A stretch of DNA of 64,000 nucleotides from a phage, in assembly GCA_038450185.1 (NCBI GenBank), contig GCA_038450185.1_4765.1; one strand, 5' to 3'. How positions within the stretch are numbered: position 1 is the first letter of the stretch; the number at the start of each line of letters is the position of its first letter. The position numbers were made by a program, and so were the translations under genes. This document shows positions 1 through 64,000 of the stretch, piece after piece. A model generated the notes under the pieces. That model did not search any database and had not been told where the DNA came from. It worked only from the letters and a program-made list of their open reading frames with translations.

Positions 1-83
1 GTTCCATCTTCCAGTAATGCAGTACCGATTTCGTTAATGCGGTCATAAGTTACGTCGGTAATGATGATTTCGATGTTAGCCAT
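1..83 (-). CDS. hypothetical protein, N-terminal part only (gene runs past window start)
   Basis: ATG at 83 on minus strand with AGGAG SD; begins MANIEIIITDV; lies downstream of promoter cassette 120-148. Confidence 0.4.
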   Translation of the reverse strand, partial: MANIEIIITDVTYDRINEIGTALLEDG

Positions 84-119
84 TTGATACTCCTTAGTAG
101 TTCGTTTCGGTATGTGTGC

Positions 120-148
120 ATTATAGGGGATCACCGATCCCCTGTCAA
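120..148 (-). promoter_or_regulatory. sigma70-type early promoter cassette (TTGACA-17-TATAAT), palindromic spacer
   Basis: Minus strand reads TTGACA GGGGATCGGTGATCCCC TATAAT; coordinates span the -10 to -35 hexamers. Confidence 0.6.
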
Positions 149-155
149 CAACTTT

Positions 156-674
156 TTAGTTATTTTTTAATTGTTCATCTTGCAATAATGCAATCACATG
201 CTGGCGATGTTCTTCCGATTGAGGTACACCGAAAAAGTTTGTTTTGTAGAAATACTCTAATCGGTCTTCTCGTGTGCTCTCTTCCATCATGATCGCGGGT
301 AGTCCGAGATTTCGGAAACGTCGCTTTTCTGCTGGCGTAAAATCACTGTAATACAACATAGAATCATCATTACAAGCAATGCTAAACTCATCCTTCATAA
401 AGGAGAATATTGCGTTTAAACGCTGTTTACCGTCCACGATTTCGATCTCATAGCGAGAGCCATCATCAATCTTAGCCATTGCGATAGCACCAACCGGAAA
501 ATCATTAATCAGGTTTTCGATAAACATACGTTTGTTTTCGGTGTCCCATACTAAAGGACGCTGATAATCTGGGTTCATGTTGATATAGCCATCTTCTAAC
601 CATGCTTCGTAAACAGAGATGACAAAGTTTTTAGTATTGGTATAGTAACGGCGTTTAGGCGTTAAACGGTTCAT
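156..674 (-). CDS. DUF262 / ParB-like (GmrS N-terminal type) domain protein
   Basis: ORF track 156..710 trimmed to ATG at 674 with AGGAG SD; motifs DYQRPLVWD, FIENLINDFPVGAI, IVDGKQRL. Confidence 0.5.
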   Translation of the reverse strand: MNRLTPKRRYYTNTKNFVISVYEAWLEDGYINMNPDYQRPLVWDTENKRMFIENLINDFPVGAIAMAKIDDGSRYEIEIVDGKQRLNAIFSFMKDEFSIACNDDSMLYYSDFTPAEKRRFRNLGLPAIMMEESTREDRLEYFYKTNFFGVPQSEEHRQHVIALLQDEQLKNN

Positions 675-675
675 G

Positions 676-1008
676 TTATAGTCTCCTGAATGGATCATCA
701 CGTAAATCAATATCTTTTAAGAACTCATCCCATGAATGGCGGATATTGTTCTTAATTCTCCAGATGAGCGCAGGGATTGAACGCTCTCCCATCTGGAAGT
801 ATGGATCATATGATCCGTATGCCCAATATGCTACTACAATTCCACAATCAGAGCAATAGTATTCTATTTCACTTGCTGGCGACCAAAGTCCATCAATATG
901 ATCGGTGATCTTGCTTTCGATGTTATGGCTATGGCAATCAGGGCAACGGATGCAATGACCTTGTTTGTCGTAATTTGACGTTAGAGAATACTTAAACAAT
1001 CTCATCAT
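676..1008 (-). CDS. small zinc-finger protein (CxxCPDCH ... CSDC)
   Basis: ORF track; ATG at 1008 with AAGGA SD; stop overlaps start of downstream DUF262 gene. Confidence 0.5.
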   Translation of the reverse strand: MMRLFKYSLTSNYDKQGHCIRCPDCHSHNIESKITDHIDGLWSPASEIEYYCSDCGIVVAYWAYGSYDPYFQMGERSIPALIWRIKNNIRHSWDEFLKDIDLRDDPFRRL

Positions 1009-1721
1009 AGATCCTTATTGGCTTCAAATACTGCCTTTGCGAATCCTCGCGGGGTAAGCGACCTGATAGTCTTTGTTCTGGTTCCTTTCCCGCCTAGCTT
1101 AGAATGCTGTTTACTGTACCCTTTATTAATCTGCAAAGGTTTCTTTTCTGGCATTATAAAGCCTTGTCCGGTCCATAAGCAAGTCTTTTTTGGGTACATA
1201 TCACGGGCGGCAATATACTCAGGAAACGTAGGATGCTTATCATCTTCCGGCAAATAACCGCCATATTCCCACGGATGGAACATATAATCAGGCTTACGCC
1301 ACATGCTAGAGATAACGCTTACAGGATTCTCTATCATGTAGGGAACTCCTAGCCATTCACCCAAATAAGCGGTTATTTTAGCTGCCCGTACATCATGAAC
1401 TTGAATCAATGGTCCTTGTCCTCGTTTCTTTCGTTCAAAGTGCGCAGCGCCACTAACAGCTAAATTGGTGCACGGTGGGAATGCAAAGATAATATCCGGT
1501 TTCCCCCATTCAAGGTCCATTGCTCTTTCCAGCCAATTCAAATCAATCCATGTGTTTACATAAGTAATGTTTGGATGTTCAAATCGGGTATTATACTTTT
1601 TGTATGTGCCGTGATCGCCATCGTCAGCATTAAAGCAGATCACCTTATGACCTTCTTTAGCCCATTCTAGCCCCATTATCCCCGATCCGTCAAAGTTGCA
1701 GAATATTAATTTTTGTTTCAT
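1005..1721 (-). CDS. putative compact DNA (cytosine-5)-methyltransferase-like protein
   Basis: ORF track; motif I-like FCNFDGSG, motif IV-like FAFPPCTNLAVSG (catalytic Cys), motif VI-like MIENPV; only about 238 aa, so target-recognition region is short. Confidence 0.4.
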   Translation of the reverse strand: MKQKLIFCNFDGSGIMGLEWAKEGHKVICFNADDGDHGTYKKYNTRFEHPNITYVNTWIDLNWLERAMDLEWGKPDIIFAFPPCTNLAVSGAAHFERKKRGQGPLIQVHDVRAAKITAYLGEWLGVPYMIENPVSVISSMWRKPDYMFHPWEYGGYLPEDDKHPTFPEYIAARDMYPKKTCLWTGQGFIMPEKKPLQINKGYSKQHSKLGGKGTRTKTIRSLTPRGFAKAVFEANKDL

Positions 1722-1963
1722 ATACGCCCCTTTAATCCAACACAGATTTTAGAAGGTTCTTTGCCGTGCCACATTAAGTAAAGTCCGTTAATGCGGCCTT
1801 GTTTTGTATATGATTCTTTTCTGATCTTCTTATAGTGTCGTGTTTCCTCAACTGATTGTTTAGAATACCAATCATAAAGGAAGAGGCACAAAGGCCAACC
1901 ATTAGCGGCCTTAATGCAGTTATTAAGAAATTCCTTATTGCGTTTAATTAATTTTCTTTTCAC
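1718..1963 (-). CDS. hypothetical basic protein
   Basis: ORF track; apparent GTG start at 1963 overlapping upstream stop (GTGA). Confidence 0.3.
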   Translation of the reverse strand: MKRKLIKRNKEFLNNCIKAANGWPLCLFLYDWYSKQSVEETRHYKKIRKESYTKQGRINGLYLMWHGKEPSKICVGLKGRI

Positions 1964-2211
1964 GCTGCCCCCATTGGTTTGATAGTAACAGAATCTAAAA
2001 GACCTTTGTTAGCCAGTTCGCGGCAAGTTTTCAGATCCGCAACTTCCCAGCCAGCCGCAATCAGGTTGTCAATGAGGCTGTTAGCAACTTCTTCGCTCAT
2101 GAAAGAGCACTGTTTGCCGATGGTGTAGCGTACACGCTGTAATTTCAGTTTACGGAAGCCTTTAACGTTCAGGTCTTTAGCGATTTTCTTTGCGGTTTCG
2201 ATGTTAGCCAT
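1960..2211 (-). CDS. hypothetical early protein
   Basis: ORF track; ATG at 2211, GGAGAATCAAA-type RBS, promoter cassette directly upstream. Confidence 0.5.
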   Translation of the reverse strand: MANIETAKKIAKDLNVKGFRKLKLQRVRYTIGKQCSFMSEEVANSLIDNLIAAGWEVADLKTCRELANKGLLDSVTIKPMGAA

Positions 2212-2251
2212 TGTTTGATTCTCCTAAGTGGTATCTCGTCTTGATGGTTGT

Positions 2252-2280
2252 ATTGTAGGGGAGTTATCCTCCCCTGTCAA
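2252..2280 (-). promoter_or_regulatory. early promoter cassette (TTGACA-17-TACAAT), palindromic spacer
   Basis: Spacer GGGGAGGATAACTCCCC on minus strand. Confidence 0.55.
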
Positions 2281-2294
2281 CACTTTTTATAAAA

Positions 2295-2462
2295 TTATTT
2301 GTTAATTTCTGGTGCGTTGCTCGGATAGTAACCTTCTTTAACACCCAGATATTTTGCAACCATCCCTACAATCTTCTGTGCTACTACAATGTCAAATTTC
2401 AGATAATCTTCGCCGTGGGTTTCAATGATATATGCTTCACATGCTGCTTTAGTCTCGAACAT
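2295..2462 (-). CDS. hypothetical small protein (paralogue of 6038..6205)
   Basis: ORF track 2295..2528 trimmed to ATG at 2462 (MFETKAACEAY); near-identical to 6038..6205. Confidence 0.5.
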   Translation of the reverse strand: MFETKAACEAYIIETHGEDYLKFDIVVAQKIVGMVAKYLGVKEGYYPSNAPEINK

Positions 2463-2495
2463 TTTGATTCTCCTATTTCGTTTCGTTATGTGTGT

Positions 2496-2525
2496 ATTAT
2501 AGGGGATCGGTGATCCCCTTGTCAA
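2496..2525 (-). promoter_or_regulatory. early promoter cassette (TTGACA-18-TATAAT), palindromic spacer
   Basis: Spacer contains GGGGATCACCGATCCCC. Confidence 0.55.
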
Positions 2526-2540
2526 CAACTTTTTTTAAAA

Positions 2541-2822
2541 TTATTCGTGATTAGTTTCGATGTTGTGCATTTTGCACCAGTTCAGCCAGTCGCCCAGATC
2601 TTGATAGTTGATGCTTTTATCTGCTGCCATCGTTTTTGTCTTGATACCCATATGTGCGTTATGAGTAAGCATTTTTACAGTGAACTCGATTTTATCGCCT
2701 TTAGCTTTAACATCAACCAGTTTGGTCCACTGGCTACCAGCGCCGCGAATGTTCATACCAACGATGTTTCCGATGTATGCTTCTTTGTTTTTCAGGATTT
2801 CGGTTGCTTTGATGAATTTCAT
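2541..2822 (-). CDS. hypothetical early protein
   Basis: ORF track; ATG at 2822 with GGAG RBS; promoter cassette upstream. Confidence 0.5.
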   Translation of the reverse strand: MKFIKATEILKNKEAYIGNIVGMNIRGAGSQWTKLVDVKAKGDKIEFTVKMLTHNAHMGIKTKTMAADKSINYQDLGDWLNWCKMHNIETNHE

Positions 2823-2855
2823 TTTTGGTTCTCCAGTTCGTTTCGGTATGGGTGT

Positions 2856-2884
2856 ATTATGCTATGTTCTTACTTTGGTGTCAA
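2856..2884 (-). promoter_or_regulatory. early promoter cassette (TTGACA-17-CATAAT)
   Basis: tgtcaa and attatg hexamers on plus strand at correct spacing upstream of gene starting 2822. Confidence 0.5.
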
Positions 2885-2892
2885 CAACTTTT

Positions 2893-3162
2893 TTAGATAT
2901 TTTCAGAAATAAATTTTAAAACTTGACGTAAATGTTTCTCATCTTTGATAGTCGCCGGAAGTTCTTCTTTTACTTCCTGTGCAAGATAGATATTTCCGTT
3001 CCAAGTGAAAGATCCGTCTTCGTTTACGCGATAGCTGAACATCCACTCGCAATCATTTTCGATTTCATATACACACAGAAGGGTGTAATCGTTAAAGCTA
3101 GTGATTTCAAGGTCGAAGCCGTGACGTTTTGCAAAGTTGGTAGTGGTTTTAGTCAGAGCCAT
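2893..3162 (-). CDS. hypothetical early protein
   Basis: ORF track; ATG at 3162; promoter cassette upstream. Confidence 0.5.
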   Translation of the reverse strand: MALTKTTTNFAKRHGFDLEITSFNDYTLLCVYEIENDCEWMFSYRVNEDGSFTWNGNIYLAQEVKEELPATIKDEKHLRQVLKFISENI

Positions 3163-3202
3163 TGTTTGATTCTCCTAAGTGGTATCTCGTTTCGATGTGT
3201 GT

Positions 3203-3231
3203 ATTATGCTATAGGCCGGATCTGGTGTCAA
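3203..3231 (-). promoter_or_regulatory. early promoter cassette (TTGACA-17-CATAAT)
   Basis: Same gtattatgctat...gtgtcaa module as 2856 and 3691. Confidence 0.5.
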
Positions 3232-3240
3232 TGCCTTTTT

Positions 3241-3266
3241 TAAAAAAGCCGACACTAAGGTCGGCA
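3241..3266 (-). terminator. intrinsic terminator
   Basis: GCCGAC-actaag-GTCGGC hairpin flanked by A-run (T-run on minus strand). Confidence 0.55.
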
Positions 3267-3270
3267 CATT

Positions 3271-3525
3271 TTAAAAATTCTTGCTATATATGCAAGCCTC
3301 ATAATCTAGAGGATGACCGCCAATCCTACCCGGCTTAATATTCCAACCGCATCGATATTTGCTGACCATGCTAACAGTTTCGGTTCTTAGAGCATTTCTT
3401 TGCAAATCATACCCCCTAAATTCTTGTCTATAAGGACAGTCCGCTTTGCAAGTTGGCGGTTCTACGTCATTTAGAGGGTCGGAAGCAGTTGGCTTTATTA
3501 TCAATTCTTTGTTTGCAATAATCAT
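3271..3525 (-). CDS. hypothetical protein (start uncertain)
   Basis: ORF track 3271..3588 starts on TTG; first in-frame ATG at 3525 overlaps 3467..3658 in another frame; a short 32-aa product from ATG 3369 is also possible. Confidence 0.25.
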   Translation of the reverse strand: MIIANKELIIKPTASDPLNDVEPPTCKADCPYRQEFRGYDLQRNALRTETVSMVSKYRCGWNIKPGRIGGHPLDYEACIYSKNF

Positions 3526-3658
3526 AAGCACATCCCATTGAAGACAATTTAACATCTTCGCAATAAGTGTTGAATCCGTCAAATACAATCACTTCGTATT
3601 TGACTCCATCAGCGATAGCTTTTACTTTATACCATCCATGCTTGTATAAAATCTTCAT
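3467..3658 (-). CDS. hypothetical small Cys-rich protein
   Basis: ORF track; ATG at 3658; promoter cassette upstream. Confidence 0.5.
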   Translation of the reverse strand: MKILYKHGWYKVKAIADGVKYEVIVFDGFNTYCEDVKLSSMGCAYDYCKQRIDNKANCFRPSK

Positions 3659-3690
3659 CTTTATTTCCTCAATCTCGTTTCGATGGGTGT

Positions 3691-3719
3691 ATTATGCTAT
3701 AGTCGTGATCTGGTGTCAA
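3691..3719 (-). promoter_or_regulatory. early promoter cassette (TTGACA-17-CATAAT)
   Basis: Hexamers at correct spacing upstream of gene starting 3658. Confidence 0.5.
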
Positions 3720-3743
3720 TGCCTTTTTTAAAATTTTATGCAA

Positions 3744-3768
3744 TAAAAAAGCCGACACTAAGGTCGGC
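3744..3768 (-). terminator. intrinsic terminator (second copy of the 3241 element)
   Basis: Same GCCGACACTAAGGTCGGC hairpin preceded by AAAAAA. Confidence 0.55.
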
Positions 3769-3776
3769 TAATGAAA

Positions 3777-4082
3777 TCATTTAGACAAATAATCATTCTG
3801 TGCAATCCGGTCAGCATGTTCCGGCGTTACGTCAATTGCAATCACTTTAACGCGCGCTTTCTTGACTGAATTTTCTCGTAGCCAGTGCGTGTGACCGTGC
3901 ACATTTTTATACTTTGATGCTTTTTCGAAAGTACGGATCGGACCTGGGTAATCAGCGTAAAGGATCTCTAGGTCTTCTGTGATGTAAAAATATACATCAT
4001 AATTACTGTTCTCTAGTTTAAGCAGAGACTTTCGGAACATTGGGAGATTTTCGCGGGTAAATTCAAAGATATTATCTTTCAT
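3777..4082 (-). CDS. hypothetical protein, HxHxHW family paralogue
   Basis: ORF track 3777..4229 trimmed to ATG 4082 with GAGGA SD; motifs YITEDLEILY, HGHTHW, VIAIDV. Confidence 0.5.
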   Translation of the reverse strand: MKDNIFEFTRENLPMFRKSLLKLENSNYDVYFYITEDLEILYADYPGPIRTFEKASKYKNVHGHTHWLRENSVKKARVKVIAIDVTPEHADRIAQNDYLSK

Positions 4083-4131
4083 AGTATTATCCTCAATAGT
4101 TGGATGAAAAGGGGGCTTAACGCCCCGTATA

Positions 4132-4419
4132 TTAAAACAGTCCTTCCTGTACACCGTAGTAGAGTTCATCGCTGATAATTTCATTAATGCGACGGTGTGC
4201 ATATTCCTGATTTGCGAAGTTGTCAGCAAGTTCTACTTTAGTTTCGCCGTCATGAGTCCATTTAGTGATAACTTTACCATCTGCAAATTTGAAGTTGAAC
4301 TCTTTAGCTACTGCATCGCGTACCAGACGTGCAAACTTATTGTTGCGGATTGCATTGTCGGTTTCGTGTGCAGCGTGAGCGAATTTGTTAACTTTCAGGG
4401 TGATAGTAATGTATGCCAT
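4132..4419 (-). CDS. hypothetical early protein
   Basis: ORF track; ATG at 4419; promoter cassette upstream. Confidence 0.5.
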   Translation of the reverse strand: MAYITITLKVNKFAHAAHETDNAIRNNKFARLVRDAVAKEFNFKFADGKVITKWTHDGETKVELADNFANQEYAHRRINEIISDELYYGVQEGLF

Positions 4420-4465
4420 AATTTGATTCTCCTAGTTAGAAAGTGTATCTCGTTTCGATGGGTGT

Positions 4466-4494
4466 ATTATGCTATACACCCAACCTCATGTCAA
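4466..4494 (-). promoter_or_regulatory. early promoter cassette (TTGACA-17-CATAAT)
   Basis: Hexamers at correct spacing upstream of gene starting 4419. Confidence 0.5.
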
Positions 4495-4500
4495 CACTTT

Positions 4501-4779
4501 TTATAAAATAATTTTTTGATATTTTTCTATGATGTTCGTGTAATTCACATCAACCGCTAGCACCGTTGCTTCGAATCCACCGTTTAGCCAATGGCTATGA
4601 TCGTGATCGTGAAAGAAACCTAGACCAGTACGAAGACCTTCTTTATATTCGGCGCGTACATTTAGATCATCATCGATAAACAGATAAAACCATGAATTTT
4701 TACTAGGATTGATGATACAACCTTTCAGATTCGGGAGAATATCACGACTAAGAATAAACTTATCACCTACTTTGAACAT
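4501..4779 (-). CDS. hypothetical protein, HxHxHW family paralogue
   Basis: ORF track 4501..4869 trimmed to ATG 4779 with GTGAGGA SD; motifs FIDDDLNV, HDHDHSHW, VLAVDV. Confidence 0.5.
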   Translation of the reverse strand: MFKVGDKFILSRDILPNLKGCIINPSKNSWFYLFIDDDLNVRAEYKEGLRTGLGFFHDHDHSHWLNGGFEATVLAVDVNYTNIIEKYQKIIL

Positions 4780-4793
4780 AATATTTTCCTCAC

Positions 4794-5102
4794 TTATAAA
4801 GTTTGACCGTTGTTTTTCGCGTAATGCTGAATGCGTGCTTGATCTGCTTCCGATGGTGATAGATTCCATGCAACCACTACAACTTCTGAAGCATCGTCAT
4901 CCGTTTCTGATACCCAATGATTGTGATTCATACAGTTATTTGCTATCGAGTGAGCAAATGATTTCATCACTGGAGACGTATAATCATAGTAACGGATTTT
5001 CAGATTTTCATCAACATACAAGTAGATCGTATACGGCTTATATTCAGTAACCAATAACAGACAGTTACGCAATTCTGGGAAAATCTTTTTAGTTAATTTC
5101 AT
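4794..5102 (-). CDS. hypothetical protein, HxHxHW family paralogue
   Basis: ORF track; motifs YVDENLKIRYYD, NHNHW, VVVAW. Confidence 0.5.
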   Translation of the reverse strand: MKLTKKIFPELRNCLLLVTEYKPYTIYLYVDENLKIRYYDYTSPVMKSFAHSIANNCMNHNHWVSETDDDASEVVVVAWNLSPSEADQARIQHYAKNNGQTL

Positions 5103-5304
5103 ATTCTAGTTCTCCGTAATACACGGTAATCCATTTTTCTTCATACTTTGTATCTTTCCAGCACACAATCCCGTTTACTGTGCAATCTTTGGAATTGACG
5201 AATGATTCATATTGTTCTGCATCTTCCATCATTTCATGAGCGGTCTTTTCATCGAATATATCGCAGATCGCTTTATATGCTCGATAATCTTTAAATTTGC
5301 TCAT
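5089..5304 (-). CDS. hypothetical small protein (tandem paralogue of 5307..5516)
   Basis: ORF track 5089..5316 trimmed to ATG 5304; shares MSKFKDY..AY N-terminus with neighbour. Confidence 0.4.
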   Translation of the reverse strand: MSKFKDYRAYKAICDIFDEKTAHEMMEDAEQYESFVNSKDCTVNGIVCWKDTKYEEKWITVYYGELEYEIN

Positions 5305-5306
5305 AA

Positions 5307-5516
5307 TTAACACCACTCAAGAGTTTTTGAAAACACATCTATCCATTGTTGAGTATATGCGGTTTCTTTCCATGACACAATACCAGTCGAATAATGGTTT
5401 TTGTTTCCAGAAAAGGACGGGCATTTTGATGCATCTTCCATCATCTTTTCGGCGAACTCTGGTGCGTATACTCGCAGGATCTGTTGATATGCTTTATAGT
5501 CTTTAAATTTGCTCAT
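5307..5516 (-). CDS. hypothetical small protein (tandem paralogue of 5089..5304)
   Basis: ORF track; ATG at 5516. Confidence 0.45.
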   Translation of the reverse strand: MSKFKDYKAYQQILRVYAPEFAEKMMEDASKCPSFSGNKNHYSTGIVSWKETAYTQQWIDVFSKTLEWC

Positions 5517-5781
5517 AATCGTTAACTACCTTATCAGCTTCTTTTATTGTTTTTACATCAACTGCGATAATCCGTAAAGGTTCGTCGAAGGTCCACCAAT
5601 GATCGTGAATATCAGCTTGTGATTTATCACCAAAGGAATCACGAATATCATTTTTACATTTATAGCTAATGTGACCGTCATAGTCAACATAAAGGTAATT
5701 ATCGAAAATCGGCGTTTTTAAGATCATACCGAAAAATCTTTCTTTGTGTGTCTTATCCAGTGTTGCAGTAATTCGCATCAT
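5503..5781 (-). CDS. hypothetical protein, HxHxHW family paralogue
   Basis: ORF track; ATG 5781 with AGAGGA SD; motifs YVDYDGHISY, HDHWW, IIAVDV. Confidence 0.5.
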   Translation of the reverse strand: MMRITATLDKTHKERFFGMILKTPIFDNYLYVDYDGHISYKCKNDIRDSFGDKSQADIHDHWWTFDEPLRIIAVDVKTIKEADKVVNDYEQI

Positions 5782-5793
5782 AATATATTCCTC

Positions 5794-5973
5794 TTAGAAA
5801 GGGATGGTCATTTCTTGAGCTTGTACATTCTCGTTAGGATTAAACTTCATCCAACCGATATTGTCTACCAGCATATGTACATTTTTATCATATCCTACGT
5901 GAGTAGTCAACACTAAATGTGCTTTACCTTCAACGATGATTTCCATGTACTTCTGAACTTCGATAGCTTTCAT
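5794..5973 (-). CDS. hypothetical 59-aa protein (below ORF-track size cutoff)
   Basis: Hand translation: ATG at 5973 after GGAGAATCAAA RBS, MKAIEVQKYMEIIVEG..., stop at 5794-5796; promoter cassette upstream. Confidence 0.4.
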   Translation of the reverse strand: MKAIEVQKYMEIIVEGKAHLVLTTHVGYDKNVHMLVDNIGWMKFNPNENVQAQEMTIPF

Positions 5974-6005
5974 TTTGATTCTCCGTTTGTTGTCTTGATG
6001 GGAGT

Positions 6006-6034
6006 ATATTACTACTCCCTTTAATCATTGTCAA
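6006..6034 (-). promoter_or_regulatory. early promoter cassette (TTGACA-17-TAATAT) with palindrome across -10
   Basis: GGGAGTATATTACTACTCCC palindrome overlaps the -10 box. Confidence 0.45.
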
Positions 6035-6037
6035 CTA

Positions 6038-6205
6038 TTATTTGTTAATTTCCGGTGCGTTGCTCGGATAGTAACCTTCTTTAACACCCAGATATTTCGC
6101 AACCATTCCGGTGATCTTCTGTGCTACTACGATATCGAATTTCAGGTAGTCTTCACCGTGGTTTGCTACAATGTATGCTTCGCATTCTGCTTTAGTCTGG
6201 AACAT
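6038..6205 (-). CDS. hypothetical small protein (paralogue of 2295..2462)
   Basis: ORF track 6038..6241 trimmed to ATG 6205 (MFQTKAECEAY). Confidence 0.5.
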   Translation of the reverse strand: MFQTKAECEAYIVANHGEDYLKFDIVVAQKITGMVAKYLGVKEGYYPSNAPEINK

Positions 6206-6239
6206 TTTTGATTCTCCTATATCTCGTTGGTATGTGTGC

Positions 6240-6268
6240 ATTATAGGGGATCACCGATCCCCTGTCAA
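6240..6268 (-). promoter_or_regulatory. early promoter cassette (TTGACA-17-TATAAT), palindromic spacer
   Basis: About 45 bp identical to the cassette at 111-155. Confidence 0.6.
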
Positions 6269-6276
6269 CAACTTTT

Positions 6277-6579
6277 TTATTCTTCGTCTTTATCTTTATA
6301 TGCGTATTTCATAAATTTGTCTGCTACTTCATCGGCATGTTCCGATTCTACGTCGGATTCGAGAACAATAGCAAGATCGGTTTCGTCGTTTCCGTCATAC
6401 CAATGATTATGAGTATCGTTTTCTTCGATATAGAATGAGTCATTTGGAGTTGGACGACAATATACATCTAAATTCTCATCGATGTAAAAGATCCAATCTT
6501 CGTAAAGAATAACCGTATTAGCCAGATTTTTATTGCCTTCAACGAAAGGTTCAGCTACAAATAGCTTAGTTTGTTCCAT
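6277..6579 (-). CDS. hypothetical protein, HxHxHW family paralogue
   Basis: ORF track 6277..6636 trimmed to ATG 6579 with GAGGAAAA SD; motifs YIDENLDVY, THNHW, LAIVLESDV. Confidence 0.5.
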   Translation of the reverse strand: MEQTKLFVAEPFVEGNKNLANTVILYEDWIFYIDENLDVYCRPTPNDSFYIEENDTHNHWYDGNDETDLAIVLESDVESEHADEVADKFMKYAYKDKDEE

Positions 6580-6595
6580 AATATTTTCCTCAAAA

Positions 6596-6787
6596 TTATA
6601 CAGCTTCGTAAACTTCCCAATGTTCAGCGCCAGCACGCTTAACGAAAAGGTTTTCTTTGATGTTATTCATAAACGTCTGGATGGATTTAATGCGGTTGGA
6701 AGGTTTCCAGTCTTCGTTAGCATTTCGGCGATACATTATAACATTACCAGATCGCTTATATTCAGCAACCATTTTAAGACCACACAT
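6596..6787 (-). CDS. hypothetical small protein
   Basis: ORF track; ATG at 6787 with GAGGA SD. Confidence 0.45.
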   Translation of the reverse strand: MCGLKMVAEYKRSGNVIMYRRNANEDWKPSNRIKSIQTFMNNIKENLFVKRAGAEHWEVYEAV

Positions 6788-6843
6788 AATATTATCCTCA
6801 ATTTGTGGGAGAGTATTACCCTCCAGATTATTGTTATACTACA

Positions 6844-7146
6844 TTACGCAAAATGGCGTGTCAATGCTTCTTTTGCTGTTCCGCTAAGATTCTCGATCTC
6901 TCCTGGCATAACATCAACCGCCAGAACTTCTACAACATCCTCTGATCCTAACCAGTGAGTATGACCTTTGTAGAACTTGATATCCCATTTATCGCTATCG
7001 CTAGCCCACCACACATCACCGTCGATAAAGTTGATGTAAAGCACACTACGACACATTGAATTAATTACTTTCAATACTGCGCCTTTCATATCTTCCACGG
7101 TATGGTCTTCCATTTTGAAGACCTCACCTACCTGAACTTTTGCCAT
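6844..7146 (-). CDS. hypothetical protein, HxHxHW family paralogue
   Basis: ORF track; motifs FIDGDVWW, KGHTHW, VLAVDV. Confidence 0.5.
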   Translation of the reverse strand: MAKVQVGEVFKMEDHTVEDMKGAVLKVINSMCRSVLYINFIDGDVWWASDSDKWDIKFYKGHTHWLGSEDVVEVLAVDVMPGEIENLSGTAKEALTRHFA

Positions 7147-7163
7147 TTAGTCACCTCTCTTTA

Positions 7164-7343
7164 TTACATAACAATCACGCCAGCCGTTGAAAGTTGATGT
7201 TTCAACTGAGCATTTTCTGCTACTGTCAAATCAATGATTTCTTGTGACGCTGCAATCATATAGCCATTGGTGATATTGTTTTTCATCAGTTCAATGGTTT
7301 CTTCGTTGTAGCGGATTTTAGCGATGATTTCGTTGAAGTTCAT
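7164..7343 (-). CDS. hypothetical small protein
   Basis: ORF track 7164..7445 trimmed to ATG 7343 (MNFNEIIAKI) with GGAGAATCAA RBS; promoter cassette upstream. Confidence 0.45.
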   Translation of the reverse strand: MNFNEIIAKIRYNEETIELMKNNITNGYMIAASQEIIDLTVAENAQLKHQLSTAGVIVM

Positions 7344-7377
7344 AATTGATTCTCCTAGTTCGTTTCGGTATGTGTGT

Positions 7378-7406
7378 AGTATAGGGGATCGGTGATCCCC
7401 TGTCAA
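7378..7406 (-). promoter_or_regulatory. early promoter cassette (TTGACA-17-TATACT), palindromic spacer
   Basis: Spacer GGGGATCACCGATCCCC on minus strand. Confidence 0.55.
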
Positions 7407-7419
7407 CAACTTTTTTGAA

Positions 7420-7896
7420 TTATTTTTCTTTATGCTCGCGCTCATACTTTTCGAAATAAAATTCTACTGGCTGGTCGTGGATTGACAGTAAGCCAAAGCG
7501 TTTAGCCGCTCGCAATCCCATATTGCGCTGAATGTACTTCTGGAAGTTCTCGCGTATACACTTACGCCAGTATTCTAAGCCCATACAGCTTTTATAAAGA
7601 TTGCATTGCACACATGCCGGATTCATGTTATCAAGTATATCATGCTCCGGTTTATGCATTCCTACAACCTTATACTTCCACGATCCATCATCATTACGGG
7701 CAATTCGTCCATTTTCATCATAGACTACCTTTGAGCGTCGCAATACTGGTTTGATGTGGTCTGCGTGCCAGCGATCCCCTAGTTCCTCGCCACAATAGGC
7801 ACAACGTCCACCATATTTCATTTTCAGGATCTGGCGTTGCTCTTTCTTTGACAATTTTTTAGGTTTAGGGGCTTTCGCCCCTTCATTATCACACAT
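7420..7896 (-). CDS. HNH endonuclease domain protein
   Basis: ORF track; CAYCGEEL...HADHIKP...CVQCNLYKS zinc-binding HNH signature; overlaps ligase gene by a few nt. Confidence 0.55.
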   Translation of the reverse strand: MCDNEGAKAPKPKKLSKKEQRQILKMKYGGRCAYCGEELGDRWHADHIKPVLRRSKVVYDENGRIARNDDGSWKYKVVGMHKPEHDILDNMNPACVQCNLYKSCMGLEYWRKCIRENFQKYIQRNMGLRAAKRFGLLSIHDQPVEFYFEKYEREHKEK

Positions 7897-9382
7897 CGAA
7901 TACCTCTTTTACTGTATTTGCAGTGGTCTTGTCGTAGCGAATACGTTTGATGATCGGGAGAAATAAAGAGAACTCCGGTTCATCTTCTTTACGTGATTTG
8001 CTGCGGATATACCCGTTGCATGTCATCTCAATGACTTTTCCAATCAGGTTATGACGGTCAGCCCATAACATTTCTCGGTCAAGTTCATTTCTACGATCGA
8101 ACGGAATCACACGTTCAATACCATCATCTTTTTCGGTTGTAGTGTCGGTCAATCCCGATCCGGTGTTGGTCATCATTCGTCCGCACGCACTACGGACAGT
8201 AAAACCGCCTACCTTATTAGGATCTTTACTATGCGGATATACATCAACAATTTCCGCGTCGAAGTCAATCACTTCTTTAAATTTAACCTGATCTTTACTG
8301 CGACGATCTTCAAATACACCATGCAGATTTTTAAGGATAATACCTTCTAATCCCATGTTTACATATCGATGATATACTTCGCGAGCTTCATCGATATTGT
8401 TAACTACAGTATTTTCGATTATCTGCACACGAGGATCGTTAAGTTCTTCAACAATCTGTTTTAGTTCTTCGAATCGATCTTTATATTGCTTCGTTGCTTT
8501 CTCGTTTCCGTAATACACATCACGGTTGATAACATCCCAGACAGTGTAAACAATACATTGGGCTTCTTCTTTTGGAATAGTTCCTTTCAGTGATTTGTTG
8601 AGGATACCATTTCCGGTCTGACGATCTGCAACAACGGATTCTTTTACTGCTTCCGCTACTGGCGTTAATGGCATTTCCTCTTCTTCAAATATCCATGACA
8701 GAGTACCATCATAAACGCTTTCAACGAAGTTCTGCGCTGGTGTTTGCGAAAGGGTAGGCATATATACCAATTCGCCATCTAGAACAATTCCACGGCCTCG
8801 TAGACGCTCTAAAACAGCAAACAAATCATCCAGCCCCTGATAGGTATTACCTGAACGGGTATATATTGCTAGTGTTTCCCCGTCAATATCAGCCATACCA
8901 CGAGCGCCATCACTTTTAAGTTGTGCATATGCCGGATATTTGATATTAGCAATAGCCTTATCAGAATATGACGATGCAAGGTGGCATGGTTGCTGTGGGA
9001 TCAGTTTCTTCCATACCTTGTTTGCAGTGGTAGCGGAACAACCGCATTCCAGATCACGATTCAGGACCATCATTGCAACTTTAGCATCATCTTCTGACAA
9101 GCAAGTCAGAGTATCGGTAACTAGTTGTAATGCAGCATTACCAGTTACTTGACGCGTGGCAAGTTTATTTTTAAAGACCTGTAATGCACCGGATAAAGAC
9201 AATACAGACGAATAACGCGATGGTTTATCGTATTTCTTTACGCCAAACGTAACCTGTTTGCAATATGCCAGATAAAAGCATTCTTTCAGCGTTTCATTGC
9301 TTGCAGATTCTTTCAGGATCTTTTCTTTCAGCGATGTTTTGTCTGTCGCTGCAAGCTGATTAATGATATTAAGAATTGACAT
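7889..9382 (-). CDS. 30: ATP-dependent DNA ligase (T4 gp30-like)
   Basis: ORF track 7889..9388, ATG at 9382 with GAGGTG SD; strong similarity to my recollection of T4 ligase (DLECG, AYAQLKSDGAR, GNGILNKSLKG, GLEGIILKN). Confidence 0.9.
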   Translation of the reverse strand: MSILNIINQLAATDKTSLKEKILKESASNETLKECFYLAYCKQVTFGVKKYDKPSRYSSVLSLSGALQVFKNKLATRQVTGNAALQLVTDTLTCLSEDDAKVAMMVLNRDLECGCSATTANKVWKKLIPQQPCHLASSYSDKAIANIKYPAYAQLKSDGARGMADIDGETLAIYTRSGNTYQGLDDLFAVLERLRGRGIVLDGELVYMPTLSQTPAQNFVESVYDGTLSWIFEEEEMPLTPVAEAVKESVVADRQTGNGILNKSLKGTIPKEEAQCIVYTVWDVINRDVYYGNEKATKQYKDRFEELKQIVEELNDPRVQIIENTVVNNIDEAREVYHRYVNMGLEGIILKNLHGVFEDRRSKDQVKFKEVIDFDAEIVDVYPHSKDPNKVGGFTVRSACGRMMTNTGSGLTDTTTEKDDGIERVIPFDRRNELDREMLWADRHNLIGKVIEMTCNGYIRSKSRKEDEPEFSLFLPIIKRIRYDKTTANTVKEVFDV

Positions 9383-9848
9383 TTTCACCTCGTTTTGTTA
9401 AACGTTCACGAATATCATTGAGGATACTACAAAATTCCGATTCGGTCAATATGGTCTTTAACGGATCAGTTCCACCTATACTATGACGTAATTTCTTATT
9501 TCCTGTAGCAAGTAATGCTTTACAAAATTCTGGGTTATTCCGTGCCATCGTAACAAATGCCAGATGTACCAGTCTGTAATAATGCTCACTCATTCGATGA
9601 ATCTGGCGACCCTGAAAATATAACATGTGATTCTCAATCTTTTCAGTTCTTCCGGTTCTTTTTGCTTTGCCACCGTGCATCAAAAAGATTTCTCTTTGTC
9701 TCTGAGGGTTCTTAAATCTTAGCCCCTGTAAAAATCCTTCTGTGCTGTTAATATCGCAACCAAATAGACGGAATGGTCTTTTATTGAAATTACTCAATTC
9801 ACCCGATGGATAAGGTCCACCCGCATAGATATCAATTTCAGAAGTCAT
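9369..9848 (-). CDS. putative NADAR / YbiA-like (DUF1768) protein
   Basis: ORF track; by-eye resemblance to YbiA-type pattern (ELSNFNKRPF, SEHYY, ALLATGNKKL, ILNDIRERL); not verified by search. Confidence 0.35.
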   Translation of the reverse strand: MTSEIDIYAGGPYPSGELSNFNKRPFRLFGCDINSTEGFLQGLRFKNPQRQREIFLMHGGKAKRTGRTEKIENHMLYFQGRQIHRMSEHYYRLVHLAFVTMARNNPEFCKALLATGNKKLRHSIGGTDPLKTILTESEFCSILNDIRERLTKRGENVNS

Positions 9849-10002
9849 TGAAACTAATCTCGCTAATCAGAGAGAACGGATCATAATCGTCATTAGGAAT
9901 ATCGATAGTAATCGAATGAGGATTTACCCATACACCAAACTGGTCTTCTTCGGTGAATACTTCGGTATGGATTTCGTGGATGTTTACATTCATAGTTTTC
10001 AT
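9838..10002 (-). CDS. hypothetical 54-aa protein (below ORF-track size cutoff)
   Basis: Hand translation: ATG 10002 with AAGGA SD, MKTMNVNIHEIHTEV..., stop 9838-9840. Confidence 0.3.
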   Translation of the reverse strand: MKTMNVNIHEIHTEVFTEEDQFGVWVNPHSITIDIPNDDYDPFSLISEISFNDF

Positions 10003-10047
10003 AATAAAATTCCTTAATAATCAATAACTTACAAAATCATATAGCCA

Positions 10048-10073
10048 AAATATAGGCGGGATTATTTCCCGCC
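10048..10073 (-). terminator. intrinsic terminator after gene 31
   Basis: GGCGGGA-ttatt-TCCCGCC hairpin, U-rich tail on minus strand. Confidence 0.5.
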
Positions 10074-10084
10074 GTTTAAAATCA

Positions 10085-10408
10085 TTAACCGTAAACTACC
10101 ACAATATTCTGTTTGTGCGTTACAGTCCATTTCAGGTCGATCTCTTCTTCCTTCTTAACGCCGTTAATAACGTCTGGATGAGGAACTTTATTCATCTTTC
10201 CATGTGGCAGTAGAACAGTTTTACCCAGCAACTCTTTATCTACCGTTTCACCAATATCAATAATCTTACCTACCAGCGGAATCTCGCCCATAGTGCGCTT
10301 TTGCTCAATAATGATCCCCATAGAGCTTTTTACTTCGGTCCCTGCGCTTTCTGCTTTAGCTTCGATAATTACATAATCACCAAGTGCTTTAGGAGTTTTA
10401 ACGGTCAT
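10085..10408 (-). CDS. 31: co-chaperonin GroES-like (T4 gp31-like)
   Basis: ORF track; about 107 aa at the position between ligase and cd as in T4; pattern loosely matches gp31. Confidence 0.55.
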   Translation of the reverse strand: MTVKTPKALGDYVIIEAKAESAGTEVKSSMGIIIEQKRTMGEIPLVGKIIDIGETVDKELLGKTVLLPHGKMNKVPHPDVINGVKKEEEIDLKWTVTHKQNIVVVYG

Positions 10409-10449
10409 AATTTTATTACCTCTTCAAATCAATACAGTTTAATGATGAA

Positions 10450-10764
10450 TTATTTATAAATTTCGACGATCTGCGCTGGAGTCAGCCCGTCTACATTAAT
10501 CAGACTATCAAGCCCAAAACTACGGAAACCTTCAACTGCAATTTCATATACTGGCAAAGATGTTTCTGATTCTTTATGCGGTTTTTCAACATTCGGAACT
10601 AACCACTTTTCGTATGTTTCAAACGGCATCAGTGCCGGATCTCGCGTGGCGATCATCTCACGGACAGTACCATCTTTCTTAGTAAACTGTAAAGAGTGAG
10701 TACCTACAGCAAGCATTTTCTTTAGTGCTTCACGAAGTGCGATATTATCAATTTGTTCAGTCAT
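10450..10764 (-). CDS. hypothetical protein
   Basis: ORF track 10450..10770 (TTG); ATG at 10764. Confidence 0.4.
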   Translation of the reverse strand: MTEQIDNIALREALKKMLAVGTHSLQFTKKDGTVREMIATRDPALMPFETYEKWLVPNVEKPHKESETSLPVYEIAVEGFRSFGLDSLINVDGLTPAQIVEIYK

Positions 10765-11263
10765 TATCAATACCCTTCAAATCAGTCAATAATGCTTTTG
10801 GAATACGCGTAACCGTAATGTCGGCTTTATCCAAAATATCAGCCCAATCACGCCCACCATTTCGGTCGTATGTATCGCAATAGTATAGATGTTTAATACC
10901 ACTGTTTGCAATTGCTTTAGCGCAATCTGGACACGGTGAAGCAGTACACCACATACTAGCGCCTTCAATCGATACACCGCTACGGGCAGCAAACAAAATA
11001 GCATTTAATTCAGCGTGGATCTCGTTTTTCTGTGACCATGCACTATGTTCTGGTCGTTTTTCTGGGATCATTTTACCGTCACCATCCAGCCAACCGCTTT
11101 TATGTGCATGACAGCTACAATTTACTTGCCCTGCTGGAGTGCCATTAAATCCAGTAGAAATGATTCGCCCGTCTTTTTCAATTAGTGCGCCTACCTTCCA
11201 CGAAACACATTTAGAGTTCTTTGCGATTAGATAGGCGATCTGCATGTAAGTTTGTGACAACAT
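10757..11263 (-). CDS. cd: dCMP deaminase
   Basis: ORF track; zinc-binding deaminase motifs HAELNAILFAA and PCPDCAKAI. Confidence 0.85.
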   Translation of the reverse strand: MLSQTYMQIAYLIAKNSKCVSWKVGALIEKDGRIISTGFNGTPAGQVNCSCHAHKSGWLDGDGKMIPEKRPEHSAWSQKNEIHAELNAILFAARSGVSIEGASMWCTASPCPDCAKAIANSGIKHLYYCDTYDRNGGRDWADILDKADITVTRIPKALLTDLKGIDND

Positions 11264-11284
11264 AATATAATCCTCACATATTAA

Positions 11285-11488
11285 TTAACCGTATACGCGA
11301 AAGTATTCTACTGATCCGTCGCTATATTGTTTTACATTGAATGTATTCACGCCATGATCATTGCTCATAATGACATACACACTGCGACGCTCATCACTAA
11401 ACGGGTTAACTGGTGCTGGTTCAATTTCAACATTAAAACCACGTTTAGCAAGTGCTTCGCCTAATTTCTTGAGTTTATCGGTAAACAT
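11285..11488 (-). CDS. hypothetical protein
   Basis: ORF track; ATG 11488. Confidence 0.4.
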   Translation of the reverse strand: MFTDKLKKLGEALAKRGFNVEIEPAPVNPFSDERRSVYVIMSNDHGVNTFNVKQYSDGSVEYFRVYG

Positions 11489-12366
11489 TAAAAGTCTCCG
11501 TAGTTAACCTGAAAACATTCTACACCAATTGAGCGGTACATGTCAACCACTTGATCACGGTCATCTACTGCCAAAACAACATGATATCGCGGTGCAATTT
11601 CAGAGAAGAAAATCTCTTTCTTTACTTCATGATCAGGACGACGATCATTAGTTTCACGTTGAAAGTGATCACTAGGTTCAATACCCTGTTCACGCAACCA
11701 TTGCAGAGTATCTTCTTCGCAAACATCCTCACGCCCTGAGCATGTAATGATACGATAGCCATTATCACGATACAGTTTAAGCATTTCGACCACTTGCTGA
11801 CGTGGTTTATCTTCTTTGACCTTTGTCCAGTCAAACGGATGACGACCGCCCTTATCCGCTAATGTTCCATCAATATCAAAGATCACTGCCTTTGGCAGCA
11901 TAGTATTCGGTTTGTATACTTCTTGACCCATATATTCCTGCATCAGATAAAATTGGTTGCGCAAATGAGAAAGTGGAATTGCTTTCTCGCCGCGATAGAA
12001 ATTACGTTTCTTTAGTGTCTCAAATGATTCATTGAACACTTGTTCAGTATACACCGCGTTAAATTCTTTTGCAAGTTCTTTGTAGAATACACGATGTTTT
12101 TCTTTCAGGTTAGTATCAGAGATAATGATACTTAATCCGCGTGATAGAGTCTCACGAGCAATCATTCTCTGAATAGACTCTACCAGCTTTTCCTTTTCCT
12201 TAGTATATTTGTATTTCAAAAGTGAGTCAACACCAAACAACATAAGACGAAGGTCATCACGATTCACATTACGATAATTACTAAACCTTTTACATGTTTC
12301 CATAGCCCATGTAGTTTTACCGGACCCAGAACAACCAACGGTTAAAATCACTTCACATTTCGGCAT
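11488..12366 (-). CDS. pseT: polynucleotide 5'-kinase / 3'-phosphatase
   Basis: ORF track 11488..12387, ATG 12366 with AGGAG SD; P-loop GCSGSGKTTWA plus HAD motif FDIDGTLAD. Confidence 0.85.
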   Translation of the reverse strand: MPKCEVILTVGCSGSGKTTWAMETCKRFSNYRNVNRDDLRLMLFGVDSLLKYKYTKEKEKLVESIQRMIARETLSRGLSIIISDTNLKEKHRVFYKELAKEFNAVYTEQVFNESFETLKKRNFYRGEKAIPLSHLRNQFYLMQEYMGQEVYKPNTMLPKAVIFDIDGTLADKGGRHPFDWTKVKEDKPRQQVVEMLKLYRDNGYRIITCSGREDVCEEDTLQWLREQGIEPSDHFQRETNDRRPDHEVKKEIFFSEIAPRYHVVLAVDDRDQVVDMYRSIGVECFQVNYGDF

Positions 12367-12821
12367 TATTTCTCCTTCGGTTTGCACCGTTCCTCATTAA
12401 GTTCTTTTCGATAATAACACATGATCAACTTACTTTCAAGTGTATATCTCTTAATATCCGCAAGCCAGACTCTGAATTTTTGGGAGTCCTCCCACGACAT
12501 AGAAACTCTAGGTTTACCGTCTATTGTATCCACTTTCAGGTCAATGTCAACTTTTTCTATTGGTGCTGGTAGTGGAGGATGTAATTTCGGTTCCTGTGAA
12601 TAATGGTCCATTGTACACGAAGAAAGAGCAAATACAATAGGTACAGCGCAGACATGGATTATGGCGGTCTGAAAATTCTTATGTGCTTTCTTAAACATCC
12701 AGTGTATCACGAAAATTGAAAACACCATCAGGATAATAATAATGCTTGCACCTATCCCCAGATAATCAACAAGATTAAAATTGTTTATCTGCTCTTGCGT
12801 AGACAATATTTCTATGCTCAT
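12366..12821 (-). CDS. membrane protein, possible o-spanin-like lipoprotein
   Basis: ORF track; ATG 12821 with AAGGAGG SD; N-terminal TM segment and internal lipobox-like FALSSC; position matches T4 pseT.2. Confidence 0.3.
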   Translation of the reverse strand: MSIEILSTQEQINNFNLVDYLGIGASIIIILMVFSIFVIHWMFKKAHKNFQTAIIHVCAVPIVFALSSCTMDHYSQEPKLHPPLPAPIEKVDIDLKVDTIDGKPRVSMSWEDSQKFRVWLADIKRYTLESKLIMCYYRKELNEERCKPKEK

Positions 12822-13141
12822 TTAGTCGCCTCCTTTAATTCTTCGGTAAACTCCTTAAATGAATCATTAAGCTGTTTCTCTACCAACTTGGGTTTTTGTG
12901 CTACTACATAGCCTCGTGTAGCGTCTTTCATTGCTTTGTTTTGTTCTTCTGCAAACTTAGTTCTTATTCCGTACATCTCCTTTTGTAGTGAGTCTACGAC
13001 CTTCATCTTTTCATCTGTCTTTTTCTTATATTCTGTAAATTCCTGATTCAGTCGATCTACCTCTTTTTTATTTTCCCACCACATATTGCCACCCACCCCC
13101 AGCAATACAGATATGATAACAATGTATATCAGCTTTGACAT
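12818..13141 (-). CDS. i-spanin-like protein (N-terminal TM, periplasmic coiled coil)
   Basis: ORF track 12818..13192 trimmed to ATG 13141 (MSKLIYIVIISVLLGVGG...); charged helical C-terminus; position matches T4 pseT.3. Confidence 0.4.
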   Translation of the reverse strand: MSKLIYIVIISVLLGVGGNMWWENKKEVDRLNQEFTEYKKKTDEKMKVVDSLQKEMYGIRTKFAEEQNKAMKDATRGYVVAQKPKLVEKQLNDSFKEFTEELKEATK

Positions 13142-13156
13142 ATTACCCCCAACGAC

Positions 13157-13180
13157 AAAAGGCGGGGAACTAGCCCCGCT
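13157..13180 (-). terminator. hairpin after rnlA
   Basis: GCGGGG-aacta-CCCCGC with short U-run on minus strand. Confidence 0.4.
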
Positions 13181-13185
13181 TATTA

Positions 13186-14355
13186 TTACCAATCAATCTT
13201 ATCAGCCGGAATAAGTTTCTTATAATTCCGTAGATAGTAAGTTTTCATTGAATCCATAATACGGTCATAATCAAGACCATCAAATGCAATCATCAGACAC
13301 ATGAAAATATATGCTTGTGCATCACCGTGTTTACGTGATTCGATAGTCGCATTTGATGCATATGTCTTTCTGTCTTCTCCCGCGTGTGCGTTATAAAATT
13401 CTGTTGCTGTCGTGAAGGCATTGCGAAGAATAGACCTGAATGCTTCCTCGAATAGCTCGATTCGTTCCATTGCTTCCGGTTCGCCTTCATATGCAGCACG
13501 CAAATCATCGGTTTCGCTTTCTACGACATAGTAGATCAGGTTATTAGGAAACATCGATGTGTTTTTAATGTTGTGCACACCAATATACCATTCACTCTTC
13601 ACTTTGAACATTTGACCGTCTTTAGTGCGGGCAACAATTCCTTCGATACCTTCTGCGATCCTAACTTCATCAAGAATATTGCTAAAACGCGCTGAATCAA
13701 CCTGTAACGCATTTACCAGATGAGGACGTAGGATTGCGTCAGCAAATAGCATTTGATGCGGTACGTACTCTCCTGTGACGTTATGGCGTACATTCAGAAG
13801 TGTTAGCGACGGTTCAGAATATTCTACAACAATTCGGTTGCTGGGTGCTGTATATTCAAAGTTGAAAGTATAATCAGACCCAATATCAGCAATCTTAGCG
13901 CGTAGATCCGCATACTTCTCTGAATACAGAAGACCGTTTGCTCTCTCTGCCTGGCTTGAGTACAAGGCCGCTTTAGACTTCAACTGAACATAGCCGTTAT
14001 CAATGTATGTGCTTACTAGACTACCGTCCATTTTGTCCATGACCATTTCCACATCTTCCGGCTTAAAGCGAGCGCGATCATTCTCGCCCAAATTAAAAAA
14101 CTTCTCCATAGGACGAGATGCAATGCGGATCGGACGACCTTTATCGTCAATTTCAAACATGATCCCGCGACACTCTAACGCATCTGGTTTATTCCACATT
14201 TCAGGTTTGCTCAAGTACAGATAACTAAAAATGCGCATACGGGTTTGCATCGCCGTAATTTCATCTTTGTAATAGAACGTATCAGATCCGTCACATAGTG
14301 CCATCAGATTTTTGAACAATGCTAAAACTTTTTTGTTGTTTTCTTTTGTTGACAT
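13186..14355 (-). CDS. rnlA: RNA ligase 1
   Basis: ORF track; similarity to recalled T4 Rnl1 (LECRGIMFE, RIASRPMEKFFNL, DGSLVSTY, FEYTAPSNRIV). Confidence 0.8.
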   Translation of the reverse strand: MSTKENNKKVLALFKNLMALCDGSDTFYYKDEITAMQTRMRIFSYLYLSKPEMWNKPDALECRGIMFEIDDKGRPIRIASRPMEKFFNLGENDRARFKPEDVEMVMDKMDGSLVSTYIDNGYVQLKSKAALYSSQAERANGLLYSEKYADLRAKIADIGSDYTFNFEYTAPSNRIVVEYSEPSLTLLNVRHNVTGEYVPHQMLFADAILRPHLVNALQVDSARFSNILDEVRIAEGIEGIVARTKDGQMFKVKSEWYIGVHNIKNTSMFPNNLIYYVVESETDDLRAAYEGEPEAMERIELFEEAFRSILRNAFTTATEFYNAHAGEDRKTYASNATIESRKHGDAQAYIFMCLMIAFDGLDYDRIMDSMKTYYLRNYKKLIPADKIDW

Positions 14356-14752
14356 AATTTGTGTTCCATTCTGGTTTAAATTTGGTGATCAAAACAGGTT
14401 CTTCGATATCGGCAGTGCTTATAATATCCTTACCCGTTGGATTCTCGATGTACAACTCAAAGCACTGTCGGTAATAGAATGTTACTGTCTTACCTTCCTC
14501 TAGCGCCTTATGAATATTCTTACTCTTGCGAGTATCCGCTGTTGGTGTTTGTCTGTTAATGCTAGTCCGGTAATAATTGATCCTCTTTCTGAGATTGACA
14601 GTCTGACCAATGTATACCAGTTCATCATCAACCGCAATAGCGTAAAGAACATTTAAACGGTTCTTCTGAGGCGGCAGAATCACATCACCATCTTTACACT
14701 CTAAACATGAATATTTAACGAATCCATAGTTTTCTATTAGCTCATTAATCAT
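14291..14752 (-). CDS. denA: endonuclease II (GIY-YIG)
   Basis: ORF track; YAIAVDDELVYIGQTVNLRKRINYYR matches T4 EndoII GIY-YIG core. Confidence 0.75.
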   Translation of the reverse strand: MINELIENYGFVKYSCLECKDGDVILPPQKNRLNVLYAIAVDDELVYIGQTVNLRKRINYYRTSINRQTPTADTRKSKNIHKALEEGKTVTFYYRQCFELYIENPTGKDIISTADIEEPVLITKFKPEWNTNYVNKRKQQKSFSIVQKSDGTM

Positions 14753-14770
14753 TATCCTTTCCTCACGTCA

Positions 14771-14795
14771 CAACAAAGGCGGGATTTCTCCCGCC
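14771..14795 (-). terminator. hairpin after gene 14803..15201
   Basis: GGCGGGA-tttc-TCCCGCC with UUUGUUG on minus strand. Confidence 0.4.
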
Positions 14796-14802
14796 CACCT
14801 TA

Positions 14803-15201
14803 TTAACTTTCCAGAATATCGCGAGCTTCGTTACGCTCCTTGATGATTTTCAGGACAAATTCCAGTTTTTCTTTGTTTAGTGTTCCGTTTTCCATTGCTT
14901 CTTTGACGGTAAACACTCCTCCACCTTGCCCGTATACAGTGACAGTGATTTCACCTAACATCGTGGTGTGAAAACCGCCAATTTTCGGTGATTCGAAAGA
15001 AACAATTACCTCGCGGACAGTATTGCCGTCGTTGATTTCTGAGAGGGTAATGTCGTTTTTGTAGGCGGTTGCTTTAACCATACGGATCAGCATAGTCTGA
15101 TCTGGGGAGATGGTCATTTTGTCCATTGCATGTTGCAATGCAGCGTAACCGAAAACTTTAACGAAGTCCAGAACGTCTTTGCGAGTTTGAAAATTAATCA
15201 T
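14803..15201 (-). CDS. hypothetical protein
   Basis: ORF track; ATG 15201 with AAGGAG SD; promoter cassette upstream. Confidence 0.45.
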   Translation of the reverse strand: MINFQTRKDVLDFVKVFGYAALQHAMDKMTISPDQTMLIRMVKATAYKNDITLSEINDGNTVREVIVSFESPKIGGFHTTMLGEITVTVYGQGGGVFTVKEAMENGTLNKEKLEFVLKIIKERNEARDILES

Positions 15202-15234
15202 CTTGATACTCCTTAGTTGTTTTGGTATGGGAGT

Positions 15235-15263
15235 ATCTTACTACTCCCGTGATATGCTGTCAA
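15235..15263 (-). promoter_or_regulatory. early promoter cassette (TTGACA-17-TAAGAT) with palindrome across -10
   Basis: GGGAGTATCTTACTACTCCC palindrome. Confidence 0.45.
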
Positions 15264-15271
15264 CTGCTTTT

Positions 15272-15421
15272 TTATGCAACCGCAAACATCAACATTTGAA
15301 CATTCTTGGCTGTCTGGCTTTCAAAGTTCTGACATTCTTTGATAATGTCCTCTACTTTCTCGCCGGAGATCTCCGCGTAAGTTTCGATTGCCATTTTCAG
15401 TACCGCGTCAAAGTTGTTCAT
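15272..15421 (-). CDS. hypothetical 49-aa protein (below ORF-track size cutoff)
   Basis: Hand translation: ATG 15421 after GGAGAATCAAA RBS, MNNFDAVLKMAIETYAEISGEKV..., stop 15272-15274. Confidence 0.35.
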   Translation of the reverse strand: MNNFDAVLKMAIETYAEISGEKVEDIIKECQNFESQTAKNVQMLMFAVA

Positions 15422-15459
15422 TTGATTCTCCTTAAAGTGTATTTCGTTTCGATGGGGGT

Positions 15460-15488
15460 ATATTACTACCCCCGTTTCATGCTGTCAA
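15460..15488 (-). promoter_or_regulatory. early promoter cassette (TTGACA-17-TAATAT) with palindrome across -10
   Basis: GGGGGTATATTACTACCCCC palindrome. Confidence 0.45.
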
Positions 15489-15707
15489 CTACTTTTTAAT
15501 GACAAGTTCGAATTTTGCTACCTTGCGTCCTCGTTTATTGAAAGCAACCCACGGACGGTTTTCAATGTAGAACAATTCTTCGCCAATAATGAATACTGGC
15601 TGATTGTAAAGGCGACCCATCAGGTCACGCTGGCGAATGGTAGTAGATTCGTATACTTCTCCCACTACAAAGTGTTTGCTGATAGAGTCGGTGCAAGTAA
15701 ATTTCAT
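15489..15707 (-). CDS. hypothetical protein
   Basis: ORF track; ATG 15707; promoter cassette upstream. Confidence 0.45.
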   Translation of the reverse strand: MKFTCTDSISKHFVVGEVYESTTIRQRDLMGRLYNQPVFIIGEELFYIENRPWVAFNKRGRKVAKFELVIKK

Positions 15708-15740
15708 TTTGATTCTCCTTTGTTTCGTTTCGATGGGGGT

Positions 15741-15769
15741 ATATTACTACCCCCGTTATTCAGTGTCAA
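15741..15769 (-). promoter_or_regulatory. early promoter cassette (TTGACA-17-TAATAT) with palindrome across -10
   Basis: Identical core to cassette at 15460. Confidence 0.45.
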
Positions 15770-15776
15770 CTACTTT

Positions 15777-15995
15777 TTACTTGTTGTATTCATTCCACCA
15801 TTGGGTTAGCTTATCAATTATTTTTGTGTTTCTATCCAACTTCTCCCACCGTTTTCTAGGGTTTATCAACCGGAATAGGTAAGGTGTACTTGTTAAGTGA
15901 ACTCGGTCAATGTAGTGATTGATGTACTGCTTTTCGATTCTAAGTTTCATCTTTTTACGATGAAAATATGCAATGACTTGTTCTTCTGTTTCCAT
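15777..15995 (-). CDS. hypothetical protein
   Basis: ORF track; ATG 15995; promoter cassette upstream. Confidence 0.45.
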   Translation of the reverse strand: METEEQVIAYFHRKKMKLRIEKQYINHYIDRVHLTSTPYLFRLINPRKRWEKLDRNTKIIDKLTQWWNEYNK

Positions 15996-16019
15996 ATGTT
16001 CCTCCGTTTCGATGTGCGT

Positions 16020-16048
16020 ATTATGCTATGGCAAGATCTGATTGTCAA
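16020..16048 (-). promoter_or_regulatory. early promoter cassette (TTGACA-17-CATAAT)
   Basis: Hexamers at correct spacing upstream of gene starting 15995. Confidence 0.5.
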
Positions 16049-16057
16049 CACCCAATA

Positions 16058-16083
16058 ACAAAAAAGTCGCCACTATGGGCGAC
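16058..16083 (-). terminator. intrinsic terminator
   Basis: GTCGCC-actatg-GGCGAC hairpin flanked by AAAAAA (T-run on minus). Confidence 0.55.
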
Positions 16084-16095
16084 TTTGAACAAACA

Positions 16096-16572
16096 TTAAT
16101 CATGACCGTGATTTGCAATATCCGCTCGTGTCGTGTCTTTGTGATTTCCTACGTCAAAGACACGATAGCCGTTTTCTCTGAGAACTTTAATCACTTCTGG
16201 GTTATCTTCGAATACTCCCACCACTTCATCTTTATCAAATGATTTAATTACCTCTAATTTGATGTGATAGTCTTTACGGGAATCGGTACGTCCTCTCATA
16301 AAGATTTTATCAAAACACACCCCGTTAGAAATTAACCAATCAATTGTTTCCATGTAAGCATGTGAACTTCGTCCTGTGAGGATGTAAATCAAATGCCCGT
16401 TGTCGGAAAGAGCATTGATAACACGGATTACATCGTAAATGGGGGAATCTCCCCCACATGCCTTGTTATATTCGATCCATGACTCGACTTTATCAAGATT
16501 TTCGGTTGGCATCTTTGCTAGTCGATGCGTTGGATCTGTGATCGTAAAATCTAAATCGACAAAATATATCAT
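16096..16572 (-). CDS. HAD-superfamily phosphatase-like protein
   Basis: ORF track; DxD motif DLDFTIT, ILTGRS, FEDNPEV; function inferred from motifs only. Confidence 0.45.
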   Translation of the reverse strand: MIYFVDLDFTITDPTHRLAKMPTENLDKVESWIEYNKACGGDSPIYDVIRVINALSDNGHLIYILTGRSSHAYMETIDWLISNGVCFDKIFMRGRTDSRKDYHIKLEVIKSFDKDEVVGVFEDNPEVIKVLRENGYRVFDVGNHKDTTRADIANHGHD

Positions 16573-17756
16573 AGATATTTCCCGAATCGGTTGTAGTCGT
16601 CGTCTGTTAAATCGGTATTAACCTGAGATACCAGATACATGATCTCTACTTCTTGCGCCGCGTTTTGAACTTCGTCAGAGTTTAACCACTTACGCATCCA
16701 CGGTAAAGGATGACGACGAACACTAAACGGGCTTTTCAGTCCGGCAGCACGCATACGGGAATCTGCCAGGTATTCTACATAGGTTTTCAGAATTTCCGGT
16801 GACAGGTTAGGAATTGCCCCCATTGCGAATAGGTGGTCTACCCATTCTTTTTCTTGCTCGACAACATCCAGAAAGATTTTCGTTGCTTCGCCTTCAAGTT
16901 CTTCCGCAATCTGTTTCCACTCATCACCATCAACCCCCGTTTGCCATTGACGAATAATGTATTGTGTGCCTTTTAAATGAAGTTGTTCATCACGCGCAAT
17001 AAATTTCATGATCTTCGCGTTACCTTCCAGTAAACCACGTTCGGCAAAGCTGAAAGTACATGCAAAGGACACATAAAAACGGATTGCTTCCAGTGCATTG
17101 ACGCAGTGTGCACACAGATAAATCGAAGCCATCAGATCTCGTTTTGTATCTTCAAAAAATCTTCTTGCATCATCTAATTCTGTCTGATCGTCTCGTTCTT
17201 CCCAATAGTGGTGGAGAACTTCTTCTTCCCAATAGCGGAGATCTTCTTTTGCATTCTCATACTTACGAATCCAATAAAGAACATCATCATAATATTTCCC
17301 GATAGATTCCGCTCGCTTCATGATAGCAGGGTTATCGATGATCTGGTCGAACTCACTAGCCGGATCAATGAAACAGTTACGCATAATGTGTGTATAGCTT
17401 CGGCTATGAATCGTTTCGCTGAATGTCCATGTTTGCAACCATGTATCGAGAGTTGGATCAGATACAATTGGACCAAATGCTGCGGACGGTGCGCGACCTT
17501 GAATAGAATCAAGTAATGTCTGATACTTCAAGTTTTCAGTAAAGAAACGCTTTTCAACGTCACCCATATTAAGATATTGAATGCGGTCGGTTGCAAGTGA
17601 AATTTCTTCTGGACGCCAGAAAAATGACAATTGCTTTTCGATCAGTTCTTCAAATACTTGATGACGCTGAATATCATAGCGAGCGATACCCAACCCACTA
17701 CCCAGAAACATTGGTTCGTTCATAATATCAACATGTTCGCGGTTAAATACGCTCAT
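16569..17756 (-). CDS. nrdB: ribonucleotide reductase small subunit
   Basis: ORF track; 395 aa immediately upstream of nrdA as in T4; continuous ORF (no intron). Confidence 0.85.
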   Translation of the reverse strand: MSVFNREHVDIMNEPMFLGSGLGIARYDIQRHQVFEELIEKQLSFFWRPEEISLATDRIQYLNMGDVEKRFFTENLKYQTLLDSIQGRAPSAAFGPIVSDPTLDTWLQTWTFSETIHSRSYTHIMRNCFIDPASEFDQIIDNPAIMKRAESIGKYYDDVLYWIRKYENAKEDLRYWEEEVLHHYWEERDDQTELDDARRFFEDTKRDLMASIYLCAHCVNALEAIRFYVSFACTFSFAERGLLEGNAKIMKFIARDEQLHLKGTQYIIRQWQTGVDGDEWKQIAEELEGEATKIFLDVVEQEKEWVDHLFAMGAIPNLSPEILKTYVEYLADSRMRAAGLKSPFSVRRHPLPWMRKWLNSDEVQNAAQEVEIMYLVSQVNTDLTDDDYNRFGKYL

Positions 17757-17938
17757 TAATTCACCTCACTATCACTTTTTAACACAAAAGAACTTAGTAT
17801 TTCTGTTTATTTCGTTATCCTGTTGCAATTCCTGCACGGCTTCAAAACAGCTTTGATGTGATGAAAACTCCACGCTGGTAACAGTTCCTTTATTATATGA
17901 TCCTACGCTAACGGAAAGCAATAACCATACAGTAGCCA

Positions 17939-18106
17939 TTATCCTACAACCTCAAAACATTTATCATCGGGAAGAATAACCCATTCTACGCCGTATTCAT
18001 CCTCAACGTAGTAGCAAGTCCCATCATATCGAGCCTCATATACATTACCGACAACAAAGCTATCAGCTAGCTCAAAATCTACAGCAACACATTTTAATTT
18101 GGTCAT
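17939..18106 (-). CDS. hypothetical small protein
   Basis: ORF track 17939..18169 trimmed to ATG 18106 (MTKLKCVAV); promoter cassette upstream. Confidence 0.4.
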   Translation of the reverse strand: MTKLKCVAVDFELADSFVVGNVYEARYDGTCYYVEDEYGVEWVILPDDKCFEVVG

Positions 18107-18137
18107 AATAAAATCCTCACTTGTTTTTGATGGTTGT

Positions 18138-18166
18138 ATTATAGCGGGGATTTCTCCCCGCGTCAA
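18138..18166 (-). promoter_or_regulatory. early promoter cassette (TTGACG-17-TATAAT), palindromic spacer
   Basis: Spacer GCGGGGAGAAATCCCCGC. Confidence 0.5.
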
Positions 18167-18174
18167 CACTTATT

Positions 18175-20418
18175 TTACAGCTTGCAAGATGAGCACTCGC
18201 TAGCGTCTTCCGTACCATCTGCACCGTCGCGAACGTTCGCATAATACAGGGTTTTCAGACCGTAATATTGAGCAAACAACATATCATCTAACACATCAGC
18301 AATATCGACTTTACCAGTCTTATAAGTGCTTGGATCATAGGATGTATTGGAACTAATCGCCTGATCTACAAACTTCTGCATGATCGCTGCCAGTGTCAGA
18401 TAGGGCTTGTTACCTTTCTTGATCAGTGTCCAAAGCAGGTCAATAACATCAGCATTATTCTCTACGTTCGGAATAACCTGATTAAATTGCCCTTCTTTCG
18501 ATCCTTTAACCGATACAATCCCGCGAGGCGGTTCAATACCGTTTGTGCTGTTAGATACCTGAGAAGACGACTCACAAGGCATCAGAGCCGAAAGCGTACT
18601 ATTACGAATGCCATATTTTTTCAGGTCTTCGCGCAGTTCTTCCCAATCCATCTCATACACAGGATCAACCAGTTCATCTACTGTCTTTTTGTACCAGTCG
18701 ATAGGCAGTTCACCGCGTCCATAACGTGTTTCGTGCATCAGTTCGCAAGCACCCTTCTCTTTAGCCAGTTGCACACTAGCCTTAATCAGAGCATATTGCA
18801 AGCGTTCAAACGTTTTATGCGTAAACTCGTTAGCGTCTTCATATGTGAAGAAATTATCCGCTAGATATGACGCAAAGTTAGTAACACCAACACCCAGAGA
18901 GCGACGTTTTTTGGCTGTCAGAGCTTGTTCTACAGGATAATCCTGATAATCTAACAGGTTGTCAAGTGCACGCACCATAACCATAGCAATGCGTTCTACT
19001 TCTTCCATGTTTTCGATATCGAAATTACCTAAAACATATGCTGCCAAAGTACATAGGCTGATCTCTGAATCATCACGCCCCATCGGTTTAGTAGGCAGAG
19101 CAATTTCACAACACAGGTTAGATTGTTTAATTGGTGCTACATTACGAATAAACGCCCCGTGATTGTTCATGTTGTCTGTGAATGTTGGGTAGATTCGACC
19201 AGTGTTAAAACGTTCAATTGCCACCGCTAAAAACAGGTCTTCGGCTTTAACACGAGTTTTACGAACACTCGGATCTTTTTCCAGTTTTTCGTAAAGCTGG
19301 CGGAAACCTTCCTCATCTCGGAAGTACAGATCCCACAACAAGCCACCTGCAACATCTGGACTAAACAGAGTAATGTAATCCCGTTTAAGGAATCGCTCTA
19401 CCATCAGGTTATTAATCTGTACGCCGTAGTCAAGATGGCGAATGCGGTTATCTTCCACGCCCTTATTGTTCTTTAACACAATCAGACTTTCAAACTCTAA
19501 ATGCCACATTGGGTAATAGAGAGTCGCCGCCCCGCCACGAATACCGCCTTGTGAGCATGACTTAACGGCAGTCTGAAAATGTTTCCAGAATGGGATAACG
19601 CCAGTATGACGAACTTCACCATGCCCGATCTTAGATCCTTCCGCGCGAATCATGCCAGCGTTGATACCGATACCAGCACGCTTGCTAATATACTTGATGA
19701 TTGCATTTGCTGTTTCGTTGATGCCCTGCAATGAGTCATCACTTTCAATCACCACACACGAACTAAATTGTCGTGTTGGAGTACGCACACCCGCCATAAT
19801 CGGAGTAGGCAGAGAGATTTGCTTATTCGCAACAGCATTATAAAAATCAATCACATGTTCAAGTCGATTTTCTGTCTCTTCTTGATGCAAACACATACCA
19901 ATCAGCATATACGCAAATTGCGGTGTTTCGATGATTTTCTTAGTGCTGCGATCCTGAACAAGATATTTCTCTTTTAACTGCATCGCACCAGCATAGGTCA
20001 TTTTAAAATCAAGTTTATGGTCGATGAATTTCTCCAGATATTCCACTTCTTCACGGGAATATTTTTGCAGAATTTCGCGATCATATTTTCCGGTTGCAAT
20101 ATTACGCTCAATATGGCTATAAAAATCAATAGGTTGGAATTGACCGTATACTGATTTACGAAGCGCGAACATTGCAAGGTTACTTGCTACATATTGATAA
20201 TCAGGCGTTTCTACAGTAATGTTATCTGCGGCGACCTTAATCAATACTTTCTGGATATCATTGGTAGACATACCTTCTGTCAGAAGTGGTTCAACCATAT
20301 CAAACAATTCATATGGATCAACGTTATGACCTTCGGCTGCCGCTTCCAGAATTTTCATTACTTTTTCTTTTTCAAACGGAACAGTCAGACCGGAAGACTT
20401 AACAACATTTTTAATCAT
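18175..20418 (-). CDS. nrdA: ribonucleotide reductase large subunit
   Basis: ORF track; 747 aa with ATP-cone N-terminus and C-terminal CSSCKL-type tail typical of class Ia NrdA. Confidence 0.9.
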   Translation of the reverse strand: MIKNVVKSSGLTVPFEKEKVMKILEAAAEGHNVDPYELFDMVEPLLTEGMSTNDIQKVLIKVAADNITVETPDYQYVASNLAMFALRKSVYGQFQPIDFYSHIERNIATGKYDREILQKYSREEVEYLEKFIDHKLDFKMTYAGAMQLKEKYLVQDRSTKKIIETPQFAYMLIGMCLHQEETENRLEHVIDFYNAVANKQISLPTPIMAGVRTPTRQFSSCVVIESDDSLQGINETANAIIKYISKRAGIGINAGMIRAEGSKIGHGEVRHTGVIPFWKHFQTAVKSCSQGGIRGGAATLYYPMWHLEFESLIVLKNNKGVEDNRIRHLDYGVQINNLMVERFLKRDYITLFSPDVAGGLLWDLYFRDEEGFRQLYEKLEKDPSVRKTRVKAEDLFLAVAIERFNTGRIYPTFTDNMNNHGAFIRNVAPIKQSNLCCEIALPTKPMGRDDSEISLCTLAAYVLGNFDIENMEEVERIAMVMVRALDNLLDYQDYPVEQALTAKKRRSLGVGVTNFASYLADNFFTYEDANEFTHKTFERLQYALIKASVQLAKEKGACELMHETRYGRGELPIDWYKKTVDELVDPVYEMDWEELREDLKKYGIRNSTLSALMPCESSSQVSNSTNGIEPPRGIVSVKGSKEGQFNQVIPNVENNADVIDLLWTLIKKGNKPYLTLAAIMQKFVDQAISSNTSYDPSTYKTGKVDIADVLDDMLFAQYYGLKTLYYANVRDGADGTEDASECSSCKL

Positions 20419-20466
20419 ATTACCTCACTTCATATTTTAGCAGGAACAAGTTTTATCCTCCATATT

Positions 20467-20482
20467 GGGGGCTTTCGCCCCC
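20467..20482 (-). other. GGGGGCGAAAGCCCCC hairpin directly after td stop
   Basis: Reads as GAAA-loop hairpin on the mRNA-sense (minus) strand. Confidence 0.4.
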
Positions 20483-20487
20483 TTTGT

Positions 20488-21723
20488 TTATACTGCCATT
20501 TGAGCGGTGATCGCTGGATGGCTTTGATAGTTGTGAATTTTAAAGTCTTTCGGAGTCTTTGTCAATACCTCATCTAAAGACTTAAATTCCGGCAACTCAA
20601 TTGTTGGTTTATCAAACGGAACACGGCTTAACTGTTCCATAACTTGATCAAAATGGTTTTTGTAAATGTGGCAATCCCCACACTGATAAACCAGTTCGCC
20701 AACTTCTAACCCGCAAATCTTCGCGATGATATGCGTTAACAGTGCATAGCTCGCTACGTTGAACGGATTCCCTAAAAAGAGATCATTCGAACGCATGAAA
20801 AATAAACAACTCAATTTGTTGTCGTTGGAAACATAAAACTGTACCATCGGATGACATACACCTAACACAGCATTATGCGTTTCCTGTACGTTCCATGAAT
20901 CAATGATAATACGACGACTATACGGATCATTCTTGATCATGTCAATAACTTTTTGTAACTGGTCTTCCCAAATCTTCGGGCGATAGACATATTCTTCATC
21001 GTCTTTAGTGCTTGATGTGTCTACGTCCATACTAGCAAAGATCGTGGTATCTGGTGCTAAAATATCCCCACCCAGATAATCACTATCAAGCAGATAACCG
21101 AAATAACCATCATCTACCCATTCCTGGAATCCCCACAAGCAATATGCATCATTAACAAAATTAGATTGAGTCTTCCAGTGATCGGCTACTAAGAATTGAT
21201 TATATTCAGAATCAAACTCTTCATAACGCATACCACGCCAGATAGCACATAAACGGTCTTCTGTTTCATTGGTTGGCGTAAAGTCTTCTACCCACGGGTG
21301 CTTAAATGTATGTGCATATTTGCTCTTAACTCGCTTAATTTTGATTTCACCGTGTGGATGAATCGGTTTGCGTCGCCACGCCATACCATACATATTGCCG
21401 ACATTATAACCATTGAATCGCAAGGGATTCTTTTCTTTCATATCAAGACAGTTGCCGCGCCAAATATCAAAGGCTTCCTCGTCAAACTTGCCGCGTGTAA
21501 TTTCCTGTAAGCGACGGCGGTCAAGTGATCCCTCCATAAACCATAGCAATTCGCCAATTACAGAGGCTGTAGCCATCTTTTTAGTGGTCAGTAAGGGGAA
21601 ACCCTTGCTTAAGTCAATTCGCATTTCTGCACCGAATTTAGAGAGCGTACCTACCCCCGTGCGGTCTTCACGAGGCCAGCCATTATCAAGAACATCACGC
21701 AACAGTTTCAAATATTCTTTCAT
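20488..21723 (-). CDS. td: thymidylate synthase with large internal insertion
   Basis: ORF track; N-terminal DRTGVGT and C-terminal SRRIIIDSWN, LGVCHPMVQFYV, NPFNVASYAL motifs flank an extra ~110-130 aa segment; continuous ORF. Confidence 0.8.
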   Translation of the reverse strand: MKEYLKLLRDVLDNGWPREDRTGVGTLSKFGAEMRIDLSKGFPLLTTKKMATASVIGELLWFMEGSLDRRRLQEITRGKFDEEAFDIWRGNCLDMKEKNPLRFNGYNVGNMYGMAWRRKPIHPHGEIKIKRVKSKYAHTFKHPWVEDFTPTNETEDRLCAIWRGMRYEEFDSEYNQFLVADHWKTQSNFVNDAYCLWGFQEWVDDGYFGYLLDSDYLGGDILAPDTTIFASMDVDTSSTKDDEEYVYRPKIWEDQLQKVIDMIKNDPYSRRIIIDSWNVQETHNAVLGVCHPMVQFYVSNDNKLSCLFFMRSNDLFLGNPFNVASYALLTHIIAKICGLEVGELVYQCGDCHIYKNHFDQVMEQLSRVPFDKPTIELPEFKSLDEVLTKTPKDFKIHNYQSHPAITAQMAV

Positions 21724-21958
21724 CCCACTTCCCCTTTTTCTTTGCTTTCTTACGCAGTTTTGCTACTGTCTCGCTAATGTTAATAAAAATATCGTCTGGA
21801 CCGAATACAGTAACAGGTCTTGATATATCGCTATTTTCTTGTACAGGAAACCATGACGCTTTCGATTCATCATAGAGATATTGCAACCCGTAAAGATCTT
21901 CTGCTACTGCGTAGTTTTCATGGGTTGCCGACCATAATCGAATAATACTGATTTTCAT
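21695..21958 (-). CDS. hypothetical protein
   Basis: ORF track 21695..21985 (GTG); first ATG at 21958 overlaps stop of upstream mini-ORF (TAATG). Confidence 0.35.
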   Translation of the reverse strand: MKISIIRLWSATHENYAVAEDLYGLQYLYDESKASWFPVQENSDISRPVTVFGPDDIFINISETVAKLRKKAKKKGKWDERIFETVA

Positions 21959-22050
21959 TATTGTTCCCGTCCGCAGTGTAAACACCGACTACCAGCAAAC
22001 ATCAAAGATTCACCACAATGTTTGCATTCATAATCTGTCAGAATTTTCAT
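21958..22050 (-). CDS. hypothetical 30-aa zinc-ribbon peptide (CxxC-x13-CxxC)
   Basis: Hand translation MKILTDYECKHCGESLMFAGSRCLHCGREQ; sits between frd stop and next ORF. Confidence 0.3.
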   Translation of the reverse strand: MKILTDYECKHCGESLMFAGSRCLHCGREQ

Positions 22051-22051
22051 G

Positions 22052-22621
22052 TTACGCCTTCTTACGTTCTAAAATTTGTTCGCTGATCAGGTAATCATCA
22101 AGGAAGTAATTATGTTCTTCTTTTGTTGCAAAGTCAAAATATAATTCCTGAATCATTTCCTTAGAGATACCAACATCATATTCGAACGGATCATTAATTC
22201 CTGCTCGTTGAACATACGTTAACACAATACGGTCCGCAAAGTCAACCGCTTTTTCAATCAGGGAAGGTCCGCCGATAACACTTACCAAACCTTGCGTTTT
22301 CTCTAGGGCTTTTAACAGATCCTTCAATTCAATTCCAGTATACACATCAGGTTGGTCGCCGTTTTTAGCTTTCGGTTCTGGCTTGTTGGTATCGGTGCTA
22401 ACAACCACATTCAAACGTCCCCAAAGTGCTTTAGGCAGACTTTCAAAGGTATTGCGTCCCATTACTACCGCAGAAAAATCAACCTCGCCAATAGTGCGGA
22501 TTTGAAAGTTTTCCATATCTTTTTTGATTGGACGACCCCACGGTAAACCGCCTTTAAAACCAAAAGCCCAATTTTCATCCGACATTTTAGTGTCACCAAT
22601 AGCAAATACACATTGAATCAT
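22052..22621 (-). CDS. frd: dihydrofolate reductase
   Basis: ORF track; GLPWGRPIKKDM and VIGGPSL motifs; adjacent to td as in T4. Confidence 0.75.
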   Translation of the reverse strand: MIQCVFAIGDTKMSDENWAFGFKGGLPWGRPIKKDMENFQIRTIGEVDFSAVVMGRNTFESLPKALWGRLNVVVSTDTNKPEPKAKNGDQPDVYTGIELKDLLKALEKTQGLVSVIGGPSLIEKAVDFADRIVLTYVQRAGINDPFEYDVGISKEMIQELYFDFATKEEHNYFLDDYLISEQILERKKA

Positions 22622-22636
22622 AATATAAATCTCCCA

Positions 22637-22966
22637 TCAAATCAGTTTGAAATAGTTTTCGTTTACATTTTCTTCTGTGATTGCTGTCTTAAATTCTTGA
22701 CCGTTATCCGGTGTGATGAAATAACGGTCAGAATAATCACGAAAACGTTTTAAGTGAGATACACCAACATTAACACCATTTTCCCAAAAACGAAAGGTAA
22801 TCATTTTTGGTTCATATCGATAGTCGCTGGTTAACACAGTACCATCACCGCGACGGGCTTCATAAACCGTAATACATTCACGATTGGCGGCTTTTAAGCA
22901 TTCTTCAATAGTGCCGCACGAGATAATACTTACTTTTTCATCTACGATTTGTTCTACAGTCCACAT
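22637..22966 (-). CDS. hypothetical protein
   Basis: ORF track 22637..22999 trimmed to ATG 22966 with AGAGGA SD. Confidence 0.4.
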   Translation of the reverse strand: MWTVEQIVDEKVSIISCGTIEECLKAANRECITVYEARRGDGTVLTSDYRYEPKMITFRFWENGVNVGVSHLKRFRDYSDRYFITPDNGQEFKTAITEENVNENYFKLI

Positions 22967-22997
22967 AATATAATCCTCTCTTTGTTTCGATATGTGC

Positions 22998-23025
22998 ATT
23001 ATACACTATTGCGTTACGCTGTCAA
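22998..23025 (-). promoter_or_regulatory. early promoter (TTGACA-16-TATAAT)
   Basis: Hexamers upstream of gene starting 22966. Confidence 0.5.
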
Positions 23026-24030
23026 CTCTTTTTCAAAAGTTTTTACGATATACATGATAGTGCTCAATTCAGACGGCGCGACTGTTTCTGTGTAGCCATC
23101 CGGCATATCTTCTTTTGAGATATAGGAAGTTTTACCTTTCATCGCTTCCTTGATCTTGTTCTCTAATTCTAAGATCTTTTGACCGTCTTGTAAAGTCAAT
23201 TCATAAAAGATCTCGTGGTCGAATTTAGATTTCGCTGATTGGTTTCTCATTCGTTCTTGTGTTGTTAAATTGGTTATTCCAAATTTGATTCCATAAAAAC
23301 ATGATTTTTTAATTAGTTTTTGAATGTATAGTGTTCCGTGTTTTAAAGTGTTGTATCCAAATCTAGCACAACTTGAACATCTATTTCCTGATAGAAACCC
23401 GTTAATTGTTGGTGTAAATGTATGACCATTACAACATTGCAATTTTAATTTTGTTGTATTTCCTTTCCATTCACCTATAAATCCATTGAATAGTATGTTT
23501 TCTTTATCAAAGATTGGTTTAATTCTAATAATATAGTCATCTTTGGGTATTGATTTTAATTCTTTCAGTTTTAACCGGTAGCATTCTTGGCAGCGTCTTC
23601 CATTTTTGAAATTGTTAATTGTTGGTGTAAATGTATGTCCATTACAACATTGTAGATTTAATTTTGTCGATGACCTTTTCCATTCACCTATAAATCCATT
23701 GAATAGTATGTTTTCTTTATCAAAGATTGGAGTTAACTTATGTAGATGTTCATCTTCCGAAAAAGATTTCATCCTTCCATTCTTTATGTCTGCACATTTA
23801 TGACAGCGATTTCCAGCGTTGAAATTGTTAATTGTTATTGTAAATGTATGACCATTACAACATTGCAATTTTAATTTTGTTGTATTTCCTTTCCATTCAC
23901 CTATAAATCCAATAAACTTTATATTTTCTTTAAAGAATGTTGGTTTTAATTCTTCGTAGTAATTCACTGGAGATTTTGAATTGTGAGCTTTTCTAACCCA
24001 TTCAATCTCATGTGCTTGACGTACTAACAT
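23014..24030 (-). CDS. triple zinc-finger repeat protein with C-terminal T5orf172 / GIY-YIG-like domain
   Basis: ORF track 23014..24075 trimmed to ATG 24030 with GGAGG SD; three ~70-aa repeats each carrying QCCNGHTFT...C..C; C-terminal FYGIKFGITNLTTQERMRNQ. Confidence 0.5.
   Translation of the reverse strand: MLVRQAHEIEWVRKAHNSKSPVNYYEELKPTFFKENIKFIGFIGEWKGNTTKLKLQCCNGHTFTITINNFNAGNRCHKCADIKNGRMKSFSEDEHLHKLTPIFDKENILFNGFIGEWKRSSTKLNLQCCNGHTFTPTINNFKNGRRCQECYRLKLKELKSIPKDDYIIRIKPIFDKENILFNGFIGEWKGNTTKLKLQCCNGHTFTPTINGFLSGNRCSSCARFGYNTLKHGTLYIQKLIKKSCFYGIKFGITNLTTQERMRNQSAKSKFDHEIFYELTLQDGQKILELENKIKEAMKGKTSYISKEDMPDGYTETVAPSELSTIMYIVKTFEKELTA
23370..23935 (-). repeat. three in-frame tandem repeats of ~210 bp inside CDS 23014..24030
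   Basis: Near-identical nucleotide blocks visible three times in this span, encoding the zinc-finger units. Confidence 0.6.
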
Positions 24031-24060
24031 AATTTTATCCTCCGTTGTTTCTATGGGTGC

Positions 24061-24089
24061 ATTATACATTACCACATCAGCATGTCAAT
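24061..24089 (-). promoter_or_regulatory. early promoter (TTGACA-17-TATAAT)
   Basis: Hexamers upstream of gene starting 24030. Confidence 0.5.
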
Positions 24090-24114
24090 ACATTTTCATA
24101 AAATTTTATGCAAT

Positions 24115-24138
24115 AAAAAAGCCTCCCCGAAGGAAGGC
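24115..24138 (-). terminator. intrinsic terminator after gene 32
   Basis: GCCTCCC-cgaa-GGAAGGC hairpin preceded by AAAAAA. Confidence 0.55.
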
Positions 24139-24149
24139 TTTAAAATTCA

Positions 24150-25124
24150 TTACATCCCTAACAGAGCGTCAAGATCATCCAGATCAGAAGCGGAGGAAGT
24201 ACCGCCACCCAGGTCCAGAGATGCCATCAGGTCATCAGCGGAAGAATCTAACGCCGTGCTAGCTGCGTTAATACCAACTACAGTGCTAGCTGCGGTCATA
24301 CCAGAATCGAATGCATTCATCTGTGCGTCAAAATCGTCAAGCTGGCTGTTAATCGCTGCCGCAGCACTGGAAGCCGCAGCACCAGCTACCATAGAAACGC
24401 CCATAGTTTTCTTAAATTTGGTTTCCAGTTCATCGAACGGTTTAAACTGGCTAGGCGCTACAATCTCACTCAGATCAACCATGTTTTCCATCAGATATTT
24501 CTGATATGCTTCGTCTTCAATTTTCGGAAGCTGTGATTGCTGCATGAAACGAGAATCATCATAGTTCTGGTGTTTATCAACCTTCTTAGCTTTCAGGAGG
24601 AAGTTAGCACCGGAGAACACACAAGTTACATCGACCGGAACTTCGCCCATGTCGGTATTCACGTTCACCATTGCAACGATCTTATCATAAATTTTCTGAC
24701 CGAAGCGGAATTTGAATACCTTACCTTCATTTTCTGGTGCTTGAGGATCTTTCAGTACCAGAATATTTGCGTAGTAAGACGCTTTACGCTTAATCAGTTG
24801 CCATTCGGTTTTATCGGTATTGTACAAGTCTTTTTCGTTAATATATTTGCACACAGGGCAAGAATCAAAATCACCGTGGGTGCTAGAGCAGTTTTCCCAA
24901 TACCATTTGCCATTAACTTTGAAGGAATGGTTTACCAGTTTCACAATCGGCAGACCGTCTTCTGTCTTAGACGGCAGGAAGCGAATCAGGGCTTCACCGT
25001 TACCTGCTGCATCAGTCTTAATCTTCCACTCTTTCGGATCTTCTTTGGAGAAACCGTTGCCACCTTTCAGTGCGGCCAGTTGAGCTTGCAATTTGGAGCT
25101 ATCTTGACGACGAAACATGTTCAT
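24150..25124 (-). CDS. 32: single-stranded DNA-binding protein
   Basis: ORF track; strong similarity to recalled T4 gp32 ([36 protein letters not shown], acidic Ser/Asp-rich tail). Confidence 0.9.
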
Positions 25125-25170
25125 AATTATACCTCTTTATACATTAACTATTGATTAATTTACGTTTTAT

Positions 25171-25199
25171 ACTATATCAGATACTTAATTGCTTGTCAA
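25171..25199 (-). promoter_or_regulatory. possible promoter for gene 32 (TTGACA-17-TATAGT)
   Basis: Hexamers about 45 nt upstream of gene 32 start; overlaps 3' end of HNH gene. Confidence 0.35.
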
Positions 25200-25781
25200 T
25201 ACTTTATCAATTATATCTAACAGTTTTGGCTTTCTATTTTCAAATTCTAACATCTCTTCGGGAGAAATGTCAACTACTTCTGTTTTGTTGAAAAAGTTTG
25301 GGTCTATAGCATCAGCAACAAAGTTTCTCGCAAGTGCTGCCGCTTTCTCATGAACATATATTCCCAAATATATCAACTTCTTTCTTTCGACCTGAATATT
25401 GGCAACATATTTACCATCTCGTTTATAAAGACTAACACCGATATATTCAGACGATCGACCTTTCTGTTTACCCATATTTCTTGAGTTTTGTTGCTCGTTC
25501 GCATCTCTCAAGTTTTCAATCCGATTATCTGTTATAATTCGGTTAACATGGTCAACGTATTTTGGCATGTATCCATGATGCATAAAGAAAATTATTCTAT
25601 GCTCTTTATGATGTTTACCATCGATACACACCAATCTGTATCCATGACTAGGATTAACTCCACCAGCTCTAGATCCGACTTTATGCTTTCGGTTTGTCGA
25701 TATCTTGCAAATCAGCTTACCGTTATCATATTTAAAGAGTTCATGACAACGAGCATACAATTCAGGATCATATGTTTTCAC
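25185..25781 (-). CDS. HNH homing-endonuclease-like protein with AP2-type DNA-binding domain
   Basis: ORF track; HNH core HGYRLVCIDGKHHKEHRII...VDHVNRIITDNRIENLR and AP2-like SEYIGVSLYKRDGKYVA; apparent GTG start with GAGGT SD; inserted between 32 and 59. Confidence 0.55.
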   Translation of the reverse strand: MKTYDPELYARCHELFKYDNGKLICKISTNRKHKVGSRAGGVNPSHGYRLVCIDGKHHKEHRIIFFMHHGYMPKYVDHVNRIITDNRIENLRDANEQQNSRNMGKQKGRSSEYIGVSLYKRDGKYVANIQVERKKLIYLGIYVHEKAAALARNFVADAIDPNFFNKTEVVDISPEEMLEFENRKPKLLDIIDKVLTSN

Positions 25782-26445
25782 CTTTTAACCTCGATATTTC
25801 TTTACACTCTTTAACTACTTTAACAAATAATGCTCTTGCTTTTGCGGCGTCAATAACAAGTAGTTTCTTGTACGCCTTCATTTTAACACTATAAGTTTGC
25901 CAAATCAAGTCTTTGGCTACCTTGTCGTGTTCGTCGATTATATTTAGAAAGCTATCTAACAACATAAACGACTCAAACGATATAATCCGATTTTGCAGTA
26001 GTTTAAAAATACCGCTTGTTTCGGTTGCGGGATTATATGTAATTAGCTCTTTAAGAGTAACCCCGCGTTTCTCGGAGAAGTATACCAGACTTTTAATGTC
26101 ATCGTCAAATCTTGTTGCTGCATCGGTTATCTTTCCTATGTATTCCATATAAAAGCCGTATGCGTCAACATCAGTGATTTCACCTACCCATGCATCGGTA
26201 TTAGCTACCAGATTGCTTAGGAATAGGAAGTATAATTCTCTTAGATTGTATTTTTCCGCTAATTTCGCGAAATAATACTTATCTCTGCGTTTATTGAATG
26301 CGGCATCAGATAACCGCATCCTCCAATTATATTTTACGCAATCATAACGCCCGTTCATATGAGCTTTCATCATGCAATATAACATATACACAGATTTAGC
26401 ATTAATTCGCATATCTGGATCTGGAGGAAGACGGTTTCTGATCAT
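25768..26445 (-). CDS. 59: helicase loader
   Basis: ORF track; similarity to recalled T4 gp59 (KSVYMLYCMMKAHMNGRYD, RRDKYYFAKL, FLSNLVAN, FMLLDSFLNIID). Confidence 0.85.
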   Translation of the reverse strand: MIRNRLPPDPDMRINAKSVYMLYCMMKAHMNGRYDCVKYNWRMRLSDAAFNKRRDKYYFAKLAEKYNLRELYFLFLSNLVANTDAWVGEITDVDAYGFYMEYIGKITDAATRFDDDIKSLVYFSEKRGVTLKELITYNPATETSGIFKLLQNRIISFESFMLLDSFLNIIDEHDKVAKDLIWQTYSVKMKAYKKLLVIDAAKARALFVKVVKECKEISRLKGENI

Positions 26446-26454
26446 ACATACCCC

Positions 26455-26724
26455 TTAAATATCGAGAGTGTTGGTCGGTTCGTCGATCACTCCCTTCCTG
26501 AGTGTTCTATTTACTATACATTCTTGTGTGATCTTGTCAATAATGGACACCGGAATATACTTCTGATAGTGACCATATTCTATAGAGTTTTCCTCTACAA
26601 ACTGAGTGGTCGCTTCAAGATAAGTCAATCCCTCTTCAACAACCAGTTTTTCGATTGCAAGACCGTTTGCTGTTTTGTTCGCGGCTTTTACCGCATGTTC
26701 ATTAAGCATTGAACACCCGATCAT
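26455..26724 (-). CDS. 33: possible late-transcription accessory protein (gp33-like by position)
   Basis: ORF track; assignment by synteny between 59 and dsbA only; start uncertain (ATG 26724 or 26709). Confidence 0.3.
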   Translation of the reverse strand: MIGCSMLNEHAVKAANKTANGLAIEKLVVEEGLTYLEATTQFVEENSIEYGHYQKYIPVSIIDKITQECIVNRTLRKGVIDEPTNTLDI

Positions 26725-26977
26725 AGAGTTCTACCGCTTCGTCGCGTTCTGCTTCGAAGGTTTCGCGCTGTTGCTGGTGATACAGTTTAAACAGAATGCC
26801 CCACATTTTACCATCTACGCCTAATTCTTCTTTAGCACGCTGTTTGATCTCTTTGATCTTATCGCCATATGCTTCTTGAATTGTTTTCTGATCGCTGGCT
26901 TCTTTAATCAGTTGTGCCAGGGTATTTCCGTGTACATTTTCATCGAATACTACTTTTTCTTTTTTCTGTTCAGTCAT
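26702..26977 (-). CDS. dsbA: possible dsDNA-binding protein DsbA-like (by position)
   Basis: ORF track; ~91 aa between 33-like gene and rnh as in T4. Confidence 0.4.
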   Translation of the reverse strand: MTEQKKEKVVFDENVHGNTLAQLIKEASDQKTIQEAYGDKIKEIKQRAKEELGVDGKMWGILFKLYHQQQRETFEAERDEAVELYDRVFNA

Positions 26978-26982
26978 AATAT

Positions 26983-27585
26983 TTAACCCTCTTTCGTCAT
27001 TAATTGAAAACCACGTTCAGCTTTTGAAATTTCGCTAGGACTTAAATCGTCACCAACATATTCTAGCATCATTTCTCGGATAATGTCAAGTGCTTTTTCA
27101 TCACCTGATTTTAACTCGAACTCAAGTTCATAATTTGCGCTTGTGTTGATAGTATATCTACCTATTCCTGCATAATTAAATGCATCTGTGCATATTTCAA
27201 CTAAGCCTACACCAGTATCAATTGTTCTAGCTACTCTCGCTGTCATCACATAAAATTGCGGTCTAAGTTGTGTTAAATTGACACCCAGACAATCAACAAA
27301 TTCAGAAAAATCTTGATAATTACATAACACTATTTCTTCTCGGTTAAATAAACCGCTTTCGTGACTTCCATGTTTTATTAGAAATTTATTTGTCTTTTTG
27401 TCAAGACGTGCATACACTCCCTGTTTATGTAAAATATATTCTTCGTCATCATAATACGATTCTAGCTTATTATAGATTTTTCTGTCTACAATACTATAAC
27501 AATCATATAACTTAGAACATGCGTCAAAAATAGACTTAAGCCCTTTGTTTGACCTTGCATAGTATTTTAATTCAAGTTCTTTCAT
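26983..27585 (-). CDS. CYTH-like (triphosphate tunnel metalloenzyme / class IV adenylate cyclase fold) protein
   Basis: ORF track; N-terminal ELELKY (ExExK) and C-terminal YELEFELK acidic strand pattern typical of CYTH; ATG 27585 with AAGGA SD. Confidence 0.45.
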   Translation of the reverse strand: MKELELKYYARSNKGLKSIFDACSKLYDCYSIVDRKIYNKLESYYDDEEYILHKQGVYARLDKKTNKFLIKHGSHESGLFNREEIVLCNYQDFSEFVDCLGVNLTQLRPQFYVMTARVARTIDTGVGLVEICTDAFNYAGIGRYTINTSANYELEFELKSGDEKALDIIREMMLEYVGDDLSPSEISKAERGFQLMTKEG

Positions 27586-27595
27586 ATGTCAATCC

Positions 27596-28543
27596 TTAGA
27601 ACTCACCAATTTTCTGCAACATTTTAACTAACGCATTTGTTACAAAATAGTTATAAATCTTACCGCGTGGTGCTGGTTTAGATTTCTCCCATGACTCCAG
27701 GATCTGATTCTGGATATTGTCTGGGATCTCGTCAAAGTCAATCAACTGACGGTTTTCATCAAAGCGTCGTGCTTCTTCCTCTGTCATCAAAGACTTTGGA
27801 TCTTCGGCATCGAAAATTTGCTCTAACCATTTGGTTGCAATTGGTTTAGCTCGTTCTCCTTCCAGTCGTGAGATAATGAAATCACTACGGCACTTGATCG
27901 AAGCTACACCGTCTTTTGCGTCACCCTTAACACATTTTACCATAAGGTCTTTGTAAGGGCTACCATATTTGCATTTCTTCCATGCTTTCTGTACTGGCGC
28001 CCACTGTTTCACGTTTTTGTATTTGTGCAACTGTGTGTAGTCACCATCGCCGGAGTTGATTAGCACCTGGCGACCTTCTACAGAAAACTTTTTAGTTAAC
28101 ACAGCGATTATATCATCCGCTTCAACTTTGTCAACCTTAATAACGTGATAAGGCATGTTCTCTTTAAACTCTTCGGTGATCTTATTGATCGCAGCAAAGA
28201 TCATCTCCCAATCACGCGGATCTGCGTCTCGTTTTTCCTTACGGTTGCGTTTATAGTAAGGGGCGATATCACGTCGCCAGTAACCTTTGCTTGAATCAAA
28301 GGCAAGTACCGTAATTGGGTATTGCTCTTTGAATTTTGTCATATTATAACGCATGGTGTCAAGAATAAGATGACGGATCATGCCTTCACTAATAGGGTCT
28401 TCCGGTTTAAAGGTATGCGAGATAGTAGCAATCATAAGCTGCGACATATCAATCAAATGCACACCTTCCGGCAGTTTATCTTCTGGATCATCGAAGAAAT
28501 CATTAAGTGTAGCGGTAGTTTTTGTAAACGGGTTATACGTCAT
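27596..28543 (-). CDS. rnh: RNase H / 5'-3' exonuclease
   Basis: ORF track; similarity to recalled T4 RNase H (GYWRRDIAPYYKRNR, INSGDGDYTQLHKY, PPRGKIYNYF). Confidence 0.85.
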   Translation of the reverse strand: MTYNPFTKTTATLNDFFDDPEDKLPEGVHLIDMSQLMIATISHTFKPEDPISEGMIRHLILDTMRYNMTKFKEQYPITVLAFDSSKGYWRRDIAPYYKRNRKEKRDADPRDWEMIFAAINKITEEFKENMPYHVIKVDKVEADDIIAVLTKKFSVEGRQVLINSGDGDYTQLHKYKNVKQWAPVQKAWKKCKYGSPYKDLMVKCVKGDAKDGVASIKCRSDFIISRLEGERAKPIATKWLEQIFDAEDPKSLMTEEEARRFDENRQLIDFDEIPDNIQNQILESWEKSKPAPRGKIYNYFVTNALVKMLQKIGEF

Positions 28544-28545
28544 AA

Positions 28546-28731
28546 TTAAGTTCTCTCCACTCTCACAACAACATATTCGCCAAACGAGTTAGATACTTCA
28601 CGATCATACCCGTATTTCTCCATAACTCGCAGAATTGCATTGTTTAATTCGGCACGGAAATAATTATAATCCTTATCAGGGATTCTGTCAACTACCCATT
28701 TTGCACCTTCTGACAAATCAACTTTAACCAT
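28546..28731 (-). CDS. hypothetical small protein
   Basis: ORF track; ATG 28731 with AAGAGGA SD. Confidence 0.45.
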   Translation of the reverse strand: MVKVDLSEGAKWVVDRIPDKDYNYFRAELNNAILRVMEKYGYDREVSNSFGEYVVVRVERT

Positions 28732-28769
28732 AATATATCATCCTCTTTTGTTTCTATCAAGCCTCATTT

Positions 28770-28777
28770 TATAAATA
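28770..28777 (+). promoter_or_regulatory. T4-type late promoter box TATAAATA upstream of gene 34
   Basis: TATAAATA about 28 nt before the ATG at 28806, followed by AAGGAG RBS. Confidence 0.65.
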
Positions 28778-28805
28778 TGAACATACTATAAAAGGAGACC
28801 CAATA

Positions 28806-31800
28806 ATGGCAGATTTTTCTCAACATTTCAAGGCCACATTTGGCTTTGACGCTGGTAATGAAAAGGTCGTCAATGTAGCATTGGCTGATAAGAATGTCAA
28901 CACCGATGCGGTCAACGTTGAATTTTTCAATTACCATAATGGTATTACTCAGTATGACACAACTCGCGGTTATGATCAATACGGAACTACAATCTATCAA
29001 AACCGTCCGTATTATGCAAAAGAAGATATCACAAAACCAGCAGGTGACTTTGACCCGACTAAATGGCAAGCACTGCGCACGGACCCACGTTGGGATTATG
29101 TTGCAGCAACTTCCGGCGATACTCCTTTAAAGTCCGGTGATTATATCGCAGCGGACTGTCAGTTTGCAAACTTGACATTCTCAATGCCTACTAATCCGGC
29201 AGAGGGCGACACTATAACAGTAAAAGATATCGGTGGCAAGTGCGGTGTTAATGAGTTATCGTTCCTTGCGGCTGGTCATGAGTTCTATCATAACGGTGTG
29301 GTAAACAACCGCAAATGGTATTGTACTACCCCTTATGCAATGAACTACTTCATTTTTGCTCGCAATCGCTGGCACGTTTACCAGACGGGAACAGAGCCGC
29401 GCGGGGTATATGCACAACCATCTATCGACCCGATTCAGATGCAAAACGGTGATCAGGTATTCCGCCGTAGTTCTTTGGGTAACATTGTTTTGATGCTTCC
29501 TAAGTTTGCTAATAACGGTGATATAATCCAGACTACCGATCTTGACGGATTGACTGCAACCAACCATGTTACGGTAAAAGTGCATGAAGGTGCGCAAGAA
29601 CAATCGATCGGTACTTTCGGGGTAAAAGAAATTGTTGGTAAGCGTAGCGGTCATGGTGTATTCATATTTGACAAACCGGAAAACTTATGGCGTTTGTGGG
29701 ATGGTGATCAGTCTGTTCGCTTGAATCCTATCATTAGTGATACTCGCTTATCCCCCAATAGCTATGTTGCAGTATTTGGTGATCGTGATGTTACCTTGAC
29801 TTTACCGACCAATGTCGAGCCGGGTGATCGTATTCAAGTTTCTATGCAGTATATGCACGGAAACCAGACTTGCCGAATCATTACCTCAGAAGAGGATACA
29901 AAAATCCTTATGCAGAAAAACATGGTTCAGTTTCCTAAGCGTAGCGAGTACCCATTCAATGGGGCCGATACATGGACGGGAGTGTCTGAATTGTCTTTCA
30001 ACGCTGCAAATGATTATGTACCTTATCTGGAGTTCTCTTATTCAGAAGGTGATGATGGTAAGAAATACTGGTTGGTGGCACATGCTCACCCGATTGTAGA
30101 ACGAGTAGATCCGACTCGTAAAGATCGTGTTGGTGTAATTGCACTGGCTACCCAGGATGAAACAAACAAAAACCATGAAGATAATCCTAGCGACGAAGTT
30201 GCGGTGACTCCAAAGGTTCTGGCTAATAAAACAGCCAACGAAACTCGACGCGGTATTGCTCGCATTGCAACTCAAGCGGAAACTCATCAAGATACTGGTT
30301 CCAGCTTCCTGGATGATGTTATCGTTACACCTAAAAAGTTAAATGACTGTGTTGCTACCGAAGCCCGTCGTGGTGTGATGGAAATTGCAACTCAACATGA
30401 AACCAACGAAGGTTTAGACGATACCCGCGCAATCACTCCTAAGAAGTTAGAAGAGCGTCGAGCGTCAGAGGATCTTGCTGGTATCGCTGAAATTGTTCAG
30501 GTAGGCGGTAATGCTGCCGCTCTAAGGGGTGAAGCTGGTACAGGGATCTATAACATCAATGACCATGCTAAAATTGTTACACCGCAAAACATCAACGAAG
30601 TTAAGGCGACCGAAACTTCCCGTGGTGTTGGGTATCTGGCGACGGATGAGGAAGTTCAAGGGGCTACTGAATCAACCCCGCAAGATGCATTGCTGATCAC
30701 TACTCGCACGTTAACCAAGCGCACTGCTACCGAATCCCGTACTGGTATCGCTGAAATTGCAACTCAAGAAGAAACAAACTTAGGCCAAAGTGATGACCAT
30801 ATCATCACACCTAAAAAACTGCATACTCGCCGCGCAACGGAAACTTTACATGGTTTAGCAGAAATTGCAACTCAAGAAGAGTTTGACGCAGGTCTTGACG
30901 ATGCTCGCATTTCTACCCCATTGAAGATTAAAACCTTCTTTGAGAATGCACAGCGTTTGAAAGTAGACCCGACTCAGGGGCTTAACCTTACTGGTGATTT
31001 GTGGCAAGGTATCATGATCAGCGGTCTGGACGCAACCGAAGACACAAAAGGTGTCGCTAAAGTTGCTACTACTCAGCTTACGGATGCTGGTCAAGATGAT
31101 ACTACAATCATCACGCCTAAAAAGCTGCAAGGCAAAAAAGCCACCGAAGGTAAAGAAGGTATTATCCGCGTTGGTACTCAAGCCGAAACCGTGGCTGGTA
31201 CACTGGCTAATGTAGCAATTTCTCCGAAGAACTTCAAATATGTTGTTCAGACAGAGGATACATGGAAAGCAACCGAAGCGCGTCGTGGATTCTTGAAAGT
31301 TGCTACTCAGGAAAACTGTTTTGTTGGTGATAATCTGCAAGGTTCTACTCAAGAACTAGGAAACTACCAGCATGACGGAATTGCTGTTACCCCGAAAGGA
31401 TTAAACTACGCACTTGCTAATTTCTTACCTAAGATGGCAACTGCTCAGAATAGTTTGAAATTGGGTAACGTAGAGGCCGCTAAATGGGCGCGTAGAGACA
31501 TTGACCAGACCATAGAGAGCAATTACACGTTTAATAAAAACGTTAACGTGAAGGGCGATTTAGAGTGCTTAAAATCAGGTTCCTTTGAAACTCTATCTGT
31601 GACTAAGAACTCGACCGATGTTCCGAGTAATGGTCATCTGGTGTTGGGTGAGCGTGGAGTTGACGGTCACACCGGAATTACTCTGCATGGCACAACCGCA
31701 TCGGAAGGCATGAAAAACTCTTGGTCTATTATCGTTGGTGGCACTGGAACAGCGCAAGTTGTTGATAGTGATGCTATCGCTTTCGGTAAAATCAATGATG

Positions 31801-32546
31801 GTGGAGTCGTTGAGCATTACGCCTTTGCTATGAAACACAATGGCGACGCGACAGCATATAGAGACTTTATTGCAGGTCGTAACCTGTATGCGAAACAAGG
31901 CGGTTTATACATTGTTGACCAGTCTAATCCGGCAATGACTCGTTCCCCAGATGGTATGCTGAATATCGGTCACGGTGGAAGTGTTAACATCAAGGCAGGT
32001 CATCAAACGTTAACTACAGAGATCGCCGGACAGAAATATCAGATCGTACACGCAGGAAACGCTGACGAAGTTCTTAACCGTCAGTTTGTTAAGAATGCTG
32101 GCGATACAATGGTCGGTAAGCTGACTATGGATAATGCGCCTATTGTTTCTGTTAAGCATGAAGCTAGCGCGGCAACCGCTCCGGCAATCGGTAACATCGG
32201 TTTCTGGAATATGCGAGTTACTACCCAGAACATCAAAGAAACTTATCCAGAGAAGAAAAACGGTACTCTGATGCAATGGGGTACTGACGCGGACGGGCTT
32301 ACCCAGCTTTGGTCCCCCGATGGTACTCATAAACATTATATCCGTTCCGGTACTGGTGGTCAATGGACCGCATGGGGTGAAATTTACACCAAACAGAATA
32401 AGCCTACCGCTCAGGAAATCGGGGCAGTAGTTGCAGAAGGTGGTTTAATGAACTCTATGACGGTTCGTGATTGGATCAAAGTTGGTAATGTTAAAATCAT
32501 CGCCAATAATCTGACTCGTACCGTAGACTTTATCTGGGAAGACTAA
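28806..32546 (+). CDS. 34: long tail fibre proximal subunit
   Basis: ORF track; 1246 aa; repeated ATETRRGIARIATQ-type motifs and C-terminus as in recalled T4 gp34. Confidence 0.9.
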   Translation: MADFSQHFKATFGFDAGNEKVVNVALADKNVNTDAVNVEFFNYHNGITQYDTTRGYDQYGTTIYQNRPYYAKEDITKPAGDFDPTKWQALRTDPRWDYVAATSGDTPLKSGDYIAADCQFANLTFSMPTNPAEGDTITVKDIGGKCGVNELSFLAAGHEFYHNGVVNNRKWYCTTPYAMNYFIFARNRWHVYQTGTEPRGVYAQPSIDPIQMQNGDQVFRRSSLGNIVLMLPKFANNGDIIQTTDLDGLTATNHVTVKVHEGAQEQSIGTFGVKEIVGKRSGHGVFIFDKPENLWRLWDGDQSVRLNPIISDTRLSPNSYVAVFGDRDVTLTLPTNVEPGDRIQVSMQYMHGNQTCRIITSEEDTKILMQKNMVQFPKRSEYPFNGADTWTGVSELSFNAANDYVPYLEFSYSEGDDGKKYWLVAHAHPIVERVDPTRKDRVGVIALATQDETNKNHEDNPSDEVAVTPKVLANKTANETRRGIARIATQAETHQDTGSSFLDDVIVTPKKLNDCVATEARRGVMEIATQHETNEGLDDTRAITPKKLEERRASEDLAGIAEIVQVGGNAAALRGEAGTGIYNINDHAKIVTPQNINEVKATETSRGVGYLATDEEVQGATESTPQDALLITTRTLTKRTATESRTGIAEIATQEETNLGQSDDHIITPKKLHTRRATETLHGLAEIATQEEFDAGLDDARISTPLKIKTFFENAQRLKVDPTQGLNLTGDLWQGIMISGLDATEDTKGVAKVATTQLTDAGQDDTTIITPKKLQGKKATEGKEGIIRVGTQAETVAGTLANVAISPKNFKYVVQTEDTWKATEARRGFLKVATQENCFVGDNLQGSTQELGNYQHDGIAVTPKGLNYALANFLPKMATAQNSLKLGNVEAAKWARRDIDQTIESNYTFNKNVNVKGDLECLKSGSFETLSVTKNSTDVPSNGHLVLGERGVDGHTGITLHGTTASEGMKNSWSIIVGGTGTAQVVDSDAIAFGKINDGGVVEHYAFAMKHNGDATAYRDFIAGRNLYAKQGGLYIVDQSNPAMTRSPDGMLNIGHGGSVNIKAGHQTLTTEIAGQKYQIVHAGNADEVLNRQFVKNAGDTMVGKLTMDNAPIVSVKHEASAATAPAIGNIGFWNMRVTTQNIKETYPEKKNGTLMQWGTDADGLTQLWSPDGTHKHYIRSGTGGQWTAWGEIYTKQNKPTAQEIGAVVAEGGLMNSMTVRDWIKVGNVKIIANNLTRTVDFIWED

Positions 32547-32551
32547 TTAAA

Positions 32552-32567
32552 GGGGGCGAAAGCCCCC
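32552..32567 (+). other. GGGGGCGAAAGCCCCC hairpin (GAAA tetraloop) between genes 34 and 35
   Basis: Perfect 6-bp GC stem with GAAA loop, no U-run; same element occurs at 20467-20482 and 7867-7882 on the minus strand. Confidence 0.45.
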
Positions 32568-32579
32568 TATGGGGTTATT

Positions 32580-33719
32580 ATGACACAAGAGATAGAATTA
32601 CGCAACACTGGAATTACGTTTGCGCATTTCGACGAAGACTCTGCGACATTTACAAGCATTTCAGAAAACAACTCTGTAATGTATAAGCTGGAAGTGCGCG
32701 GATCTAATGCAGATTCTACCAAACCAGCAAGGATTAGATTTAATGGAGTGGAGATCGTTGGTACTGGCTATGAAAATGGCCTAAATTTTAAAGTTCTTAC
32801 TCCAACTGGACAACTACACGAAGAAAAGGTATTCTATGGTCGCGGTGCTGTTTTGGCAATGCGTGATTATCTTTCTTTGCTGAAAGGTGACTATATCATT
32901 GCGATGGCAACTCATGGAGAATTGTTTGCAGATCCGATAAGTGATGTTGTATTTTCTAAGATGGGATCTGTATCATTCCCGAATCACATTTTGTTACAGC
33001 AAATGCCTCGTGTATCCTATGCAGCAATTTATTCTACTAAAATGGGTAAAATTGTGTGCGAAGGGATGCAAGCAACTAACGGGGAAGGACAAAATTCATC
33101 TATACAAATTGAGAAAGTCTATGATACTATAGATGATCTTGCTATAACAGGAACACCACAACGATTTTTAGATTATCCGGTTGAGTATGTTAGCGAAGAT
33201 GCCGAACATTTCGAGCTAATACAATGGCCTCATGATGAGACCAGCGCCCCACTTGAGGATTTTAACATAAAGGCAGGTGACAAACTATCAATATCCTTTG
33301 AATTGTTCCGTGATAGTGCCGCAGCCGCAGCCAACGTAACAGCGCGTTTCTATCACAACTACTTCACCGATGGACAATATAAAACTGGTGTTCGATACAA
33401 TGCCAGCAAAAAAGACCAGTGGGAAAAGTTTGAAGCAGTCTATACCGTACCGGAAGGTGTCGATAGTGTAGTAACTGGTTGTATCAGATATCCAACCAAC
33501 TCAAATGAAGGTATTGTTAAAATTAGAAACATACTAATAACGCCGATCAGTGGAGTCGTCAAAACTACTGGTCCGACTTCATTTGGTGTTAATGGTGTTA
33601 GAACAACTCATATTCAGGATAACGGTGATTTTACTAACCCTGTAATGAGTCTTCTTAAACTTCCTAGAGACAATAAACATATCACATCCAACAACTTTAA
33701 AGAGTTCGATGTTGATTAA
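32580..33719 (+). CDS. 35: long tail fibre hinge/connector protein
   Basis: ORF track; 379 aa directly after gene 34. Confidence 0.7.
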   Translation: MTQEIELRNTGITFAHFDEDSATFTSISENNSVMYKLEVRGSNADSTKPARIRFNGVEIVGTGYENGLNFKVLTPTGQLHEEKVFYGRGAVLAMRDYLSLLKGDYIIAMATHGELFADPISDVVFSKMGSVSFPNHILLQQMPRVSYAAIYSTKMGKIVCEGMQATNGEGQNSSIQIEKVYDTIDDLAITGTPQRFLDYPVEYVSEDAEHFELIQWPHDETSAPLEDFNIKAGDKLSISFELFRDSAAAAANVTARFYHNYFTDGQYKTGVRYNASKKDQWEKFEAVYTVPEGVDSVVTGCIRYPTNSNEGIVKIRNILITPISGVVKTTGPTSFGVNGVRTTHIQDNGDFTNPVMSLLKLPRDNKHITSNNFKEFDVD

Positions 33720-33730
33720 CATTTTTAACA

Positions 33731-33760
33731 AGCCGATCCTCGTGGTCGGCTTTATTTTTA
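33731..33760 (+). terminator. intrinsic terminator after gene 35
   Basis: Hairpin AGCCGATC...GGTCGGCT followed by TTTATTTTTA. Confidence 0.55.
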
Positions 33761-33879
33761 TACAGTTGGTTAAATTGTAACCAAAACGAAGAAAGATCTT
33801 TAGAATAATAAAAATTTGTTTCGGTTAAAAAGTAGTCAGTGCCTACGGCACGTCGCGAAGCGATATTTTGTTAACATTC

Positions 33880-33887
33880 TATAAATA
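33880..33887 (+). promoter_or_regulatory. T4-type late promoter box TATAAATA upstream of gene 36
   Basis: TATAAATA 33 nt before ATG 33921. Confidence 0.65.
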
Positions 33888-33920
33888 CTCGGAACTATAA
33901 CTAATTTTTGAGGTTACTTT

Positions 33921-35411
33921 ATGGCAGATTTGAAATATGGATCTACTGTAGGTGGATCTCCCATTTGGACGCAAGGAAACTTGACGATCCAGCCAGCGGG
34001 GGATCAGCTTTTCTACAAAGGTCATAAAATCTATACCGCTTTTGATAGACCTTCGGCTACCGATTTTGATGCTGTTAGTGCATCTGAAGGTGGCACATTT
34101 CAAAAGCAAGTTCATTTCGAGGAAGGTTTAAGCGTAGGTAGCGCATCGGCTGGAGAAACCAAAAAGAATGGTATCTTTAAAGGTCAGAGTGACGCTGCTA
34201 ATTTTGACGGCGTAAGCTGGGGTTTGCATTCATGGAAGTCAATCGGCTTTGTTAATGCCCGTGATGGCGTTATTATGGCGTATATTGACACCACAACGGG
34301 CGAATTTAAGTCTAAAGGGACTATCGAAGGGACAACCATTAAAGACACAGGTCAACGCGTCTATAGCCCTGTTAATAAACCAACGAATAATGATTTAGAT
34401 TTGGTGTCTCGTCGCGGTGATACTCTCACAGGAACATATAATTTAAACACTGTCACTGTTAAACTATCGGTTGATTCGAAATTAATTGCAAGGGAACGTG
34501 ATTTAATTAATTTTGATGCGACTAAGATCTATTATGGTAACGTTCTTGATACGTTGGTCTTCCGAAGTAAAGATGAGCCTACCATTTTTGTTAATGGCAT
34601 AGAAGGTCGTTTTTATCACACCAACAATAAACCAACTAAAGCCGATGTTGGACTAGGCAATGTCACCAATGATGCACAGGTTAAACGTGCTGGTGATATT
34701 ATGGAAGGTAACTTGCAAGCGCCTAGAATGTTGGCGACAAACGATCCTGCTGGTCCTAATGAATTGGTTCGTTTGAGCTACTTTGAGAGAAAATCAATGG
34801 TAGCAAATCCAACCATCATAGGAAACGTTGATTGGAACACTCTTATTAATCGCGGTATCTATCGTGTGGAAAATGCTGGGTCGGGTACTAATAAACCGTC
34901 TGATAGCTATTATAACGGCGTTTTGATGGTATATCGCCCAGAAGATGCGGTCGGTACTCGTCGAATTGTTCAGGTGTATTATCCTGAATCTATTGACCAT
35001 CCGATGTGCTGGCGTTCGTGTTCTAATGAATCATGGACTGCATGGAACTATGTAGATCACCGTAAATTGGCTGATATTCGCTATGTTAACGTCACTGGCG
35101 ATACCATGACAGGACCGTTAACTGTTCCTGCTGCAAATGGCGTTAGAACGGCTAGAGGTGCATATAATGGTGATAACTACTATGCTGGGTTAAATAGTGC
35201 TGATGGCACTGCTATGATTCACCGTATCAGCGATATTAAAGCCACCGAAAAATTGGGTATTACTCACGATTCTAAAGCTGTTTTCATTAAAGCGCGTGGA
35301 AATACTCAAGACACAGACCGCTATGAACTTTACCACGAAGGCCATAAACCGACACCCGCAGAGGTTGGCGCGGTTCCACTTAATGCGGTGATTGATTTTG
35401 GTACTTTCTAA
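33921..35411 (+). CDS. 36: long tail fibre distal-half small subunit (gp36-like, enlarged)
   Basis: ORF track; position between 35 and 37; 496 aa, much longer than T4 gp36 as I recall it. Confidence 0.65.
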   Translation: MADLKYGSTVGGSPIWTQGNLTIQPAGDQLFYKGHKIYTAFDRPSATDFDAVSASEGGTFQKQVHFEEGLSVGSASAGETKKNGIFKGQSDAANFDGVSWGLHSWKSIGFVNARDGVIMAYIDTTTGEFKSKGTIEGTTIKDTGQRVYSPVNKPTNNDLDLVSRRGDTLTGTYNLNTVTVKLSVDSKLIARERDLINFDATKIYYGNVLDTLVFRSKDEPTIFVNGIEGRFYHTNNKPTKADVGLGNVTNDAQVKRAGDIMEGNLQAPRMLATNDPAGPNELVRLSYFERKSMVANPTIIGNVDWNTLINRGIYRVENAGSGTNKPSDSYYNGVLMVYRPEDAVGTRRIVQVYYPESIDHPMCWRSCSNESWTAWNYVDHRKLADIRYVNVTGDTMTGPLTVPAANGVRTARGAYNGDNYYAGLNSADGTAMIHRISDIKATEKLGITHDSKAVFIKARGNTQDTDRYELYHEGHKPTPAEVGAVPLNAVIDFGTF

Positions 35412-35416
35412 TTTTA

Positions 35417-35440
35417 GCGGGGAGATAATCCCCGCTTTTC
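35417..35440 (+). terminator. hairpin plus T-run between genes 36 and 37
   Basis: GCGGGGA-gataa-TCCCCGC followed by TTTTC. Confidence 0.4.
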
Positions 35441-35481
35441 TAAATAATATTATTCTAATAACCGTTTAAGGATTTTATAAA

Positions 35482-38397
35482 ATGGCAGATTTAAGCAGAA
35501 TCCAATTTAAACGTACTAGCACTAAAGGCCGTCGACCTGATGCTGGTACGATGAATCCGGGGGAATTGGCAATCAACCTTGCGGATCAATATCTTCTTAC
35601 TAAAAATGATTCCGGTGCTATTATCAATTTAAGTTGTCCTCCGGTTTATGACAGCGATGTTACAATGGCGGGTAAGGTTAAAGGAAATAATTATATTTTA
35701 AGTAAAACCGCTAATTATTTTGAAGACCAAACCGCGCGAGATCTTAATTATTTTGGTGCGTTTCGACCGAATAATGCTGATGGTTGGTCTAACTTGATTC
35801 TGAACATTCCTCATCCCAGCGGTAAAGCACACGGTCGCGGGTTTGAATTTGAATATGGTTCTAGTTCCTCTCAGGTTAAAACCTATGGCTTTGATAAGGA
35901 TGGTAACAAGAGATTCAGCTTTCGCATGTATCACGAAGGTGATAAACCTACTCCCTCAGAATTGAACGTCTATAGCAAACAAGAAATTGACCGTATGTTT
36001 GTTAAGAACGTTAAAATGGTTGTTCCTTCTGGTGGTGCAACCCGTGGTTATTTTAAAATTGCATCCGCAATGATCCCGCAGAGTGGTCGGATGGCGTTTC
36101 TGCGAATCTATGGTGGTAATGGATATAATGTAAACTCATATGATCAAGTTGATTTTCTTGAAATTGTTATTCGTAGTGGTAATAATAACCCTAAAGGCGT
36201 TAGTATTGCTGCATATCGTCGAAATTCTTTGAACGTCCATGAAGTATTTGCAATTAATACTTCCGGTGATAACTATGACATTTATGTTAACTATGGTCGC
36301 TTCACCGATAACGTTATTGTAGAGTTTGGAAAAACTGTTGATGTTGCATTGACTGTTCACGATGTTCCTGAATTTTCGGCGACTAAACCAGAAACCGGAA
36401 CTAAATTTGATGCTCGTGTTATTACTATGTTCAACACCGAAAACAAAGCCGGAACGTTGATGTTTGATAATAACTCACAAACAACCTATGATATTGTTAG
36501 CCTTAATAACGTACCAGACAACAATAAAAAATATATGCGTAAATTCCGCAGTCGTGCGGCGGAAACAATATGGCATGAAACTGTTCAAGGTGATGTTTAT
36601 CGCCTAGCGACAGGGGCTACCGATCAGAAAGAAGTGTTAAAGATTGTAGGTAGTGATGGTTTATTTGTCAATAGACTTCATCTGCAAGGCAATAACGCGA
36701 TTCGTATGTGGCGTCCTACTGGTTGTAGTAACTATTTTGAATATATGGATCAGCGAGACGGGGCTAATAAACGTCAAGGCTGGTTTGGTTTTGGTTCTAC
36801 AGAAACCAACGATTTTCAATGGTATAGTGACGAAGGTAAAAACTTTGTTAAGCTAGAAGCAAGTGGTCAAGTATCTTTAAGCGCAGGTGCAACCAAAATT
36901 GTATACACTAATGGTCAATATGTAGCTGCCAATTCTGATGCATACCGTATGATCTTTGGTAATTATGGTGCATTCTGGCGTAATGACGGCACTAAAGTTT
37001 ATCTTATGTCTACTGCCGAAAATGATAGATTTGGTGGCTGGAATGCCTATCGTCCATTCATTTATGATTTAACTTCCGGTAACGTTCAATTAGGCGGTGA
37101 TGGTAACGAAGATGCATTAACGTTAGAAAGTGCTTCTCGTGCCGCTCGCTTTAGTAATGACGTTTACATTAAGAAAGGGCTTTTGACTTTCGACGCTGGG
37201 CGATTAAATTCCCGCGATTACTTCCGGTTTAACCATTGGGGCGATAGCAATAACGGTCGCGATAACATTTTACAGCTTGACGATAGCATAGGTCCACACT
37301 TCACCACTGAACGTACTTTAGCAACTGGTTCAATTAAAACTAAATTCTTCGGTAATTTGGAATCTGCTGGTCAAATTAAATGGGGTAAAGGGACCGCCAC
37401 ATCTACGTTTACTCTACGTGTATGGGGTAGCGATAGCCGTAAACAAATATTTGAATGCGGCGATGAAAGCGGGTGGCATTGGTATACCCAACGCGCGGGC
37501 GGTCCTGATACTTCTGCAATTGATTTTGCCATCAATGGTACTGTTAGGCCTCAAGCAATTCACACTGGCGGTAATATCACTATCAACGGTGCTGATATTG
37601 AGTTTAAACGCACTGGCAATAAGCACATCTGGTTTAGAGATCCAAACGGCTTAGAGTTAGGTCTGTTGTACTGCGATGATGCTGGCGTTATGCGTATGCG
37701 CGGTAAGAAACAAACCGAAGTCTGGAAATTCGGCGGTAAGATGATTCAACTTGAAACTGGTACTGTAACCGGTGGCGGTAGTGGTCTGATTCGTGGTAGC
37801 GTTGCTGGTGGTAGTTGGACTAGCTGGCGCGATCGTGCTTCCGGTTTACAGGTCGACTGTCAACAATCAACCGTTTCCGCTCATAACGTATGGAAAGCAA
37901 CCCATCAAGGTAAATATCATATAGCAGCAATGGGTGTACACGTTCCTAGTGGTACTATCGGAAATGCTATGGTGCGTATGCACGTACACGATGCAACTTT
38001 TGACTTTGGTGCGAGCGGTGACTTCCAGGCAAGCCGTAATGGTAATTTTAACGATGTTTATATTCGTTCTGATGCTCGCCTTAAAATCAATAAGGAAGAG
38101 TATAAGGAGAATGCCACCGATAAAGTTAATCGCTTGACGGTATACACCTATGACAAGGTTAAATCTTTAACCGACCGTACTGTCATTGCTCATGAAGTTG
38201 GTATTATTGCTCAGGATCTTGAAAAAGAATTGCCGGAAGCCGTAACAACTTCTAAGATCGGCGATCCAGATAATCCAGAAGAGATCTTAACAATTTCTAA
38301 CTCCGCTGTCAACGCTCTTTTAATTAAGGCGTTTCAGGAAATGAGCGAAGAACTTAAAGCCGTTAAAGCTGAACTAGCGGAACTTAAAAAGAATTAA
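35482..38397 (+). CDS. 37: long tail fibre distal subunit with C-terminal intramolecular chaperone domain
   Basis: ORF track; 971 aa; C-terminal SDARLK ... IAHEVGIIAQDLEKELPEAV ... ISNSAVNALLIKAFQE resembles the self-cleaving S74 chaperone domain. Confidence 0.8.
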   Translation: MADLSRIQFKRTSTKGRRPDAGTMNPGELAINLADQYLLTKNDSGAIINLSCPPVYDSDVTMAGKVKGNNYILSKTANYFEDQTARDLNYFGAFRPNNADGWSNLILNIPHPSGKAHGRGFEFEYGSSSSQVKTYGFDKDGNKRFSFRMYHEGDKPTPSELNVYSKQEIDRMFVKNVKMVVPSGGATRGYFKIASAMIPQSGRMAFLRIYGGNGYNVNSYDQVDFLEIVIRSGNNNPKGVSIAAYRRNSLNVHEVFAINTSGDNYDIYVNYGRFTDNVIVEFGKTVDVALTVHDVPEFSATKPETGTKFDARVITMFNTENKAGTLMFDNNSQTTYDIVSLNNVPDNNKKYMRKFRSRAAETIWHETVQGDVYRLATGATDQKEVLKIVGSDGLFVNRLHLQGNNAIRMWRPTGCSNYFEYMDQRDGANKRQGWFGFGSTETNDFQWYSDEGKNFVKLEASGQVSLSAGATKIVYTNGQYVAANSDAYRMIFGNYGAFWRNDGTKVYLMSTAENDRFGGWNAYRPFIYDLTSGNVQLGGDGNEDALTLESASRAARFSNDVYIKKGLLTFDAGRLNSRDYFRFNHWGDSNNGRDNILQLDDSIGPHFTTERTLATGSIKTKFFGNLESAGQIKWGKGTATSTFTLRVWGSDSRKQIFECGDESGWHWYTQRAGGPDTSAIDFAINGTVRPQAIHTGGNITINGADIEFKRTGNKHIWFRDPNGLELGLLYCDDAGVMRMRGKKQTEVWKFGGKMIQLETGTVTGGGSGLIRGSVAGGSWTSWRDRASGLQVDCQQSTVSAHNVWKATHQGKYHIAAMGVHVPSGTIGNAMVRMHVHDATFDFGASGDFQASRNGNFNDVYIRSDARLKINKEEYKENATDKVNRLTVYTYDKVKSLTDRTVIAHEVGIIAQDLEKELPEAVTTSKIGDPDNPEEILTISNSAVNALLIKAFQEMSEELKAVKAELAELKKN

Positions 38398-38439
38398 GGA
38401 AAAATCCCAGGGAAGGGAAACTATTAAGGAGAAACGGCT

Positions 38440-38679
38440 ATGGTCTATAATATCGTCATTGGTGCTTTGTCTAGTTTCGGAATGAAACTATTATCAAAGT
38501 TAATTAGTGAAAAGATGCTCACTAAAATTTTCTTCTATTGCGCTCGTCGTCTTGCGGCTTATACCAATACGCCAATTGATGATCGTTTTGTGGAAGAACT
38601 TTATAAGGAGTTTAATAAAGATCAGTCAGAAGATAGTAACGAGCAAGATAAACCTAGTGATAGTCAACTACCTAAATAA
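38440..38679 (+). CDS. hypothetical small protein between 37 and holin
   Basis: ORF track; ATG 38440 with AAGGAG SD; occupies the slot where T4 has gp38. Confidence 0.5.
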   Translation: MVYNIVIGALSSFGMKLLSKLISEKMLTKIFFYCARRLAAYTNTPIDDRFVEELYKEFNKDQSEDSNEQDKPSDSQLPK

Positions 38680-38712
38680 GAATACACTGTCATAGTTATC
38701 TTAGGGCATTAT

Positions 38713-39369
38713 ATGCAAGTTTCTGAAAAAGGGAAAGACTTTGCTATCTCAAATGTCCTGCGCGCTATTTTCACAACTAAAAGCACGGAGTTGCTCGTAC
38801 TTCGTGTTTTTGCTGCCGTCGTGTTGTCCGTATTGGCATTTGTCGTTTATAGTAAAAACGAGTTATTTGCGCTTTATAAAGAGACTCGTTATGAGACTTA
38901 TGCTCACATTCTCCAGGTAGAGAAAGACCGCAATTTTGATAATGCAGCACAGGAGCAGTTACAGATAGTTCATGTGTCGGCTGATGCCGATTTTTCTGCT
39001 GTTTTTAGCTTTCGTCCGAAAAACCTAAACTATTTTGTTGATTTGGTGGCATATGAAGGAAAGCTACCGCATACGATCGATGAAAAGAATTTAGGCGGAT
39101 TCCCTATCAATAAAACGAGTGAAGAATATCGTAGGCATCTTTTAGGTAAATCATATTTTACCGATAAAGATTTCCAGTATATTCCATCGAGGGAGAAAAA
39201 ATTAGAGAATATCGATATAGGGTTTATGTATTCTTGTCCTATATTCAATCTCGATAATGTCTATTCTGGTAGTATCGCCATTGCATGGAAGAATAAACCG
39301 GATATTGACATTGAGAATTTGGATACTCTTTGCAATCAATCTGCCAGAATCCTCGGAAGGATTAGATAA
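38713..39369 (+). CDS. t: holin
   Basis: ORF track; 218 aa; similarity to recalled T4 holin T (LEQLQIVHVS, FSAVFSFRPKNLNYFVDL, YEGKLP, CNQSARILGRIR). Confidence 0.85.
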   Translation: MQVSEKGKDFAISNVLRAIFTTKSTELLVLRVFAAVVLSVLAFVVYSKNELFALYKETRYETYAHILQVEKDRNFDNAAQEQLQIVHVSADADFSAVFSFRPKNLNYFVDLVAYEGKLPHTIDEKNLGGFPINKTSEEYRRHLLGKSYFTDKDFQYIPSREKKLENIDIGFMYSCPIFNLDNVYSGSIAIAWKNKPDIDIENLDTLCNQSARILGRIR

Positions 39370-39375
39370 CTTAAA

Positions 39376-39409
39376 GGGGAAGCCTTTCGGCCTCCCCTTC
39401 TTTTTTATT
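39376..39409 (+). terminator. intrinsic terminator after holin gene, possibly bidirectional
   Basis: GGGGAAGCC-tttc-GGCCTCCCC hairpin followed by TTCTTTTTTATT. Confidence 0.6.
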
Positions 39410-39653
39410 GGCGCATAGAAGCCCCTGAATCACATTTTGACGCTGTATGATGAAAACAGGTAGCGTACCAGTCATCGGCTTGTTTGTCTTCGTCAGAAAA
39501 CGCGTAATTTCGTTGTATGCCGTTTTCTACTTTGACCAGCGCAATAGCTGTTTCTGGAAGATCAATCAATCGGACAAAATCGCCATCTTCCCATTCTACA
39601 CGAGCAATATCATAACCCATCTCAAAGTATACAATCGCTTGTCCTAATTTCAT
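39405..39653 (-). CDS. hypothetical protein
   Basis: ORF track; ATG 39653. Confidence 0.4.
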   Translation of the reverse strand: MKLGQAIVYFEMGYDIARVEWEDGDFVRLIDLPETAIALVKVENGIQRNYAFSDEDKQADDWYATCFHHTASKCDSGASMRQ

Positions 39654-39961
39654 TCTGGAAACTTCCCGTAAATGTTCTCTGCCAACATACGCGCATCGCT
39701 AATGATATCTTTCATGCTATGACCGTAGTGTTCAGCCATTGAGTTGACACAATCAACAAAGAAATTATAACGGCGACGGTTTAAGATTTCTTCTCTGCTA
39801 TAGTTTTCATATTTGACGGTCGAGTGTGCTTTCTCGATTGCCTTGATCGCTATATTGACTTCATTGATAATGGTTTTAGCATTGTATGCGCCACGACGGA
39901 TCAGGATATTTGTCAATTCTCTTGCAATATCTTGCAATTCTTCATATTCATGTTCAAACAT
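39650..39961 (-). CDS. hypothetical protein
   Basis: ORF track 39650..39982 (TTG); ATG 39961 with GAGAGGT SD. Confidence 0.4.
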   Translation of the reverse strand: MFEHEYEELQDIARELTNILIRRGAYNAKTIINEVNIAIKAIEKAHSTVKYENYSREEILNRRRYNFFVDCVNSMAEHYGHSMKDIISDARMLAENIYGKFPE

Positions 39962-39985
39962 AATCAACCTCTCAAAATACAATCC

Positions 39986-40318
39986 TTACAGATGAAAACC
40001 TGTTACGATCACCGCATCGATCTTACCGCTAGGAATAAACGGTTCGCCCTCTTTTATTTCAACTTTGAATTGATGCCATTTCGCTAATACTTCTTCCGGT
40101 ACACCCAGCGATTCGGCGTCTGCTTTAGTTTCATCCATAATCCAACTAGGCTGCATGAGAGCATAGTTTACATAGTCCATTTCTGGGGTCATGTCATCAA
40201 TGTTAATATATTTGCAGTTGACGCGTTTCAGAATTTCAAATTCTTTATTATCAACCTGTACCATGTATAATTCAGTAGTTTCTGGAATCAGTTCCCACAC
40301 AATCAGTACATTTTTCAT
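39986..40318 (-). CDS. hypothetical protein
   Basis: ORF track; ATG 40318 with GAGGTG SD. Confidence 0.45.
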   Translation of the reverse strand: MKNVLIVWELIPETTELYMVQVDNKEFEILKRVNCKYINIDDMTPEMDYVNYALMQPSWIMDETKADAESLGVPEEVLAKWHQFKVEIKEGEPFIPSGKIDAVIVTGFHL

Positions 40319-40326
40319 AGTTCACC

Positions 40327-40695
40327 TCACTTAACAAAGATTTTCTTTAATGCTTTCAGGATCGTTGCTTCCGGCGCTTCTTCCGGTGGAGGAAGCAATT
40401 CTACCACTTCCTCTTCCAACTCGATATAGTCTACCAGATATTCTACATAGAATGCAAGTGCTTCCATGAAATTAGATGCTACATCCGATTCACCACAAGC
40501 GCCTACATGCATTGTATAAACATCACTGCGATCAAGTTTGTGGATGCTTCCCAGATAGTTTCGGTTATACCAGACTTCCCACACTTTCAGCTTTCCGGTT
40601 TTGGTTGCTGTTTTATAATCGGTTTCGTAATGATGCAATTGACGTTGCAAATCATTGATAATAACACATTTTTCGTAATTGTTTTGAATTTCCAT
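40327..40695 (-). CDS. hypothetical protein
   Basis: ORF track; ATG 40695 with GAGGA SD. Confidence 0.45.
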   Translation of the reverse strand: MEIQNNYEKCVIINDLQRQLHHYETDYKTATKTGKLKVWEVWYNRNYLGSIHKLDRSDVYTMHVGACGESDVASNFMEALAFYVEYLVDYIELEEEVVELLPPPEEAPEATILKALKKIFVK

Positions 40696-40705
40696 GATGT
40701 AATCC

Positions 40706-40897
40706 TCACTTATCGTTAAGAAGTTCTAAAACTTTCTGTCGTACTTTGTCAATATTAGTTGATTCAAAAACTGTACGGTATCCCCAGCTTTGACCGTATG
40801 AGCGGTTGCAATCTCCATATCCCCATTGTTCAACCTGATAGTATTCAAGGAATGGGTGCTGCCGAACTATGATACCATCGCGATTAAAAATTACCAT
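40706..40897 (-). CDS. hypothetical protein
   Basis: ORF track; ATG 40897 with GTGAGGA SD. Confidence 0.45.
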   Translation of the reverse strand: MVIFNRDGIIVRQHPFLEYYQVEQWGYGDCNRSYGQSWGYRTVFESTNIDKVRQKVLELLNDK

Positions 40898-40920
40898 AAT
40901 ATAATCCTCACGTCAACAAC

Positions 40921-41208
40921 TTATTTTCGGTTGTGGTCACGATATGTTTTAAAATATCCCTCGTACCACGGTAAAACATCTGGATTTTTACCACTATACA
41001 GACCTTTAACCATCATGTCAATAAGACCGTCCGGTGTTTGATAATTACCAGCTTTTATAAGCTCTCTGATTAAAATTTCCCTGTATATGTCTTTCGGATC
41101 TTCGTAATCAACTTGTATCGTGGTTGTTGTCTCGCTTAATTTGGTTTCTGGAGTATCTTGCATCGCCTTCCACCAATCTTTTGTGATCTTCATGTTATTG
41201 AATTGCAT
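40921..41208 (-). CDS. hypothetical protein
   Basis: ORF track; ATG 41208. Confidence 0.4.
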   Translation of the reverse strand: MQFNNMKITKDWWKAMQDTPETKLSETTTTIQVDYEDPKDIYREILIRELIKAGNYQTPDGLIDMMVKGLYSGKNPDVLPWYEGYFKTYRDHNRK

Positions 41209-41219
41209 AATTTAACCTA

Positions 41220-41978
41220 TTACTTGCAAACGTATTGATCTACATCAATTGCGCCACCGAATGTAGGATGACGTTTTTCGAATCGAATAGTTCCGTCGTT
41301 TGGTTCGAAAACGGAGTATTCATATAGATCTTTCTTGCCAACATTCTTATAAAACCCGCCTTTAGTCATAACGGTTTCTTGTACGTTTGCTTTGTGTACG
41401 TTGTATTCATCAATGTATACAAAATCAACCATCTTCCCATTTTTAATTGTTACTTTAAGATCTCCTGGTTGGTTTCCATATTTGGCATACAGTGGCGCTT
41501 CTTTAATTTTTGTGGAAATTCCATCTTTCATACTCCACTCATAACGAACGGTGCATTGATAGGTAAAAGTTTCGACCTTCGGTTCTTCTACCACTTTTTC
41601 TTCCTGTTTCGGTTGTTCTTCTTCAACCTTCACAGAAGTCTCTGAATCGCTTTCTGACGCGGTTTCTTCTTTAGGTAATACATTCATCAAGTTTTGGATT
41701 TGAGCGTTGTATACAGCCTCCAGTGGCTGAATCTGCCCGATATTGATCATTGTATCACGAACAGTTTTATTCCAGTTGCGTTGCTCTTGTTTCAGAGACG
41801 GATCAATCTTAACAGCTTTAACATATACTTCATGAAGTTTCGAATCCAGTGCGGAGATTGACTCATTAACACAAATAAACTTCTCTGATTTGGTAGTAGC
41901 CTTAGTGCAATCAAAGGACGCAGCATTAGCACCTAAAGCAGTAGCAGAAAGAACGATAGCAGCGATAATGTTTTTCAT
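41220..41978 (-). CDS. secreted protein with DUF1311 / LprI-like N-terminal domain
   Basis: ORF track; signal peptide MKNIIAAIVLSATALGANA; SFDCTKATTKSEKFICVNESISALDSKLHEVY pattern; promoter cassette upstream. Confidence 0.45.
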   Translation of the reverse strand: MKNIIAAIVLSATALGANAASFDCTKATTKSEKFICVNESISALDSKLHEVYVKAVKIDPSLKQEQRNWNKTVRDTMINIGQIQPLEAVYNAQIQNLMNVLPKEETASESDSETSVKVEEEQPKQEEKVVEEPKVETFTYQCTVRYEWSMKDGISTKIKEAPLYAKYGNQPGDLKVTIKNGKMVDFVYIDEYNVHKANVQETVMTKGGFYKNVGKKDLYEYSVFEPNDGTIRFEKRHPTFGGAIDVDQYVCK

Positions 41979-42012
41979 AATATATTCCTCAATGTTTTGT
42001 CTTGATGGGAGT

Positions 42013-42041
42013 ATCTTACTACTCCCTTAATCCGGTGTCAA
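42013..42041 (-). promoter_or_regulatory. early promoter cassette (TTGACA-17-TAAGAT) with palindrome across -10
   Basis: GGGAGTATCTTACTACTCCC palindrome. Confidence 0.45.
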
Positions 42042-42048
42042 CTACTTT

Positions 42049-42204
42049 TTAAATTTCTTCTACAGTAAAGTCTTCAATGTTGTTGTGCTCGGCGAACGTT
42101 GCCAGACCAGCATTCCATGCATCATCCTCAGAGAAGAATACACCGTAACGTTCATATCCTTTAGCGCCTTCAAATTTAACCATTAATTTGTGAGTATGTT
42201 TCAT
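42049..42204 (-). CDS. hypothetical small protein
   Basis: ORF track 42049..42264 trimmed to ATG 42204 (MKHTHKLMV) after GGAGAATCAAA RBS. Confidence 0.4.
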   Translation of the reverse strand: MKHTHKLMVKFEGAKGYERYGVFFSEDDAWNAGLATFAEHNNIEDFTVEEI

Positions 42205-42235
42205 TTTGATTCTCCTTCGTTGTCTTGATGAGTTC

Positions 42236-42264
42236 ATTATAGGGGATCGCAGATCCCCTGTCAA
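42236..42264 (-). promoter_or_regulatory. early promoter cassette (TTGACA-17-TATAAT), palindromic spacer
   Basis: Spacer GGGGATCTGCGATCCCC. Confidence 0.55.
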
Positions 42265-42276
42265 CTATTTTTTAAA

Positions 42277-42537
42277 TTATTTTCGCCATTCACCGGAAAC
42301 AATGAAGTTTGTAAAGTGATTGTGGTCCGTGATAATGTCATTAAGTACCATATGCGGATATGCTTTAGTGTAATCACGTTTACGATCAGTCATCCAACCA
42401 ACGAAAGTCGGTGCAAAGTACGGCACACCGTCAGATGATGCCATATTAAACCCTTTATCAGCCATAAATGCAGCCGCCCTAAGATTTTTAATTGAAGTAG
42501 TGCGACTAATTTCAAAAACTTTATCGGTAAAATTCAT
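42277..42537 (-). CDS. hypothetical protein
   Basis: ORF track 42277..42558; ATG 42537 with GGGGG SD adjacent to upstream stop. Confidence 0.35.
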   Translation of the reverse strand: MNFTDKVFEISRTTSIKNLRAAAFMADKGFNMASSDGVPYFAPTFVGWMTDRKRDYTKAYPHMVLNDIITDHNHFTNFIVSGEWRK

Positions 42538-42538
42538 T

Positions 42539-42748
42539 TTAAACCCCCACTCGTGCATTAATACGCATTTTCTGCATAGCCATGATCTGGCTTACTGCTT
42601 CTTCTTTACGTTCTTGCGTGATAACGTGACCAGATTCCGCAAACTCTCCCGTAACTTCTTCTATGATCTCGCGAACTTGAGAACGTCCAAAGATGCGGTT
42701 TCCTTCGTAGCTCATAAATTCAGTCACTACTTGCTCAATAGATTTCAT
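42539..42748 (-). CDS. hypothetical protein
   Basis: ORF track; ATG 42748; promoter cassette upstream. Confidence 0.45.
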   Translation of the reverse strand: MKSIEQVVTEFMSYEGNRIFGRSQVREIIEEVTGEFAESGHVITQERKEEAVSQIMAMQKMRINARVGV

Positions 42749-42777
42749 GTGATTCTCCTTTCGTTTGGTATGGGAGT

Positions 42778-42806
42778 ATCTTACTACTCCCTTATCTTTA
42801 CGTCAA
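42778..42806 (-). promoter_or_regulatory. early promoter cassette (TTGACG-17-TAAGAT) with palindrome across -10
   Basis: GGGAGTATCTTACTACTCCC palindrome. Confidence 0.4.
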
Positions 42807-42813
42807 CCAGTTT

Positions 42814-43056
42814 TTAGAAATTTTTCGCTTCTTCTTCGGTCATCATCACCGCGCATTCGTGCATAACTTTGAAAACCGGGTCAATCATATCGAATGCTTC
42901 GCGGGACAGTTTACGAGAAGCGATTTTGATTGCTTCAACGTCTTCTACTACAGGAACAAAAACAGTTTTCAGTTCGTCGAGCACGGCAGCTTCTTTTTCA
43001 TTCAGGAAGATTCCAGCGTCGTACAATGCAACTTCGATAACATTAACTTTAACCAT
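42814..43056 (-). CDS. hypothetical acidic protein
   Basis: ORF track 42814..43119 trimmed to ATG 43056 (MVKVNVIEV). Confidence 0.4.
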   Translation of the reverse strand: MVKVNVIEVALYDAGIFLNEKEAAVLDELKTVFVPVVEDVEAIKIASRKLSREAFDMIDPVFKVMHECAVMMTEEEAKNF

Positions 43057-43090
43057 TTTTATTTCCTCCAGTTCGTTTCGGTATGGGAGT

Positions 43091-43119
43091 ATAATACTAC
43101 CGATGACCTTTGGCGTCAA
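43091..43119 (-). promoter_or_regulatory. early promoter cassette (TTGACG-17-TATTAT)
   Basis: Hexamers upstream of gene starting 43056. Confidence 0.4.
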
Positions 43120-43320
43120 CTAGTTTTTGTTATTTTCGTGAAAATTTTTCGTCGCCTCATGTGCTTTTCGCTGGGCTTCTTGTTGTGCTTGCTGGCGTGC
43201 TGCCTCTTGCGATGCCATAACAGACGCATTTGCAGCAGTTACAGCCGCGACCATCGCTGCGGTATTAGCATTTACCGTACATGCACTAGCCAGCAAAGCA
43301 ATTGCAATCATTTTCTTCAT
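43120..43320 (-). CDS. small secreted or lipoprotein-like protein
   Basis: ORF track; signal peptide MKKMIAIALLASACTVNA, Ala/Gln-rich mature part; ATG 43320 with AAAGGGGA SD. Confidence 0.45.
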   Translation of the reverse strand: MKKMIAIALLASACTVNANTAAMVAAVTAANASVMASQEAARQQAQQEAQRKAHEATKNFHENNKN

Positions 43321-43487
43321 AGTTTCCCCTTTAGGTTATCTTCGACCTTCACCCATTCCGCGTATTCTTGCGCGGCTACTTTCGGATTTAAGCCGTCTTC
43401 GTACATTGCTTCAAGTAATTCTTCGTCGGTTGGCTTATACCCTAGATAAGCCTCCACCTGATTTTTCCAAATTTTATACCAGTTCAT
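43317..43487 (-). CDS. hypothetical small protein
   Basis: ORF track 43317..43556; first ATG not overlapping the upstream gene is 43487. Confidence 0.3.
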   Translation of the reverse strand: MNWYKIWKNQVEAYLGYKPTDEELLEAMYEDGLNPKVAAQEYAEWVKVEDNLKGKL

Positions 43488-43491
43488 ATTA

Positions 43492-43764
43492 TCACCAGTC
43501 AAGAGCGCGTGTCTCTGCGTCTTCCCATGCTTGATCCATAACAGCCTTGAAAACATATTCTAGAGTATCATCTTTAGAGAATCCGAAGACTTTAGACGGA
43601 ATATCTTCGATTGCTACTCCCGCAACTTCTGCATTACGCGCTTGGCAATAATGCAACTCTAAGTTATCGAGATAGCGACCGCCTAATTTCTCCATATCAT
43701 CCCAGCATTTCCAGTAACCTACTTTATCTGCAATTGCCAACACTTTGCTGTTTTCGTTGTTCAT
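43492..43764 (-). CDS. hypothetical protein
   Basis: ORF track 43492..43827 trimmed to ATG 43764 (MNNENSKV) after GGAGAATCAAA RBS. Confidence 0.4.
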   Translation of the reverse strand: MNNENSKVLAIADKVGYWKCWDDMEKLGGRYLDNLELHYCQARNAEVAGVAIEDIPSKVFGFSKDDTLEYVFKAVMDQAWEDAETRALDW

Positions 43765-43795
43765 CTTTGATTCTCCTTTTGTTTGGTATGTGTGT

Positions 43796-43824
43796 ATTAT
43801 GCAATGATGGATTATGGAAGTCAA
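43796..43824 (-). promoter_or_regulatory. early promoter cassette (TTGACT-17-CATAAT)
   Basis: Hexamers upstream of gene starting 43764. Confidence 0.45.
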
Positions 43825-43835
43825 CAACTTTTAAA

Positions 43836-43863
43836 ATAAAAAAGCCGACCACAAGGATCGGCT
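43836..43863 (-). terminator. intrinsic terminator
   Basis: AGCCGA...TCGGCT hairpin preceded by A-run. Confidence 0.5.
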
Positions 43864-43873
43864 TAATAATCAG

Positions 43874-44269
43874 TTACTTACTAAATTTCTTTTTGGCTTC
43901 GTCTACTGCATGAGATGCTAGTACCGCTGCCGCATGTGCACTTTTATCTGTGTTGCAGAGAACACCCAGATAAACATCACGCCAAAGTTTAATCATCTCA
44001 TAGATCATATCAATATCATTTTCTTGTTTGTTGGCGATGCTATTCGTCGTTATCTGGTAAGGTAACGGCTTGATCTGTACTGGTTCCGCCATCGGGCTAA
44101 TCGGTTTCGGATCAGTCATAATAGGTGCTGTTGTGGGTGGTGTTTTCCATACATCATTATTCCACGGTTTAATCGTTGTGTCGTAAAGTTTATAAGGATT
44201 TTTGTCTGGGTCAACCATCCATGCATGATGAGTACCCAAACCATTTGAAGTGATGCGTCGTTCAGTCAT
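43874..44269 (-). CDS. hypothetical protein
   Basis: ORF track; ATG 44269 with GGAGGG SD. Confidence 0.45.
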   Translation of the reverse strand: MTERRITSNGLGTHHAWMVDPDKNPYKLYDTTIKPWNNDVWKTPPTTAPIMTDPKPISPMAEPVQIKPLPYQITTNSIANKQENDIDMIYEMIKLWRDVYLGVLCNTDKSAHAAAVLASHAVDEAKKKFSK

Positions 44270-44465
44270 ACTTTCCCTCCAAAAATTCTTTCATCAAATA
44301 GTCTATCGTTACTCTGTGTTCTGGTGTGTTTGTTATCTCTGCTAACTTATTCAGAGATTCAATAGTGATCCGGTTGGCTTCTTCCATAGTCTCAACGACC
44401 ATCGGTACAATCTTTTTATTGTTGTACACGAAAGCCACATAACCGCCTTCTGGATATTCTTTCAT
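44262..44465 (-). CDS. hypothetical protein
   Basis: ORF track 44262..44471 (TTG); ATG 44465. Confidence 0.4.
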   Translation of the reverse strand: MKEYPEGGYVAFVYNNKKIVPMVVETMEEANRITIESLNKLAEITNTPEHRVTIDYLMKEFLEGKYD

Positions 44466-44467
44466 AA

Positions 44468-45832
44468 TCAACCCTTCTTAAGTTCTTTAAGATCTTTCTT
44501 ATATTCCTTCATTGCGGTCGTCTTTGTCCAATACTCATATTCACTATGATGTTTATCGGCATCTTTGACCAGTCGATCATACTCTTCTTGAGTAACGCTA
44601 TACAATGGCATAGAAACTAGCTTATCGGCGTATGGACGCAGTTTTTCATGTCCATTGATGGATTGCATTACCTCGGCCTTTTTCTTTCCCTGTAGCTCGA
44701 TTTCGCCCTTAATTACAAGGTCGATAAATTCAGCTTTAGCCATTGCATAATTGTATGCTTCCAGTGTTTCCGCTTGCATCAATTCAATGCGTTTATCTAC
44801 ATAGCCTAATCGGATTTCGACGAATCGACGGATCAGATCGCTCGCTTTTTCGAATACTTCTACTAAACCACGTTCGTTAACTACTACGATATTCTGGGCT
44901 ACTAACTGCGTTAGTTTAAAATCCTTCATGATTTGCTCATGTCGAGCGGATTCATCTTCGCTTTTGAAATAATCACGTTTCAGTGTTACTTCAAATCTGA
45001 ATCCGTCCTTAGAGCAACGGTCATTATACGATACAATCAGATCTTTTTCTTCCAGTGCATCCAGTACCGCTACATATTCTTCACGGTCGAACTTATAAGG
45101 AACTTCTGATATTGTCAGTTTAGTCTTGCCGTTTAGTTCATATGTACCCTCAAGAATCACACCATCGCGATCATCTCGCGGGATAACTTTACCCGTGAAT
45201 TTCGGGAATTGAACACTAGGTTCTTTATCCAGTTTTCCGGCAAGTGCTAGCTCTGTGCATTCAATAAGGCTTTCCAGTGAATGCGGTAAAATGTCAGTTT
45301 TATACCCTGTAGCAATACCACTAATACCGTTAGCCAATACCATTGGAACAACTGGCAAGTAGAACGCTGGCGGGATGTGTTCCAGATCTTCGTGCTTAGG
45401 TGCGCAATTCATATCTTTATAGATTTTAAAGAAGTTTTCATGAACACGAGCAAAGATATAACGTGCCGCACCTGCTTTCTGGACTAAACGCGATCCGAAG
45501 TTACCTTGACCGTCAAGCAGTGGAGTATTATTGCTCCATGTATTCGCCATGAGTGATCCGGCTTCTACGGCATTAGTTTCCCCGTGGTGATAACCCAACT
45601 CAGCAACACCAGATCCAATATCTGCCATCTTACGGAATTTCTTACGGTCGCCTTTACTCTTTTGAAGTGCGCACTCCATAACAAAGCGTTGCACTGGTTT
45701 AAGCCCATCCACTAATTGAGGAATCCCGCGTTCCTCGGCAGAATAGATCGCATATTCCTTAGCTTCATTATGTACAATGCTTTCAAGGCTGCGGTAAGTA
45801 AATGTGTTTACAATTTGACTAATTTTATCCAT
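44468..45832 (-). CDS. 52: DNA topoisomerase II medium subunit
   Basis: ORF track 44468..45847; ATG 45832 with GAGGTG SD; similarity to recalled T4 gp52 (GLKPVQRF, LGYHHGE, PLLDGQGNFGSR, ARYIFAR). Confidence 0.85.
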   Translation of the reverse strand: MDKISQIVNTFTYRSLESIVHNEAKEYAIYSAEERGIPQLVDGLKPVQRFVMECALQKSKGDRKKFRKMADIGSGVAELGYHHGETNAVEAGSLMANTWSNNTPLLDGQGNFGSRLVQKAGAARYIFARVHENFFKIYKDMNCAPKHEDLEHIPPAFYLPVVPMVLANGISGIATGYKTDILPHSLESLIECTELALAGKLDKEPSVQFPKFTGKVIPRDDRDGVILEGTYELNGKTKLTISEVPYKFDREEYVAVLDALEEKDLIVSYNDRCSKDGFRFEVTLKRDYFKSEDESARHEQIMKDFKLTQLVAQNIVVVNERGLVEVFEKASDLIRRFVEIRLGYVDKRIELMQAETLEAYNYAMAKAEFIDLVIKGEIELQGKKKAEVMQSINGHEKLRPYADKLVSMPLYSVTQEEYDRLVKDADKHHSEYEYWTKTTAMKEYKKDLKELKKG

Positions 45833-45839
45833 CTTCACC

Positions 45840-46202
45840 TCATACACGCTTACAAATCACATTCTTTACTTTATCAGATTTATCAGCCCAATCCAATAGC
45901 CATTTTAACGGAAGGATTGAAACAATAAACGGGGCAGCAATCAAAGCAAACATGATACCCCTGATAATCAGGAAAGCGCAAGTGACAAAACTGGCGATAG
46001 TGATCCCGACAAAACAAAATACCATAGAAAACAGAGTAATGATATAGAAAGGCCAGAATACCCACTCCCGCATCTTAACTCCTTTGTATTCTCTGAATTG
46101 CTTAAAATCTACAAACAACTCTCGGATAGACGCGTACAGGACCGAAAAATCATCTTTCATTGCTCTGAATGAGCAATCTTCTATTTTAGAATGACCTAGC
46201 AT
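45840..46202 (-). CDS. integral membrane protein
   Basis: ORF track; two or three hydrophobic helices. Confidence 0.45.
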   Translation of the reverse strand: MLGHSKIEDCSFRAMKDDFSVLYASIRELFVDFKQFREYKGVKMREWVFWPFYIITLFSMVFCFVGITIASFVTCAFLIIRGIMFALIAAPFIVSILPLKWLLDWADKSDKVKNVICKRV

Positions 46203-46204
46203 TA

Positions 46205-46498
46205 TTAACCGCCTTTAACCATTGATACAGGAATTGTTTTCTGATTTGTGTATAAGTGGCCTACTTCAATTTTTTCTTGAATCACCACGACGTTACAATA
46301 TCCACTGTCTTTAAGTTTTCTGATAATGACTCGCTTTTGTTCGTCGGTGATAGGATTGACTGTTCTCACCAATTCACCACAAATAATAGCACCATCTTTA
46401 CAATTACCAGTAACTTTCATGCTACGACCGTGAACAACAACCACGTCACCGTAAATCACATTTTCGTCGTCGTATTTGGTAATAACCGTGACCGTCAT
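46205..46498 (-). CDS. hypothetical protein
   Basis: ORF track; ATG 46498 with AGAGGG SD. Confidence 0.45.
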   Translation of the reverse strand: MTVTVITKYDDENVIYGDVVVVHGRSMKVTGNCKDGAIICGELVRTVNPITDEQKRVIIRKLKDSGYCNVVVIQEKIEVGHLYTNQKTIPVSMVKGG

Positions 46499-46513
46499 AA
46501 TGTATACCCTCTA

Positions 46514-46536
46514 AGAAAGGCCGCTTTGCGCGGCCT
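46514..46536 (-). terminator. hairpin after gene 46544..46861
   Basis: GGCCGC-tttg-GCGGCC with UUUCUU on minus strand. Confidence 0.4.
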
Positions 46537-46543
46537 ATGTTTA

Positions 46544-46861
46544 TTATTGTTCTACAGTATAACCGTTGTTTTCAAGCCATGCAATAACAATCTTTTCGCC
46601 AATTTCATCGAGCATTTCATCAGCGCCATATTCTTTAATGAAAGTCGATGGATCATTATTGCTTACTACGTGCTGGATCACAACATGTTCAGGGATTGCA
46701 TCTAACAGTTCATCATGGTCATACTCGTTAGCAATATCTTCAACGGTAACATTATTAGCCAGATCCACATCGTCTAAAGTCACCGTAACGCGTCGAGATG
46801 GATATAATACCTGTTCTACTTCAACATGTGCACTTTCGCAAGTAACCTTCATATCAATCAT
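46544..46861 (-). CDS. hypothetical acidic protein
   Basis: ORF track; ATG 46861 with AGAGGA SD. Confidence 0.45.
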   Translation of the reverse strand: MIDMKVTCESAHVEVEQVLYPSRRVTVTLDDVDLANNVTVEDIANEYDHDELLDAIPEHVVIQHVVSNNDPSTFIKEYGADEMLDEIGEKIVIAWLENNGYTVEQ

Positions 46862-46875
46862 AATTAATTCCTCTA

Positions 46876-47877
46876 TTAGTAATGGCTAAAACCTTCGGTT
46901 ACATCTTCAACCACATAGTAACGATGACAGCGCATTTTGGCATTCGCATAATCTTTCGGGATACTTACAACGTGACGCGGATCAACTTTGCATTTAATGA
47001 TTCGGCCTCGCCCACCGCCATAGTGCGGAATATAGTGTTTCGCTGCAACGTGGAGGCCATTAGAGCAAGTGCGATCATCATCTGGGTCCACGTCTTTACG
47101 CTTCATTTTAACCGTGCGCCCTGGGCTATTATCAAACGTATGCGTAAAGAAATCTTTATAATCAACATCAACACGTTTCCATGCATAGAAACAACCATCT
47201 TCCCCGATCTCAATGTCGTTGTGCTCTAAGAAGTCAAACAGACGATCTACGGCCTTACGGCTAGGGTTTTTCTTGCACTTCTCAAAGAAGTTCAGATAGT
47301 GCGTATATGGCTTATTCTCTTTAATCGACTCCACCACTCGACGAGTCAGATTATTATCAAGAACAATATTATGATAATACACAATACCATTTTCGATACG
47401 GAAAGCACCGTGATAATATACTTCAACCGCTTTCTTAATGTCAATCAGCGTAATAGCTTTGATGAAATCATTATGTTTAATCGCTTCCAGTGCTTCATTA
47501 AAGTTAACATGTGATGGGTCAGCAGTATAAACAATGTCACCACATGTAATAGTAATAAATTTAGATGAGGCTATTGCTACGATTTTTGAGGAAGTAGTCA
47601 CGGGCTTTTTTGCGCGTTCACCGCCTTTTCCTTTACTGGTTTTACGGCGTGCTTTACGGTTTTCCAGTGCCTTGCGACCTTCCGCTACTGCGTCTTTCTG
47701 AATCAGTAATACACGAGAGGCAGTGCGACGAGATACACCGAATGCTGCCGCAAGTGCTTCGCGGGTAGTAAACTTACCTTCGCCCCACTGTTTAGCCAGT
47801 TTGATTTGTTTTGCGGAGTCCAGACATTGAACGTTACGGTCAGAGACGGTGATTTTTGCTTTAGTCATATTATTCAT
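46876..47877 (-). CDS. rIIB: rIIB protein
   Basis: ORF track; similarity to recalled T4 rIIB (PSRKAVDRLFDFLEHNDIEI, FDNSPGRTVKM, RYYVVEDVTEGF). Confidence 0.8.
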   Translation of the reverse strand: MNNMTKAKITVSDRNVQCLDSAKQIKLAKQWGEGKFTTREALAAAFGVSRRTASRVLLIQKDAVAEGRKALENRKARRKTSKGKGGERAKKPVTTSSKIVAIASSKFITITCGDIVYTADPSHVNFNEALEAIKHNDFIKAITLIDIKKAVEVYYHGAFRIENGIVYYHNIVLDNNLTRRVVESIKENKPYTHYLNFFEKCKKNPSRKAVDRLFDFLEHNDIEIGEDGCFYAWKRVDVDYKDFFTHTFDNSPGRTVKMKRKDVDPDDDRTCSNGLHVAAKHYIPHYGGGRGRIIKCKVDPRHVVSIPKDYANAKMRCHRYYVVEDVTEGFSHY

Positions 47878-47930
47878 TCCTCTATTAGTTGGGCGACTCT
47901 CGCCGCCCGATTCACATCATTATACCAGAA

Positions 47931-48062
47931 TTATTTTGCTTCTACAACCTTGCGGATTGTGCGGTCTGATACATTATAGATTCGTGCCAGTTCGCCTTTA
48001 GTCAAGCCGCGAGCGTATTGTTTACGGATGGTTTCTTTCTGGATAGCGGTCAGTTTAGTCAT
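47931..48062 (-). CDS. hypothetical 43-aa helix-turn-helix-like protein (below ORF-track size cutoff)
   Basis: Hand translation MTKLTAIQKETIRKQYARGLTKGELARIYNVSDRTIRKVVEAK; ATG 48062 with AAGAGGTGA SD. Confidence 0.4.
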   Translation of the reverse strand: MTKLTAIQKETIRKQYARGLTKGELARIYNVSDRTIRKVVEAK

Positions 48063-48073
48063 AATATCACCTC

Positions 48074-50179
48074 TTAAAATTTAACATTCTTAACCAGTTT
48101 CATAAAGTCTTGTGCGCGTTTGTCGTTATGCAGAATACGATACCAGTTATCTACAATATCATACAGTAACGGGCTATTCTCTTTAAACTTCGCACAAACT
48201 GCTTTAATTCGTTCGTTTGCTGCCGTGAATTTTTCATCACAAATCTTTTTAGTTTCTTCGTCCATAATCCAACGAGTACGAAGGAGTAACTTGGAAACCT
48301 CTTTATTATAATGACGACCGTACAGTCTGTCAATAAATTCTGGAATACAGCGTTCTAGTTCATCGTCATGAAACAACATAGTGATCACACCCAGATATTC
48401 GCCATACCCCAGATGATTGGTCTTAACCTTCTTAGCCAGACCAGCCAGCTTACCGCGAACAAATTCTAGCGCACATTCCAATTGTTCGTCAACGAGATAT
48501 TTTTGTGTCTCGTTTCTAGTAATAATATACTTTGTTACCCCGAAGTAGTCAAGCGCCGTGTGTAATGTATTTTCACTATAGATCGATTTACGACTACGGC
48601 TTTCGAATGCATCACCTACGCGGAACATGTGCAAGCCTGATAACTCGCGAATCTCTGCCGCTTTCATGTGATGGCTGGTTTTATGCCAACTGTCACCAAT
48701 CTTTTCCATGATATACACGTTAGGCAGCTTGGGAGTCGCTTCACGTTGTGTGCTCGGTCTTTCCGGTTTAACTGCTTTAGCACGCAGATCATCGGCCTCT
48801 GATACCTTAATCACGGTCATTTCAGAATCATCATAATACTGTTTGATGTACTCGAAAGTCTCCATATGTTTTTCGTTGTTCTGACGGAACACCAGTACCT
48901 TTTTATTGATGCCGTATTCTTGGACCATGCCGTTAAGAGTCAGTGCACGCAGTTTCGGTTTATCAGTATCATCAATAAGACACGTAATATCTTCTTTATG
49001 CATCCATACAAAATGCGTAATGTTGTATTGACTGCTAACGAAAGCAGGGCGCAATTTGCTGATTGTGTGACGAGTACGATACAGAGTATACACCTGACCT
49101 TCTACGTCATTTGGCGAATCTTTACCCGCATTCACAAACTTATTATAGGTTGCTACCGGATCATCCCACTGCCCGATCTTACCCATCTTGCTAATAATAT
49201 TGCGTTGAGTCGATGAATACTCGCTCATAAATTGCGCAAGTTTACGCTCTGTTTTAATGTTGGCGATCTTTTCTTTAACCTTTTCCAACATCATTTCATT
49301 GATTTCTGCAATGCGTTTTTCGATGTTCGCTTTAGTCTCAATTGACAAGTGAACTTCTTCACGCGATGGCATCAGGTCCAGATCACCCAACTCAAAACTA
49401 ATGTAAATGGTCTGGTGCTGGCGGTTTACAGCTTCTAACCATGTTCCGCGAACATATTCATACGGGATCGGATACTGGATCTTACCCATGATTGCATATA
49501 CTACATAGGAATCGTTATCACGCCCATTACAAACATAATAATTATCAAAGCTAGGGAAATAATTAATTTCGATTGCATTGATATTCGGTTTGTGTTCCCC
49601 AAAATGACGCAGTACAAATTGCGCTTCTCGATGCCATGTCTGAATGTCTTTTTCTTTCACCGGAATAGTGATTTTCAGACCGTTGTCTTCATAGGTCGGT
49701 TCGTCGAAAATCTGCACCATTTTCGGAATAGAGTTTTGCACAAATGCAGTAAAGCCATAAGCGCGACCATTGTAGTAGTTTACGATTGTAAAGGTGTCAG
49801 TATAGCTATAAGCAGACTTCGCACCTAAACCAAAAGATCCGATATAATCATTAGTCTGGTCTTTGGTTGATTCAAAGTAAACAGTAAACAGTTGTTCTAA
49901 TTCTTTCTTAGACGGAATACCCGTACCATAATCACGCACAGAGAAATAAGGTTCAATTGCGGTAGGCAAATGAATATCAAACGGACGATCTAAGGTTCCG
50001 GCTTCTTTGTGGGTGTCGGTAGCATTACATGAATACTCACGGACACAAGCACGTTCACAATATTGATAAGTGTTCTTAGAAAGCACCATAAAAGCCTTGC
50101 TACTTGCTTTCAGAGAAAAATCAACCGCACCGCTCAAGTCACTGCCAAATACTTCTTCATTATCAATATGCATTTTCAT
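48074..50179 (-). CDS. rIIA: rIIA protein (GHKL-type ATPase-like)
   Basis: ORF track; 701 aa; IGSFGLGAKSAYSYTDTFTI matches recalled T4 rIIA; adjacent to rIIB. Confidence 0.75.
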   Translation of the reverse strand: MKMHIDNEEVFGSDLSGAVDFSLKASSKAFMVLSKNTYQYCERACVREYSCNATDTHKEAGTLDRPFDIHLPTAIEPYFSVRDYGTGIPSKKELEQLFTVYFESTKDQTNDYIGSFGLGAKSAYSYTDTFTIVNYYNGRAYGFTAFVQNSIPKMVQIFDEPTYEDNGLKITIPVKEKDIQTWHREAQFVLRHFGEHKPNINAIEINYFPSFDNYYVCNGRDNDSYVVYAIMGKIQYPIPYEYVRGTWLEAVNRQHQTIYISFELGDLDLMPSREEVHLSIETKANIEKRIAEINEMMLEKVKEKIANIKTERKLAQFMSEYSSTQRNIISKMGKIGQWDDPVATYNKFVNAGKDSPNDVEGQVYTLYRTRHTISKLRPAFVSSQYNITHFVWMHKEDITCLIDDTDKPKLRALTLNGMVQEYGINKKVLVFRQNNEKHMETFEYIKQYYDDSEMTVIKVSEADDLRAKAVKPERPSTQREATPKLPNVYIMEKIGDSWHKTSHHMKAAEIRELSGLHMFRVGDAFESRSRKSIYSENTLHTALDYFGVTKYIITRNETQKYLVDEQLECALEFVRGKLAGLAKKVKTNHLGYGEYLGVITMLFHDDELERCIPEFIDRLYGRHYNKEVSKLLLRTRWIMDEETKKICDEKFTAANERIKAVCAKFKENSPLLYDIVDNWYRILHNDKRAQDFMKLVKNVKF

Positions 50180-50193
50180 AATATAATCCTCAC

Positions 50194-50451
50194 TTAATTA
50201 AAATCTTCTTTGTCCATCTCTGCGTAGATTACATCCCACGCCCATAAATCAATAAACGCATTATATGTCACGGTGCAATCGTTGTCAATCACTTCTTTCG
50301 CATATTTCTTGATGTTTTCGTAGGAAACTTGCGGATCAATTTTGTGTTTACGAAGGTGTGCATATTCATACCTCAAACATTTCATAAACAGGTCCATCGA
50401 TTTCTTTTCTCGATGGTACTTGGCGAACATAAAATCAAAACTTCTATTCAT
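50194..50451 (-). CDS. hypothetical protein
   Basis: ORF track; ATG 50451 with AAGGAG SD. Confidence 0.45.
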   Translation of the reverse strand: MNRSFDFMFAKYHREKKSMDLFMKCLRYEYAHLRKHKIDPQVSYENIKKYAKEVIDNDCTVTYNAFIDLWAWDVIYAEMDKEDFN

Positions 50452-50461
50452 TTTCTACTCC

Positions 50462-50656
50462 TTATACATTTTCAATCACCCATTGCAGATGGGCTTCTGC
50501 GTCAACCAGTTCAGCGCGGCTTTTCTCTAAGCACTTGCTGTATTCTTTACGTTCCCAATCAGCAATTTCGTTTTTCAGGACTTCTTCATAGTAAGCAATT
50601 ACGCCTTTCAGATCGGAAACTTTACGGCTTGCCAGTTCGATGTAATGGTTACGCAT
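50462..50656 (-). CDS. hypothetical protein
   Basis: ORF track; ATG 50656 with GGAGAATCAAA RBS. Confidence 0.45.
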   Translation of the reverse strand: MRNHYIELASRKVSDLKGVIAYYEEVLKNEIADWERKEYSKCLEKSRAELVDAEAHLQWVIENV

Positions 50657-50843
50657 TTTGATTCTCCTTTGTTACTAGATAACGAATTTGGTCTTGCATT
50701 GCAATCAGTTCCCAGCGTGCTACTTTCATCATAGAAACCGACTCTTTGAACATAATATTAGCTTTTTCCTTATCCCCTGTCAAGTAGATTTCTGCAATTT
50801 TTTCACAAAATTTTTGAGTTTCTTCATTCTTAAACGGTTTCAT
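50649..50843 (-). CDS. hypothetical protein
   Basis: ORF track 50649..50852 (TTG); ATG 50843; promoter cassette upstream. Confidence 0.4.
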   Translation of the reverse strand: MKPFKNEETQKFCEKIAEIYLTGDKEKANIMFKESVSMMKVARWELIAMQDQIRYLVTKENQNA

Positions 50844-50873
50844 ATAAGTCAACCTTTTGTTTTCGATGGGGAT

Positions 50874-50902
50874 ATTATGATATATCCCCGATCCAGTGTC
50901 AA
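50874..50902 (-). promoter_or_regulatory. early promoter cassette (TTGACA-17-CATAAT) with palindrome
   Basis: GGGGATATTATGATATATCCCC palindrome across the -10 box. Confidence 0.45.
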
Positions 50903-50909
50903 CAGATTT

Positions 50910-51209
50910 TTAATCTTTTTTCAGTGCATCCATTACTCGCTCTGCGATCAGTTCTCTTAAGCACTGATAACCATGATATTTGATGGCAATGTCACGCAGA
51001 TCATTAACCAGTTCCCGTACTTCATGGTCTTTCAGATCGTCTCTGTATTTCGATTTAATCGTATCTTTAGGTGGATTGCGGATAACCTGAAAACCTTGTT
51101 CTGCAATCACTGCGGCTTCTCGCTGGCGTTCATGCTGTACGGTATTTTTGATCAGGTCTGCTTCCATGAACTTTGCCATACTCATCATCATGTTATTCTT
51201 TTTGCTCAT
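50910..51209 (-). CDS. hypothetical protein
   Basis: ORF track 50910..51290 trimmed to ATG 51209 (MSKKNNMMM) with GAGGAT SD; consensus promoter just upstream. Confidence 0.4.
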   Translation of the reverse strand: MSKKNNMMMSMAKFMEADLIKNTVQHERQREAAVIAEQGFQVIRNPPKDTIKSKYRDDLKDHEVRELVNDLRDIAIKYHGYQCLRELIAERVMDALKKD

Positions 51210-51243
51210 CGTTAAATCCTCATAAAAGAAAAGGGAGACTCCC

Positions 51244-51271
51244 ATTATAGAGAATCTCCCTTGTATGTCAA
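51244..51271 (-). promoter_or_regulatory. consensus sigma70 promoter (TTGACA-16-TATAAT)
   Basis: Immediately after gene 39 stop, upstream of gene starting 51209. Confidence 0.55.
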
Positions 51272-51274
51272 GTG

Positions 51275-53098
51275 TTATGATTGCATCCAAATTTTGCGCT
51301 GATCTGCATCTTCACTATAGAGCAAATCGAATAGCTCTTTATAGTTTTCCGGTAACGTGATGATCTCCATGACAGGATCGTTGATCACGCGATGATAGTC
51401 GGATTCTGTGAGCGATGCTAAACCTTTGATATATCGAATGTTGTAACCTTTGATATTATCTCGGTCGTTCTCGAAATCTTCTAGGTCATAATACCATCGA
51501 ACATCATCACCTTTCTTTGGTTCAGCAATGATAATAGGTGTTTTGATAAACCGGATTCGTCCATCTTCAAACAATTCAGGCCAACGTGCAAAGAAAGAGA
51601 TCAGACTAGGTTTAATAGACCCGATCCCGTCAGTATCAGCGTCGGTCATAATCGCAATATTTTTGTATTGCATAACTTCCAATGCATCAACACCAAATTG
51701 CAAACCAGTGATCGCCATGATGTTAAAAATTTCGGCGTTCTTAACGATCTTTGCCTCTGGTTGTTCCCACGTTGTAAGAGTTTTACCTCGCAACGGGAAA
51801 CCGCCATGTAAATCTTGATCACGTACAGAGATCAGATAGTTGATCGCGGAATCACCTTCCGTCAAAAACAGGGTAGTTTCTGCGTCAGTTCCAATAAGGT
51901 TAGCTTTAACGTGTTTTGCTACCTTAGCCCGTTTCGCTGCTTTTGCTGCCTTAGTCGCTGCCGCTTTATCTGCTGCCTCTTTGCGTGCCAGGACTACAGC
52001 AATAATAGGCATGATAATGTTTTCTTTCTTCGCAATGACTTTAGCCAGCTTTTTAAAATCAAGAACAATATGACGCTTGATATCACCAGTTGGGTTAGTC
52101 AAGCGTTCTTTTGTCTGTGAATCAAAGCGCAAGTTAGGCAATTCACGAACAATAAGAATACAGGTCAATCCAGACTTAACCGCAGCTTTAGTAACATCAA
52201 CCTTATATTCTTTCTTGATTCGTTTTACAATCTCTTCACAAAGATCATCTGTCACATAATCAACGTGTGTTCCCCCGTTTTTGGTAAACAGACCATTAGC
52301 AAAGGATACTGATTTAAAACCTTCTCCCTCGACCGCCGGAACTAGAGCAAGTGAAAAGTTTTTATCTTCAATGACAAACGGATCATCATTGTATAGTTTA
52401 GCATAATCCTTGAACTTACTAACAATGCGTTTACCATTAAACTTAAACGTGATCTTAGGAAAGATTACGCTCAATGATTGCAGACGATCATGAACAATAT
52501 CTAAAACAGAGTTGTCCATCATATAACCTTCGAAGTGGTCGAAGTCTGGGCAAAATGTAACCTTTGTTCCCTTCAATTTTGATGGTTTTGATGACCATGT
52601 GATATTTTCAGCACCGTTTGTGCATTGAACGGTCATTTCTGTTTCGCCGTCACAGGTCACACCAGTAAACCAATCGCTAAAGAAATTTGACAACGACGAC
52701 CCCACACCGTTCATCCCTTGCGTTAATCGATTGGTATCATCAAAGTTAGACCCTGCTTTTGTTCGTGTCCATGCGGCTACAGGTTGCGGAATCTGCGTAC
52801 CCTCTGGGGTAGTAACCATATGTTGAGGAATACCGCGACCATTGTCTGTTACCGTAACAATATTGTTTTGGATATCGACGCTAATCACATTGGCAAATTC
52901 AAAATTAGTGCGGATCGCCTCGTCTACAGAGTTGTCGATGATCTCATCAATGATTTTAACCAGTCCAGGAACGTATGAAATTTTTGTCCATTTACCGAAC
53001 AGGAAACGTTGATGTTCTTCGTAAGTTGTTGATCCTATATACATTCCTGCACGCTTAAGGACATGTTCACGATCAGATAAAATGCGAAACTCACTCAT
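51275..53098 (-). CDS. 39: DNA topoisomerase II large subunit, unsplit (39 plus 60 equivalent)
   Basis: ORF track; 607 aa; GyrB-type ATPase N-terminus and Toprim region in one continuous ORF. Confidence 0.85.
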   Translation of the reverse strand: MSEFRILSDREHVLKRAGMYIGSTTYEEHQRFLFGKWTKISYVPGLVKIIDEIIDNSVDEAIRTNFEFANVISVDIQNNIVTVTDNGRGIPQHMVTTPEGTQIPQPVAAWTRTKAGSNFDDTNRLTQGMNGVGSSLSNFFSDWFTGVTCDGETEMTVQCTNGAENITWSSKPSKLKGTKVTFCPDFDHFEGYMMDNSVLDIVHDRLQSLSVIFPKITFKFNGKRIVSKFKDYAKLYNDDPFVIEDKNFSLALVPAVEGEGFKSVSFANGLFTKNGGTHVDYVTDDLCEEIVKRIKKEYKVDVTKAAVKSGLTCILIVRELPNLRFDSQTKERLTNPTGDIKRHIVLDFKKLAKVIAKKENIIMPIIAVVLARKEAADKAAATKAAKAAKRAKVAKHVKANLIGTDAETTLFLTEGDSAINYLISVRDQDLHGGFPLRGKTLTTWEQPEAKIVKNAEIFNIMAITGLQFGVDALEVMQYKNIAIMTDADTDGIGSIKPSLISFFARWPELFEDGRIRFIKTPIIIAEPKKGDDVRWYYDLEDFENDRDNIKGYNIRYIKGLASLTESDYHRVINDPVMEIITLPENYKELFDLLYSEDADQRKIWMQS

Positions 53099-53201
53099 TA
53101 TTAAACCTCTTCATAACATAACCATAACTTACTGCAACCGCCACAAAGACGGCTGCAACAATCATATTAAAAATTGAGTGATTGTCAAGTATATGACTCA
53201 T
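53091..53201 (-). CDS. hypothetical 36-aa hydrophobic peptide
   Basis: Hand translation MSHILDNHSIFNMIVAAVFVAVAVSYGYVMKRFNNE; start overlaps upstream stop (ATGA), stop overlaps gene 39 start. Confidence 0.25.
   Translation of the reverse strand: MSHILDNHSIFNMIVAAVFVAVAVSYGYVMKRFNNE
53161..53188 (-). promoter_or_regulatory. possible promoter upstream of gene 39 (TTGACA-16-TATGAT)
   Basis: Hexamers about 60 nt upstream of gene 39 start; lies inside a proposed mini-ORF. Confidence 0.3.
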
Positions 53202-53371
53202 GACACGCGCACATTTTTATCATAGTACCCGCCATTAATCCCGCGCGGGGCAGTTAATCCCTGTTTGCATTCTTTACCACATTCAGGGCATTCTGCCTTT
53301 TCACGCTCGGAAATTTTGCGGATTTTCTGAAATTGACCGTGTTCTTCACAAGAATAATCGTATAATGGCAT
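53198..53371 (-). CDS. FmdB-type zinc-ribbon protein
   Basis: ORF track 53198..53452 trimmed to ATG 53371 (MPLYDYSCEEHGQFQ ... CPECG) with AAGGGGA SD. Confidence 0.45.
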   Translation of the reverse strand: MPLYDYSCEEHGQFQKIRKISEREKAECPECGKECKQGLTAPRGINGGYYDKNVRVS

Positions 53372-53372
53372 A

Positions 53373-54041
53373 TTATCCCCTTTGTTTCTTAACTGAATTT
53401 GGATCTGGATTTTCTGGTAGGTCTTCCAGACCCATAGCATAACGTTGTGCATAGATTAGCATAAGAATATCGCGAGCGCAATCATGAATTGCATCATGTG
53501 CGATAAAACCATCTAGCGTACCCATTGGTAACGGACACTCACACATCCCGCGATGCATCAATGTACGCTCAATGGCGGTGCGAACATCTCGGATGTTCCA
53601 GAATCGCACAGGTTCAAGATTGAACGTCTCTCGTGTATTGTGTGCACAGCGGATCATATCAACTAGTAACGGAATATCAAACGCATTACCGCGTGACCAC
53701 ATTACGGATTTAACCGGATCTACCCCTACGGCTTCACAGAATGCGTTAAAACGCGCTAAACCTTCTTTAGTTGATACTTCCGTACCATTTGTGATTAATT
53801 GCTTTCTCATACCTTCTGAGGCGGTATTCTTCCACCATTCAACCACACCATGATCAAACACCCTTACACCTTTCTGGGAAGGAATATCAAATTTTACCAG
53901 AAAGGAATTGTCGACCAGTTCTTTAAATGTAGGTGGATTGTGCGGATCTTCTTTAAATCCGATTGCCGCCATATTGATAACCGCCCCATCGGGCGGATAA
54001 CCTAAACTTTCAAAGTCAATCATTAAATCCACTGGAAGCAT
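53373..54041 (-). CDS. dexA: exonuclease A
   Basis: ORF track 53373..54113 trimmed to ATG 54041 (MLPVDLMIDFESLG); similarity to recalled T4 DexA (VEWWKN, FNLEPVRFWNIRDVRT, CPLPMGTLDGF, YAMGLED). Confidence 0.75.
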   Translation of the reverse strand: MLPVDLMIDFESLGYPPDGAVINMAAIGFKEDPHNPPTFKELVDNSFLVKFDIPSQKGVRVFDHGVVEWWKNTASEGMRKQLITNGTEVSTKEGLARFNAFCEAVGVDPVKSVMWSRGNAFDIPLLVDMIRCAHNTRETFNLEPVRFWNIRDVRTAIERTLMHRGMCECPLPMGTLDGFIAHDAIHDCARDILMLIYAQRYAMGLEDLPENPDPNSVKKQRG

Positions 54042-54042
54042 T

Positions 54043-54285
54043 TTAAATATCCTCCGCGATATGCCGGAACAACTCCAGATCGTTTTTATCCAGAATGAAA
54101 CCGCTACAATCAATAATCCCGTTACCGTAATTATCGGTTAACAGTCGTTCCGTTGCCATGTATGCGCGTACTTTGTTGTTAAAATTCATTACATGTTGTG
54201 CATAGTCACAATGAATCTTTTGACGGTTCCACGCGACAATTGATTGTAGATGTATTACATTAGCCACATTATTAATAACAACCAT
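54043..54285 (-). CDS. hypothetical protein
   Basis: ORF track 54043..54348 trimmed to ATG 54285. Confidence 0.35.
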   Translation of the reverse strand: MVVINNVANVIHLQSIVAWNRQKIHCDYAQHVMNFNNKVRAYMATERLLTDNYGNGIIDCSGFILDKNDLELFRHIAEDI

Positions 54286-54286
54286 A

Positions 54287-54463
54287 TCAAAACCCTCGCT
54301 TAGTGGAATGTTCTGGCATTTTATTGATACATTCAGCTTGGTCGTCACGAGATTTTTTTGACGAATTAAGAGCTACAGCCAAAAAATCCTGTAACTGTTC
54401 GTTTGTCATTTTTGGCTTACACCGCGTATCTAAACCCTTCGTTCTTCTAGCTTCATTAGCCAT
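54287..54463 (-). CDS. hypothetical 58-aa protein sharing C-terminal tail with 54465..54632
   Basis: Hand translation MANEARRTKGLDTRCKPKMTNEQ ... AECINKMPEHSTKRGF. Confidence 0.35.
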   Translation of the reverse strand: MANEARRTKGLDTRCKPKMTNEQLQDFLAVALNSSKKSRDDQAECINKMPEHSTKRGF

Positions 54464-54464
54464 A

Positions 54465-54632
54465 TCAAAACCCTCGCTTAGTGAAATGCTCGATCATTTT
54501 ATTGATACATGCAGCTTCACTATCGCCGGACACGTTCCAGCCGTATAGACCCCATCTAAAGCACATGGTAACAGTTCCATTGTGACGGCTTACCGTCACA
54601 TCATTAAATTCTGGGATACTTCGCATAATCAT
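54465..54632 (-). CDS. hypothetical 55-aa protein sharing C-terminal tail with 54287..54463
   Basis: Hand translation MIMRSIPEFNDVTVSRHNG ... AACINKMIEHFTKRGF; GAGGA SD. Confidence 0.35.
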   Translation of the reverse strand: MIMRSIPEFNDVTVSRHNGTVTMCFRWGLYGWNVSGDSEAACINKMIEHFTKRGF

Positions 54633-54642
54633 AATAATTTCC

Positions 54643-56034
54643 TCAAATATAGTCTACTCGATACCGCGCACGGGTAACACCCACATATAATAACTGCATT
54701 GCCAATTCAAAGTCAACATTGTCTGTACACATGCAAGGAGTATACAGGAACACGCGGTCTACGCTGATCCCTTGTGACTTATGAATGGTGCAAGCTGGTA
54801 ATGCTTTTACATTCAAGAACATACGCTTCATCGTCCAGAAGGAATCCCAATCTGGTTTAAATTTTGGATTCTCTTTCTTCATTTCGCGATATTGTCCGGC
54901 GACCGTATTCAGATAGATAGAGAAAATGTTCTTCTGACGTTGTTCTGTCAGAATGTTGATTTCTACTAAATCTGGTTTATCTGTAGTGATTCCGACTGCA
55001 TCTAAACCGACTTTCTGATTTAGGATTTCTTTGTCTTCGTCATCATCGACGCTTTCCACTTTCAGAGTATAGCCTAAAACTGGTTGCGGATCTACCCCCG
55101 TGCAACGTAATGTAAATTCGCGCGGGATGACCTCTTTAACTCGGATCATCTCACCATTGTTAAAAATAACATTGGGAATCTTCTTCCCGCGTTCATCTCG
55201 CAGATATTCGATCAATGGTTCCTGAGTAACCAGAATTTCATCTACAATCACTGGTTCATCGGTGTTATAAACGCGCTTACGCACAATTTCATTGAGTTTT
55301 TCGACGCTCTTGTTAGTGTAGGCCAGAATACGGTTTTCTAGCAGGTCTTCCGGCGTTTTAACGGTTTCGAAATAATGCTTCATAAACTCCGGCAGAGTTG
55401 AGCTATGGAATACACCCTCGTTGCCGCACTGCTTTTCGAATACCCATTTACCATTACGGACAGCGGTCGCCACATCAATGATCGGTGCATTAGATCGTTT
55501 AATTTCTGTCAACTCCACGTTTTGAAAATTTTCATCCGTGAAGAAAGGAGAGATCGACGTTGCACCGCTCGGATCAACTGGTCGTAACTGGTGCGGATCG
55601 CCAACTGCAATAACAACAATTCGACCGTTGATACTCTTCATGAGAATATCAAATAGTTTCTTATCGACCATACTCGCTTCATCAACAATGATGATCTGAA
55701 CATCATCTAGCTTAGGAGTATCTTTTTGTTCAAATACTTGAGTATCTTCATAGTTGGTTGGATTTAGTCGCAGTAGTGCATGTAAAGTAAATGCTTGACG
55801 ACCTACCGCCTTACTCAAAACTTTTTTAGCCTGGTGGGTAGGCGTTGCCAAAACCACACCAGTTACACCACGGCGGACCATTTCCTGAACAATGAATTTC
55901 ATCATTGCGGTTTTACCAGTACCCGCCGCACCACGGACAGTTGTATGCTTCTTTTGTTCAATACGTTTCATTAGAACATCAAAAGCATGTTTTTGCCCGT
56001 CTGTTAACATATCGAAAGTTAATACTCTGCTCAT
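54643..56034 (-). CDS. dda: SF1 DNA helicase
   Basis: ORF track; Walker A GAAGTGKT, similarity across length to recalled T4 Dda (IKRSNAPIIDVAT, LLYVGVTRARY). Confidence 0.85.
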   Translation of the reverse strand: MSRVLTFDMLTDGQKHAFDVLMKRIEQKKHTTVRGAAGTGKTAMMKFIVQEMVRRGVTGVVLATPTHQAKKVLSKAVGRQAFTLHALLRLNPTNYEDTQVFEQKDTPKLDDVQIIIVDEASMVDKKLFDILMKSINGRIVVIAVGDPHQLRPVDPSGATSISPFFTDENFQNVELTEIKRSNAPIIDVATAVRNGKWVFEKQCGNEGVFHSSTLPEFMKHYFETVKTPEDLLENRILAYTNKSVEKLNEIVRKRVYNTDEPVIVDEILVTQEPLIEYLRDERGKKIPNVIFNNGEMIRVKEVIPREFTLRCTGVDPQPVLGYTLKVESVDDDEDKEILNQKVGLDAVGITTDKPDLVEINILTEQRQKNIFSIYLNTVAGQYREMKKENPKFKPDWDSFWTMKRMFLNVKALPACTIHKSQGISVDRVFLYTPCMCTDNVDFELAMQLLYVGVTRARYRVDYI

Positions 56035-56348
56035 TATCCTAAAATCCTCACCTTGCGAACACAGATAGTATTGAGTTCTCGCCGTACCCGTTCTTTTTCA
56101 TATTCAGGAATTTTATATTCGATACCATCCCGAACAATTTCAGAAGACCGGATTATGCCAAATTTTCGTTTAGGTACAACCTTGTATTTCGGTTCACCCG
56201 CCAATAGACTCTCACAATAATCTATCTGATCACACATTGACGCTAACGCAGCATCATGTGTTTCGCAAGTTAGGACGCGACCCTTCGCGTCCACTGAGTA
56301 TTGAAAGAATCCGTCTTTATCACGATAACATACAGCAAATACATGCAT
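56034..56348 (-). CDS. hypothetical protein
   Basis: ORF track 56034..56384 trimmed to ATG 56348 overlapping upstream stop (TAATG). Confidence 0.4.
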   Translation of the reverse strand: MHVFAVCYRDKDGFFQYSVDAKGRVLTCETHDAALASMCDQIDYCESLLAGEPKYKVVPKRKFGIIRSSEIVRDGIEYKIPEYEKERVRRELNTICVRKVRILG

Positions 56349-57103
56349 TATAAACCTACCTTCGCTTTCATCAATTCGATCCACGACGCATCAATCGGAA
56401 GCCCGTATTTCACGCGTTCTTTTTGTGCTGGCGTTAAGTTCTCATACTTAGAAAGAGATTCAATCAAAACGCTGGTATATTTTAGCACGATTTCGGTATT
56501 GTTTGCAATAGCCTTAAGTTTTTCTTCTTTCTTGTTGATTTCGCTAAGGGCTTGCTTGAGATCTGCAATTTTCTGATAACGTTCTTCCATACGTAAGAGA
56601 GTATTTTTAATCGCTCGCTCGGCTGCCTCTGCTTTCTCCGGTTCGTTGTGCTTTTTGTGGCGCTCTATTGCTAATTTCTTTTCTTCGATTGCCATTTCCT
56701 GATTTTTGATGCGATTCTCGTTAAGTTCGATCCACTCGATGTACTTCGCACGTAGGGCAATTTCATCATCAGAAAGTTTACCGTTAGTTCCTAGTTCCTG
56801 GATCTCTTTAAGAGATTCGATAGTGTGATTGCCACGGAAAGAATTGTATTTCAGTTTAACCGGAATTACATTGCCATCAACATATCCCAGATTGCAATCA
56901 ATGCGCTCTAAGGAGAGTCCGTCATCACCTTCACCGAAAGCCTCACCTGAATAGGCACAATGAGTCTGGCGGTAAATGTTACGCACAGTGACTAAGCTCA
57001 TAGAGAAGTCTTTGTTGCGACGTGAAGCACCAGCCATGATAGAGTTCAGCCGGAAAACAACCAGCGCCAATTCTTCGTTAGATTTAAAAGCAAACAGTTT
57101 CAT
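56348..57103 (-). CDS. hypothetical protein with coiled-coil C-terminal half
   Basis: ORF track; ATG 57103 with AAGGAG SD; promoter cassette upstream; position corresponds to srd/mod region of T4 but identity unverified. Confidence 0.45.
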   Translation of the reverse strand: MKLFAFKSNEELALVVFRLNSIMAGASRRNKDFSMSLVTVRNIYRQTHCAYSGEAFGEGDDGLSLERIDCNLGYVDGNVIPVKLKYNSFRGNHTIESLKEIQELGTNGKLSDDEIALRAKYIEWIELNENRIKNQEMAIEEKKLAIERHKKHNEPEKAEAAERAIKNTLLRMEERYQKIADLKQALSEINKKEEKLKAIANNTEIVLKYTSVLIESLSKYENLTPAQKERVKYGLPIDASWIELMKAKVGL

Positions 57104-57131
57104 AATTGATTCTCCTTAGTTGGTATGTGTG

Positions 57132-57161
57132 TATTATTGTCTATCTGGTTTGTGCTGTCAA
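57132..57161 (-). promoter_or_regulatory. early promoter cassette (TTGACA, weak AT-rich -10)
   Basis: tgtcaa plus gtattatt upstream of gene starting 57103. Confidence 0.4.
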
Positions 57162-57164
57162 CAC

Positions 57165-57668
57165 TTAAATTAAAGAAAATTTGTAAATCTCTATCAGATC
57201 GCCATTACACGCGTAAACTTCCTCGATCTCATCAAGGATCATGGTCGTCCCTGTCTTGTATATGCACTCGCGCTCATCTGCCAACATAGCATACAAAGAC
57301 AGTCGAGTAGTCGGATTGTCATACTCTTTAGACACCACTCGGTCAATAGCATGTTCGTAATAATTCATGCAAGGCTTGGTAGGTTTTATTGCAATAATCT
57401 TTCCTGTTGCATAAACATCGGTTGCAAAGTCCTCTGCTGTTGATTGCAGTGGCGTAAAGCTCATAGGACGCTCTACAACGAAAGAATCGCCTACAATTAA
57501 GGTATCCAGCTTACGGCCTTCTCTTTTGCTCACACCGCGATACAAGGCTTCATGATGCACTAACCGCTCAGTCTTTTCAATCAATCCATTAAGGATCGAC
57601 ATATCGATATTTTCTTTAGAGTTCATCACCTCATCAATGATGTTAAGTTCTTCTGGTGTAAATTGCAT
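57165..57668 (-). CDS. putative ADP-ribosyltransferase (Mod-like)
   Basis: ORF track; R (ALYRGV), S-T (FTPLQST) and E-x-E (ADERECI) spacing consistent with ART fold; synteny with T4 modA/modB. Confidence 0.4.
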   Translation of the reverse strand: MQFTPEELNIIDEVMNSKENIDMSILNGLIEKTERLVHHEALYRGVSKREGRKLDTLIVGDSFVVERPMSFTPLQSTAEDFATDVYATGKIIAIKPTKPCMNYYEHAIDRVVSKEYDNPTTRLSLYAMLADERECIYKTGTTMILDEIEEVYACNGDLIEIYKFSLI

Positions 57669-57670
57669 AA

Positions 57671-57701
57671 TAAAAAAGCCTCCAATCTTTCGACGGGAGG
57701 C
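57671..57701 (-). terminator. terminator-like hairpin whose 3' arm is the SD of the mod-like gene
   Basis: GCCTCC...GGAGGC hairpin followed by TTTTTTA then ATG 57668. Confidence 0.45.
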
Positions 57702-57730
57702 ATAATAAAACCATTATAGAGTAGTGTCAA
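57702..57730 (-). promoter_or_regulatory. possible promoter (TTGACA-17-TATTAT) abutting a terminator hairpin
   Basis: Hexamers between gene 56 stop and the hairpin at 57678-57701. Confidence 0.3.
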
Positions 57731-57737
57731 CTAATTT

Positions 57738-58256
57738 TTAGTAGCCGCGTTCTTGACGGGCGAAGTTTTCAGCATTTTTCAGATAGTACAGAATAAAGAG
57801 TTCTTGAGCGTCAATACCCAGCGGGATCATCTTTGACAGAATGAAGTGGATCGCGTCCACAAATTCAAATTTCACTTCAAGCTGATCTTCCGGTGACAGT
57901 TCAGAGAATTTACGCGCTCGCGCTTCCCCGTGGTTCTTTTTCCACATTTTCCAGATTGCACTTGCATCTTTACCATTGGACATTCCACCCAGAGATGTGT
58001 AAAGCTCTCGTGTTTCGTCTGCGATAGCGTCATCCATCCGTTGCATCCAATCCAGCATTTCACCGCAAGTCTCTAGCTTAGTTGGATTTGGGACCCAATC
58101 AAATTTTTCGGATAATGCAACCTGCAAACCAGTTTGCATTTCGAGCATCACCTGAAACGGATCTTTACCTTCTGCAATCGCGTGATGATATGCGGCGATA
58201 GCCGCGTTAATATCTTTTTCGTTAACCAGACCAGCACAAGAATTAAATTCTGACAT
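57738..58256 (-). CDS. 56: dCTP pyrophosphatase (MazG-like)
   Basis: ORF track 57738..58262 (GTG); ATG 58256; similarity to recalled T4 gp56 (KDPFQVMLEMQ, ASAIWKMWKK, LSPEDQLEVKFE, YYLKNAENFARQERGY). Confidence 0.75.
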   Translation of the reverse strand: MSEFNSCAGLVNEKDINAAIAAYHHAIAEGKDPFQVMLEMQTGLQVALSEKFDWVPNPTKLETCGEMLDWMQRMDDAIADETRELYTSLGGMSNGKDASAIWKMWKKNHGEARARKFSELSPEDQLEVKFEFVDAIHFILSKMIPLGIDAQELFILYYLKNAENFARQERGY

Positions 58257-58270
58257 ATTCACCTCATTAA

Positions 58271-59299
58271 TTAAAATTTACAATATTTCATAAACCGCAT
58301 TTTAGCCATCAGACCTTGTACGGTGTTCTCTTTGATATATTCCATGATCTGGTCGCGTGTAGCGCCCTCGTCCTGAATCATGGCGTTAACGTCTTTAGAA
58401 TGCCACGGGCAGCGATCCCACAAAACAATCTTTTCCCCTGCATTGATAAACTTTTCCAGTCGGTGCATTGTATCGGCAGACCGTGGTTCCGCATCAAGTA
58501 CAAACACTCGCTGATCAGGGAAAGGAATTTCATCTAATCCCAAAGTACCGCCAGTAATTGCACACCCGTTATCAATAAACAATGAATCGATCGGACCTTC
58601 TAAGAAATACACAGGTTTACTCGGATCGGCGCGTTCAAGACCATAGACCTTACTCGCTAACTCATGAGTTTTAATCGTCATATATTTGGTCTTTCCGTAA
58701 TCCTTTCTCAATGCTCGCCCCTGAATGGATTCTATCTTGTTCTCGCGGTTAAAGATAGGAATCACTAAACGCGGTTCAGGTTGTGGATTCTTGAAAGTAT
58801 CAGCCTTAATGTGATTTGCTACCTTTTGCCATTCTCTCGTGAAATACAGAAGATCCCATTTATCGTGAGGAATACAGCGATCACTGACATACTTTATTAT
58901 AGGATGATTAGCCGGAAGAGTATCTAATCTCTCGCAGAAAGGCAATGTTTGCACTTTCTTAATCTCCGGCTTTTCTACCTTTTTCAGTGGCTTGAACGTG
59001 GTGTTCTTGTGGTCGCCTTGTTCCTTCCGTCTCTCCATAAGCCATTCCCTGAATAGGTCCGGCTTATACTGTTTGAGAAATTCACCTAACGGCTGATTGT
59101 AGTTACAGTTGAAACAACCACAACGCAAACTATCTTTATAGGTATAGATACGGAATCGCGCTTGAGTATGATTTTTCTTTGAGTCACCGCAGATCGGACA
59201 ACTACAGACCAGCGTAAATGAGCTAGTATGCAACCGTTTAAAATTTCGTTCGCCGTATATGGCTTTTTCCGCTATTTCATAATCTGCGTAGTAAATCAT
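58271..59299 (-). CDS. 61: DNA primase
   Basis: ORF track; 342 aa; N-terminal zinc ribbon CSCPICGD...CFNC plus Toprim-like core. Confidence 0.8.
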   Translation of the reverse strand: MIYYADYEIAEKAIYGERNFKRLHTSSFTLVCSCPICGDSKKNHTQARFRIYTYKDSLRCGCFNCNYNQPLGEFLKQYKPDLFREWLMERRKEQGDHKNTTFKPLKKVEKPEIKKVQTLPFCERLDTLPANHPIIKYVSDRCIPHDKWDLLYFTREWQKVANHIKADTFKNPQPEPRLVIPIFNRENKIESIQGRALRKDYGKTKYMTIKTHELASKVYGLERADPSKPVYFLEGPIDSLFIDNGCAITGGTLGLDEIPFPDQRVFVLDAEPRSADTMHRLEKFINAGEKIVLWDRCPWHSKDVNAMIQDEGATRDQIMEYIKENTVQGLMAKMRFMKYCKF

Positions 59300-59308
59300 A
59301 ATAACCTC

Positions 59309-59512
59309 TTATAGCTCAAATTTCATGAAAGTTCCTACACTTTCATTTTCATTCTCTCCGTTTTCATCTAAGCCAAATTTGTAGACACTACCATCTGGCG
59401 ATGTGTAAGAGAATACACGAAAACGGCCTACCGAATCAAGTTCTGTAAATTCATATTCTTTTCCGGCTTCAAAAAGTGCATATGTGCTTTTAAGACATTT
59501 CATCGTAATCAT
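59309..59512 (-). CDS. hypothetical protein
   Basis: ORF track; ATG 59512 overlapping upstream stop. Confidence 0.4.
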   Translation of the reverse strand: MITMKCLKSTYALFEAGKEYEFTELDSVGRFRVFSYTSPDGSVYKFGLDENGENENESVGTFMKFEL

Positions 59513-59652
59513 TTAAGCGCCACCGACAACAGAATGAGAACTACACCAACATACATTGTGATCTCGGATAACTTTTCTGTTTTTGTTTTGTGTCCAGATA
59601 ATCCGAAAACAACAACACCGATAATAGCGGACAGCAAGCCAACGATAAACAT
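59509..59652 (-). CDS. hypothetical 47-aa two-helix membrane peptide
   Basis: Hand translation MFIVGLLSAIIGVVVFGLSGHKTKTEKLSEITMYVGVVLILLSVALK. Confidence 0.3.
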   Translation of the reverse strand: MFIVGLLSAIIGVVVFGLSGHKTKTEKLSEITMYVGVVLILLSVALK

Positions 59653-59659
59653 GATGATA

Positions 59660-59836
59660 CTAAGCACCGTCTTTCTCCTTTTTGCGTTTTTCTTTACCCG
59701 CTACACTAGGTCCACGATTGGTAATAGATCCGCTCGTTTCACCTGCTGCGATCTTCTCAGGATTGCCGCCAGCATCGCCAGCGGTCATATCTTCTTTGAG
59801 TTTATTTTCTTCAACAAACTGTTTAAAGCCAATCAT
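59660..59836 (-). CDS. hypothetical 58-aa protein
   Basis: Hand translation MIGFKQFVEENKLKEDMTAGDAGGNPEK...; ATG overlaps upstream stop (ATGA). Confidence 0.3.
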   Translation of the reverse strand: MIGFKQFVEENKLKEDMTAGDAGGNPEKIAAGETSGSITNRGPSVAGKEKRKKEKDGA

Positions 59837-60210
59837 AGAATAATCTCTTTCAGTAAGTCAACAATCTGGTCTTTCGTCAGTTTATCCTGATTCTCTACAA
59901 TCTTGATAACACAAGCGTTAACATCTTTTCGAGTAACGCGGGAGATCGTTTTAATACGATGAAACGGTTCGTAGAAATATACTGCTTCATTATAGAGCGC
60001 AGCAATTTTTCGACGCATTTGATCTTTATCCGACAAGAAAACAAGTGCTGTTTTATGACCTTCTACACCCGCCACGTTATATAGTTCAGCAACACCCCAG
60101 CGACCTTCCGGTTCAATCATTCCGGCGTGTTTACCGTCGATAAAAATAAGAATATCTCCGTTGAATGCGGTTTTGAATGCTACATCTTCCGGCGTAATCA
60201 TATTTTTCAT
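59833..60210 (-). CDS. hypothetical protein
   Basis: ORF track; ATG 60210 with AAGGAG SD. Confidence 0.45.
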   Translation of the reverse strand: MKNMITPEDVAFKTAFNGDILIFIDGKHAGMIEPEGRWGVAELYNVAGVEGHKTALVFLSDKDQMRRKIAALYNEAVYFYEPFHRIKTISRVTRKDVNACVIKIVENQDKLTKDQIVDLLKEIIL

Positions 60211-60240
60211 AATATAGTCTCCTTAGAGTTTCATTATAGA

Positions 60241-60876
60241 TCAATCGAATGTAGAAAGCAAATGTTTTGTTTCTTTCAGTTGTCGTTCAAGATCTTTGCG
60301 TTTCTCTTTAAGTTGCATTTTAGCATTATTTCGCTGTTTTTCAACATCTTTATCAATGCTCTTATTCCAGTTATCAATATCAGAATAAGTTGGCATACCC
60401 AATTCTAGACCTAATGCGGTTGGATACAGGGTAACAGTCCATAAACCGCTAATCTTCTTAAATAGGTCGGGGTGTAGTGTACTATCTACATCTTCCGGTG
60501 TCAACTCTTTTTCTTCTTTCAGTGGTGGGATCTCGTCATATGGTTCCAGTGCATTTACTTTAATATCAGATACCTCATCAAAGAATCCGCGTACATCCGC
60601 AGGAAATACACAAGCAATTTCCCAACCGTGATCACGCAGAGAAGTAATATTTTTCACTCCCCCACCATGTGTGATGATTGATGTGACATTGCCATCAAGG
60701 TCCACCGAATTTACGAGAAATGGCTTATCGTCTGTCAGATCATTATAAAACTGTGCTTCGGCTGTAGTCATCTCCAGAAACAGATCTCGGATCGGACGAC
60801 CATCAGGTGCGTTACCTTCCTTGAGAGTATAAAAGCGACTTACGATCCATTTTGGCGGTAAAGCATTAGCGATCAT
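60241..60876 (-). CDS. hypothetical protein
   Basis: ORF track; ATG 60876 with AGGAG SD. Confidence 0.45.
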   Translation of the reverse strand: MIANALPPKWIVSRFYTLKEGNAPDGRPIRDLFLEMTTAEAQFYNDLTDDKPFLVNSVDLDGNVTSIITHGGGVKNITSLRDHGWEIACVFPADVRGFFDEVSDIKVNALEPYDEIPPLKEEKELTPEDVDSTLHPDLFKKISGLWTVTLYPTALGLELGMPTYSDIDNWNKSIDKDVEKQRNNAKMQLKEKRKDLERQLKETKHLLSTFD

Positions 60877-60926
60877 GTTATATCTCCTATCAAATCATTC
60901 ACCAGCGCCCCGCAGGGCGCATTTTA

Positions 60927-62339
60927 TTAGAAAGTCATGTTATTTGCTAGCTCGTCGAGTTTTTCTCGTTTCTCGGCTTGCTGTGCGCTTTGTGGTTTAA
61001 CTTGTGCATTCTCCTGATCTGCGATCTGGTTTGGTACTTCATACCAACGCTGATTGCCTTTCTTCACACCAACGTTAAACCGTGAATAATAGTTCTTGTC
61101 ACCGTAACGAGACTTGATCTGCTTCATGAGTTGGACGCCCATTTTAGCCAGGTCTTCGGTTTCGATAACACCCAACATAAAGTCGGCAGTAGCCGGAAGA
61201 CCTGCTGATTCAGCGGTATCACTCATGTTAAGGTCGGAAGCATCCCAACCCGCGCGGGTAGTCTGTGCCGCAGTCCAACCAACAACATCCCACTTAACAA
61301 AAAATCCTCGCAGTTCTTCCGCAATCGCCTTAACTAGTGTGTAACTATTTTCAGAGTATACACGCAAGCGAGACGATGCGCAAATCCCAAGATAGTCAAC
61401 AATCACAACATCAGGTTTAAACTGTTTCTTGAGTCGCAATTCATTCATTAACGCCTCAAAGTGATTGGAGTTTGCGCCACCAGTCGGATACTGCTTGATC
61501 ATCAATTTTCCAACCGGACGATCTCCGATCTTCTTATTCTTAACACGCTTCATGCGTGCGGAATATTCCGCAAAAGAAACATTACCATTATCCAATTCAT
61601 CTAATGTAATGTCAAGCAAGTTTGCGTCGATACGTTTTGCTACTACATGCTCTGCCATCTCCATTGAGATATACAATACATCATAACCACATTCCATATA
61701 ATCCGCAGCAAGAGAACACAATCCAAGCGATTTGCCAACGTTTACACCAGCAAGCAACACATTTAGCGTTTTTCTTTCCGCCCCTCCTTTCGTGATTTTA
61801 TTCAACATCGGCAGCTTAAATGGGATCTTATTCGCCTTAGTCTGATATAGCAAGAATCGTTTTTCAAAGTCATTAAACCAGTCATGACCTACATCAGAAT
61901 CAAACGTAATGGATAGTGCTTCCTGCATGATCTCAGGAATAGCACCCTCACTCGGCAATTTCTTATTCTGTTTCTCTTTTGGTAGTTGTGCGTTCGCCTG
62001 AATCTCTAGCGCCCGTGACATTGCATTGTACATAGCACGGTCACGAATAAATTTTTCGGTTTCCTTCATTAACCAATCAAGGTCTTCCGGTGTATTCTCC
62101 AGCGAATCGAGAAGAGTTTTAGCCCCTTCATATGTTGTCTGACTGCCTCTCTCCTTGTCTAAAGCAATCTGTAATGCAGTTGGCGTAGGAATATTGGAAT
62201 ATTCGTCTACGTGCTTTTTAATCAGCTTATAAATCAGTTTTTCTTCGTCTTCGGTGAAGTAGTCCGCTTTAAGGTGAGGCCATACATTCGTAAAGAATGC
62301 GCCATTGTAAATCAACTGTGAAAAGATAGTTTTAATCAT
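60927..62339 (-). CDS. 41: replicative DNA helicase (DnaB-like)
   Basis: ORF track; Walker A GVNVGKS, RecA-like core, 470 aa. Confidence 0.9.
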   Translation of the reverse strand: MIKTIFSQLIYNGAFFTNVWPHLKADYFTEDEEKLIYKLIKKHVDEYSNIPTPTALQIALDKERGSQTTYEGAKTLLDSLENTPEDLDWLMKETEKFIRDRAMYNAMSRALEIQANAQLPKEKQNKKLPSEGAIPEIMQEALSITFDSDVGHDWFNDFEKRFLLYQTKANKIPFKLPMLNKITKGGAERKTLNVLLAGVNVGKSLGLCSLAADYMECGYDVLYISMEMAEHVVAKRIDANLLDITLDELDNGNVSFAEYSARMKRVKNKKIGDRPVGKLMIKQYPTGGANSNHFEALMNELRLKKQFKPDVVIVDYLGICASSRLRVYSENSYTLVKAIAEELRGFFVKWDVVGWTAAQTTRAGWDASDLNMSDTAESAGLPATADFMLGVIETEDLAKMGVQLMKQIKSRYGDKNYYSRFNVGVKKGNQRWYEVPNQIADQENAQVKPQSAQQAEKREKLDELANNMTF

Positions 62340-62653
62340 ACATAGCCCCCAACTACACGCATAACAAAGGTCTTGAGTTTATACCAGAAAGTTTCTTTTT
62401 TCAACTTTTCTTCTGCTTCTTTGATCTGCGCGGTTAACGCCTTAATGACGTGTGGATATACCACATCACGATCTGACGGCGTGGAGTAGTCGACCACAAT
62501 ACCTTTAGTGTCTGGATCGTATTCAACATTATGAATATAGACAATATGATGTTCTCCCTCTTCATCAACAATTATCAGTTCCTGGATAACTGTCTTCATT
62601 GCTTCTTGAATCAAGCTGTGTGCTTCTTCTAAACTTGTTGGTTTCTTATCCAT
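62336..62653 (-). CDS. 40: hypothetical protein, gp40-like by position
   Basis: ORF track 62336..62707 trimmed to ATG 62653 with GAGAGGA SD located after the uvsX terminator; stop overlaps gene 41 start. Confidence 0.4.
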   Translation of the reverse strand: MDKKPTSLEEAHSLIQEAMKTVIQELIIVDEEGEHHIVYIHNVEYDPDTKGIVVDYSTPSDRDVVYPHVIKALTAQIKEAEEKLKKETFWYKLKTFVMRVVGGYV

Positions 62654-62676
62654 AATATAATCCTCTCTAGATATGA

Positions 62677-62699
62677 AAAAAGGGGCACGTAGCCCCTTT
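62677..62699 (-). terminator. intrinsic terminator after uvsX
   Basis: AGGGGC-tacgt-GCCCCT hairpin followed by TTTTTT on minus strand. Confidence 0.55.
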
Positions 62700-62709
62700 A
62701 CTACCATTG

Positions 62710-63780
62710 TTATGCTAACATATCTTCGATTTCTTTGTCAACTGCTTCGTCGCTGATCACTTGCCCCAGCTTATAATGATCGTTGATTGCTTCGTTAAAC
62801 TTATCGTTTGTCAGAAGTGGTTTCCAGAACTCAATGCTATTGGTTTCTTTAGCACGGAACTTGCGTTCTTCGGTTTCCATCTCTCCGGTCTCGGTATTTA
62901 GGATTGAACGAGAATACCAGCCGTTTGACGGTTTCACTACCCAGCCTAACTCTACAGCCAATTCCAGCAAGCCGGAATAAGGATCGATGCCACCGCTAAA
63001 TGTTACGCTAATCGGGAACTTCGATTTTTCTTTAACTGTTCGTGATTTTTCCGCATTCAGGATAAAATCATAACCAGTAATTTCGGTTCCTTCTTTCTGC
63101 TGACGACGACCAATAATGAAAACTTCATTGGCTGAATACATCGCGCCCGTACCGCCGGACATAACGGTCTTACTAAACATTTCTTGCGTTTCGTAAGTGT
63201 GGTTAATAGCGATGCACGGGATATCATTCATAGTCAGATATGGCGTCACCATACGGAACAAGCCTTTAAGTGCTTTAGCTCGCGTCATATCCTGTGCGGA
63301 TTTCTCATTAATCGCGTCTTCAACTTCTTTTTTACTTGCTAAGTTACCGATTGAGTCAATAAAGATGATCACTTTATCTTCACGGGTAATTTGCTCAAGC
63401 TGGTTCATGATTTCAAATTTAAGTTCTTCGATGTTCTTGATTGGAACATGCACCACGCGATCAGGATCTACACCCATAGATTCCAGATATGCGGAAGTAA
63501 TACCGAACTCAGAATCAAAGAACAAACAAGCCGCATCGGGATTCTGTTTCATGTATGCACTAACACAAGTTAATCCCATGTTTGATTTAAAGTGCTTAGA
63601 CGGACCAGCAAAGAAAATCAGACCAGATTGAAAGCCTTTTTTAAGATCACCAGAAAACGCAATATTCAGCATCGGTATCTTAGTGCGAGTATTTGTTTTT
63701 TCGTTAAAGAAGCTGGATTTAGACAGTACCGCAGTAGTTTTCAGGGTAGAGTTCTTTTTCAGTTTTTCCAGTACAGACAT
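62710..63780 (-). CDS. uvsX: RecA-like recombinase
   Basis: ORF track; similarity to recalled T4 UvsX (KIPMLNIAFSG, LIFFAGPSKHFKSN, IAINHTYETQEMFSKTVMSGGTG). Confidence 0.9.
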   Translation of the reverse strand: MSVLEKLKKNSTLKTTAVLSKSSFFNEKTNTRTKIPMLNIAFSGDLKKGFQSGLIFFAGPSKHFKSNMGLTCVSAYMKQNPDAACLFFDSEFGITSAYLESMGVDPDRVVHVPIKNIEELKFEIMNQLEQITREDKVIIFIDSIGNLASKKEVEDAINEKSAQDMTRAKALKGLFRMVTPYLTMNDIPCIAINHTYETQEMFSKTVMSGGTGAMYSANEVFIIGRRQQKEGTEITGYDFILNAEKSRTVKEKSKFPISVTFSGGIDPYSGLLELAVELGWVVKPSNGWYSRSILNTETGEMETEERKFRAKETNSIEFWKPLLTNDKFNEAINDHYKLGQVISDEAVDKEIEDMLA

Positions 63781-63791
63781 TATTAATACCT

Positions 63792-63980
63792 CTATTCAGT
63801 TAATCCGTAATACTTTAATTGCTTCATTGTTATTCGATCTTTGTAGTGCTCTTGAATTAACTTTTTCATCGCATCAACATCGATCGTCACAAATACTTCG
63901 TTGCTGTGATTTCCGTGAACTTTCTTGAAATGCTCTATGCCTTCCTCACGTTCACGTTTAATCTTTTCAATGTCTCTCAT
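63792..63980 (-). CDS. hypothetical protein
   Basis: ORF track; ATG 63980. Confidence 0.35.
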   Translation of the reverse strand: MRDIEKIKREREEGIEHFKKVHGNHSNEVFVTIDVDAMKKLIQEHYKDRITMKQLKYYGLTE

Positions 63981-64000
63981 AATATATTTCTCACATCGGC

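Follow-up and report, generated by a model that had tools for sequence, protein, structure and literature searches.

We describe a gene adjoining gene 32 of a Krischvirus, an RB49-like, T4-related coliphage, which is probably a selfish, free-standing homing-endonuclease-type gene, putatively of the CapR-zinc-finger/T5orf172 class. Its 338-aa product combines a tandem array of putative zinc fingers with a predicted C-terminal nuclease domain, and for this protein we infer DNA binding, cleavage, homing and a target site. The architecture has already been published for ICP1, T5-like and other phages, and the present gene is an ordinary though clear example of it (PMC8096241, PMC10448857). Its occurrence here extends the CapR/T5orf172 class of homing endonucleases into the T4-related coliphages, the group in which homing is best understood, yet in which only Seg, Mob and intron-encoded enzymes have been studied. 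In the literature, we found no paper describing the Krischvirus gene 32-frd endonuclease locus.

The gene and its neighbourhood

The coding sequence was assigned from the ORF list, Pfam, PHROG and AlphaFold2 as a putative free-standing homing endonuclease CDS of 338 aa. It occupies positions 23014..24030 on the minus strand of the window, the whole 64-kb stretch of phage DNA that was analysed, and comprises 1017 nt, with its ATG at 24030 and its TAA at 23014-23016. Approximately 1.9 kb around the gene are 99.1% identical to Escherichia phage W115, whose annotation carries an identical 338-aa CDS, and the same 1.9 kb match 59 phage records, nearly all of them from Krischvirus coliphages. A longer start listed by the ORF finder, the GTG at 24075, is unlikely to be used because this position falls within the promoter; the W115 annotation does without it. 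The protein matches PHROG 681 'endonuclease' (E=1.4e-73), and no paralogues of the gene were found within the window.

On the coding strand, the gene order is gene 59, an HNH/AP2 ORF, gene 32 (ending at 24150), the endonuclease gene, a 109-aa ORF, frd and td. The original prediction, made from the sequence alone, had placed the gene between frd and gene 32, and this location stands with the correction that the gene lies on the minus strand. The accompanying statement that the equivalent interval of T4 is empty was mistaken: the T4 record holds frd.1, frd.2 and frd.3 between frd and gene 32, with no endonuclease gene among them.

Promoters and flanking cassettes

Gene 32 is followed by an intrinsic terminator hairpin, AAAGCCTTCCTTCGGGGAGGCTTT and then a T run (24118..24141, minus strand; terminator scan), which is kept in all five of the relatives aligned and is annotated as a terminator in GEC-3S. 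Beyond it come an AT-rich stretch, an early sigma-70-type promoter that agrees with the consensus at 12 of 12 positions (24061..24088, minus strand; promoter scan) and a ribosome-binding site, GGAGGA, 7 nt 5' of the ATG (24038..24043, minus strand; read from the sequence). The gene had been predicted to have an early promoter of its own, in agreement with the perfect TTGACA-16-TATAAT found at 24088-24061, after the terminator and before GGAGGA. This promoter is kept in relatives, even in those with a different ORF or none behind it, and GEC-3S carries a promoter annotation at this site.

A second consensus early promoter, serving the downstream 109-aa ORF, lies at 22998..23025 on the minus strand (promoter scan), where its -35 hexamer overlaps the last codons and the stop of the endonuclease gene. 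It forms the right-hand boundary of a cassette, as the variable part of the alignment stops there. The two promoter regions constitute a 71-nt direct repeat with 70% identity, and an extended motif common to both occurs at only these two sites in the window, against a chance expectation of none.

This arrangement resembles the PeSL (promoter-early stem-loop) units, terminator-promoter elements shown experimentally to mediate modular shuffling in RB49 and phi1 (PMC2839356). The likeness extends to the upstream stem-loop terminator, AT-rich stretch and sigma-70 early promoter (PMC2839356, PMC4122927), to the related promoter downstream, and to an intervening ORF that is swapped, lost or replaced among close relatives. 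The terminator hairpin is the stem-loop part of such a PeSL-like cassette. The locus differs from the PeSL of RB49 and phi1 in that the upstream element has a stem-loop, an AT-rich region and a promoter, whereas the downstream element has the promoter only; in its position within the replication module, by gene 32; and in its cargo, a nuclease gene with potential mobility of its own rather than an ORFan. Gene 32, frd and ORF239 are unmentioned in the PeSL paper, and the slot is not discussed there.

A tandem array of CapR-type zinc fingers

Tandem Repeats Finder reported a period of 213 with 2.5 copies, 80% matches and a score of 685, and an ungapped repeat search recovered three in-register copies at a spacing of 213 nt that are 78-81% identical. 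The corresponding protein units, residues 24-94, 95-165 and 166-236, share 58-62% pairwise amino-acid identity, and every unit carries CCNGHTFT followed 14 residues on by C-x2-C. The description from the letters alone, of three ~70-aa repeats with QCCNGHTFT...C..C encoded by ~210-bp tandem repeats, was thus accurate, the units being 71 aa long with the motif in each. Nucleotide identity between units is ~80% in the conserved core, whereas it is only 27-44% in the linkers. Exact nucleotide runs of 73 nt are shared by repeats 1 and 3, and of 54 nt by repeats 2 and 3; these runs linking repeat 3 to both other repeats look like the traces of recent intragenic recombination.

The Pfam CapR homology domain PF21817 matches the array with 80.7 bits (cutoff 24.2; E=9e-23) over three separate stretches, and DUF4379, a 'probable treble clef zinc finger', matches more weakly, with 25.1 bits (cutoff 24.5; E=2e-5). 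Both profiles lend support to the zinc-finger identity that had been proposed for the repeats. Among 226 repeats of the family, Cys accounts for 96% of the residues in the columns of C128, C147 and C150; the column of H132 is 63% His, with a His one position earlier in a further 15%, and no conservation is seen for the second Cys of the 'CC' pair. Because of this column conservation, the putative zinc ligands of each finger are likely to be C-x3-H-x14-C-x2-C. The putative ligands would be C57, H61, C76 and C79 in repeat 1 (residues 24-94; 23749..23961, minus strand), C128, H132, C147 and C150 in repeat 2 (residues 95-165; 23536..23748, minus strand), and C199, H203, C218 and C221 in the finger part of repeat 3 (residues 166-224; 23359..23535, minus strand). 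The full-length AlphaFold2 model (pLDDT 96) lays out a unit as a helix, a small sheet, a short helix and a linker helix; repeat 3 has no linker helix and continues directly into the nuclease domain.

The assignment of the repeats as CapR-homology/treble-clef zinc fingers, putative DNA-binding modules, is supported. The CapR domain takes its definition from CapR, a repressor of the PLE satellite in which mutation of the cysteines abolishes DNA binding, and the same study recognised in it the DNA-binding portion encoded by phage T5orf172 homing endonuclease genes (PMC8096241). The ligands reported for CapR, CxxC...CxC (PMC8096241), differ from the C-x3-H...C-x2-C pattern found here.

A C-terminal domain of the T5orf172/MUG113 type

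The C-terminal domain spans residues 225-338 (23017..23358, minus strand), has a predicted GIY-YIG fold of the T5orf172/MUG113 type and carries a KFGIT..R motif at residues 249-260. Direct searches gave no match of this kind: neither the full protein nor the isolated C-terminal 109 aa matched T5orf172, MUG113 or GIY-YIG in Pfam, even at E<=1, an NCBIfam scan of the domain had no match, and a profile search of PDB sequences with the domain returned only chance matches to ribosomal protein S5. Foldseek found no PDB match to the full-length three-finger model at E<=0.001, and its top rows, tandem double-stranded-RNA-binding and glyoxalase-fold proteins with a TM of about 0.1, are noise. Modelled separately as an isolated domain (pLDDT 97), the C-terminal domain shows the beta-beta-alpha-beta-alpha core of the GIY-YIG fold, and the BFVD matches with TM 0.8-0.9 include phage proteins named CapR-homology, GIY-YIG, homing endonuclease and T5 Orf172.

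The wider family was more informative than the single sequence. An exhaustive phmmer search over 1.84 billion representative proteins yielded 372 relatives, and in 154 of the 156 proteins compared at this stage no more than 25 residues separate the domain from the C-terminus. When the 338-aa protein and its homologues, 90 sequences altogether, were scanned against Pfam, 31 matched MUG113, 12 T5orf172, 56 CapR, 41 DUF4379 and 26 DUF723, the 338-aa protein itself matching neither MUG113 nor T5orf172. The consensus of 156 C-terminal domains passes the gathering cutoffs of both T5orf172 PF10544 (24.9 bits, cutoff 20; profile positions 1-95 of 101) and MUG113 PF13455 (26.9 bits, cutoff 22.3); for PF01541 it stays below threshold (E=0.21; 12.3 bits, cutoff 22.6). 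Residues Y235, K249, G251, R260, E290, G312, E315 and T316, invariant in 141 aligned family members, are all present here. Their order, Y...K-x-G...R...E on strand 1, strand 2, helix 1 and helix 2, is the GIY-YIG pattern, and by motif order and secondary-structure position, Y235, K249, G251, R260 and E290 are putative counterparts of the catalytic residues of I-TevI. In tblastn searches, the domain is 39% identical to T5.141 (Orf141; E=1e-13) and 42% identical to the Vibrio phage Helene endonuclease (VPBG_00042), both of which have been discussed as homing endonucleases (PMC8096241, PMC10448857); the Helene enzyme served Barth et al. as an example.

Because of the homologue matches, the family consensus and the invariant residues, we place the C-terminal domain in the T5orf172/MUG113 branch of the GIY-YIG superfamily, a placement that is supported by sequence comparison and makes the domain a predicted nuclease. 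The T5orf172/GIY-YIG-like C-terminus of the original prediction is thereby upheld through the homologue and consensus profiles, the 338-aa sequence alone giving no Pfam match. Membership of the gene in the Seg family was considered and rejected, because hhalign of the family against T4 I-TevI and SegG gave probabilities below 1%.

These results also bear on whether the protein might be a nuclease-inactive DNA-binding regulator like CapR or CasPR, whose finger array would occupy a particular site and shut off transcription, with a C-terminal domain that is dead or has another role. CapR domains alone repress in PLE CapR (PMC8096241) and in the anti-CRISPR CasPR proteins, which share the PF21817 module and, in the case of CasPRs, may hold more than one CapR domain; moreover, the 338-aa protein has no direct match to any Pfam nuclease model, and the ICP1 relatives have no canonical GIY-YIG motif according to Netter et al. 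(PMC8096241). However, CapR and the CasPRs block transcription without a T5orf172 domain, whereas an apparently intact one is present here, with a confidently predicted fold (pLDDT 97) and with all of the residues invariant across 141 family members kept, among them those in the Arg and Glu columns. A Glu inferred by alignment with GIY-YIG enzymes was needed for activity in the single T5orf172 nuclease that has been tested (PMC10448857). Since the nuclease domain keeps all family-invariant residues, a pure repressor role is unlikely, and we regard an inactive regulator as highly improbable.

Variation among relatives and evidence for movement

Among relatives, a highly polymorphic slot separates gene 32 from the small ORF upstream of frd. 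The slot is empty in PHB13 (126 bp with a single promoter), holds nothing but an unrelated 109-aa ORF in kvi, contains a 417-aa endonuclease together with the same 109-aa ORF in FL37, and is occupied in MIZ4 by a 5'-decayed copy, in which an early stop codon close to the start leaves a remnant of 185 aa. W115 and the phage studied here carry the 338-aa allele with three fingers, GEC-3S and Skers a 392-aa allele, RB49 a 485-aa allele and Delraymugoa a 542-aa allele with six fingers, and metagenome-derived relatives add alleles of 196 aa and 265 aa. Allele lengths step by ~71 aa in six length classes. Variation in repeat number had been anticipated, with a repeat-copy comparison suggested as the check, and the comparison indeed reveals one to six fingers at the same slot; conservation of the ORF in relatives, which had been set as a test, was found in Krischvirus relatives in the form of these several alleles. 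The further idea of the prediction, that repeat number could tune DNA recognition, is a conjecture. The locus displays two features expected of a homing gene among close relatives, presence or absence at a fixed site and decayed copies.

The last ~75 codons are almost identical across alleles, but the finger arrays are strongly diverged, and the alleles are therefore mosaics. The three repeats of the 338-aa allele are each other's nearest relatives, a mutual kinship that points to expansion or conversion of fingers within this allele.

Two genome pairs were compared for islands of identity. The source phage and W115 are 100% identical over the endonuclease ORF (0 mismatches in 1017 nt), whereas gene 32, the 109-aa ORF and frd show 2.0-3.2 mismatches per 100 nt, a figure that rises to 6-14 in more distant sequence; had the ORF diverged like its flanks, at ~2.4%, it should carry about 25 differences. 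Between GEC-3S and Skers, the endonuclease gene has 1.1-2.3 mismatches per 100 nt, against 23.9 in the 109-aa ORF, 9.5 in frd, 11.8 in the upstream intergenic region and 2.3 in gene 32. Because the gene is more similar between genomes than its flanks are, these comparisons point to its recent lateral spread, although promoter-mediated recombination could give the same pattern. The exact 338-aa protein is on record in two contigs only, and this allele is therefore not sweeping. We also looked for a fixed difference at the 3' end of gene 32 between carriers and non-carriers; because the substitutions there do not track the presence of the endonuclease, we propose no target site.

The same variation could in principle be produced if the gene were an accessory cassette moved solely by homologous recombination between the flanking early-promoter (PeSL-like) repeats. 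Related promoter cassettes stand on either side of the gene, and in every allele, including the unrelated 109-aa ORF, the variable segment runs from the start codon to the -35 hexamer of the next promoter. At the empty PHB13 site, the single promoter matches the upstream promoter of kvi and the stretch before the next ATG resembles the downstream cassette; PeSL shuffling itself is experimentally documented in RB49 and phi1 (PMC2839356). Nevertheless, movement by recombination alone would leave a conserved nuclease cargo with a rapidly diversifying DNA-recognition array unexplained, and the stem-loop that defines a PeSL is found only in the upstream element. The homing and cassette routes are, furthermore, compatible with each other. 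Promoter-cassette recombination is thus a real alternative or additional route of movement, while we consider it improbable as the sole one.

A homing endonuclease as the favoured explanation

As a putative homing endonuclease gene, the locus would work as follows. Host RNA polymerase would transcribe the gene early from its own consensus sigma-70 promoter. The three treble-clef fingers, strung together like beads by helical linkers, would read an extended DNA site, and the C-terminal GIY-YIG-fold domain would cut the DNA near the finger-bound site. In a mixed infection with a related phage lacking the allele, the endonuclease-carrying genome would serve as the template for repair of the break, and the rival genome would thereby acquire the gene together with part of its flanks. 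The near-identical repeat blocks may permit in-frame gain, loss and reshuffling of fingers, which would yield alleles that differ in finger number and presumably in target. The two flanking promoter cassettes may offer a second, nuclease-independent route, by which homologous recombination would move or delete the gene.

Several observations weigh against homing. The family has no profile similarity to the proven GIY-YIG homing enzymes of T4, I-TevI and SegG; recombination between the flanking cassettes, of the kind documented for RB49 and phi1, could by itself yield both the identity island and the presence/absence pattern (PMC2839356); and the restriction of the exact allele to two contigs also counts against it. 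In addition, a consensus early promoter misfits the T4 pattern, as a survey of T4 promoters in a review includes no described endonuclease-specific promoter that is early (PMC2988022).

The promoter fits better with a domesticated, sequence-specific nuclease that would benefit the phage by cutting the DNA of a competing phage (marker exclusion), a satellite or the host early in infection. By analogy, its model would be Odn of ICP1, a T5orf172 nuclease acting against PLE satellites. Also in its favour, Mt1B1_P17 is among the structural matches, and the nuclease domain hardly varies over its last ~75 aa between alleles that otherwise diverge. However, the gene is dispensable, because it is absent, replaced or decayed in many close relatives, and its fingers are of the CapR type found in homing genes rather than a RepA_N-type domain copied from a satellite. 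We therefore think domestication unlikely, and homing remains the explanation we prefer.

Comparison with known systems

The closest parallels are ICP1 Gp174, Gp165 and Gp130, Helene VPBG_00042 and T5 Orf141, which likewise have an N-terminal array of one to several CapR/DUF723/DUF4379-type fingers and a C-terminal T5orf172 domain, show in-frame repeat gain and loss, isolate-variable presence and decayed copies, and adjoin essential replication genes. For ICP1, T5-like, Vibrio and Aeromonas phages, the architecture, the beads-on-a-string fingers, the in-frame repeat changes and the essential-gene neighbours have been described by Barth et al. (PMC10448857). The present gene differs in its carrier, a T4-related Krischvirus, and in lying within a promoter-bounded cassette. 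Neither RB49 nor Krischvirus is mentioned by Barth et al., who report that T4 itself has no T5orf172 genes; their screen would have missed the 338-aa protein because it falls below the Pfam thresholds used (PMC10448857).

With SegG and the other Seg enzymes of T4, the gene shares its free-standing position adjoining gene 32 in a T4-type replication module, a GIY-YIG-superfamily fold and variable presence (PMC2988022). SegG, however, sits between genes 59 and 32, on the opposite side of gene 32, and the nuclease domain here is C-terminal, with no detectable profile similarity to the Seg enzymes. In Seg proteins the nuclease domain is N-terminal, and they are not known to carry a zinc-finger array.

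The locus provides a natural, experimentally accessible series in E. coli phages that are easy to cross, with one to six fingers on a near-constant nuclease domain. Together with its empty and decayed sites, this series is suited to asking how target specificity depends on the number and identity of the fingers, and it could tell whether homing or promoter-cassette recombination moves such genes. A more far-reaching reading, to which we give only an outside chance, is that the slot holds an allelic series of modular zinc-finger nucleases, whose one to six rapidly recombining fingers are retargeted by shuffling in an arms race between co-infecting phages. Each finger would then add a few base pairs of specificity while the nuclease domain stays nearly fixed, and each allele would cut the rivals' versions of the locus. 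If this were true, and if a simple finger-to-sequence code existed, the series would represent the bacteriophage equivalent of engineered zinc-finger nucleases and provide a compact scaffold that can be programmed.

The relationships described here also make consistent naming of these proteins possible. Current labels vary between 'hypothetical', 'endonuclease' and 'GIY-YIG'; RefSeq has 'endonuclease' for the alleles of RB49 and GEC-3S, and 'putative GIY-YIG nuclease family protein' was the choice of one submitter. The record of T5.141 itself mentions a similarity to RB49 ORF239c.

Putative homing endonuclease genes around gene 32

On the gene 59 side of gene 32, an ORF of 198 aa is encoded on the minus strand (window 25185-25781), between gene 32 and gene 59; its product matches two domain families, HNH_3 at E=2e-11 and, less strongly, AP2 at E=7e-5. 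In T4, this slot is filled by the homing endonuclease SegG, whereas the window carries the HNH_3/AP2 ORF there instead. The ORF is present in kvi and absent from W115, RB49, and Delraymugoa. Given its position, gene 32 of the window is flanked on both sides by putative homing endonuclease genes, which belong to different families. This paired arrangement resembles the 'HEG island' described by Barth et al. (PMC10448857).

Divergence and distribution of the endonuclease gene

Downstream of the CapR/T5orf172-type endonuclease gene lies a 109-aa ORF (window 22637-22966, minus strand; protein start MWTVEQ), for which no Pfam match was found. GEC-3S and Skers differ in this ORF by 23.9 per 100 nt, compared with only 2.7 per 100 nt between the window and W115, so that divergence shifts abruptly where the endonuclease gene ends on its right-hand side. 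The MIZ4 allele (MIZ4 1564-1941) is interrupted by a stop after approximately 27 codons, and a C-terminal remnant of 182-185 aa, labelled 'endonuclease', is the sole annotated part. Its nuclease domain is approximately 51% identical to that of the window, and the Sf20 domain is similar in this respect. The MIZ4 allele therefore represents a second, more divergent lineage occupying the same slot. Moreover, tblastn matched the nuclease domain at two places per record in some Krischvirus genomes, such as FL37 (PP400783) and AV108 (OR352938), and returned a single, 37%-identical match near the record start of pEJ01 (OP114734; 326-631). These second matching places, together with the pEJ01 copy, suggest that this nuclease family may use additional insertion sites within Krischvirus.

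The td gene and the td-frd spacer

The thymidylate synthase gene td (window 20488-21723, minus strand) encodes 411 aa, and its Pfam match spans residues 2-411 yet covers just 266 profile positions, which indicates an in-frame insertion of approximately 140 aa. The inserted segment itself had no Pfam match. The length of td is comparable in RB49, Delraymugoa, and W115 (1221-1233 nt). The td-frd spacer (window 21724-22051) differs from the equivalent position in W115 by 14 mismatches per 100 nt, the highest divergence of any stretch compared. Two small ORFs occupy this spacer in RB49 and Delraymugoa and are missing from the W115 annotation; the spacer may be a further variable cassette site.

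Follow-up and report, generated by a model that had tools for sequence, protein, structure and literature searches.

In the window, the whole analysed stretch of 64,000 nucleotides of phage DNA, an open reading frame (ORF) of 198 amino acids (25185..25781) lies between the genes for the helicase loader gp59 (25768..26445; Pfam T4_Gp59_N and T4_Gp59_C, E 4e-41 and 6e-29) and the essential single-stranded DNA-binding protein gp32 (24150..25124; Pfam gp32, E 1e-51), all three on the minus strand. The DNA comes from a Krischvirus genome; sequence identity over this region amounts to 99.4% with Escherichia phage vB_EcoM_Skers and to 96-99% with other RB49-like phages (Krischvirus). From the ORF list and its matches to Pfam HNH_3, Pfam AP2 and PHROG 99, the ORF is a free-standing HNH-AP2 gene of the homing-endonuclease-like type. 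It starts with GTG, located 11 nt ahead of the gene-59 stop codon so that both genes overlap by 14 nt, and ends with TAA, 60 nt before the start of gene 32. A Shine-Dalgarno sequence (GAGG) occurs 7 nt 5' of the GTG, and this start is also backed by homology, since related proteins begin 3-5 residues before a common ELYxR motif. The overlap with the end of gene 59 and the GTG start, both proposed in the preliminary description of this DNA, are borne out by these data.

Two domains were recognized in the encoded protein. The nuclease core covers residues 61-101 (25479..25601, minus strand) and matches Pfam HNH_3 with an E-value of 2.2e-11 and 43.6 bits (gathering cut-off 24.8), while PHROG 99 ("HNH endonuclease") matches residues 4-168 with E 3.6e-50; judged by these sequence matches, the HNH assignment is far beyond chance. 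Catalytic-type residues are D77, H78, N90 and N99/N102. D77, H78, N90, N99 and N102 are conserved and stand in register with the D-H...N...N of I-HmuI in a profile alignment, and D77, H78, N86, R87, E89, N90, R92 and N102 are invariant in a family of 33 homologues. The catalytic roles of the I-HmuI residues were reportedly established by Shen and colleagues in 2004. On these grounds the nuclease looks catalytically competent. C-terminal to the nuclease, residues 112-153 (25323..25448, minus strand) form an AP2-type DNA-binding domain of three strands and a helix, recognized by Pfam AP2 and the family profile. The Pfam AP2 match of the single sequence over these residues has E 7e-5 and lies below the Pfam gathering score; the 33-homologue profile matches the AP2 domains of WRI1 (E 1.3e-7), TEM1 and ERF proteins, and the same profile matches the HNH homing endonuclease I-HmuI (1u3e) with E 2.4e-7. 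The earlier reading of an HNH core followed by an AP2 segment thus agrees with Pfam HNH_3, PHROG 99 and the family profile, and an AP2-type domain C-terminal to the HNH nuclease in one 198-residue ORF is the arrangement by which the class is recognized.

Homologues outside the 59/32 locus are at most 49% identical to this protein and occur in unrelated contexts; no paralogue was detected by tblastn within the 64-kb window, and neither Pfam nor PHROG gave a GIY-YIG match for the ORF. A packaging-type HNH protein (terminase partner) was ruled out by the position of the gene in a replication gene cluster. Several near-identical GenBank records name the gene "putative HNH homing endonuclease" or "HNH endonuclease". 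The allele of E26 type is labelled "Fis family transcriptional regulator" in GenBank (E26 CDS 2523..3116; 011D4 CDS 2483..3076), which is almost certainly an automated mis-annotation.

The protein carries in addition a lineage-specific C-terminal extension (residues 166-198; 25188..25286, minus strand), delimited by homologue alignment and helix prediction. The 31 homologues from elsewhere are about 160 amino acids long and end a few residues past the AP2 domain; among the 33 homologues, the tail of about 33 residues is found only in the two Krischvirus alleles. It is predicted to form a single long helix (residues 174-197), and the DNA encoding it holds two promoter-like sites. A search of the phage collection gave no match for the tail and promoter DNA outside carrier loci, and no donor lineage for the HNH-AP2 element.

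The first of these sites (25171..25199, minus strand; TTGACA-17-TATAGT with a TG-extended -10; 11/12 in the consensus scan) is the promoter-like site of gene 32, and the HNH-AP2 ORF reads through its -35 hexamer, which forms codons 194-195. Its empty-site counterpart, TTGACA-17-TATAAT, is a perfect sigma-70-type sequence and carries a promoter annotation in GEC-3S and RB49. The second site lies further inside the ORF (25244..25276, minus strand; TAGTTGACA-18-TAGAAT, also with a TG-extended -10; 11/12 in the scan). The 9-mer TAGTTGACA has eight copies in the window, all of them on the minus strand (6029, 15483, 15764, 25268, 28686, 42036, 42259 and 57725), with 0.6 copies expected; its presence inside the insert as a remnant of a target site was therefore rejected. 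It looks like the extended -35 element of phage early promoters, as in the PeSL motifs, an extended early-promoter motif having been described for RB49 and phi1 (Arbiol et al., 2010; PMC2839356). Another early-promoter-like site was found in the scan at 26540-26513. A T4-type late promoter (TATAAATA) within the insert was discarded, the only matches having one mismatch and implausible positions. No terminator-like hairpin was detected between 25100 and 25860; one occurs 3' of gene 32, at 24118-24141. An Rfam scan of 24000-26600 with E up to 1 gave nothing in the insert and no match to the gene-32 operator family, its sub-threshold matches being limited to the surroundings of the gene-32 terminator.

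The neighborhood of gene 32 shows further variation. Its start differs by allele (25124 vs 25118 in the window; about 2469 in the RB49 record): in the window-type sequence, ATGAACATG, GAGG stands 7 nt ahead of the first ATG, and the RB49-type gene is annotated from a GTG (GTGAATATG) with an AAGGA that is better spaced for the downstream ATG. This ATG agrees with the N-terminus of T4 gp32, MFKR, and, going by the sequence, the RB49-type annotation may begin two codons too early. Directly downstream of gene 32, an ORF of 353 amino acids (23014..24075, minus strand) contains three CapR-homology repeats (Pfam PF21817, E 1e-22) and matches PHROG 681 ("endonuclease"). The same slot holds CapR-repeat proteins of 338-460 amino acids with a variable number of repeats in relatives (L002, L004, L009, L020 and L056), one protein annotated as GIY-YIG, and elsewhere only a 109-residue ORF. 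Gene 32 is bracketed by two variable nuclease-gene slots in Krischvirus.

The HNH-AP2 gene is found at exactly the 59/32 junction in 12 of about 59 Krischvirus records and in one metagenome contig. The window-type allele (about 99% amino acid identity) is present in 10 of the 12 records, and E26 and 011D4 share an allele that is 85% identical. In the other records, about 47, both flanks match as two pieces that lie about 586 bp nearer each other, with a clean empty site in RB49, Phi1, JSE, GEC-3S, ECD7 and others. A metagenome scan returned one filled site, of the window-type allele, and one empty site; a scan of IMG/VR, with a search pattern that was too degenerate, returned 32 loci of which three were from Krischvirus, all three empty. 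The preliminary description had interpreted the gene as a mobile insertion, had suggested comparing the junction with and without the insert, and had named presence of the gene in all relatives with no target-site signature as the outcome that would speak against it. What is found is a precise empty site in all 22 insert-free junctions compared, and carriers making up only the 12 of about 59 records. A free-standing gene in the same orientation as its conserved neighbors and precisely absent from some relatives is typical of the class, and the gene is dispensable, since four fifths of the close relatives do without it. A full-text literature search on Krischvirus homing endonucleases returned no article whose title or opening of the abstract dealt with the 59/32 junction.

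Read on the gene-sense strand, the empty site is ...AAAGAAATATCTCAATTAAAAGCCGAAAC|AAATAGTTGACAAGTAAATTTAAATCTGTATAAT... and is the same in 22 of 22 insert-free sequences save for one codon; the gene-59 stop TGA lies inside the TTGACA hexamer of the gene-32 promoter. The filled site is ...AAAGAAATATCGAGGTTAAAAGGTGAAAAC-ATATGA...(HNH-AP2 gene)...AAAGTATTGACAAGCAATTAAG.... At the left junction (25779..25792, minus strand), which includes GAGG (25789-25792) and GTG (25779-25781), alignments against the empty site show six substitutions (TCTCAA to TCGAGG and GCC to GGT), and these create both the Shine-Dalgarno sequence and the GTG start of the HNH-AP2 gene. They are fixed, being present in 13/13 carriers vs 0/19 non-carriers (Fisher p 2.9e-9) and missing also from three further empty sites (0/22 in total). 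They also alter the end of gp59, which reads ...ISRLKGENI (225 aa) in carriers vs ...ISQLKAETNS (226 aa) in non-carriers. Within 1.5 kb to either side, no difference other than the insert and these six substitutions is fixed between the two groups. Neither terminal repeats nor a target duplication were found at the insert ends, which excludes a transposon-type insertion or an insertion sequence; as far as sequence can indicate, repeat-free ends are the pattern expected of repair-mediated copying. The GCC codon of the empty junction occurs as five alleles (GCC, ACC, TCC, ACA and GCA) among the 22 insert-free sequences, and the adjoining 3' end of gene 59 (25793..26008, about 215 bp) has only three singleton differences across 21 genomes; the variability of this codon could reflect target-site variation or an unconstrained protein tail.

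Carriers do not form a clade in the flanking DNA: across the 3' half of gene 32 as well as over the 2 kb upstream, the nearest neighbors of each carrier are a mixture of carriers and non-carriers, and the far-left flanks of ELT4 and RB49 (26984-27940, from rnh to the 200-residue ORF) differ at 1 of 957 sites. Significant association with the insert spans only from 25792 (left) to 25098 (right). The right flank that travels with the window-type allele (25098..25184, minus strand) comprises a carrier-only promoter spacer, a leader resembling that of ECD7 and ELT3, and codons 1-9 of gene 32. In carriers vs non-carriers, the association amounts to 11/13 vs 0/19 at 25170-25191, 11/13 vs 4/19 at 25110-25135 and 10/13 vs 1/19 at 25098-25100, with no associated site beyond. 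This linked tract of about 87 bp in 10-11 of the 13 carriers is a picture that general recombination could give as well. In E26 and 011D4 the insert is joined directly to the RB49-type promoter. On the left side, the final 215 bp of gene 59 hardly vary among the genomes, which makes them uninformative on co-conversion.

All 13 copies of the gene are intact and full length. Between the two alleles, codons 38-165 have a dS of 1.45 and a dN/dS of 0.10, and the protein is under strong purifying selection. The first 38 and the last 28 codons are nearly identical (dS 0.04 and 0.31), which makes the alleles mosaic. Mosaicism is also seen around the insert. ECD7 is 96-100% identical to RB49 in gene 59 and the upstream genes and 72-86% in gene 32, with a sharp boundary exactly at the 59/32 promoter and leader (about 25100-25200 in the window); this fits nuclease genes sitting at boundaries of genetic exchange. 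As its gene 59 is the RB49 allele, ECD7 is not valid as an outgroup for deciding between gain and loss. The window and Skers share a very divergent allele at about 27100..27760 (a CYTH-like ORF of 200 amino acids, 26983..27585, and the 3' end of rnh); more than 220 differences over 957 nt separate it from each of the other Krischvirus in the comparison, although the neighboring genes are 97-99% identical. This region looks like another locally exchanged module.

The preliminary description took genes 32 and 59 to be directly adjacent in T4 and regarded this as consistent with a mobile insertion. That premise was wrong, because in T4 the GIY-YIG gene segG lies between them, and the conclusion stands on the precise presence/absence polymorphism instead. 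The two genes are adjacent in T2 and in insert-free Krischvirus, and many Tequatrovirus genomes, T2 included, lack segG. The conclusion is in fact strengthened, since nucleases of two unrelated families have settled in one slot under the same regulatory arrangement. SegG (gene 32.1) and the HNH-AP2 gene share the 59/32 slot and their orientation in it; each adjoins or overlaps the 3' end of gene 59, stops some 55-60 nt short of gene 32 and is patchy among relatives, segG being present in T4 but absent from T2. Both are promoterless cassettes with gene-32 promoters embedded in the coding sequence; in segG these are the middle and late promoters, and promoters embedded in this way help to keep the endonuclease gene in place (Edgell et al., 2010; PMC2988022). 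Unlike SegG, the protein belongs to another family, and the resemblance is positional and regulatory only. The site of action probably differs too: segG is listed with insertion site 32/59 and target gene 32 (Edgell et al., 2010, Table 1), SegG cutting inside gene 32 and far from its own insertion site, and for the HNH-AP2 gene the comparison of carriers and non-carriers points to the junction itself.

AP2-HNH genes of phages, cyanobacteria and ciliates were described by Magnani et al. (2004), as cited by Nolan et al. (2006; PMC1524935) and Barth et al. (2023; PMC10448857), and Nolan et al. (2006) reported RB49 ORF040c and RB43 ORF027c as homing endonuclease genes of this class. The gene in the window has in common with them the N-terminal HNH_3 and C-terminal AP2 domains, a core of about 160 residues, the free-standing arrangement and the phage group; it differs from the other members in sequence (at most 49% identity), in the extra C-terminal helix of 33 residues and in its genomic site. 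Neither a mapped cleavage or target site nor demonstrated homing was found in the literature for any AP2-HNH member. I-HmuI of the Bacillus phage SPO1 (PDB 1u3e) is intron-encoded and has a helical (helix-turn-helix) C-terminal DNA-binding part, in contrast to the free-standing gene and AP2 domain described here. T4 MobA and MobE, like the gene in the window, are encoded by free-standing HNH genes within operons of essential replication and nucleotide genes, although their C-terminal DNA-binding regions differ; they nick their target and are over-inherited in crosses, and MobA, MobE and I-HmuI are all HNH nickases that home (Edgell et al., 2010). [quoted passage not shown] The IPA-HNH genes of the Vibrio phage ICP1 likewise combine HNH and AP2 and lie at genetic-exchange boundaries of related phages (Barth et al., 2023), but their HNH domains diverge too far to be recognized by the Pfam HNH_3 profile, to which the ORF conforms canonically.

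Taken together, we assign a probability of roughly 0.7 to the reading that this is a free-standing AP2-HNH homing endonuclease gene that has invaded the 59/32 junction of Krischvirus. Endonuclease activity and homing are what we infer from the active site, the precise polymorphism, the purifying selection, the mixing of flanks and the precedents of T4 segG and of MobA, MobE and I-HmuI; AP2-HNH genes of RB49 have already been classed as homing endonuclease genes (Nolan et al., 2006; Barth et al., 2023). According to this proposal, the gene would have no promoter of its own and would be co-transcribed with gene 59, with low-level translation from the GTG that overlaps the gene-59 end. In a mixed infection, the protein would bind the insert-free junction of a relative (...ATATCTCAATTAAAAGCCGAAAC|AAATAGTTGACAAG...) through its AP2 domain and N-terminal sheet, and the HNH domain would nick or cut it, nicking being the rule for I-HmuI, MobA and MobE. 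The carrier would then serve as the template for T4-type recombination-dependent repair, which would copy the gene, in most cases together with about 90 bp of gene-32 leader. Carrier genomes lack an intact empty-site sequence, and they would be immune because the insert splits the site and the six fixed substitutions alter its left half. A clean loss of the element would be disfavored, since the -35 box of the promoter of the essential gene 32 lies within the last codons of the ORF. The empty-junction sequence is the probable target: as no other fixed difference between carriers and non-carriers occurs within 1.5 kb, the target should overlap the junction, any other nearby site being one that would also be cut in some carriers. 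The sole G+C-rich patch of the empty site, AGCCGA, is altered in carriers to AGGTGA; AP2 domains prefer G+C-rich sequence according to Magnani et al. (2004), as cited by Barth et al. (2023), and the change would fit such binding, which is suggestive only. Against homing, it can be argued that free recombination of the T4 type would give patchiness and short linkage tracts for any indel, with or without a nuclease. With about one in five genomes carrying the gene there is no sign of a sweep, and the six substitutions need not reflect target immunity, since they are required for the gene's own ribosome-binding site and start codon.

The same data can be read with the nuclease as irrelevant to spread, the gene being a cassette acquired once by an illegitimate or PeSL-type event and then passed on by ordinary homologous recombination. 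RB49 and phi1 indeed differ largely by modules swapped at early-promoter cassettes (Arbiol et al., 2010), the 59/32 junction is a sharp mosaic boundary in ECD7 vs RB49 even without the insert, and the right boundary of the insert falls in an AT-rich stretch upstream of the TTGACA -35, with a second promoter-like motif inside. The likeness to the PeSL cassettes thus extends to the same phages, to strong sigma-70-type promoters at the borders of variable modules and to a right border that is itself a PeSL-like promoter. It fails on the left, where no promoter motif occurs and the border falls within the 3' coding sequence of gene 59, so that the insert is not bracketed by two cassettes; promoter-like sites occur at the right end only (25171-25199 and 25244-25276), and a PeSL-bounded shuffling module was rejected on this basis. 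The resident promoter also lacks the G+C-rich stem-loop, and the cargo is a nuclease and not an ORFan. Strong purifying selection on a nuclease whose active site is intact would moreover be hard to explain if the protein were useless to both element and phage, and we regard passive carriage as unlikely. An ancestral Krischvirus gene lost by deletion in most lineages, or an inactive, decaying relic, is highly improbable. Presence and absence alone give no polarity, and ECD7 is not a true outgroup for gene 59; against this, 22 of 22 empty sites share the exact junction, a complete gene-59 end and an intact promoter, where independent deletions would differ, 13 of 13 copies are full length with conserved catalytic residues, and the nearest homologues outside the locus, at 49% identity or less, lie in unrelated contexts.

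A benefit to the phage would be another way to account for the dN/dS of about 0.1. In that case the protein would be a domesticated nuclease or DNA-binding protein, acting in the exclusion of competitors or modulating gene-32 transcription through its AP2 domain; the right half of the presumed site, including the gene-32 -35, is kept beside the gene in carriers, and AP2 and CapR-type homing-endonuclease domains have been repeatedly co-opted as regulators (Barth et al., 2023). Domestication is nevertheless very unlikely, since a gene that four fifths of the close relatives do without is dispensable, and excluding the markers of a competitor would work in the same way as homing and is hence not a distinct rival. 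I-TevI combines nuclease and autorepressor functions. A homing endonuclease that also regulates gene 32, and whose gene has become hard to delete and perhaps useful through being translated across an essential promoter, is improbable as well. On that view the lineage-specific C-terminal helix would be encoded by promoter DNA; the retained right half of the presumed site overlaps the -35 box, and self-binding there could tune early gene-32 transcription. The variability of the GCC codon (five alleles in 22 sites, beside about 215 bp that are otherwise invariant) would then represent an arms race over the target.

The AP2-HNH class has been known since 2004-2006, RB49 included, and the gene itself is already annotated in public records. 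The insert illustrates known principles and not a new one, and will be unsurprising to the specialist; it is experimentally tractable. The 59/32 junction has been colonized independently by the unrelated GIY-YIG SegG in T4-type phages and by HNH-AP2 in Krischvirus, where it is also a sharp boundary of genetic exchange, and in both cases the nuclease gene forms a cassette that lacks a promoter of its own and harbors that of gene 32. With an empty site, a filled site, two diverged alleles and pairs of carriers and non-carriers from the same laboratories (kvi/kaaroe, MIZ4-5/MIZ2-3-6 and Cognac/Whisky), the HNH-AP2 gene of Krischvirus is a well-delimited natural test case for a class that has been recognized by sequence for twenty years.

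Follow-up and report, generated by a model that had tools for sequence, protein, structure and literature searches.

A stand-alone CYTH-family gene with a hypervariable allelic core in Krischvirus, probably encoding a YgiF-type triphosphohydrolase

A 200-codon gene located between rnh and dsbA in RB49-like Escherichia coli phages encodes a member of the CYTH/triphosphate-tunnel family, as indicated by family profiles and a predicted structure, and its product is probably a stand-alone two-metal triphosphohydrolase of the YgiF type within the CYTH superfamily. Homology, predicted fold and residue conservation carry this reading, and from sequence we infer the catalytic mechanism, the timing of expression and the substrate. 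The gene is also one of the few sharply bounded islands of diversity in genomes that are otherwise about 98% identical across the genus. The assignment as a hydrolase rather than a cyclase, a clade-specific tunnel signature (Y58/D62) and the sharply bounded allelic cassette are new, being unreported in the literature searched. The analysis thus yields a defensible annotation (triphosphohydrolase, not cyclase), two clade-specific tunnel residues that should control specificity (Y58 and D62), and a natural series of alleles (classes A, B and C) that constitutes ready experimental material.

Genomic setting, distribution and expression

The 64-kb stretch of DNA analysed here (the window) derives from a Krischvirus, i.e., an RB49-like E. 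coli phage, the region being 97-98.6% identical to 59 Krischvirus records. According to the list of open reading frames, a 200-aa ORF occupies positions 26983-27585 on the minus strand; it is the orthologue of RB49ORF244c, represents the class A allele described below and codes for a stand-alone CYTH/triphosphate-tunnel protein. A preliminary description of this DNA had given the coordinates, length and motifs correctly, while leaving the minus strand unmentioned. The rnh stop codon lies 10 nt upstream of the gene and the dsbA start 5 nt downstream. A Shine-Dalgarno sequence read from the DNA (AAGGA, 27593-27597, minus strand, 7 nt 5' of the CYTH ATG) overlaps the rnh stop codon, and the dsbA ribosome-binding site (GAGGG) falls inside the last CYTH codons. 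The upstream, co-directional neighbour is rnh (RNase H/5'-3' exonuclease; 27596-28543, minus strand; Pfam RNaseH_C 5e-38, 5_3_exonuc_N 4e-18), and the downstream one dsbA (26702-26977, minus strand; Pfam Phage_DsbA 5e-22). Pfam matches further identify the minus-strand neighbours as gp32, an HNH_3+AP2 endonuclease, gp59, gp33, dsbA, the CYTH gene and rnh, and place gp34 on the plus strand.

All 59 Krischvirus records have a gene at this place. T4, by comparison, lacks any intervening gene and its dsbA directly abuts rnh, in keeping with the preliminary description. Three more distant uncultured T4-like contigs likewise carry a CYTH gene immediately before dsbA-33, and its product shares 41%, 37% or 27% identity with the window protein; rnh lies upstream of the CYTH gene in one of these contigs, the sole one reaching that far. 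Between genera, the CYTH gene retains only 37-41% identity, as compared with 79-82% for its neighbours. The gene is therefore a fixed resident of krischviruses and no insertion peculiar to the window: it had been placed correctly between a dsbA-like gene and rnh, but its description as inserted there was misleading.

The family assignment itself has been on record for RB49 since 2003-2006, so the novelty implied at the outset was overstated. The RB49 GenBank record describes RB49ORF244c as 'similar to P45267, P30871, HI1598, ygiF', and Nolan et al. (2006) list it with a CYTH domain at an E-value of 0.0026 (PMC1524935). Annotations also exist in the other krischvirus records, although their labels are inconsistent, being mostly 'hypothetical protein' and in a few cases 'adenylate cyclase' or 'inorganic triphosphatase'. 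Literature searches returned no phage CYTH/TTM enzyme with biochemical or genetic characterisation.

The minus-strand block runs in the order ORF246c-rnh-CYTH-dsbA-33-59-(HNH)-32. Upstream of rnh lies a perfect sigma-70 consensus (TTGACA-17-TATAAT, 28663-28691, minus strand, 12/12 consensus matches), a candidate early promoter, and a consensus scan places another perfect site of sigma-70 type inside rnh (28134-28107). A terminator-like hairpin followed by a T-run past gene 32 (24118-24141, minus strand) would be the probable end of the transcription unit. The late-promoter motif TATAAATA was not found on the CYTH strand near the gene, and its sole nearby occurrence faces gene 34 on the opposite strand. 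Given the tight packing of the genes, the upstream sigma-70 consensus and the lack of a nearby late motif on the same strand, the CYTH gene is likely early and co-transcribed with rnh, dsbA, 33, 59 and 32. Additional sigma-70-like sites overlie the conserved ends of the CYTH gene (27592-27564 and 27089-27060), with nothing supporting a function for them; the conserved 3' part of the gene is no less diverse than the neighbouring genes.

Predicted fold, active site and chemistry

As a single query, the window allele has no match in Pfam, NCBIfam, PADLOC or the PDB, and it is thus the family profiles and the predicted structure that carry CYTH membership. The protein does match PHROG 14893, a family without assigned function (E 3e-76). 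At the family level the relationship is clear: 15 of 16 aligned members match Pfam CYTH (PF01928; best E 5.8e-8), the family profile retrieves the inorganic triphosphatase YgiF of E. coli (5a60) from the PDB, and a hhalign comparison of the phage family with an outgroup alignment of 25 CYTH sequences gives a probability of 99.9% (E 1.6e-32) over 191 columns. An exhaustive profile search of 1.84 billion representatives recovered a tiny phage clade, followed by about 140 stand-alone CYTH and CYTH-CHAD proteins.

The AlphaFold2 model (pLDDT 86.9, pTM 0.80) predicts eight long strands and a C-terminal helix at residues 188-197, i.e., a confident eight-stranded beta fold. In a Foldseek search of the PDB, YgiF 5a60 ranks first (E 5e-9, TMq 0.70), followed by ThTPase, SaTTM, BH2851, AtTTM3 and CyaB, and nearly all of the best 50 matches have the TTM fold, including the catalytically inactive Mediator subunits Med18/Med20. 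Viral matches, besides orthologues, comprise capping enzymes of giant viruses and further CYTH proteins from phages. The CYTH fold first proposed from two acidic motifs is consequently upheld by profile alignment (hhalign 99.9%), by the family Pfam match (5.8e-8) and by structure prediction (YgiF, E 5e-9), and the motifs go beyond chance.

The product begins with MKELELKYY, which contains the ExExK motif as E3/E5/K7. The second acidic motif, YELEFELK, is real and corresponds to residues 152-159, but it does not end the protein as had been stated: 41 residues follow, among them the conserved plug-helix motif SKAERGFQL. Residue roles were taken from the mapped YgiF and AtTTM3 residues of Martinez et al. 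2015 (PMC4641920) and carried over by alignment; all coordinates in this paragraph refer to the minus strand. On β1 (27565-27579), E3, E5 and K7 correspond to YgiF E4, E6 and K8, the two glutamates being ligands of metal 2 and the lysine binding phosphate. On β3 (Y58-A-R60-L-D62, 27400-27414), R60 corresponds to YgiF R56, the proposed proton donor, whose mutation strongly inhibits catalysis (PMC4641920). K71 aligns with YgiF K69, a substrate-binding residue. On β8 (E153-L-E155-F-E157-L-K159, 27109-27129), located by HMM alignment to 5a60 as well as by the family alignments, E155 corresponds to YgiF E160, a metal-1 ligand whose equivalent is invariant in all TTMs (PMC4641920), and E157 to YgiF E162, a ligand of metal 2. 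The plug-helix motif (S187-K-A-E-R-G-F-Q-L195, 27001-27027) matches SKAARGYHL of YgiF and is helical in the model. Y44, R82, E84, R117, E130 and D134 are likewise conserved and aligned to mapped YgiF/AtTTM3 residues. Across 43 family proteins the mapped catalytic residues are invariant or nearly so, and on careful alignment the acidic motifs survive unchanged in these 43 as well as in 26 outgroup CYTH proteins, ExExK included.

By analogy with these enzymes, the phage protein would clamp a triphosphate in the middle of the eight-stranded tunnel through K7, R60, K71, R82 and R117. Of the two metals (Mg2+/Mn2+), metal 1 would bridge the substrate and E155, whereas metal 2, held by E3, E5 and E157, would activate the water that removes the terminal phosphate, with R60 as the putative proton donor. 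Hydrolysis of a triphosphate compound is our working model.

A different proposal casts the protein as a producer of a cyclic nucleotide, namely a CyaB-like (class IV) adenylate or nucleotidyl cyclase, and is very hard to sustain. The phages AV108, PHB13 and KMB43 carry the orthologue under the label 'adenylate cyclase', class IV cyclases (CyaB, YpAC-IV) share superfamily and fold with the phage protein, and CyaB structures do occur among the fold matches, although they rank far below YgiF. The label, however, is a well-known legacy misannotation of CYTH proteins, as described in PMC8233210 and PMC3440374. According to the published rules (Vogt et al. 2021, PMC8233210), a class IV cyclase needs an HFxxxxExExK motif, reads ExA on β8 and has its central Arg replaced by a small residue, and all three fail here: the HF extension has no room because only M1 and K2 precede E3, β8 reads ExE with an invariant E157, and the central Arg is retained as the invariant R60. 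The cyclase annotation is thus rejected, the suggestion that the enzyme might make a nucleotide signal is disfavoured for the same reason, and the protein is, to judge by these residues, very probably a phosphate-cleaving hydrolase.

With side-chain orientation judged from strand parity and homology, the phage tunnel carries a signature of its own. R60, K71, R82 and R117 are present, but the second Arg of the β3 RxR is an Asp throughout the phage clade (D62), as opposed to Arg in 24 of the 26 outgroup proteins. Position 58, never aromatic in these 26, is Tyr in all phage lineages but one, and F80 stands in the phage clade where the outgroup often has His. Mutation of Arg-54 in AtTTM3, the equivalent of D62, does not strongly inhibit catalysis (PMC4641920); D62 could reduce affinity for triphosphate or alter the chemistry beyond what the YgiF model predicts. 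The substitution might also be read as the mark of a non-catalytic ligand binder, acting as a sponge or as a decoy of host YgiF, or interfering with host polyphosphate metabolism. Phages are known to deploy sponges against immune nucleotides, and D62 does replace a substrate-binding Arg. Against such a role, which we regard as highly improbable, the metal-2 acidic patch (E3, E5, E157) and the proton-donor R60 are invariant although binding would need neither, and the protein has no CHAD polyP-binding domain.

Within the hydrolase model, we give a little under an even chance to inorganic triphosphate or short polyphosphate as the substrate, as these could be expected because they serve every characterised bacterial relative that is neither a cyclase nor a ThTPase. 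An organic triphosphate, nucleotide-like or thiamine-triphosphate-like, appears about equally likely on account of the two clade-specific changes, Y58 at the position of the ThTPase Trp and D62 in place of a phosphate-binding Arg. The signature hints, by analogy, at such an organic compound over bare PPPi, since W53 of ThTPase, at the Y58 position, stacks on the thiazole ring.

Processing of RNA 5' ends, also raised in the preliminary description, is possible and so far unsupported. The protein would in this case remove the γ-phosphate from 5'-ppp RNA ends, e.g., those of pppApC-initiated Okazaki primers handled by the rnh product or those of host or phage transcripts. The fold superfamily is shared with Cet1-type and giant-virus RNA triphosphatases, and the next gene upstream, rnh, encodes an enzyme that removes RNA primers, although little can be concluded from adjacent genes in T4-like phages. 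No Pfam match to the Cet1-like RNA triphosphatase family (PF02940) was found for the window protein or the family members, and the structural match to Schizosaccharomyces pombe Pct1 (TM 0.36-0.38, E 6e-4 in Foldseek) falls far below that to YgiF (TM 0.70). The closest relatives are instead small-molecule triphosphatases, and, as in YgiF and ThTPase, the conserved plug helix would shut the tunnel at one end. We therefore regard an RNA 5'-triphosphatase as improbable.

A sharply bounded allelic core

Codons 10-151 (27133-27558, minus strand), which comprise the tunnel body and outer helices, form a hypervariable cassette defined by diversity and by identity to RB49. Compared with RB49, nucleotide identity drops to 48-58% over positions ~27121-27555, whereas the flanks are 92-100% identical. 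Among 14 krischvirus loci (taken from metagenome contigs and from phage records in GenBank, since only three loci came out of the IMG/VR viral contigs), nucleotide diversity of the core is 0.28-0.34, or 0.19-0.28 when class A is left out, as against typically ~0.02 for rnh, dsbA, 33 and 59.

The core alleles fall into at least three classes: A (the window, Skers and P0004 type), B (the RB49, ECD7 and JK32 subtypes, 77-81% identical to one another) and C (P0033). Core proteins of different classes share 39-45% identity, while the genome backbones carrying them are 96-99% identical. The window core shows 39-43% protein and ~50% DNA identity to the RB49-type (B) and P0033-type (C) cores, and the window allele alone lacks a Pfam CYTH match, unlike the RB49-type and P0033-type alleles. 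All classes share the cassette boundaries, and codons 1-9 and 152-200 are near-identical between them even at synonymous sites. Divergence between the classes is about that of sister-genus orthologues, whose flanking genes share only ~80% identity.

For the core, 38 of 91 pairs are saturated at synonymous sites and the synonymous divergence is otherwise 0.9 or more, as compared with 0.06-0.18 in the neighbouring genes. The core dN/dS is 0.23 overall (0.10-0.39 in unsaturated pairs; neighbours 0.003-0.07), so that pervasive positive selection is unsupported. When tunnel-facing and outward side chains are assigned from strand parity and homology, the positions predicted to line the tunnel carry 1.85 distinct residues on average, compared with 4.11 elsewhere in the core (p = 7e-10; parity-shift control 4.26). 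The simplest reading of these data is that the enzymatic function is kept by purifying selection, while long-established allelic lineages are retained and reassorted through homologous recombination, with the backbone homogenised up to the slowly evolving catalytic strands β1 and β8.

Several other sources of this diversity were considered. No direct or inverted copy of 27133-27558 occurs anywhere in the 64-kb window; with no template repeat there, a diversity-generating retroelement is rejected as the source of the core, and any mechanism of this type is unlikely. Ongoing mutagenesis is likewise disfavoured, elevated synonymous divergence and discrete classes fitting old alleles instead. Co-conversion with the nearby HNH gene (25185-25781) is rejected as the sole cause of the allele swap because P0004-type phage lacks the HNH gene yet has a class A-like core (84% identical), and because identity to RB49 stays at 97-100% in the DNA that separates the HNH gene from the CYTH core.

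Compared with RB49, the whole window contains about eight low-identity islands of 200 nt or more, together with a few 100-nt dips. Most of these lie in tail-fibre segments, small early ORFs, the HNH insertion and an endonuclease-like ORF that contains repeats. The CYTH core thus keeps company with mobile and host-interaction loci, so that a role in host interaction or counter-defence is a reasonable conjecture, and the pattern of the cassette would fit host-driven balancing selection.

A role in counter-defence or host takeover, which refines the triphosphohydrolase explanation without contradicting it, would have the hydrolase destroy a triphosphate-bearing molecule that matters in infection, such as a signal of immunity or alarm, oligonucleotides bearing a 5'-triphosphate or the PPPi that host dNTP triphosphohydrolases release. 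On this view, host factors able to sense the protein or inhibit it would have driven an arms race, and the variable outer shell would be its trace. Consistent with such a role, the core is ~10 times more diverse than the flanking genes and exists in at least three classes ~40% identical to one another with the tunnel preserved, the other low-identity islands are mainly mobile or host-interaction loci, and the gene outpaces its neighbours between genera (37-41% versus 79-82% identity). However, the protein has no similarity to any PADLOC defence-system model, dN/dS never exceeds 0.4 and gives no direct signature of positive selection, and recombination among old alleles could keep them in circulation with no selection by the host. 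Literature searches likewise returned nothing specific on an anti-defence role for phage CYTH/TTM proteins and nothing linking them to defence, the nearest statement being the speculation, in a survey of jumbo phages, that CYTH triphosphatases might degrade unmodified NTPs. We consider counter-defence rather unlikely on balance, though far from negligible.

In its fullest form, this possibility combines the tunnel signature with the cassette: an enzyme of new specificity, with the Y58/D62 tunnel, would hydrolyse a nucleotide-like triphosphate early in infection for counter-defence or host manipulation, and its catalytically irrelevant shell would be kept as ancient recombining cassettes because host sensors or inhibitors recognise the surface. 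Taken jointly, these propositions have perhaps one chance in five. Were they correct, a phage enzyme would be under balancing selection, with the sharp-edged island of diversity within its gene as the visible result; were the protein a plain PPPi hydrolase with drifting alleles, the outcome would be a modest correction of annotation.

Comparison with characterised tunnel enzymes

The probable triphosphohydrolase is best understood by comparison with characterised members of the superfamily. Its best match by both profile and structure is the N-terminal TTM domain of YgiF (5a60/5a61), which comprises residues 1-200 of 433 (PMC4641920). The two share, in register, ExExK, the Y-K pair, the proton-donor Arg, the R-x-E strand, the β8 ExExE and the SKxxRG plug helix, at an overall identity of ~16-24%. 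In contrast with YgiF, the phage protein has no C-terminal CHAD (polyphosphate-binding) domain and ends at residue 200, just past the plug helix; Y58, D62 and F80 stand where YgiF has Gly, Arg-58 and His.

Mammalian thiamine triphosphatase (ThTPase; 5a64/5a65) is the second-best structural match, with marginal sequence similarity. In ThTPase and the phage protein alike, the catalytic Arg is preceded two positions earlier by an aromatic residue (W53 and Y58, respectively). The motif defining ThTPases, W/Y-x-R-x-R on β3 (PMC8233210), is nevertheless only partly present, since Y58-A-R60-L-D62 retains the aromatic residue and the first Arg but not the last.

The phage protein also resembles the bacterial and archaeal TTM triphosphatases NeuTTM, CthTTM, SaTTM and BH2851, which likewise stand alone, in being a single-domain protein (~150-200 aa) with an equivalent set of catalytic residues and, by prediction, the chemistry of a hydrolase. 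We know of no allelic cassette variation in these four proteins. All of them have the canonical β3 RxR and a small residue at the Y58 position, unlike the phage clade.

Boundaries of the CYTH hypervariable core

At the DNA level, an imperfect direct repeat lies on either side of the hypervariable core of the CYTH gene, the allelic cassette within this predicted triphosphate-tunnel enzyme gene (27565-27582 and 27109-27132, minus strand; 5′ copy GAACTTGAATTAAAAT, 3′ copy GAACTTGAG…GAGTTAAAAT). The two copies encode the conserved ELELK and ELEFELK strands of the protein, and the repeat might help to anchor recombination at the fixed boundaries of the core. Just upstream of the CYTH gene, nucleotide diversity also rises locally to 0.12-0.14 in the 3′ third of rnh (27662-27781), far below the island formed by the core but well over the background of ~0.02.

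Both conserved ends of the gene carry a strong sigma-70-like site on the minus strand, each with 11/12 matches. The one at the 5′ end (27564-27592) overlaps the start codon, with codons L6-K7-Y8 making its -10 box TAAAAT, while the one at the 3′ end (27060-27089) has an extended -10 and lies 85 nt upstream of dsbA. In DNA so rich in AT, both may be coincidental; conceivably, dsbA-33 could be served by a promoter within the CYTH gene.

Other variable islands and repeats in the window

Against a median identity to RB49 of 98%, the window also has other low-identity islands with sharp boundaries, corresponding by position on the RB49 map to distal tail-fibre genes (36301-36900, 37501-37800 and 39701-40000) and to small early ORFs (42301-42600 and 42801-43400), together with one at 54301-54500. 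Identity to RB49 is patchy along gene 34, ranging from 0.72 to 0.98; within this gene, at 30113-31327, a repeat of 60 nt (20 aa) occurs six times, encoding …ATE.R.G.AEIATQEE… in the proximal long-tail-fibre subunit.

A dispersed repeat family, with copies of ~50-90 nt, is located between small early ORFs of the window (104-167, 2233-2299, 2464-2551, 3184-3245, 3672-3733, 4447-4508, 5966-6044, 6208-6295, 7346-7433, 15195-15779, 41973-43128 and 50855-50921). Composed of a TTGACA-like box, a GC-rich stem-loop and a TATAAT-like box (minus strand), these repeats resemble promoter/stem-loop cassettes, and may mediate early-gene shuffling.

Endonuclease-like genes around gene 32

Directly downstream of gene 32, a 353-aa ORF (23014-24075, minus strand) contains three tandem Cys-rich repeats of 71 aa (213 nt) each at 23401-23982, with the pattern …FIGEWKGNTTKLKLQCCNGHTFT…RC..C. 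Its Skers orthologue is annotated as 'GIY-YIG nuclease family protein'. The region is one of the islands differing from RB49, which has RB49ORF239c in that slot. On the other side, between genes 59 and 32, lies a homing-endonuclease-like gene with HNH_3 and AP2 domains (25185-25781, minus strand, 198 aa), found in phage Skers and missing from RB49, Phi1, JSE and others; gene 32 is therefore flanked by two endonuclease-like genes. The HNH_3/AP2 gene and the 3′ end of gene 59 overlap. The slot between genes 59 and 32 looks like a recurrent homing site, because in T4 it is occupied by an unrelated endonuclease, the GIY-YIG enzyme SegG.
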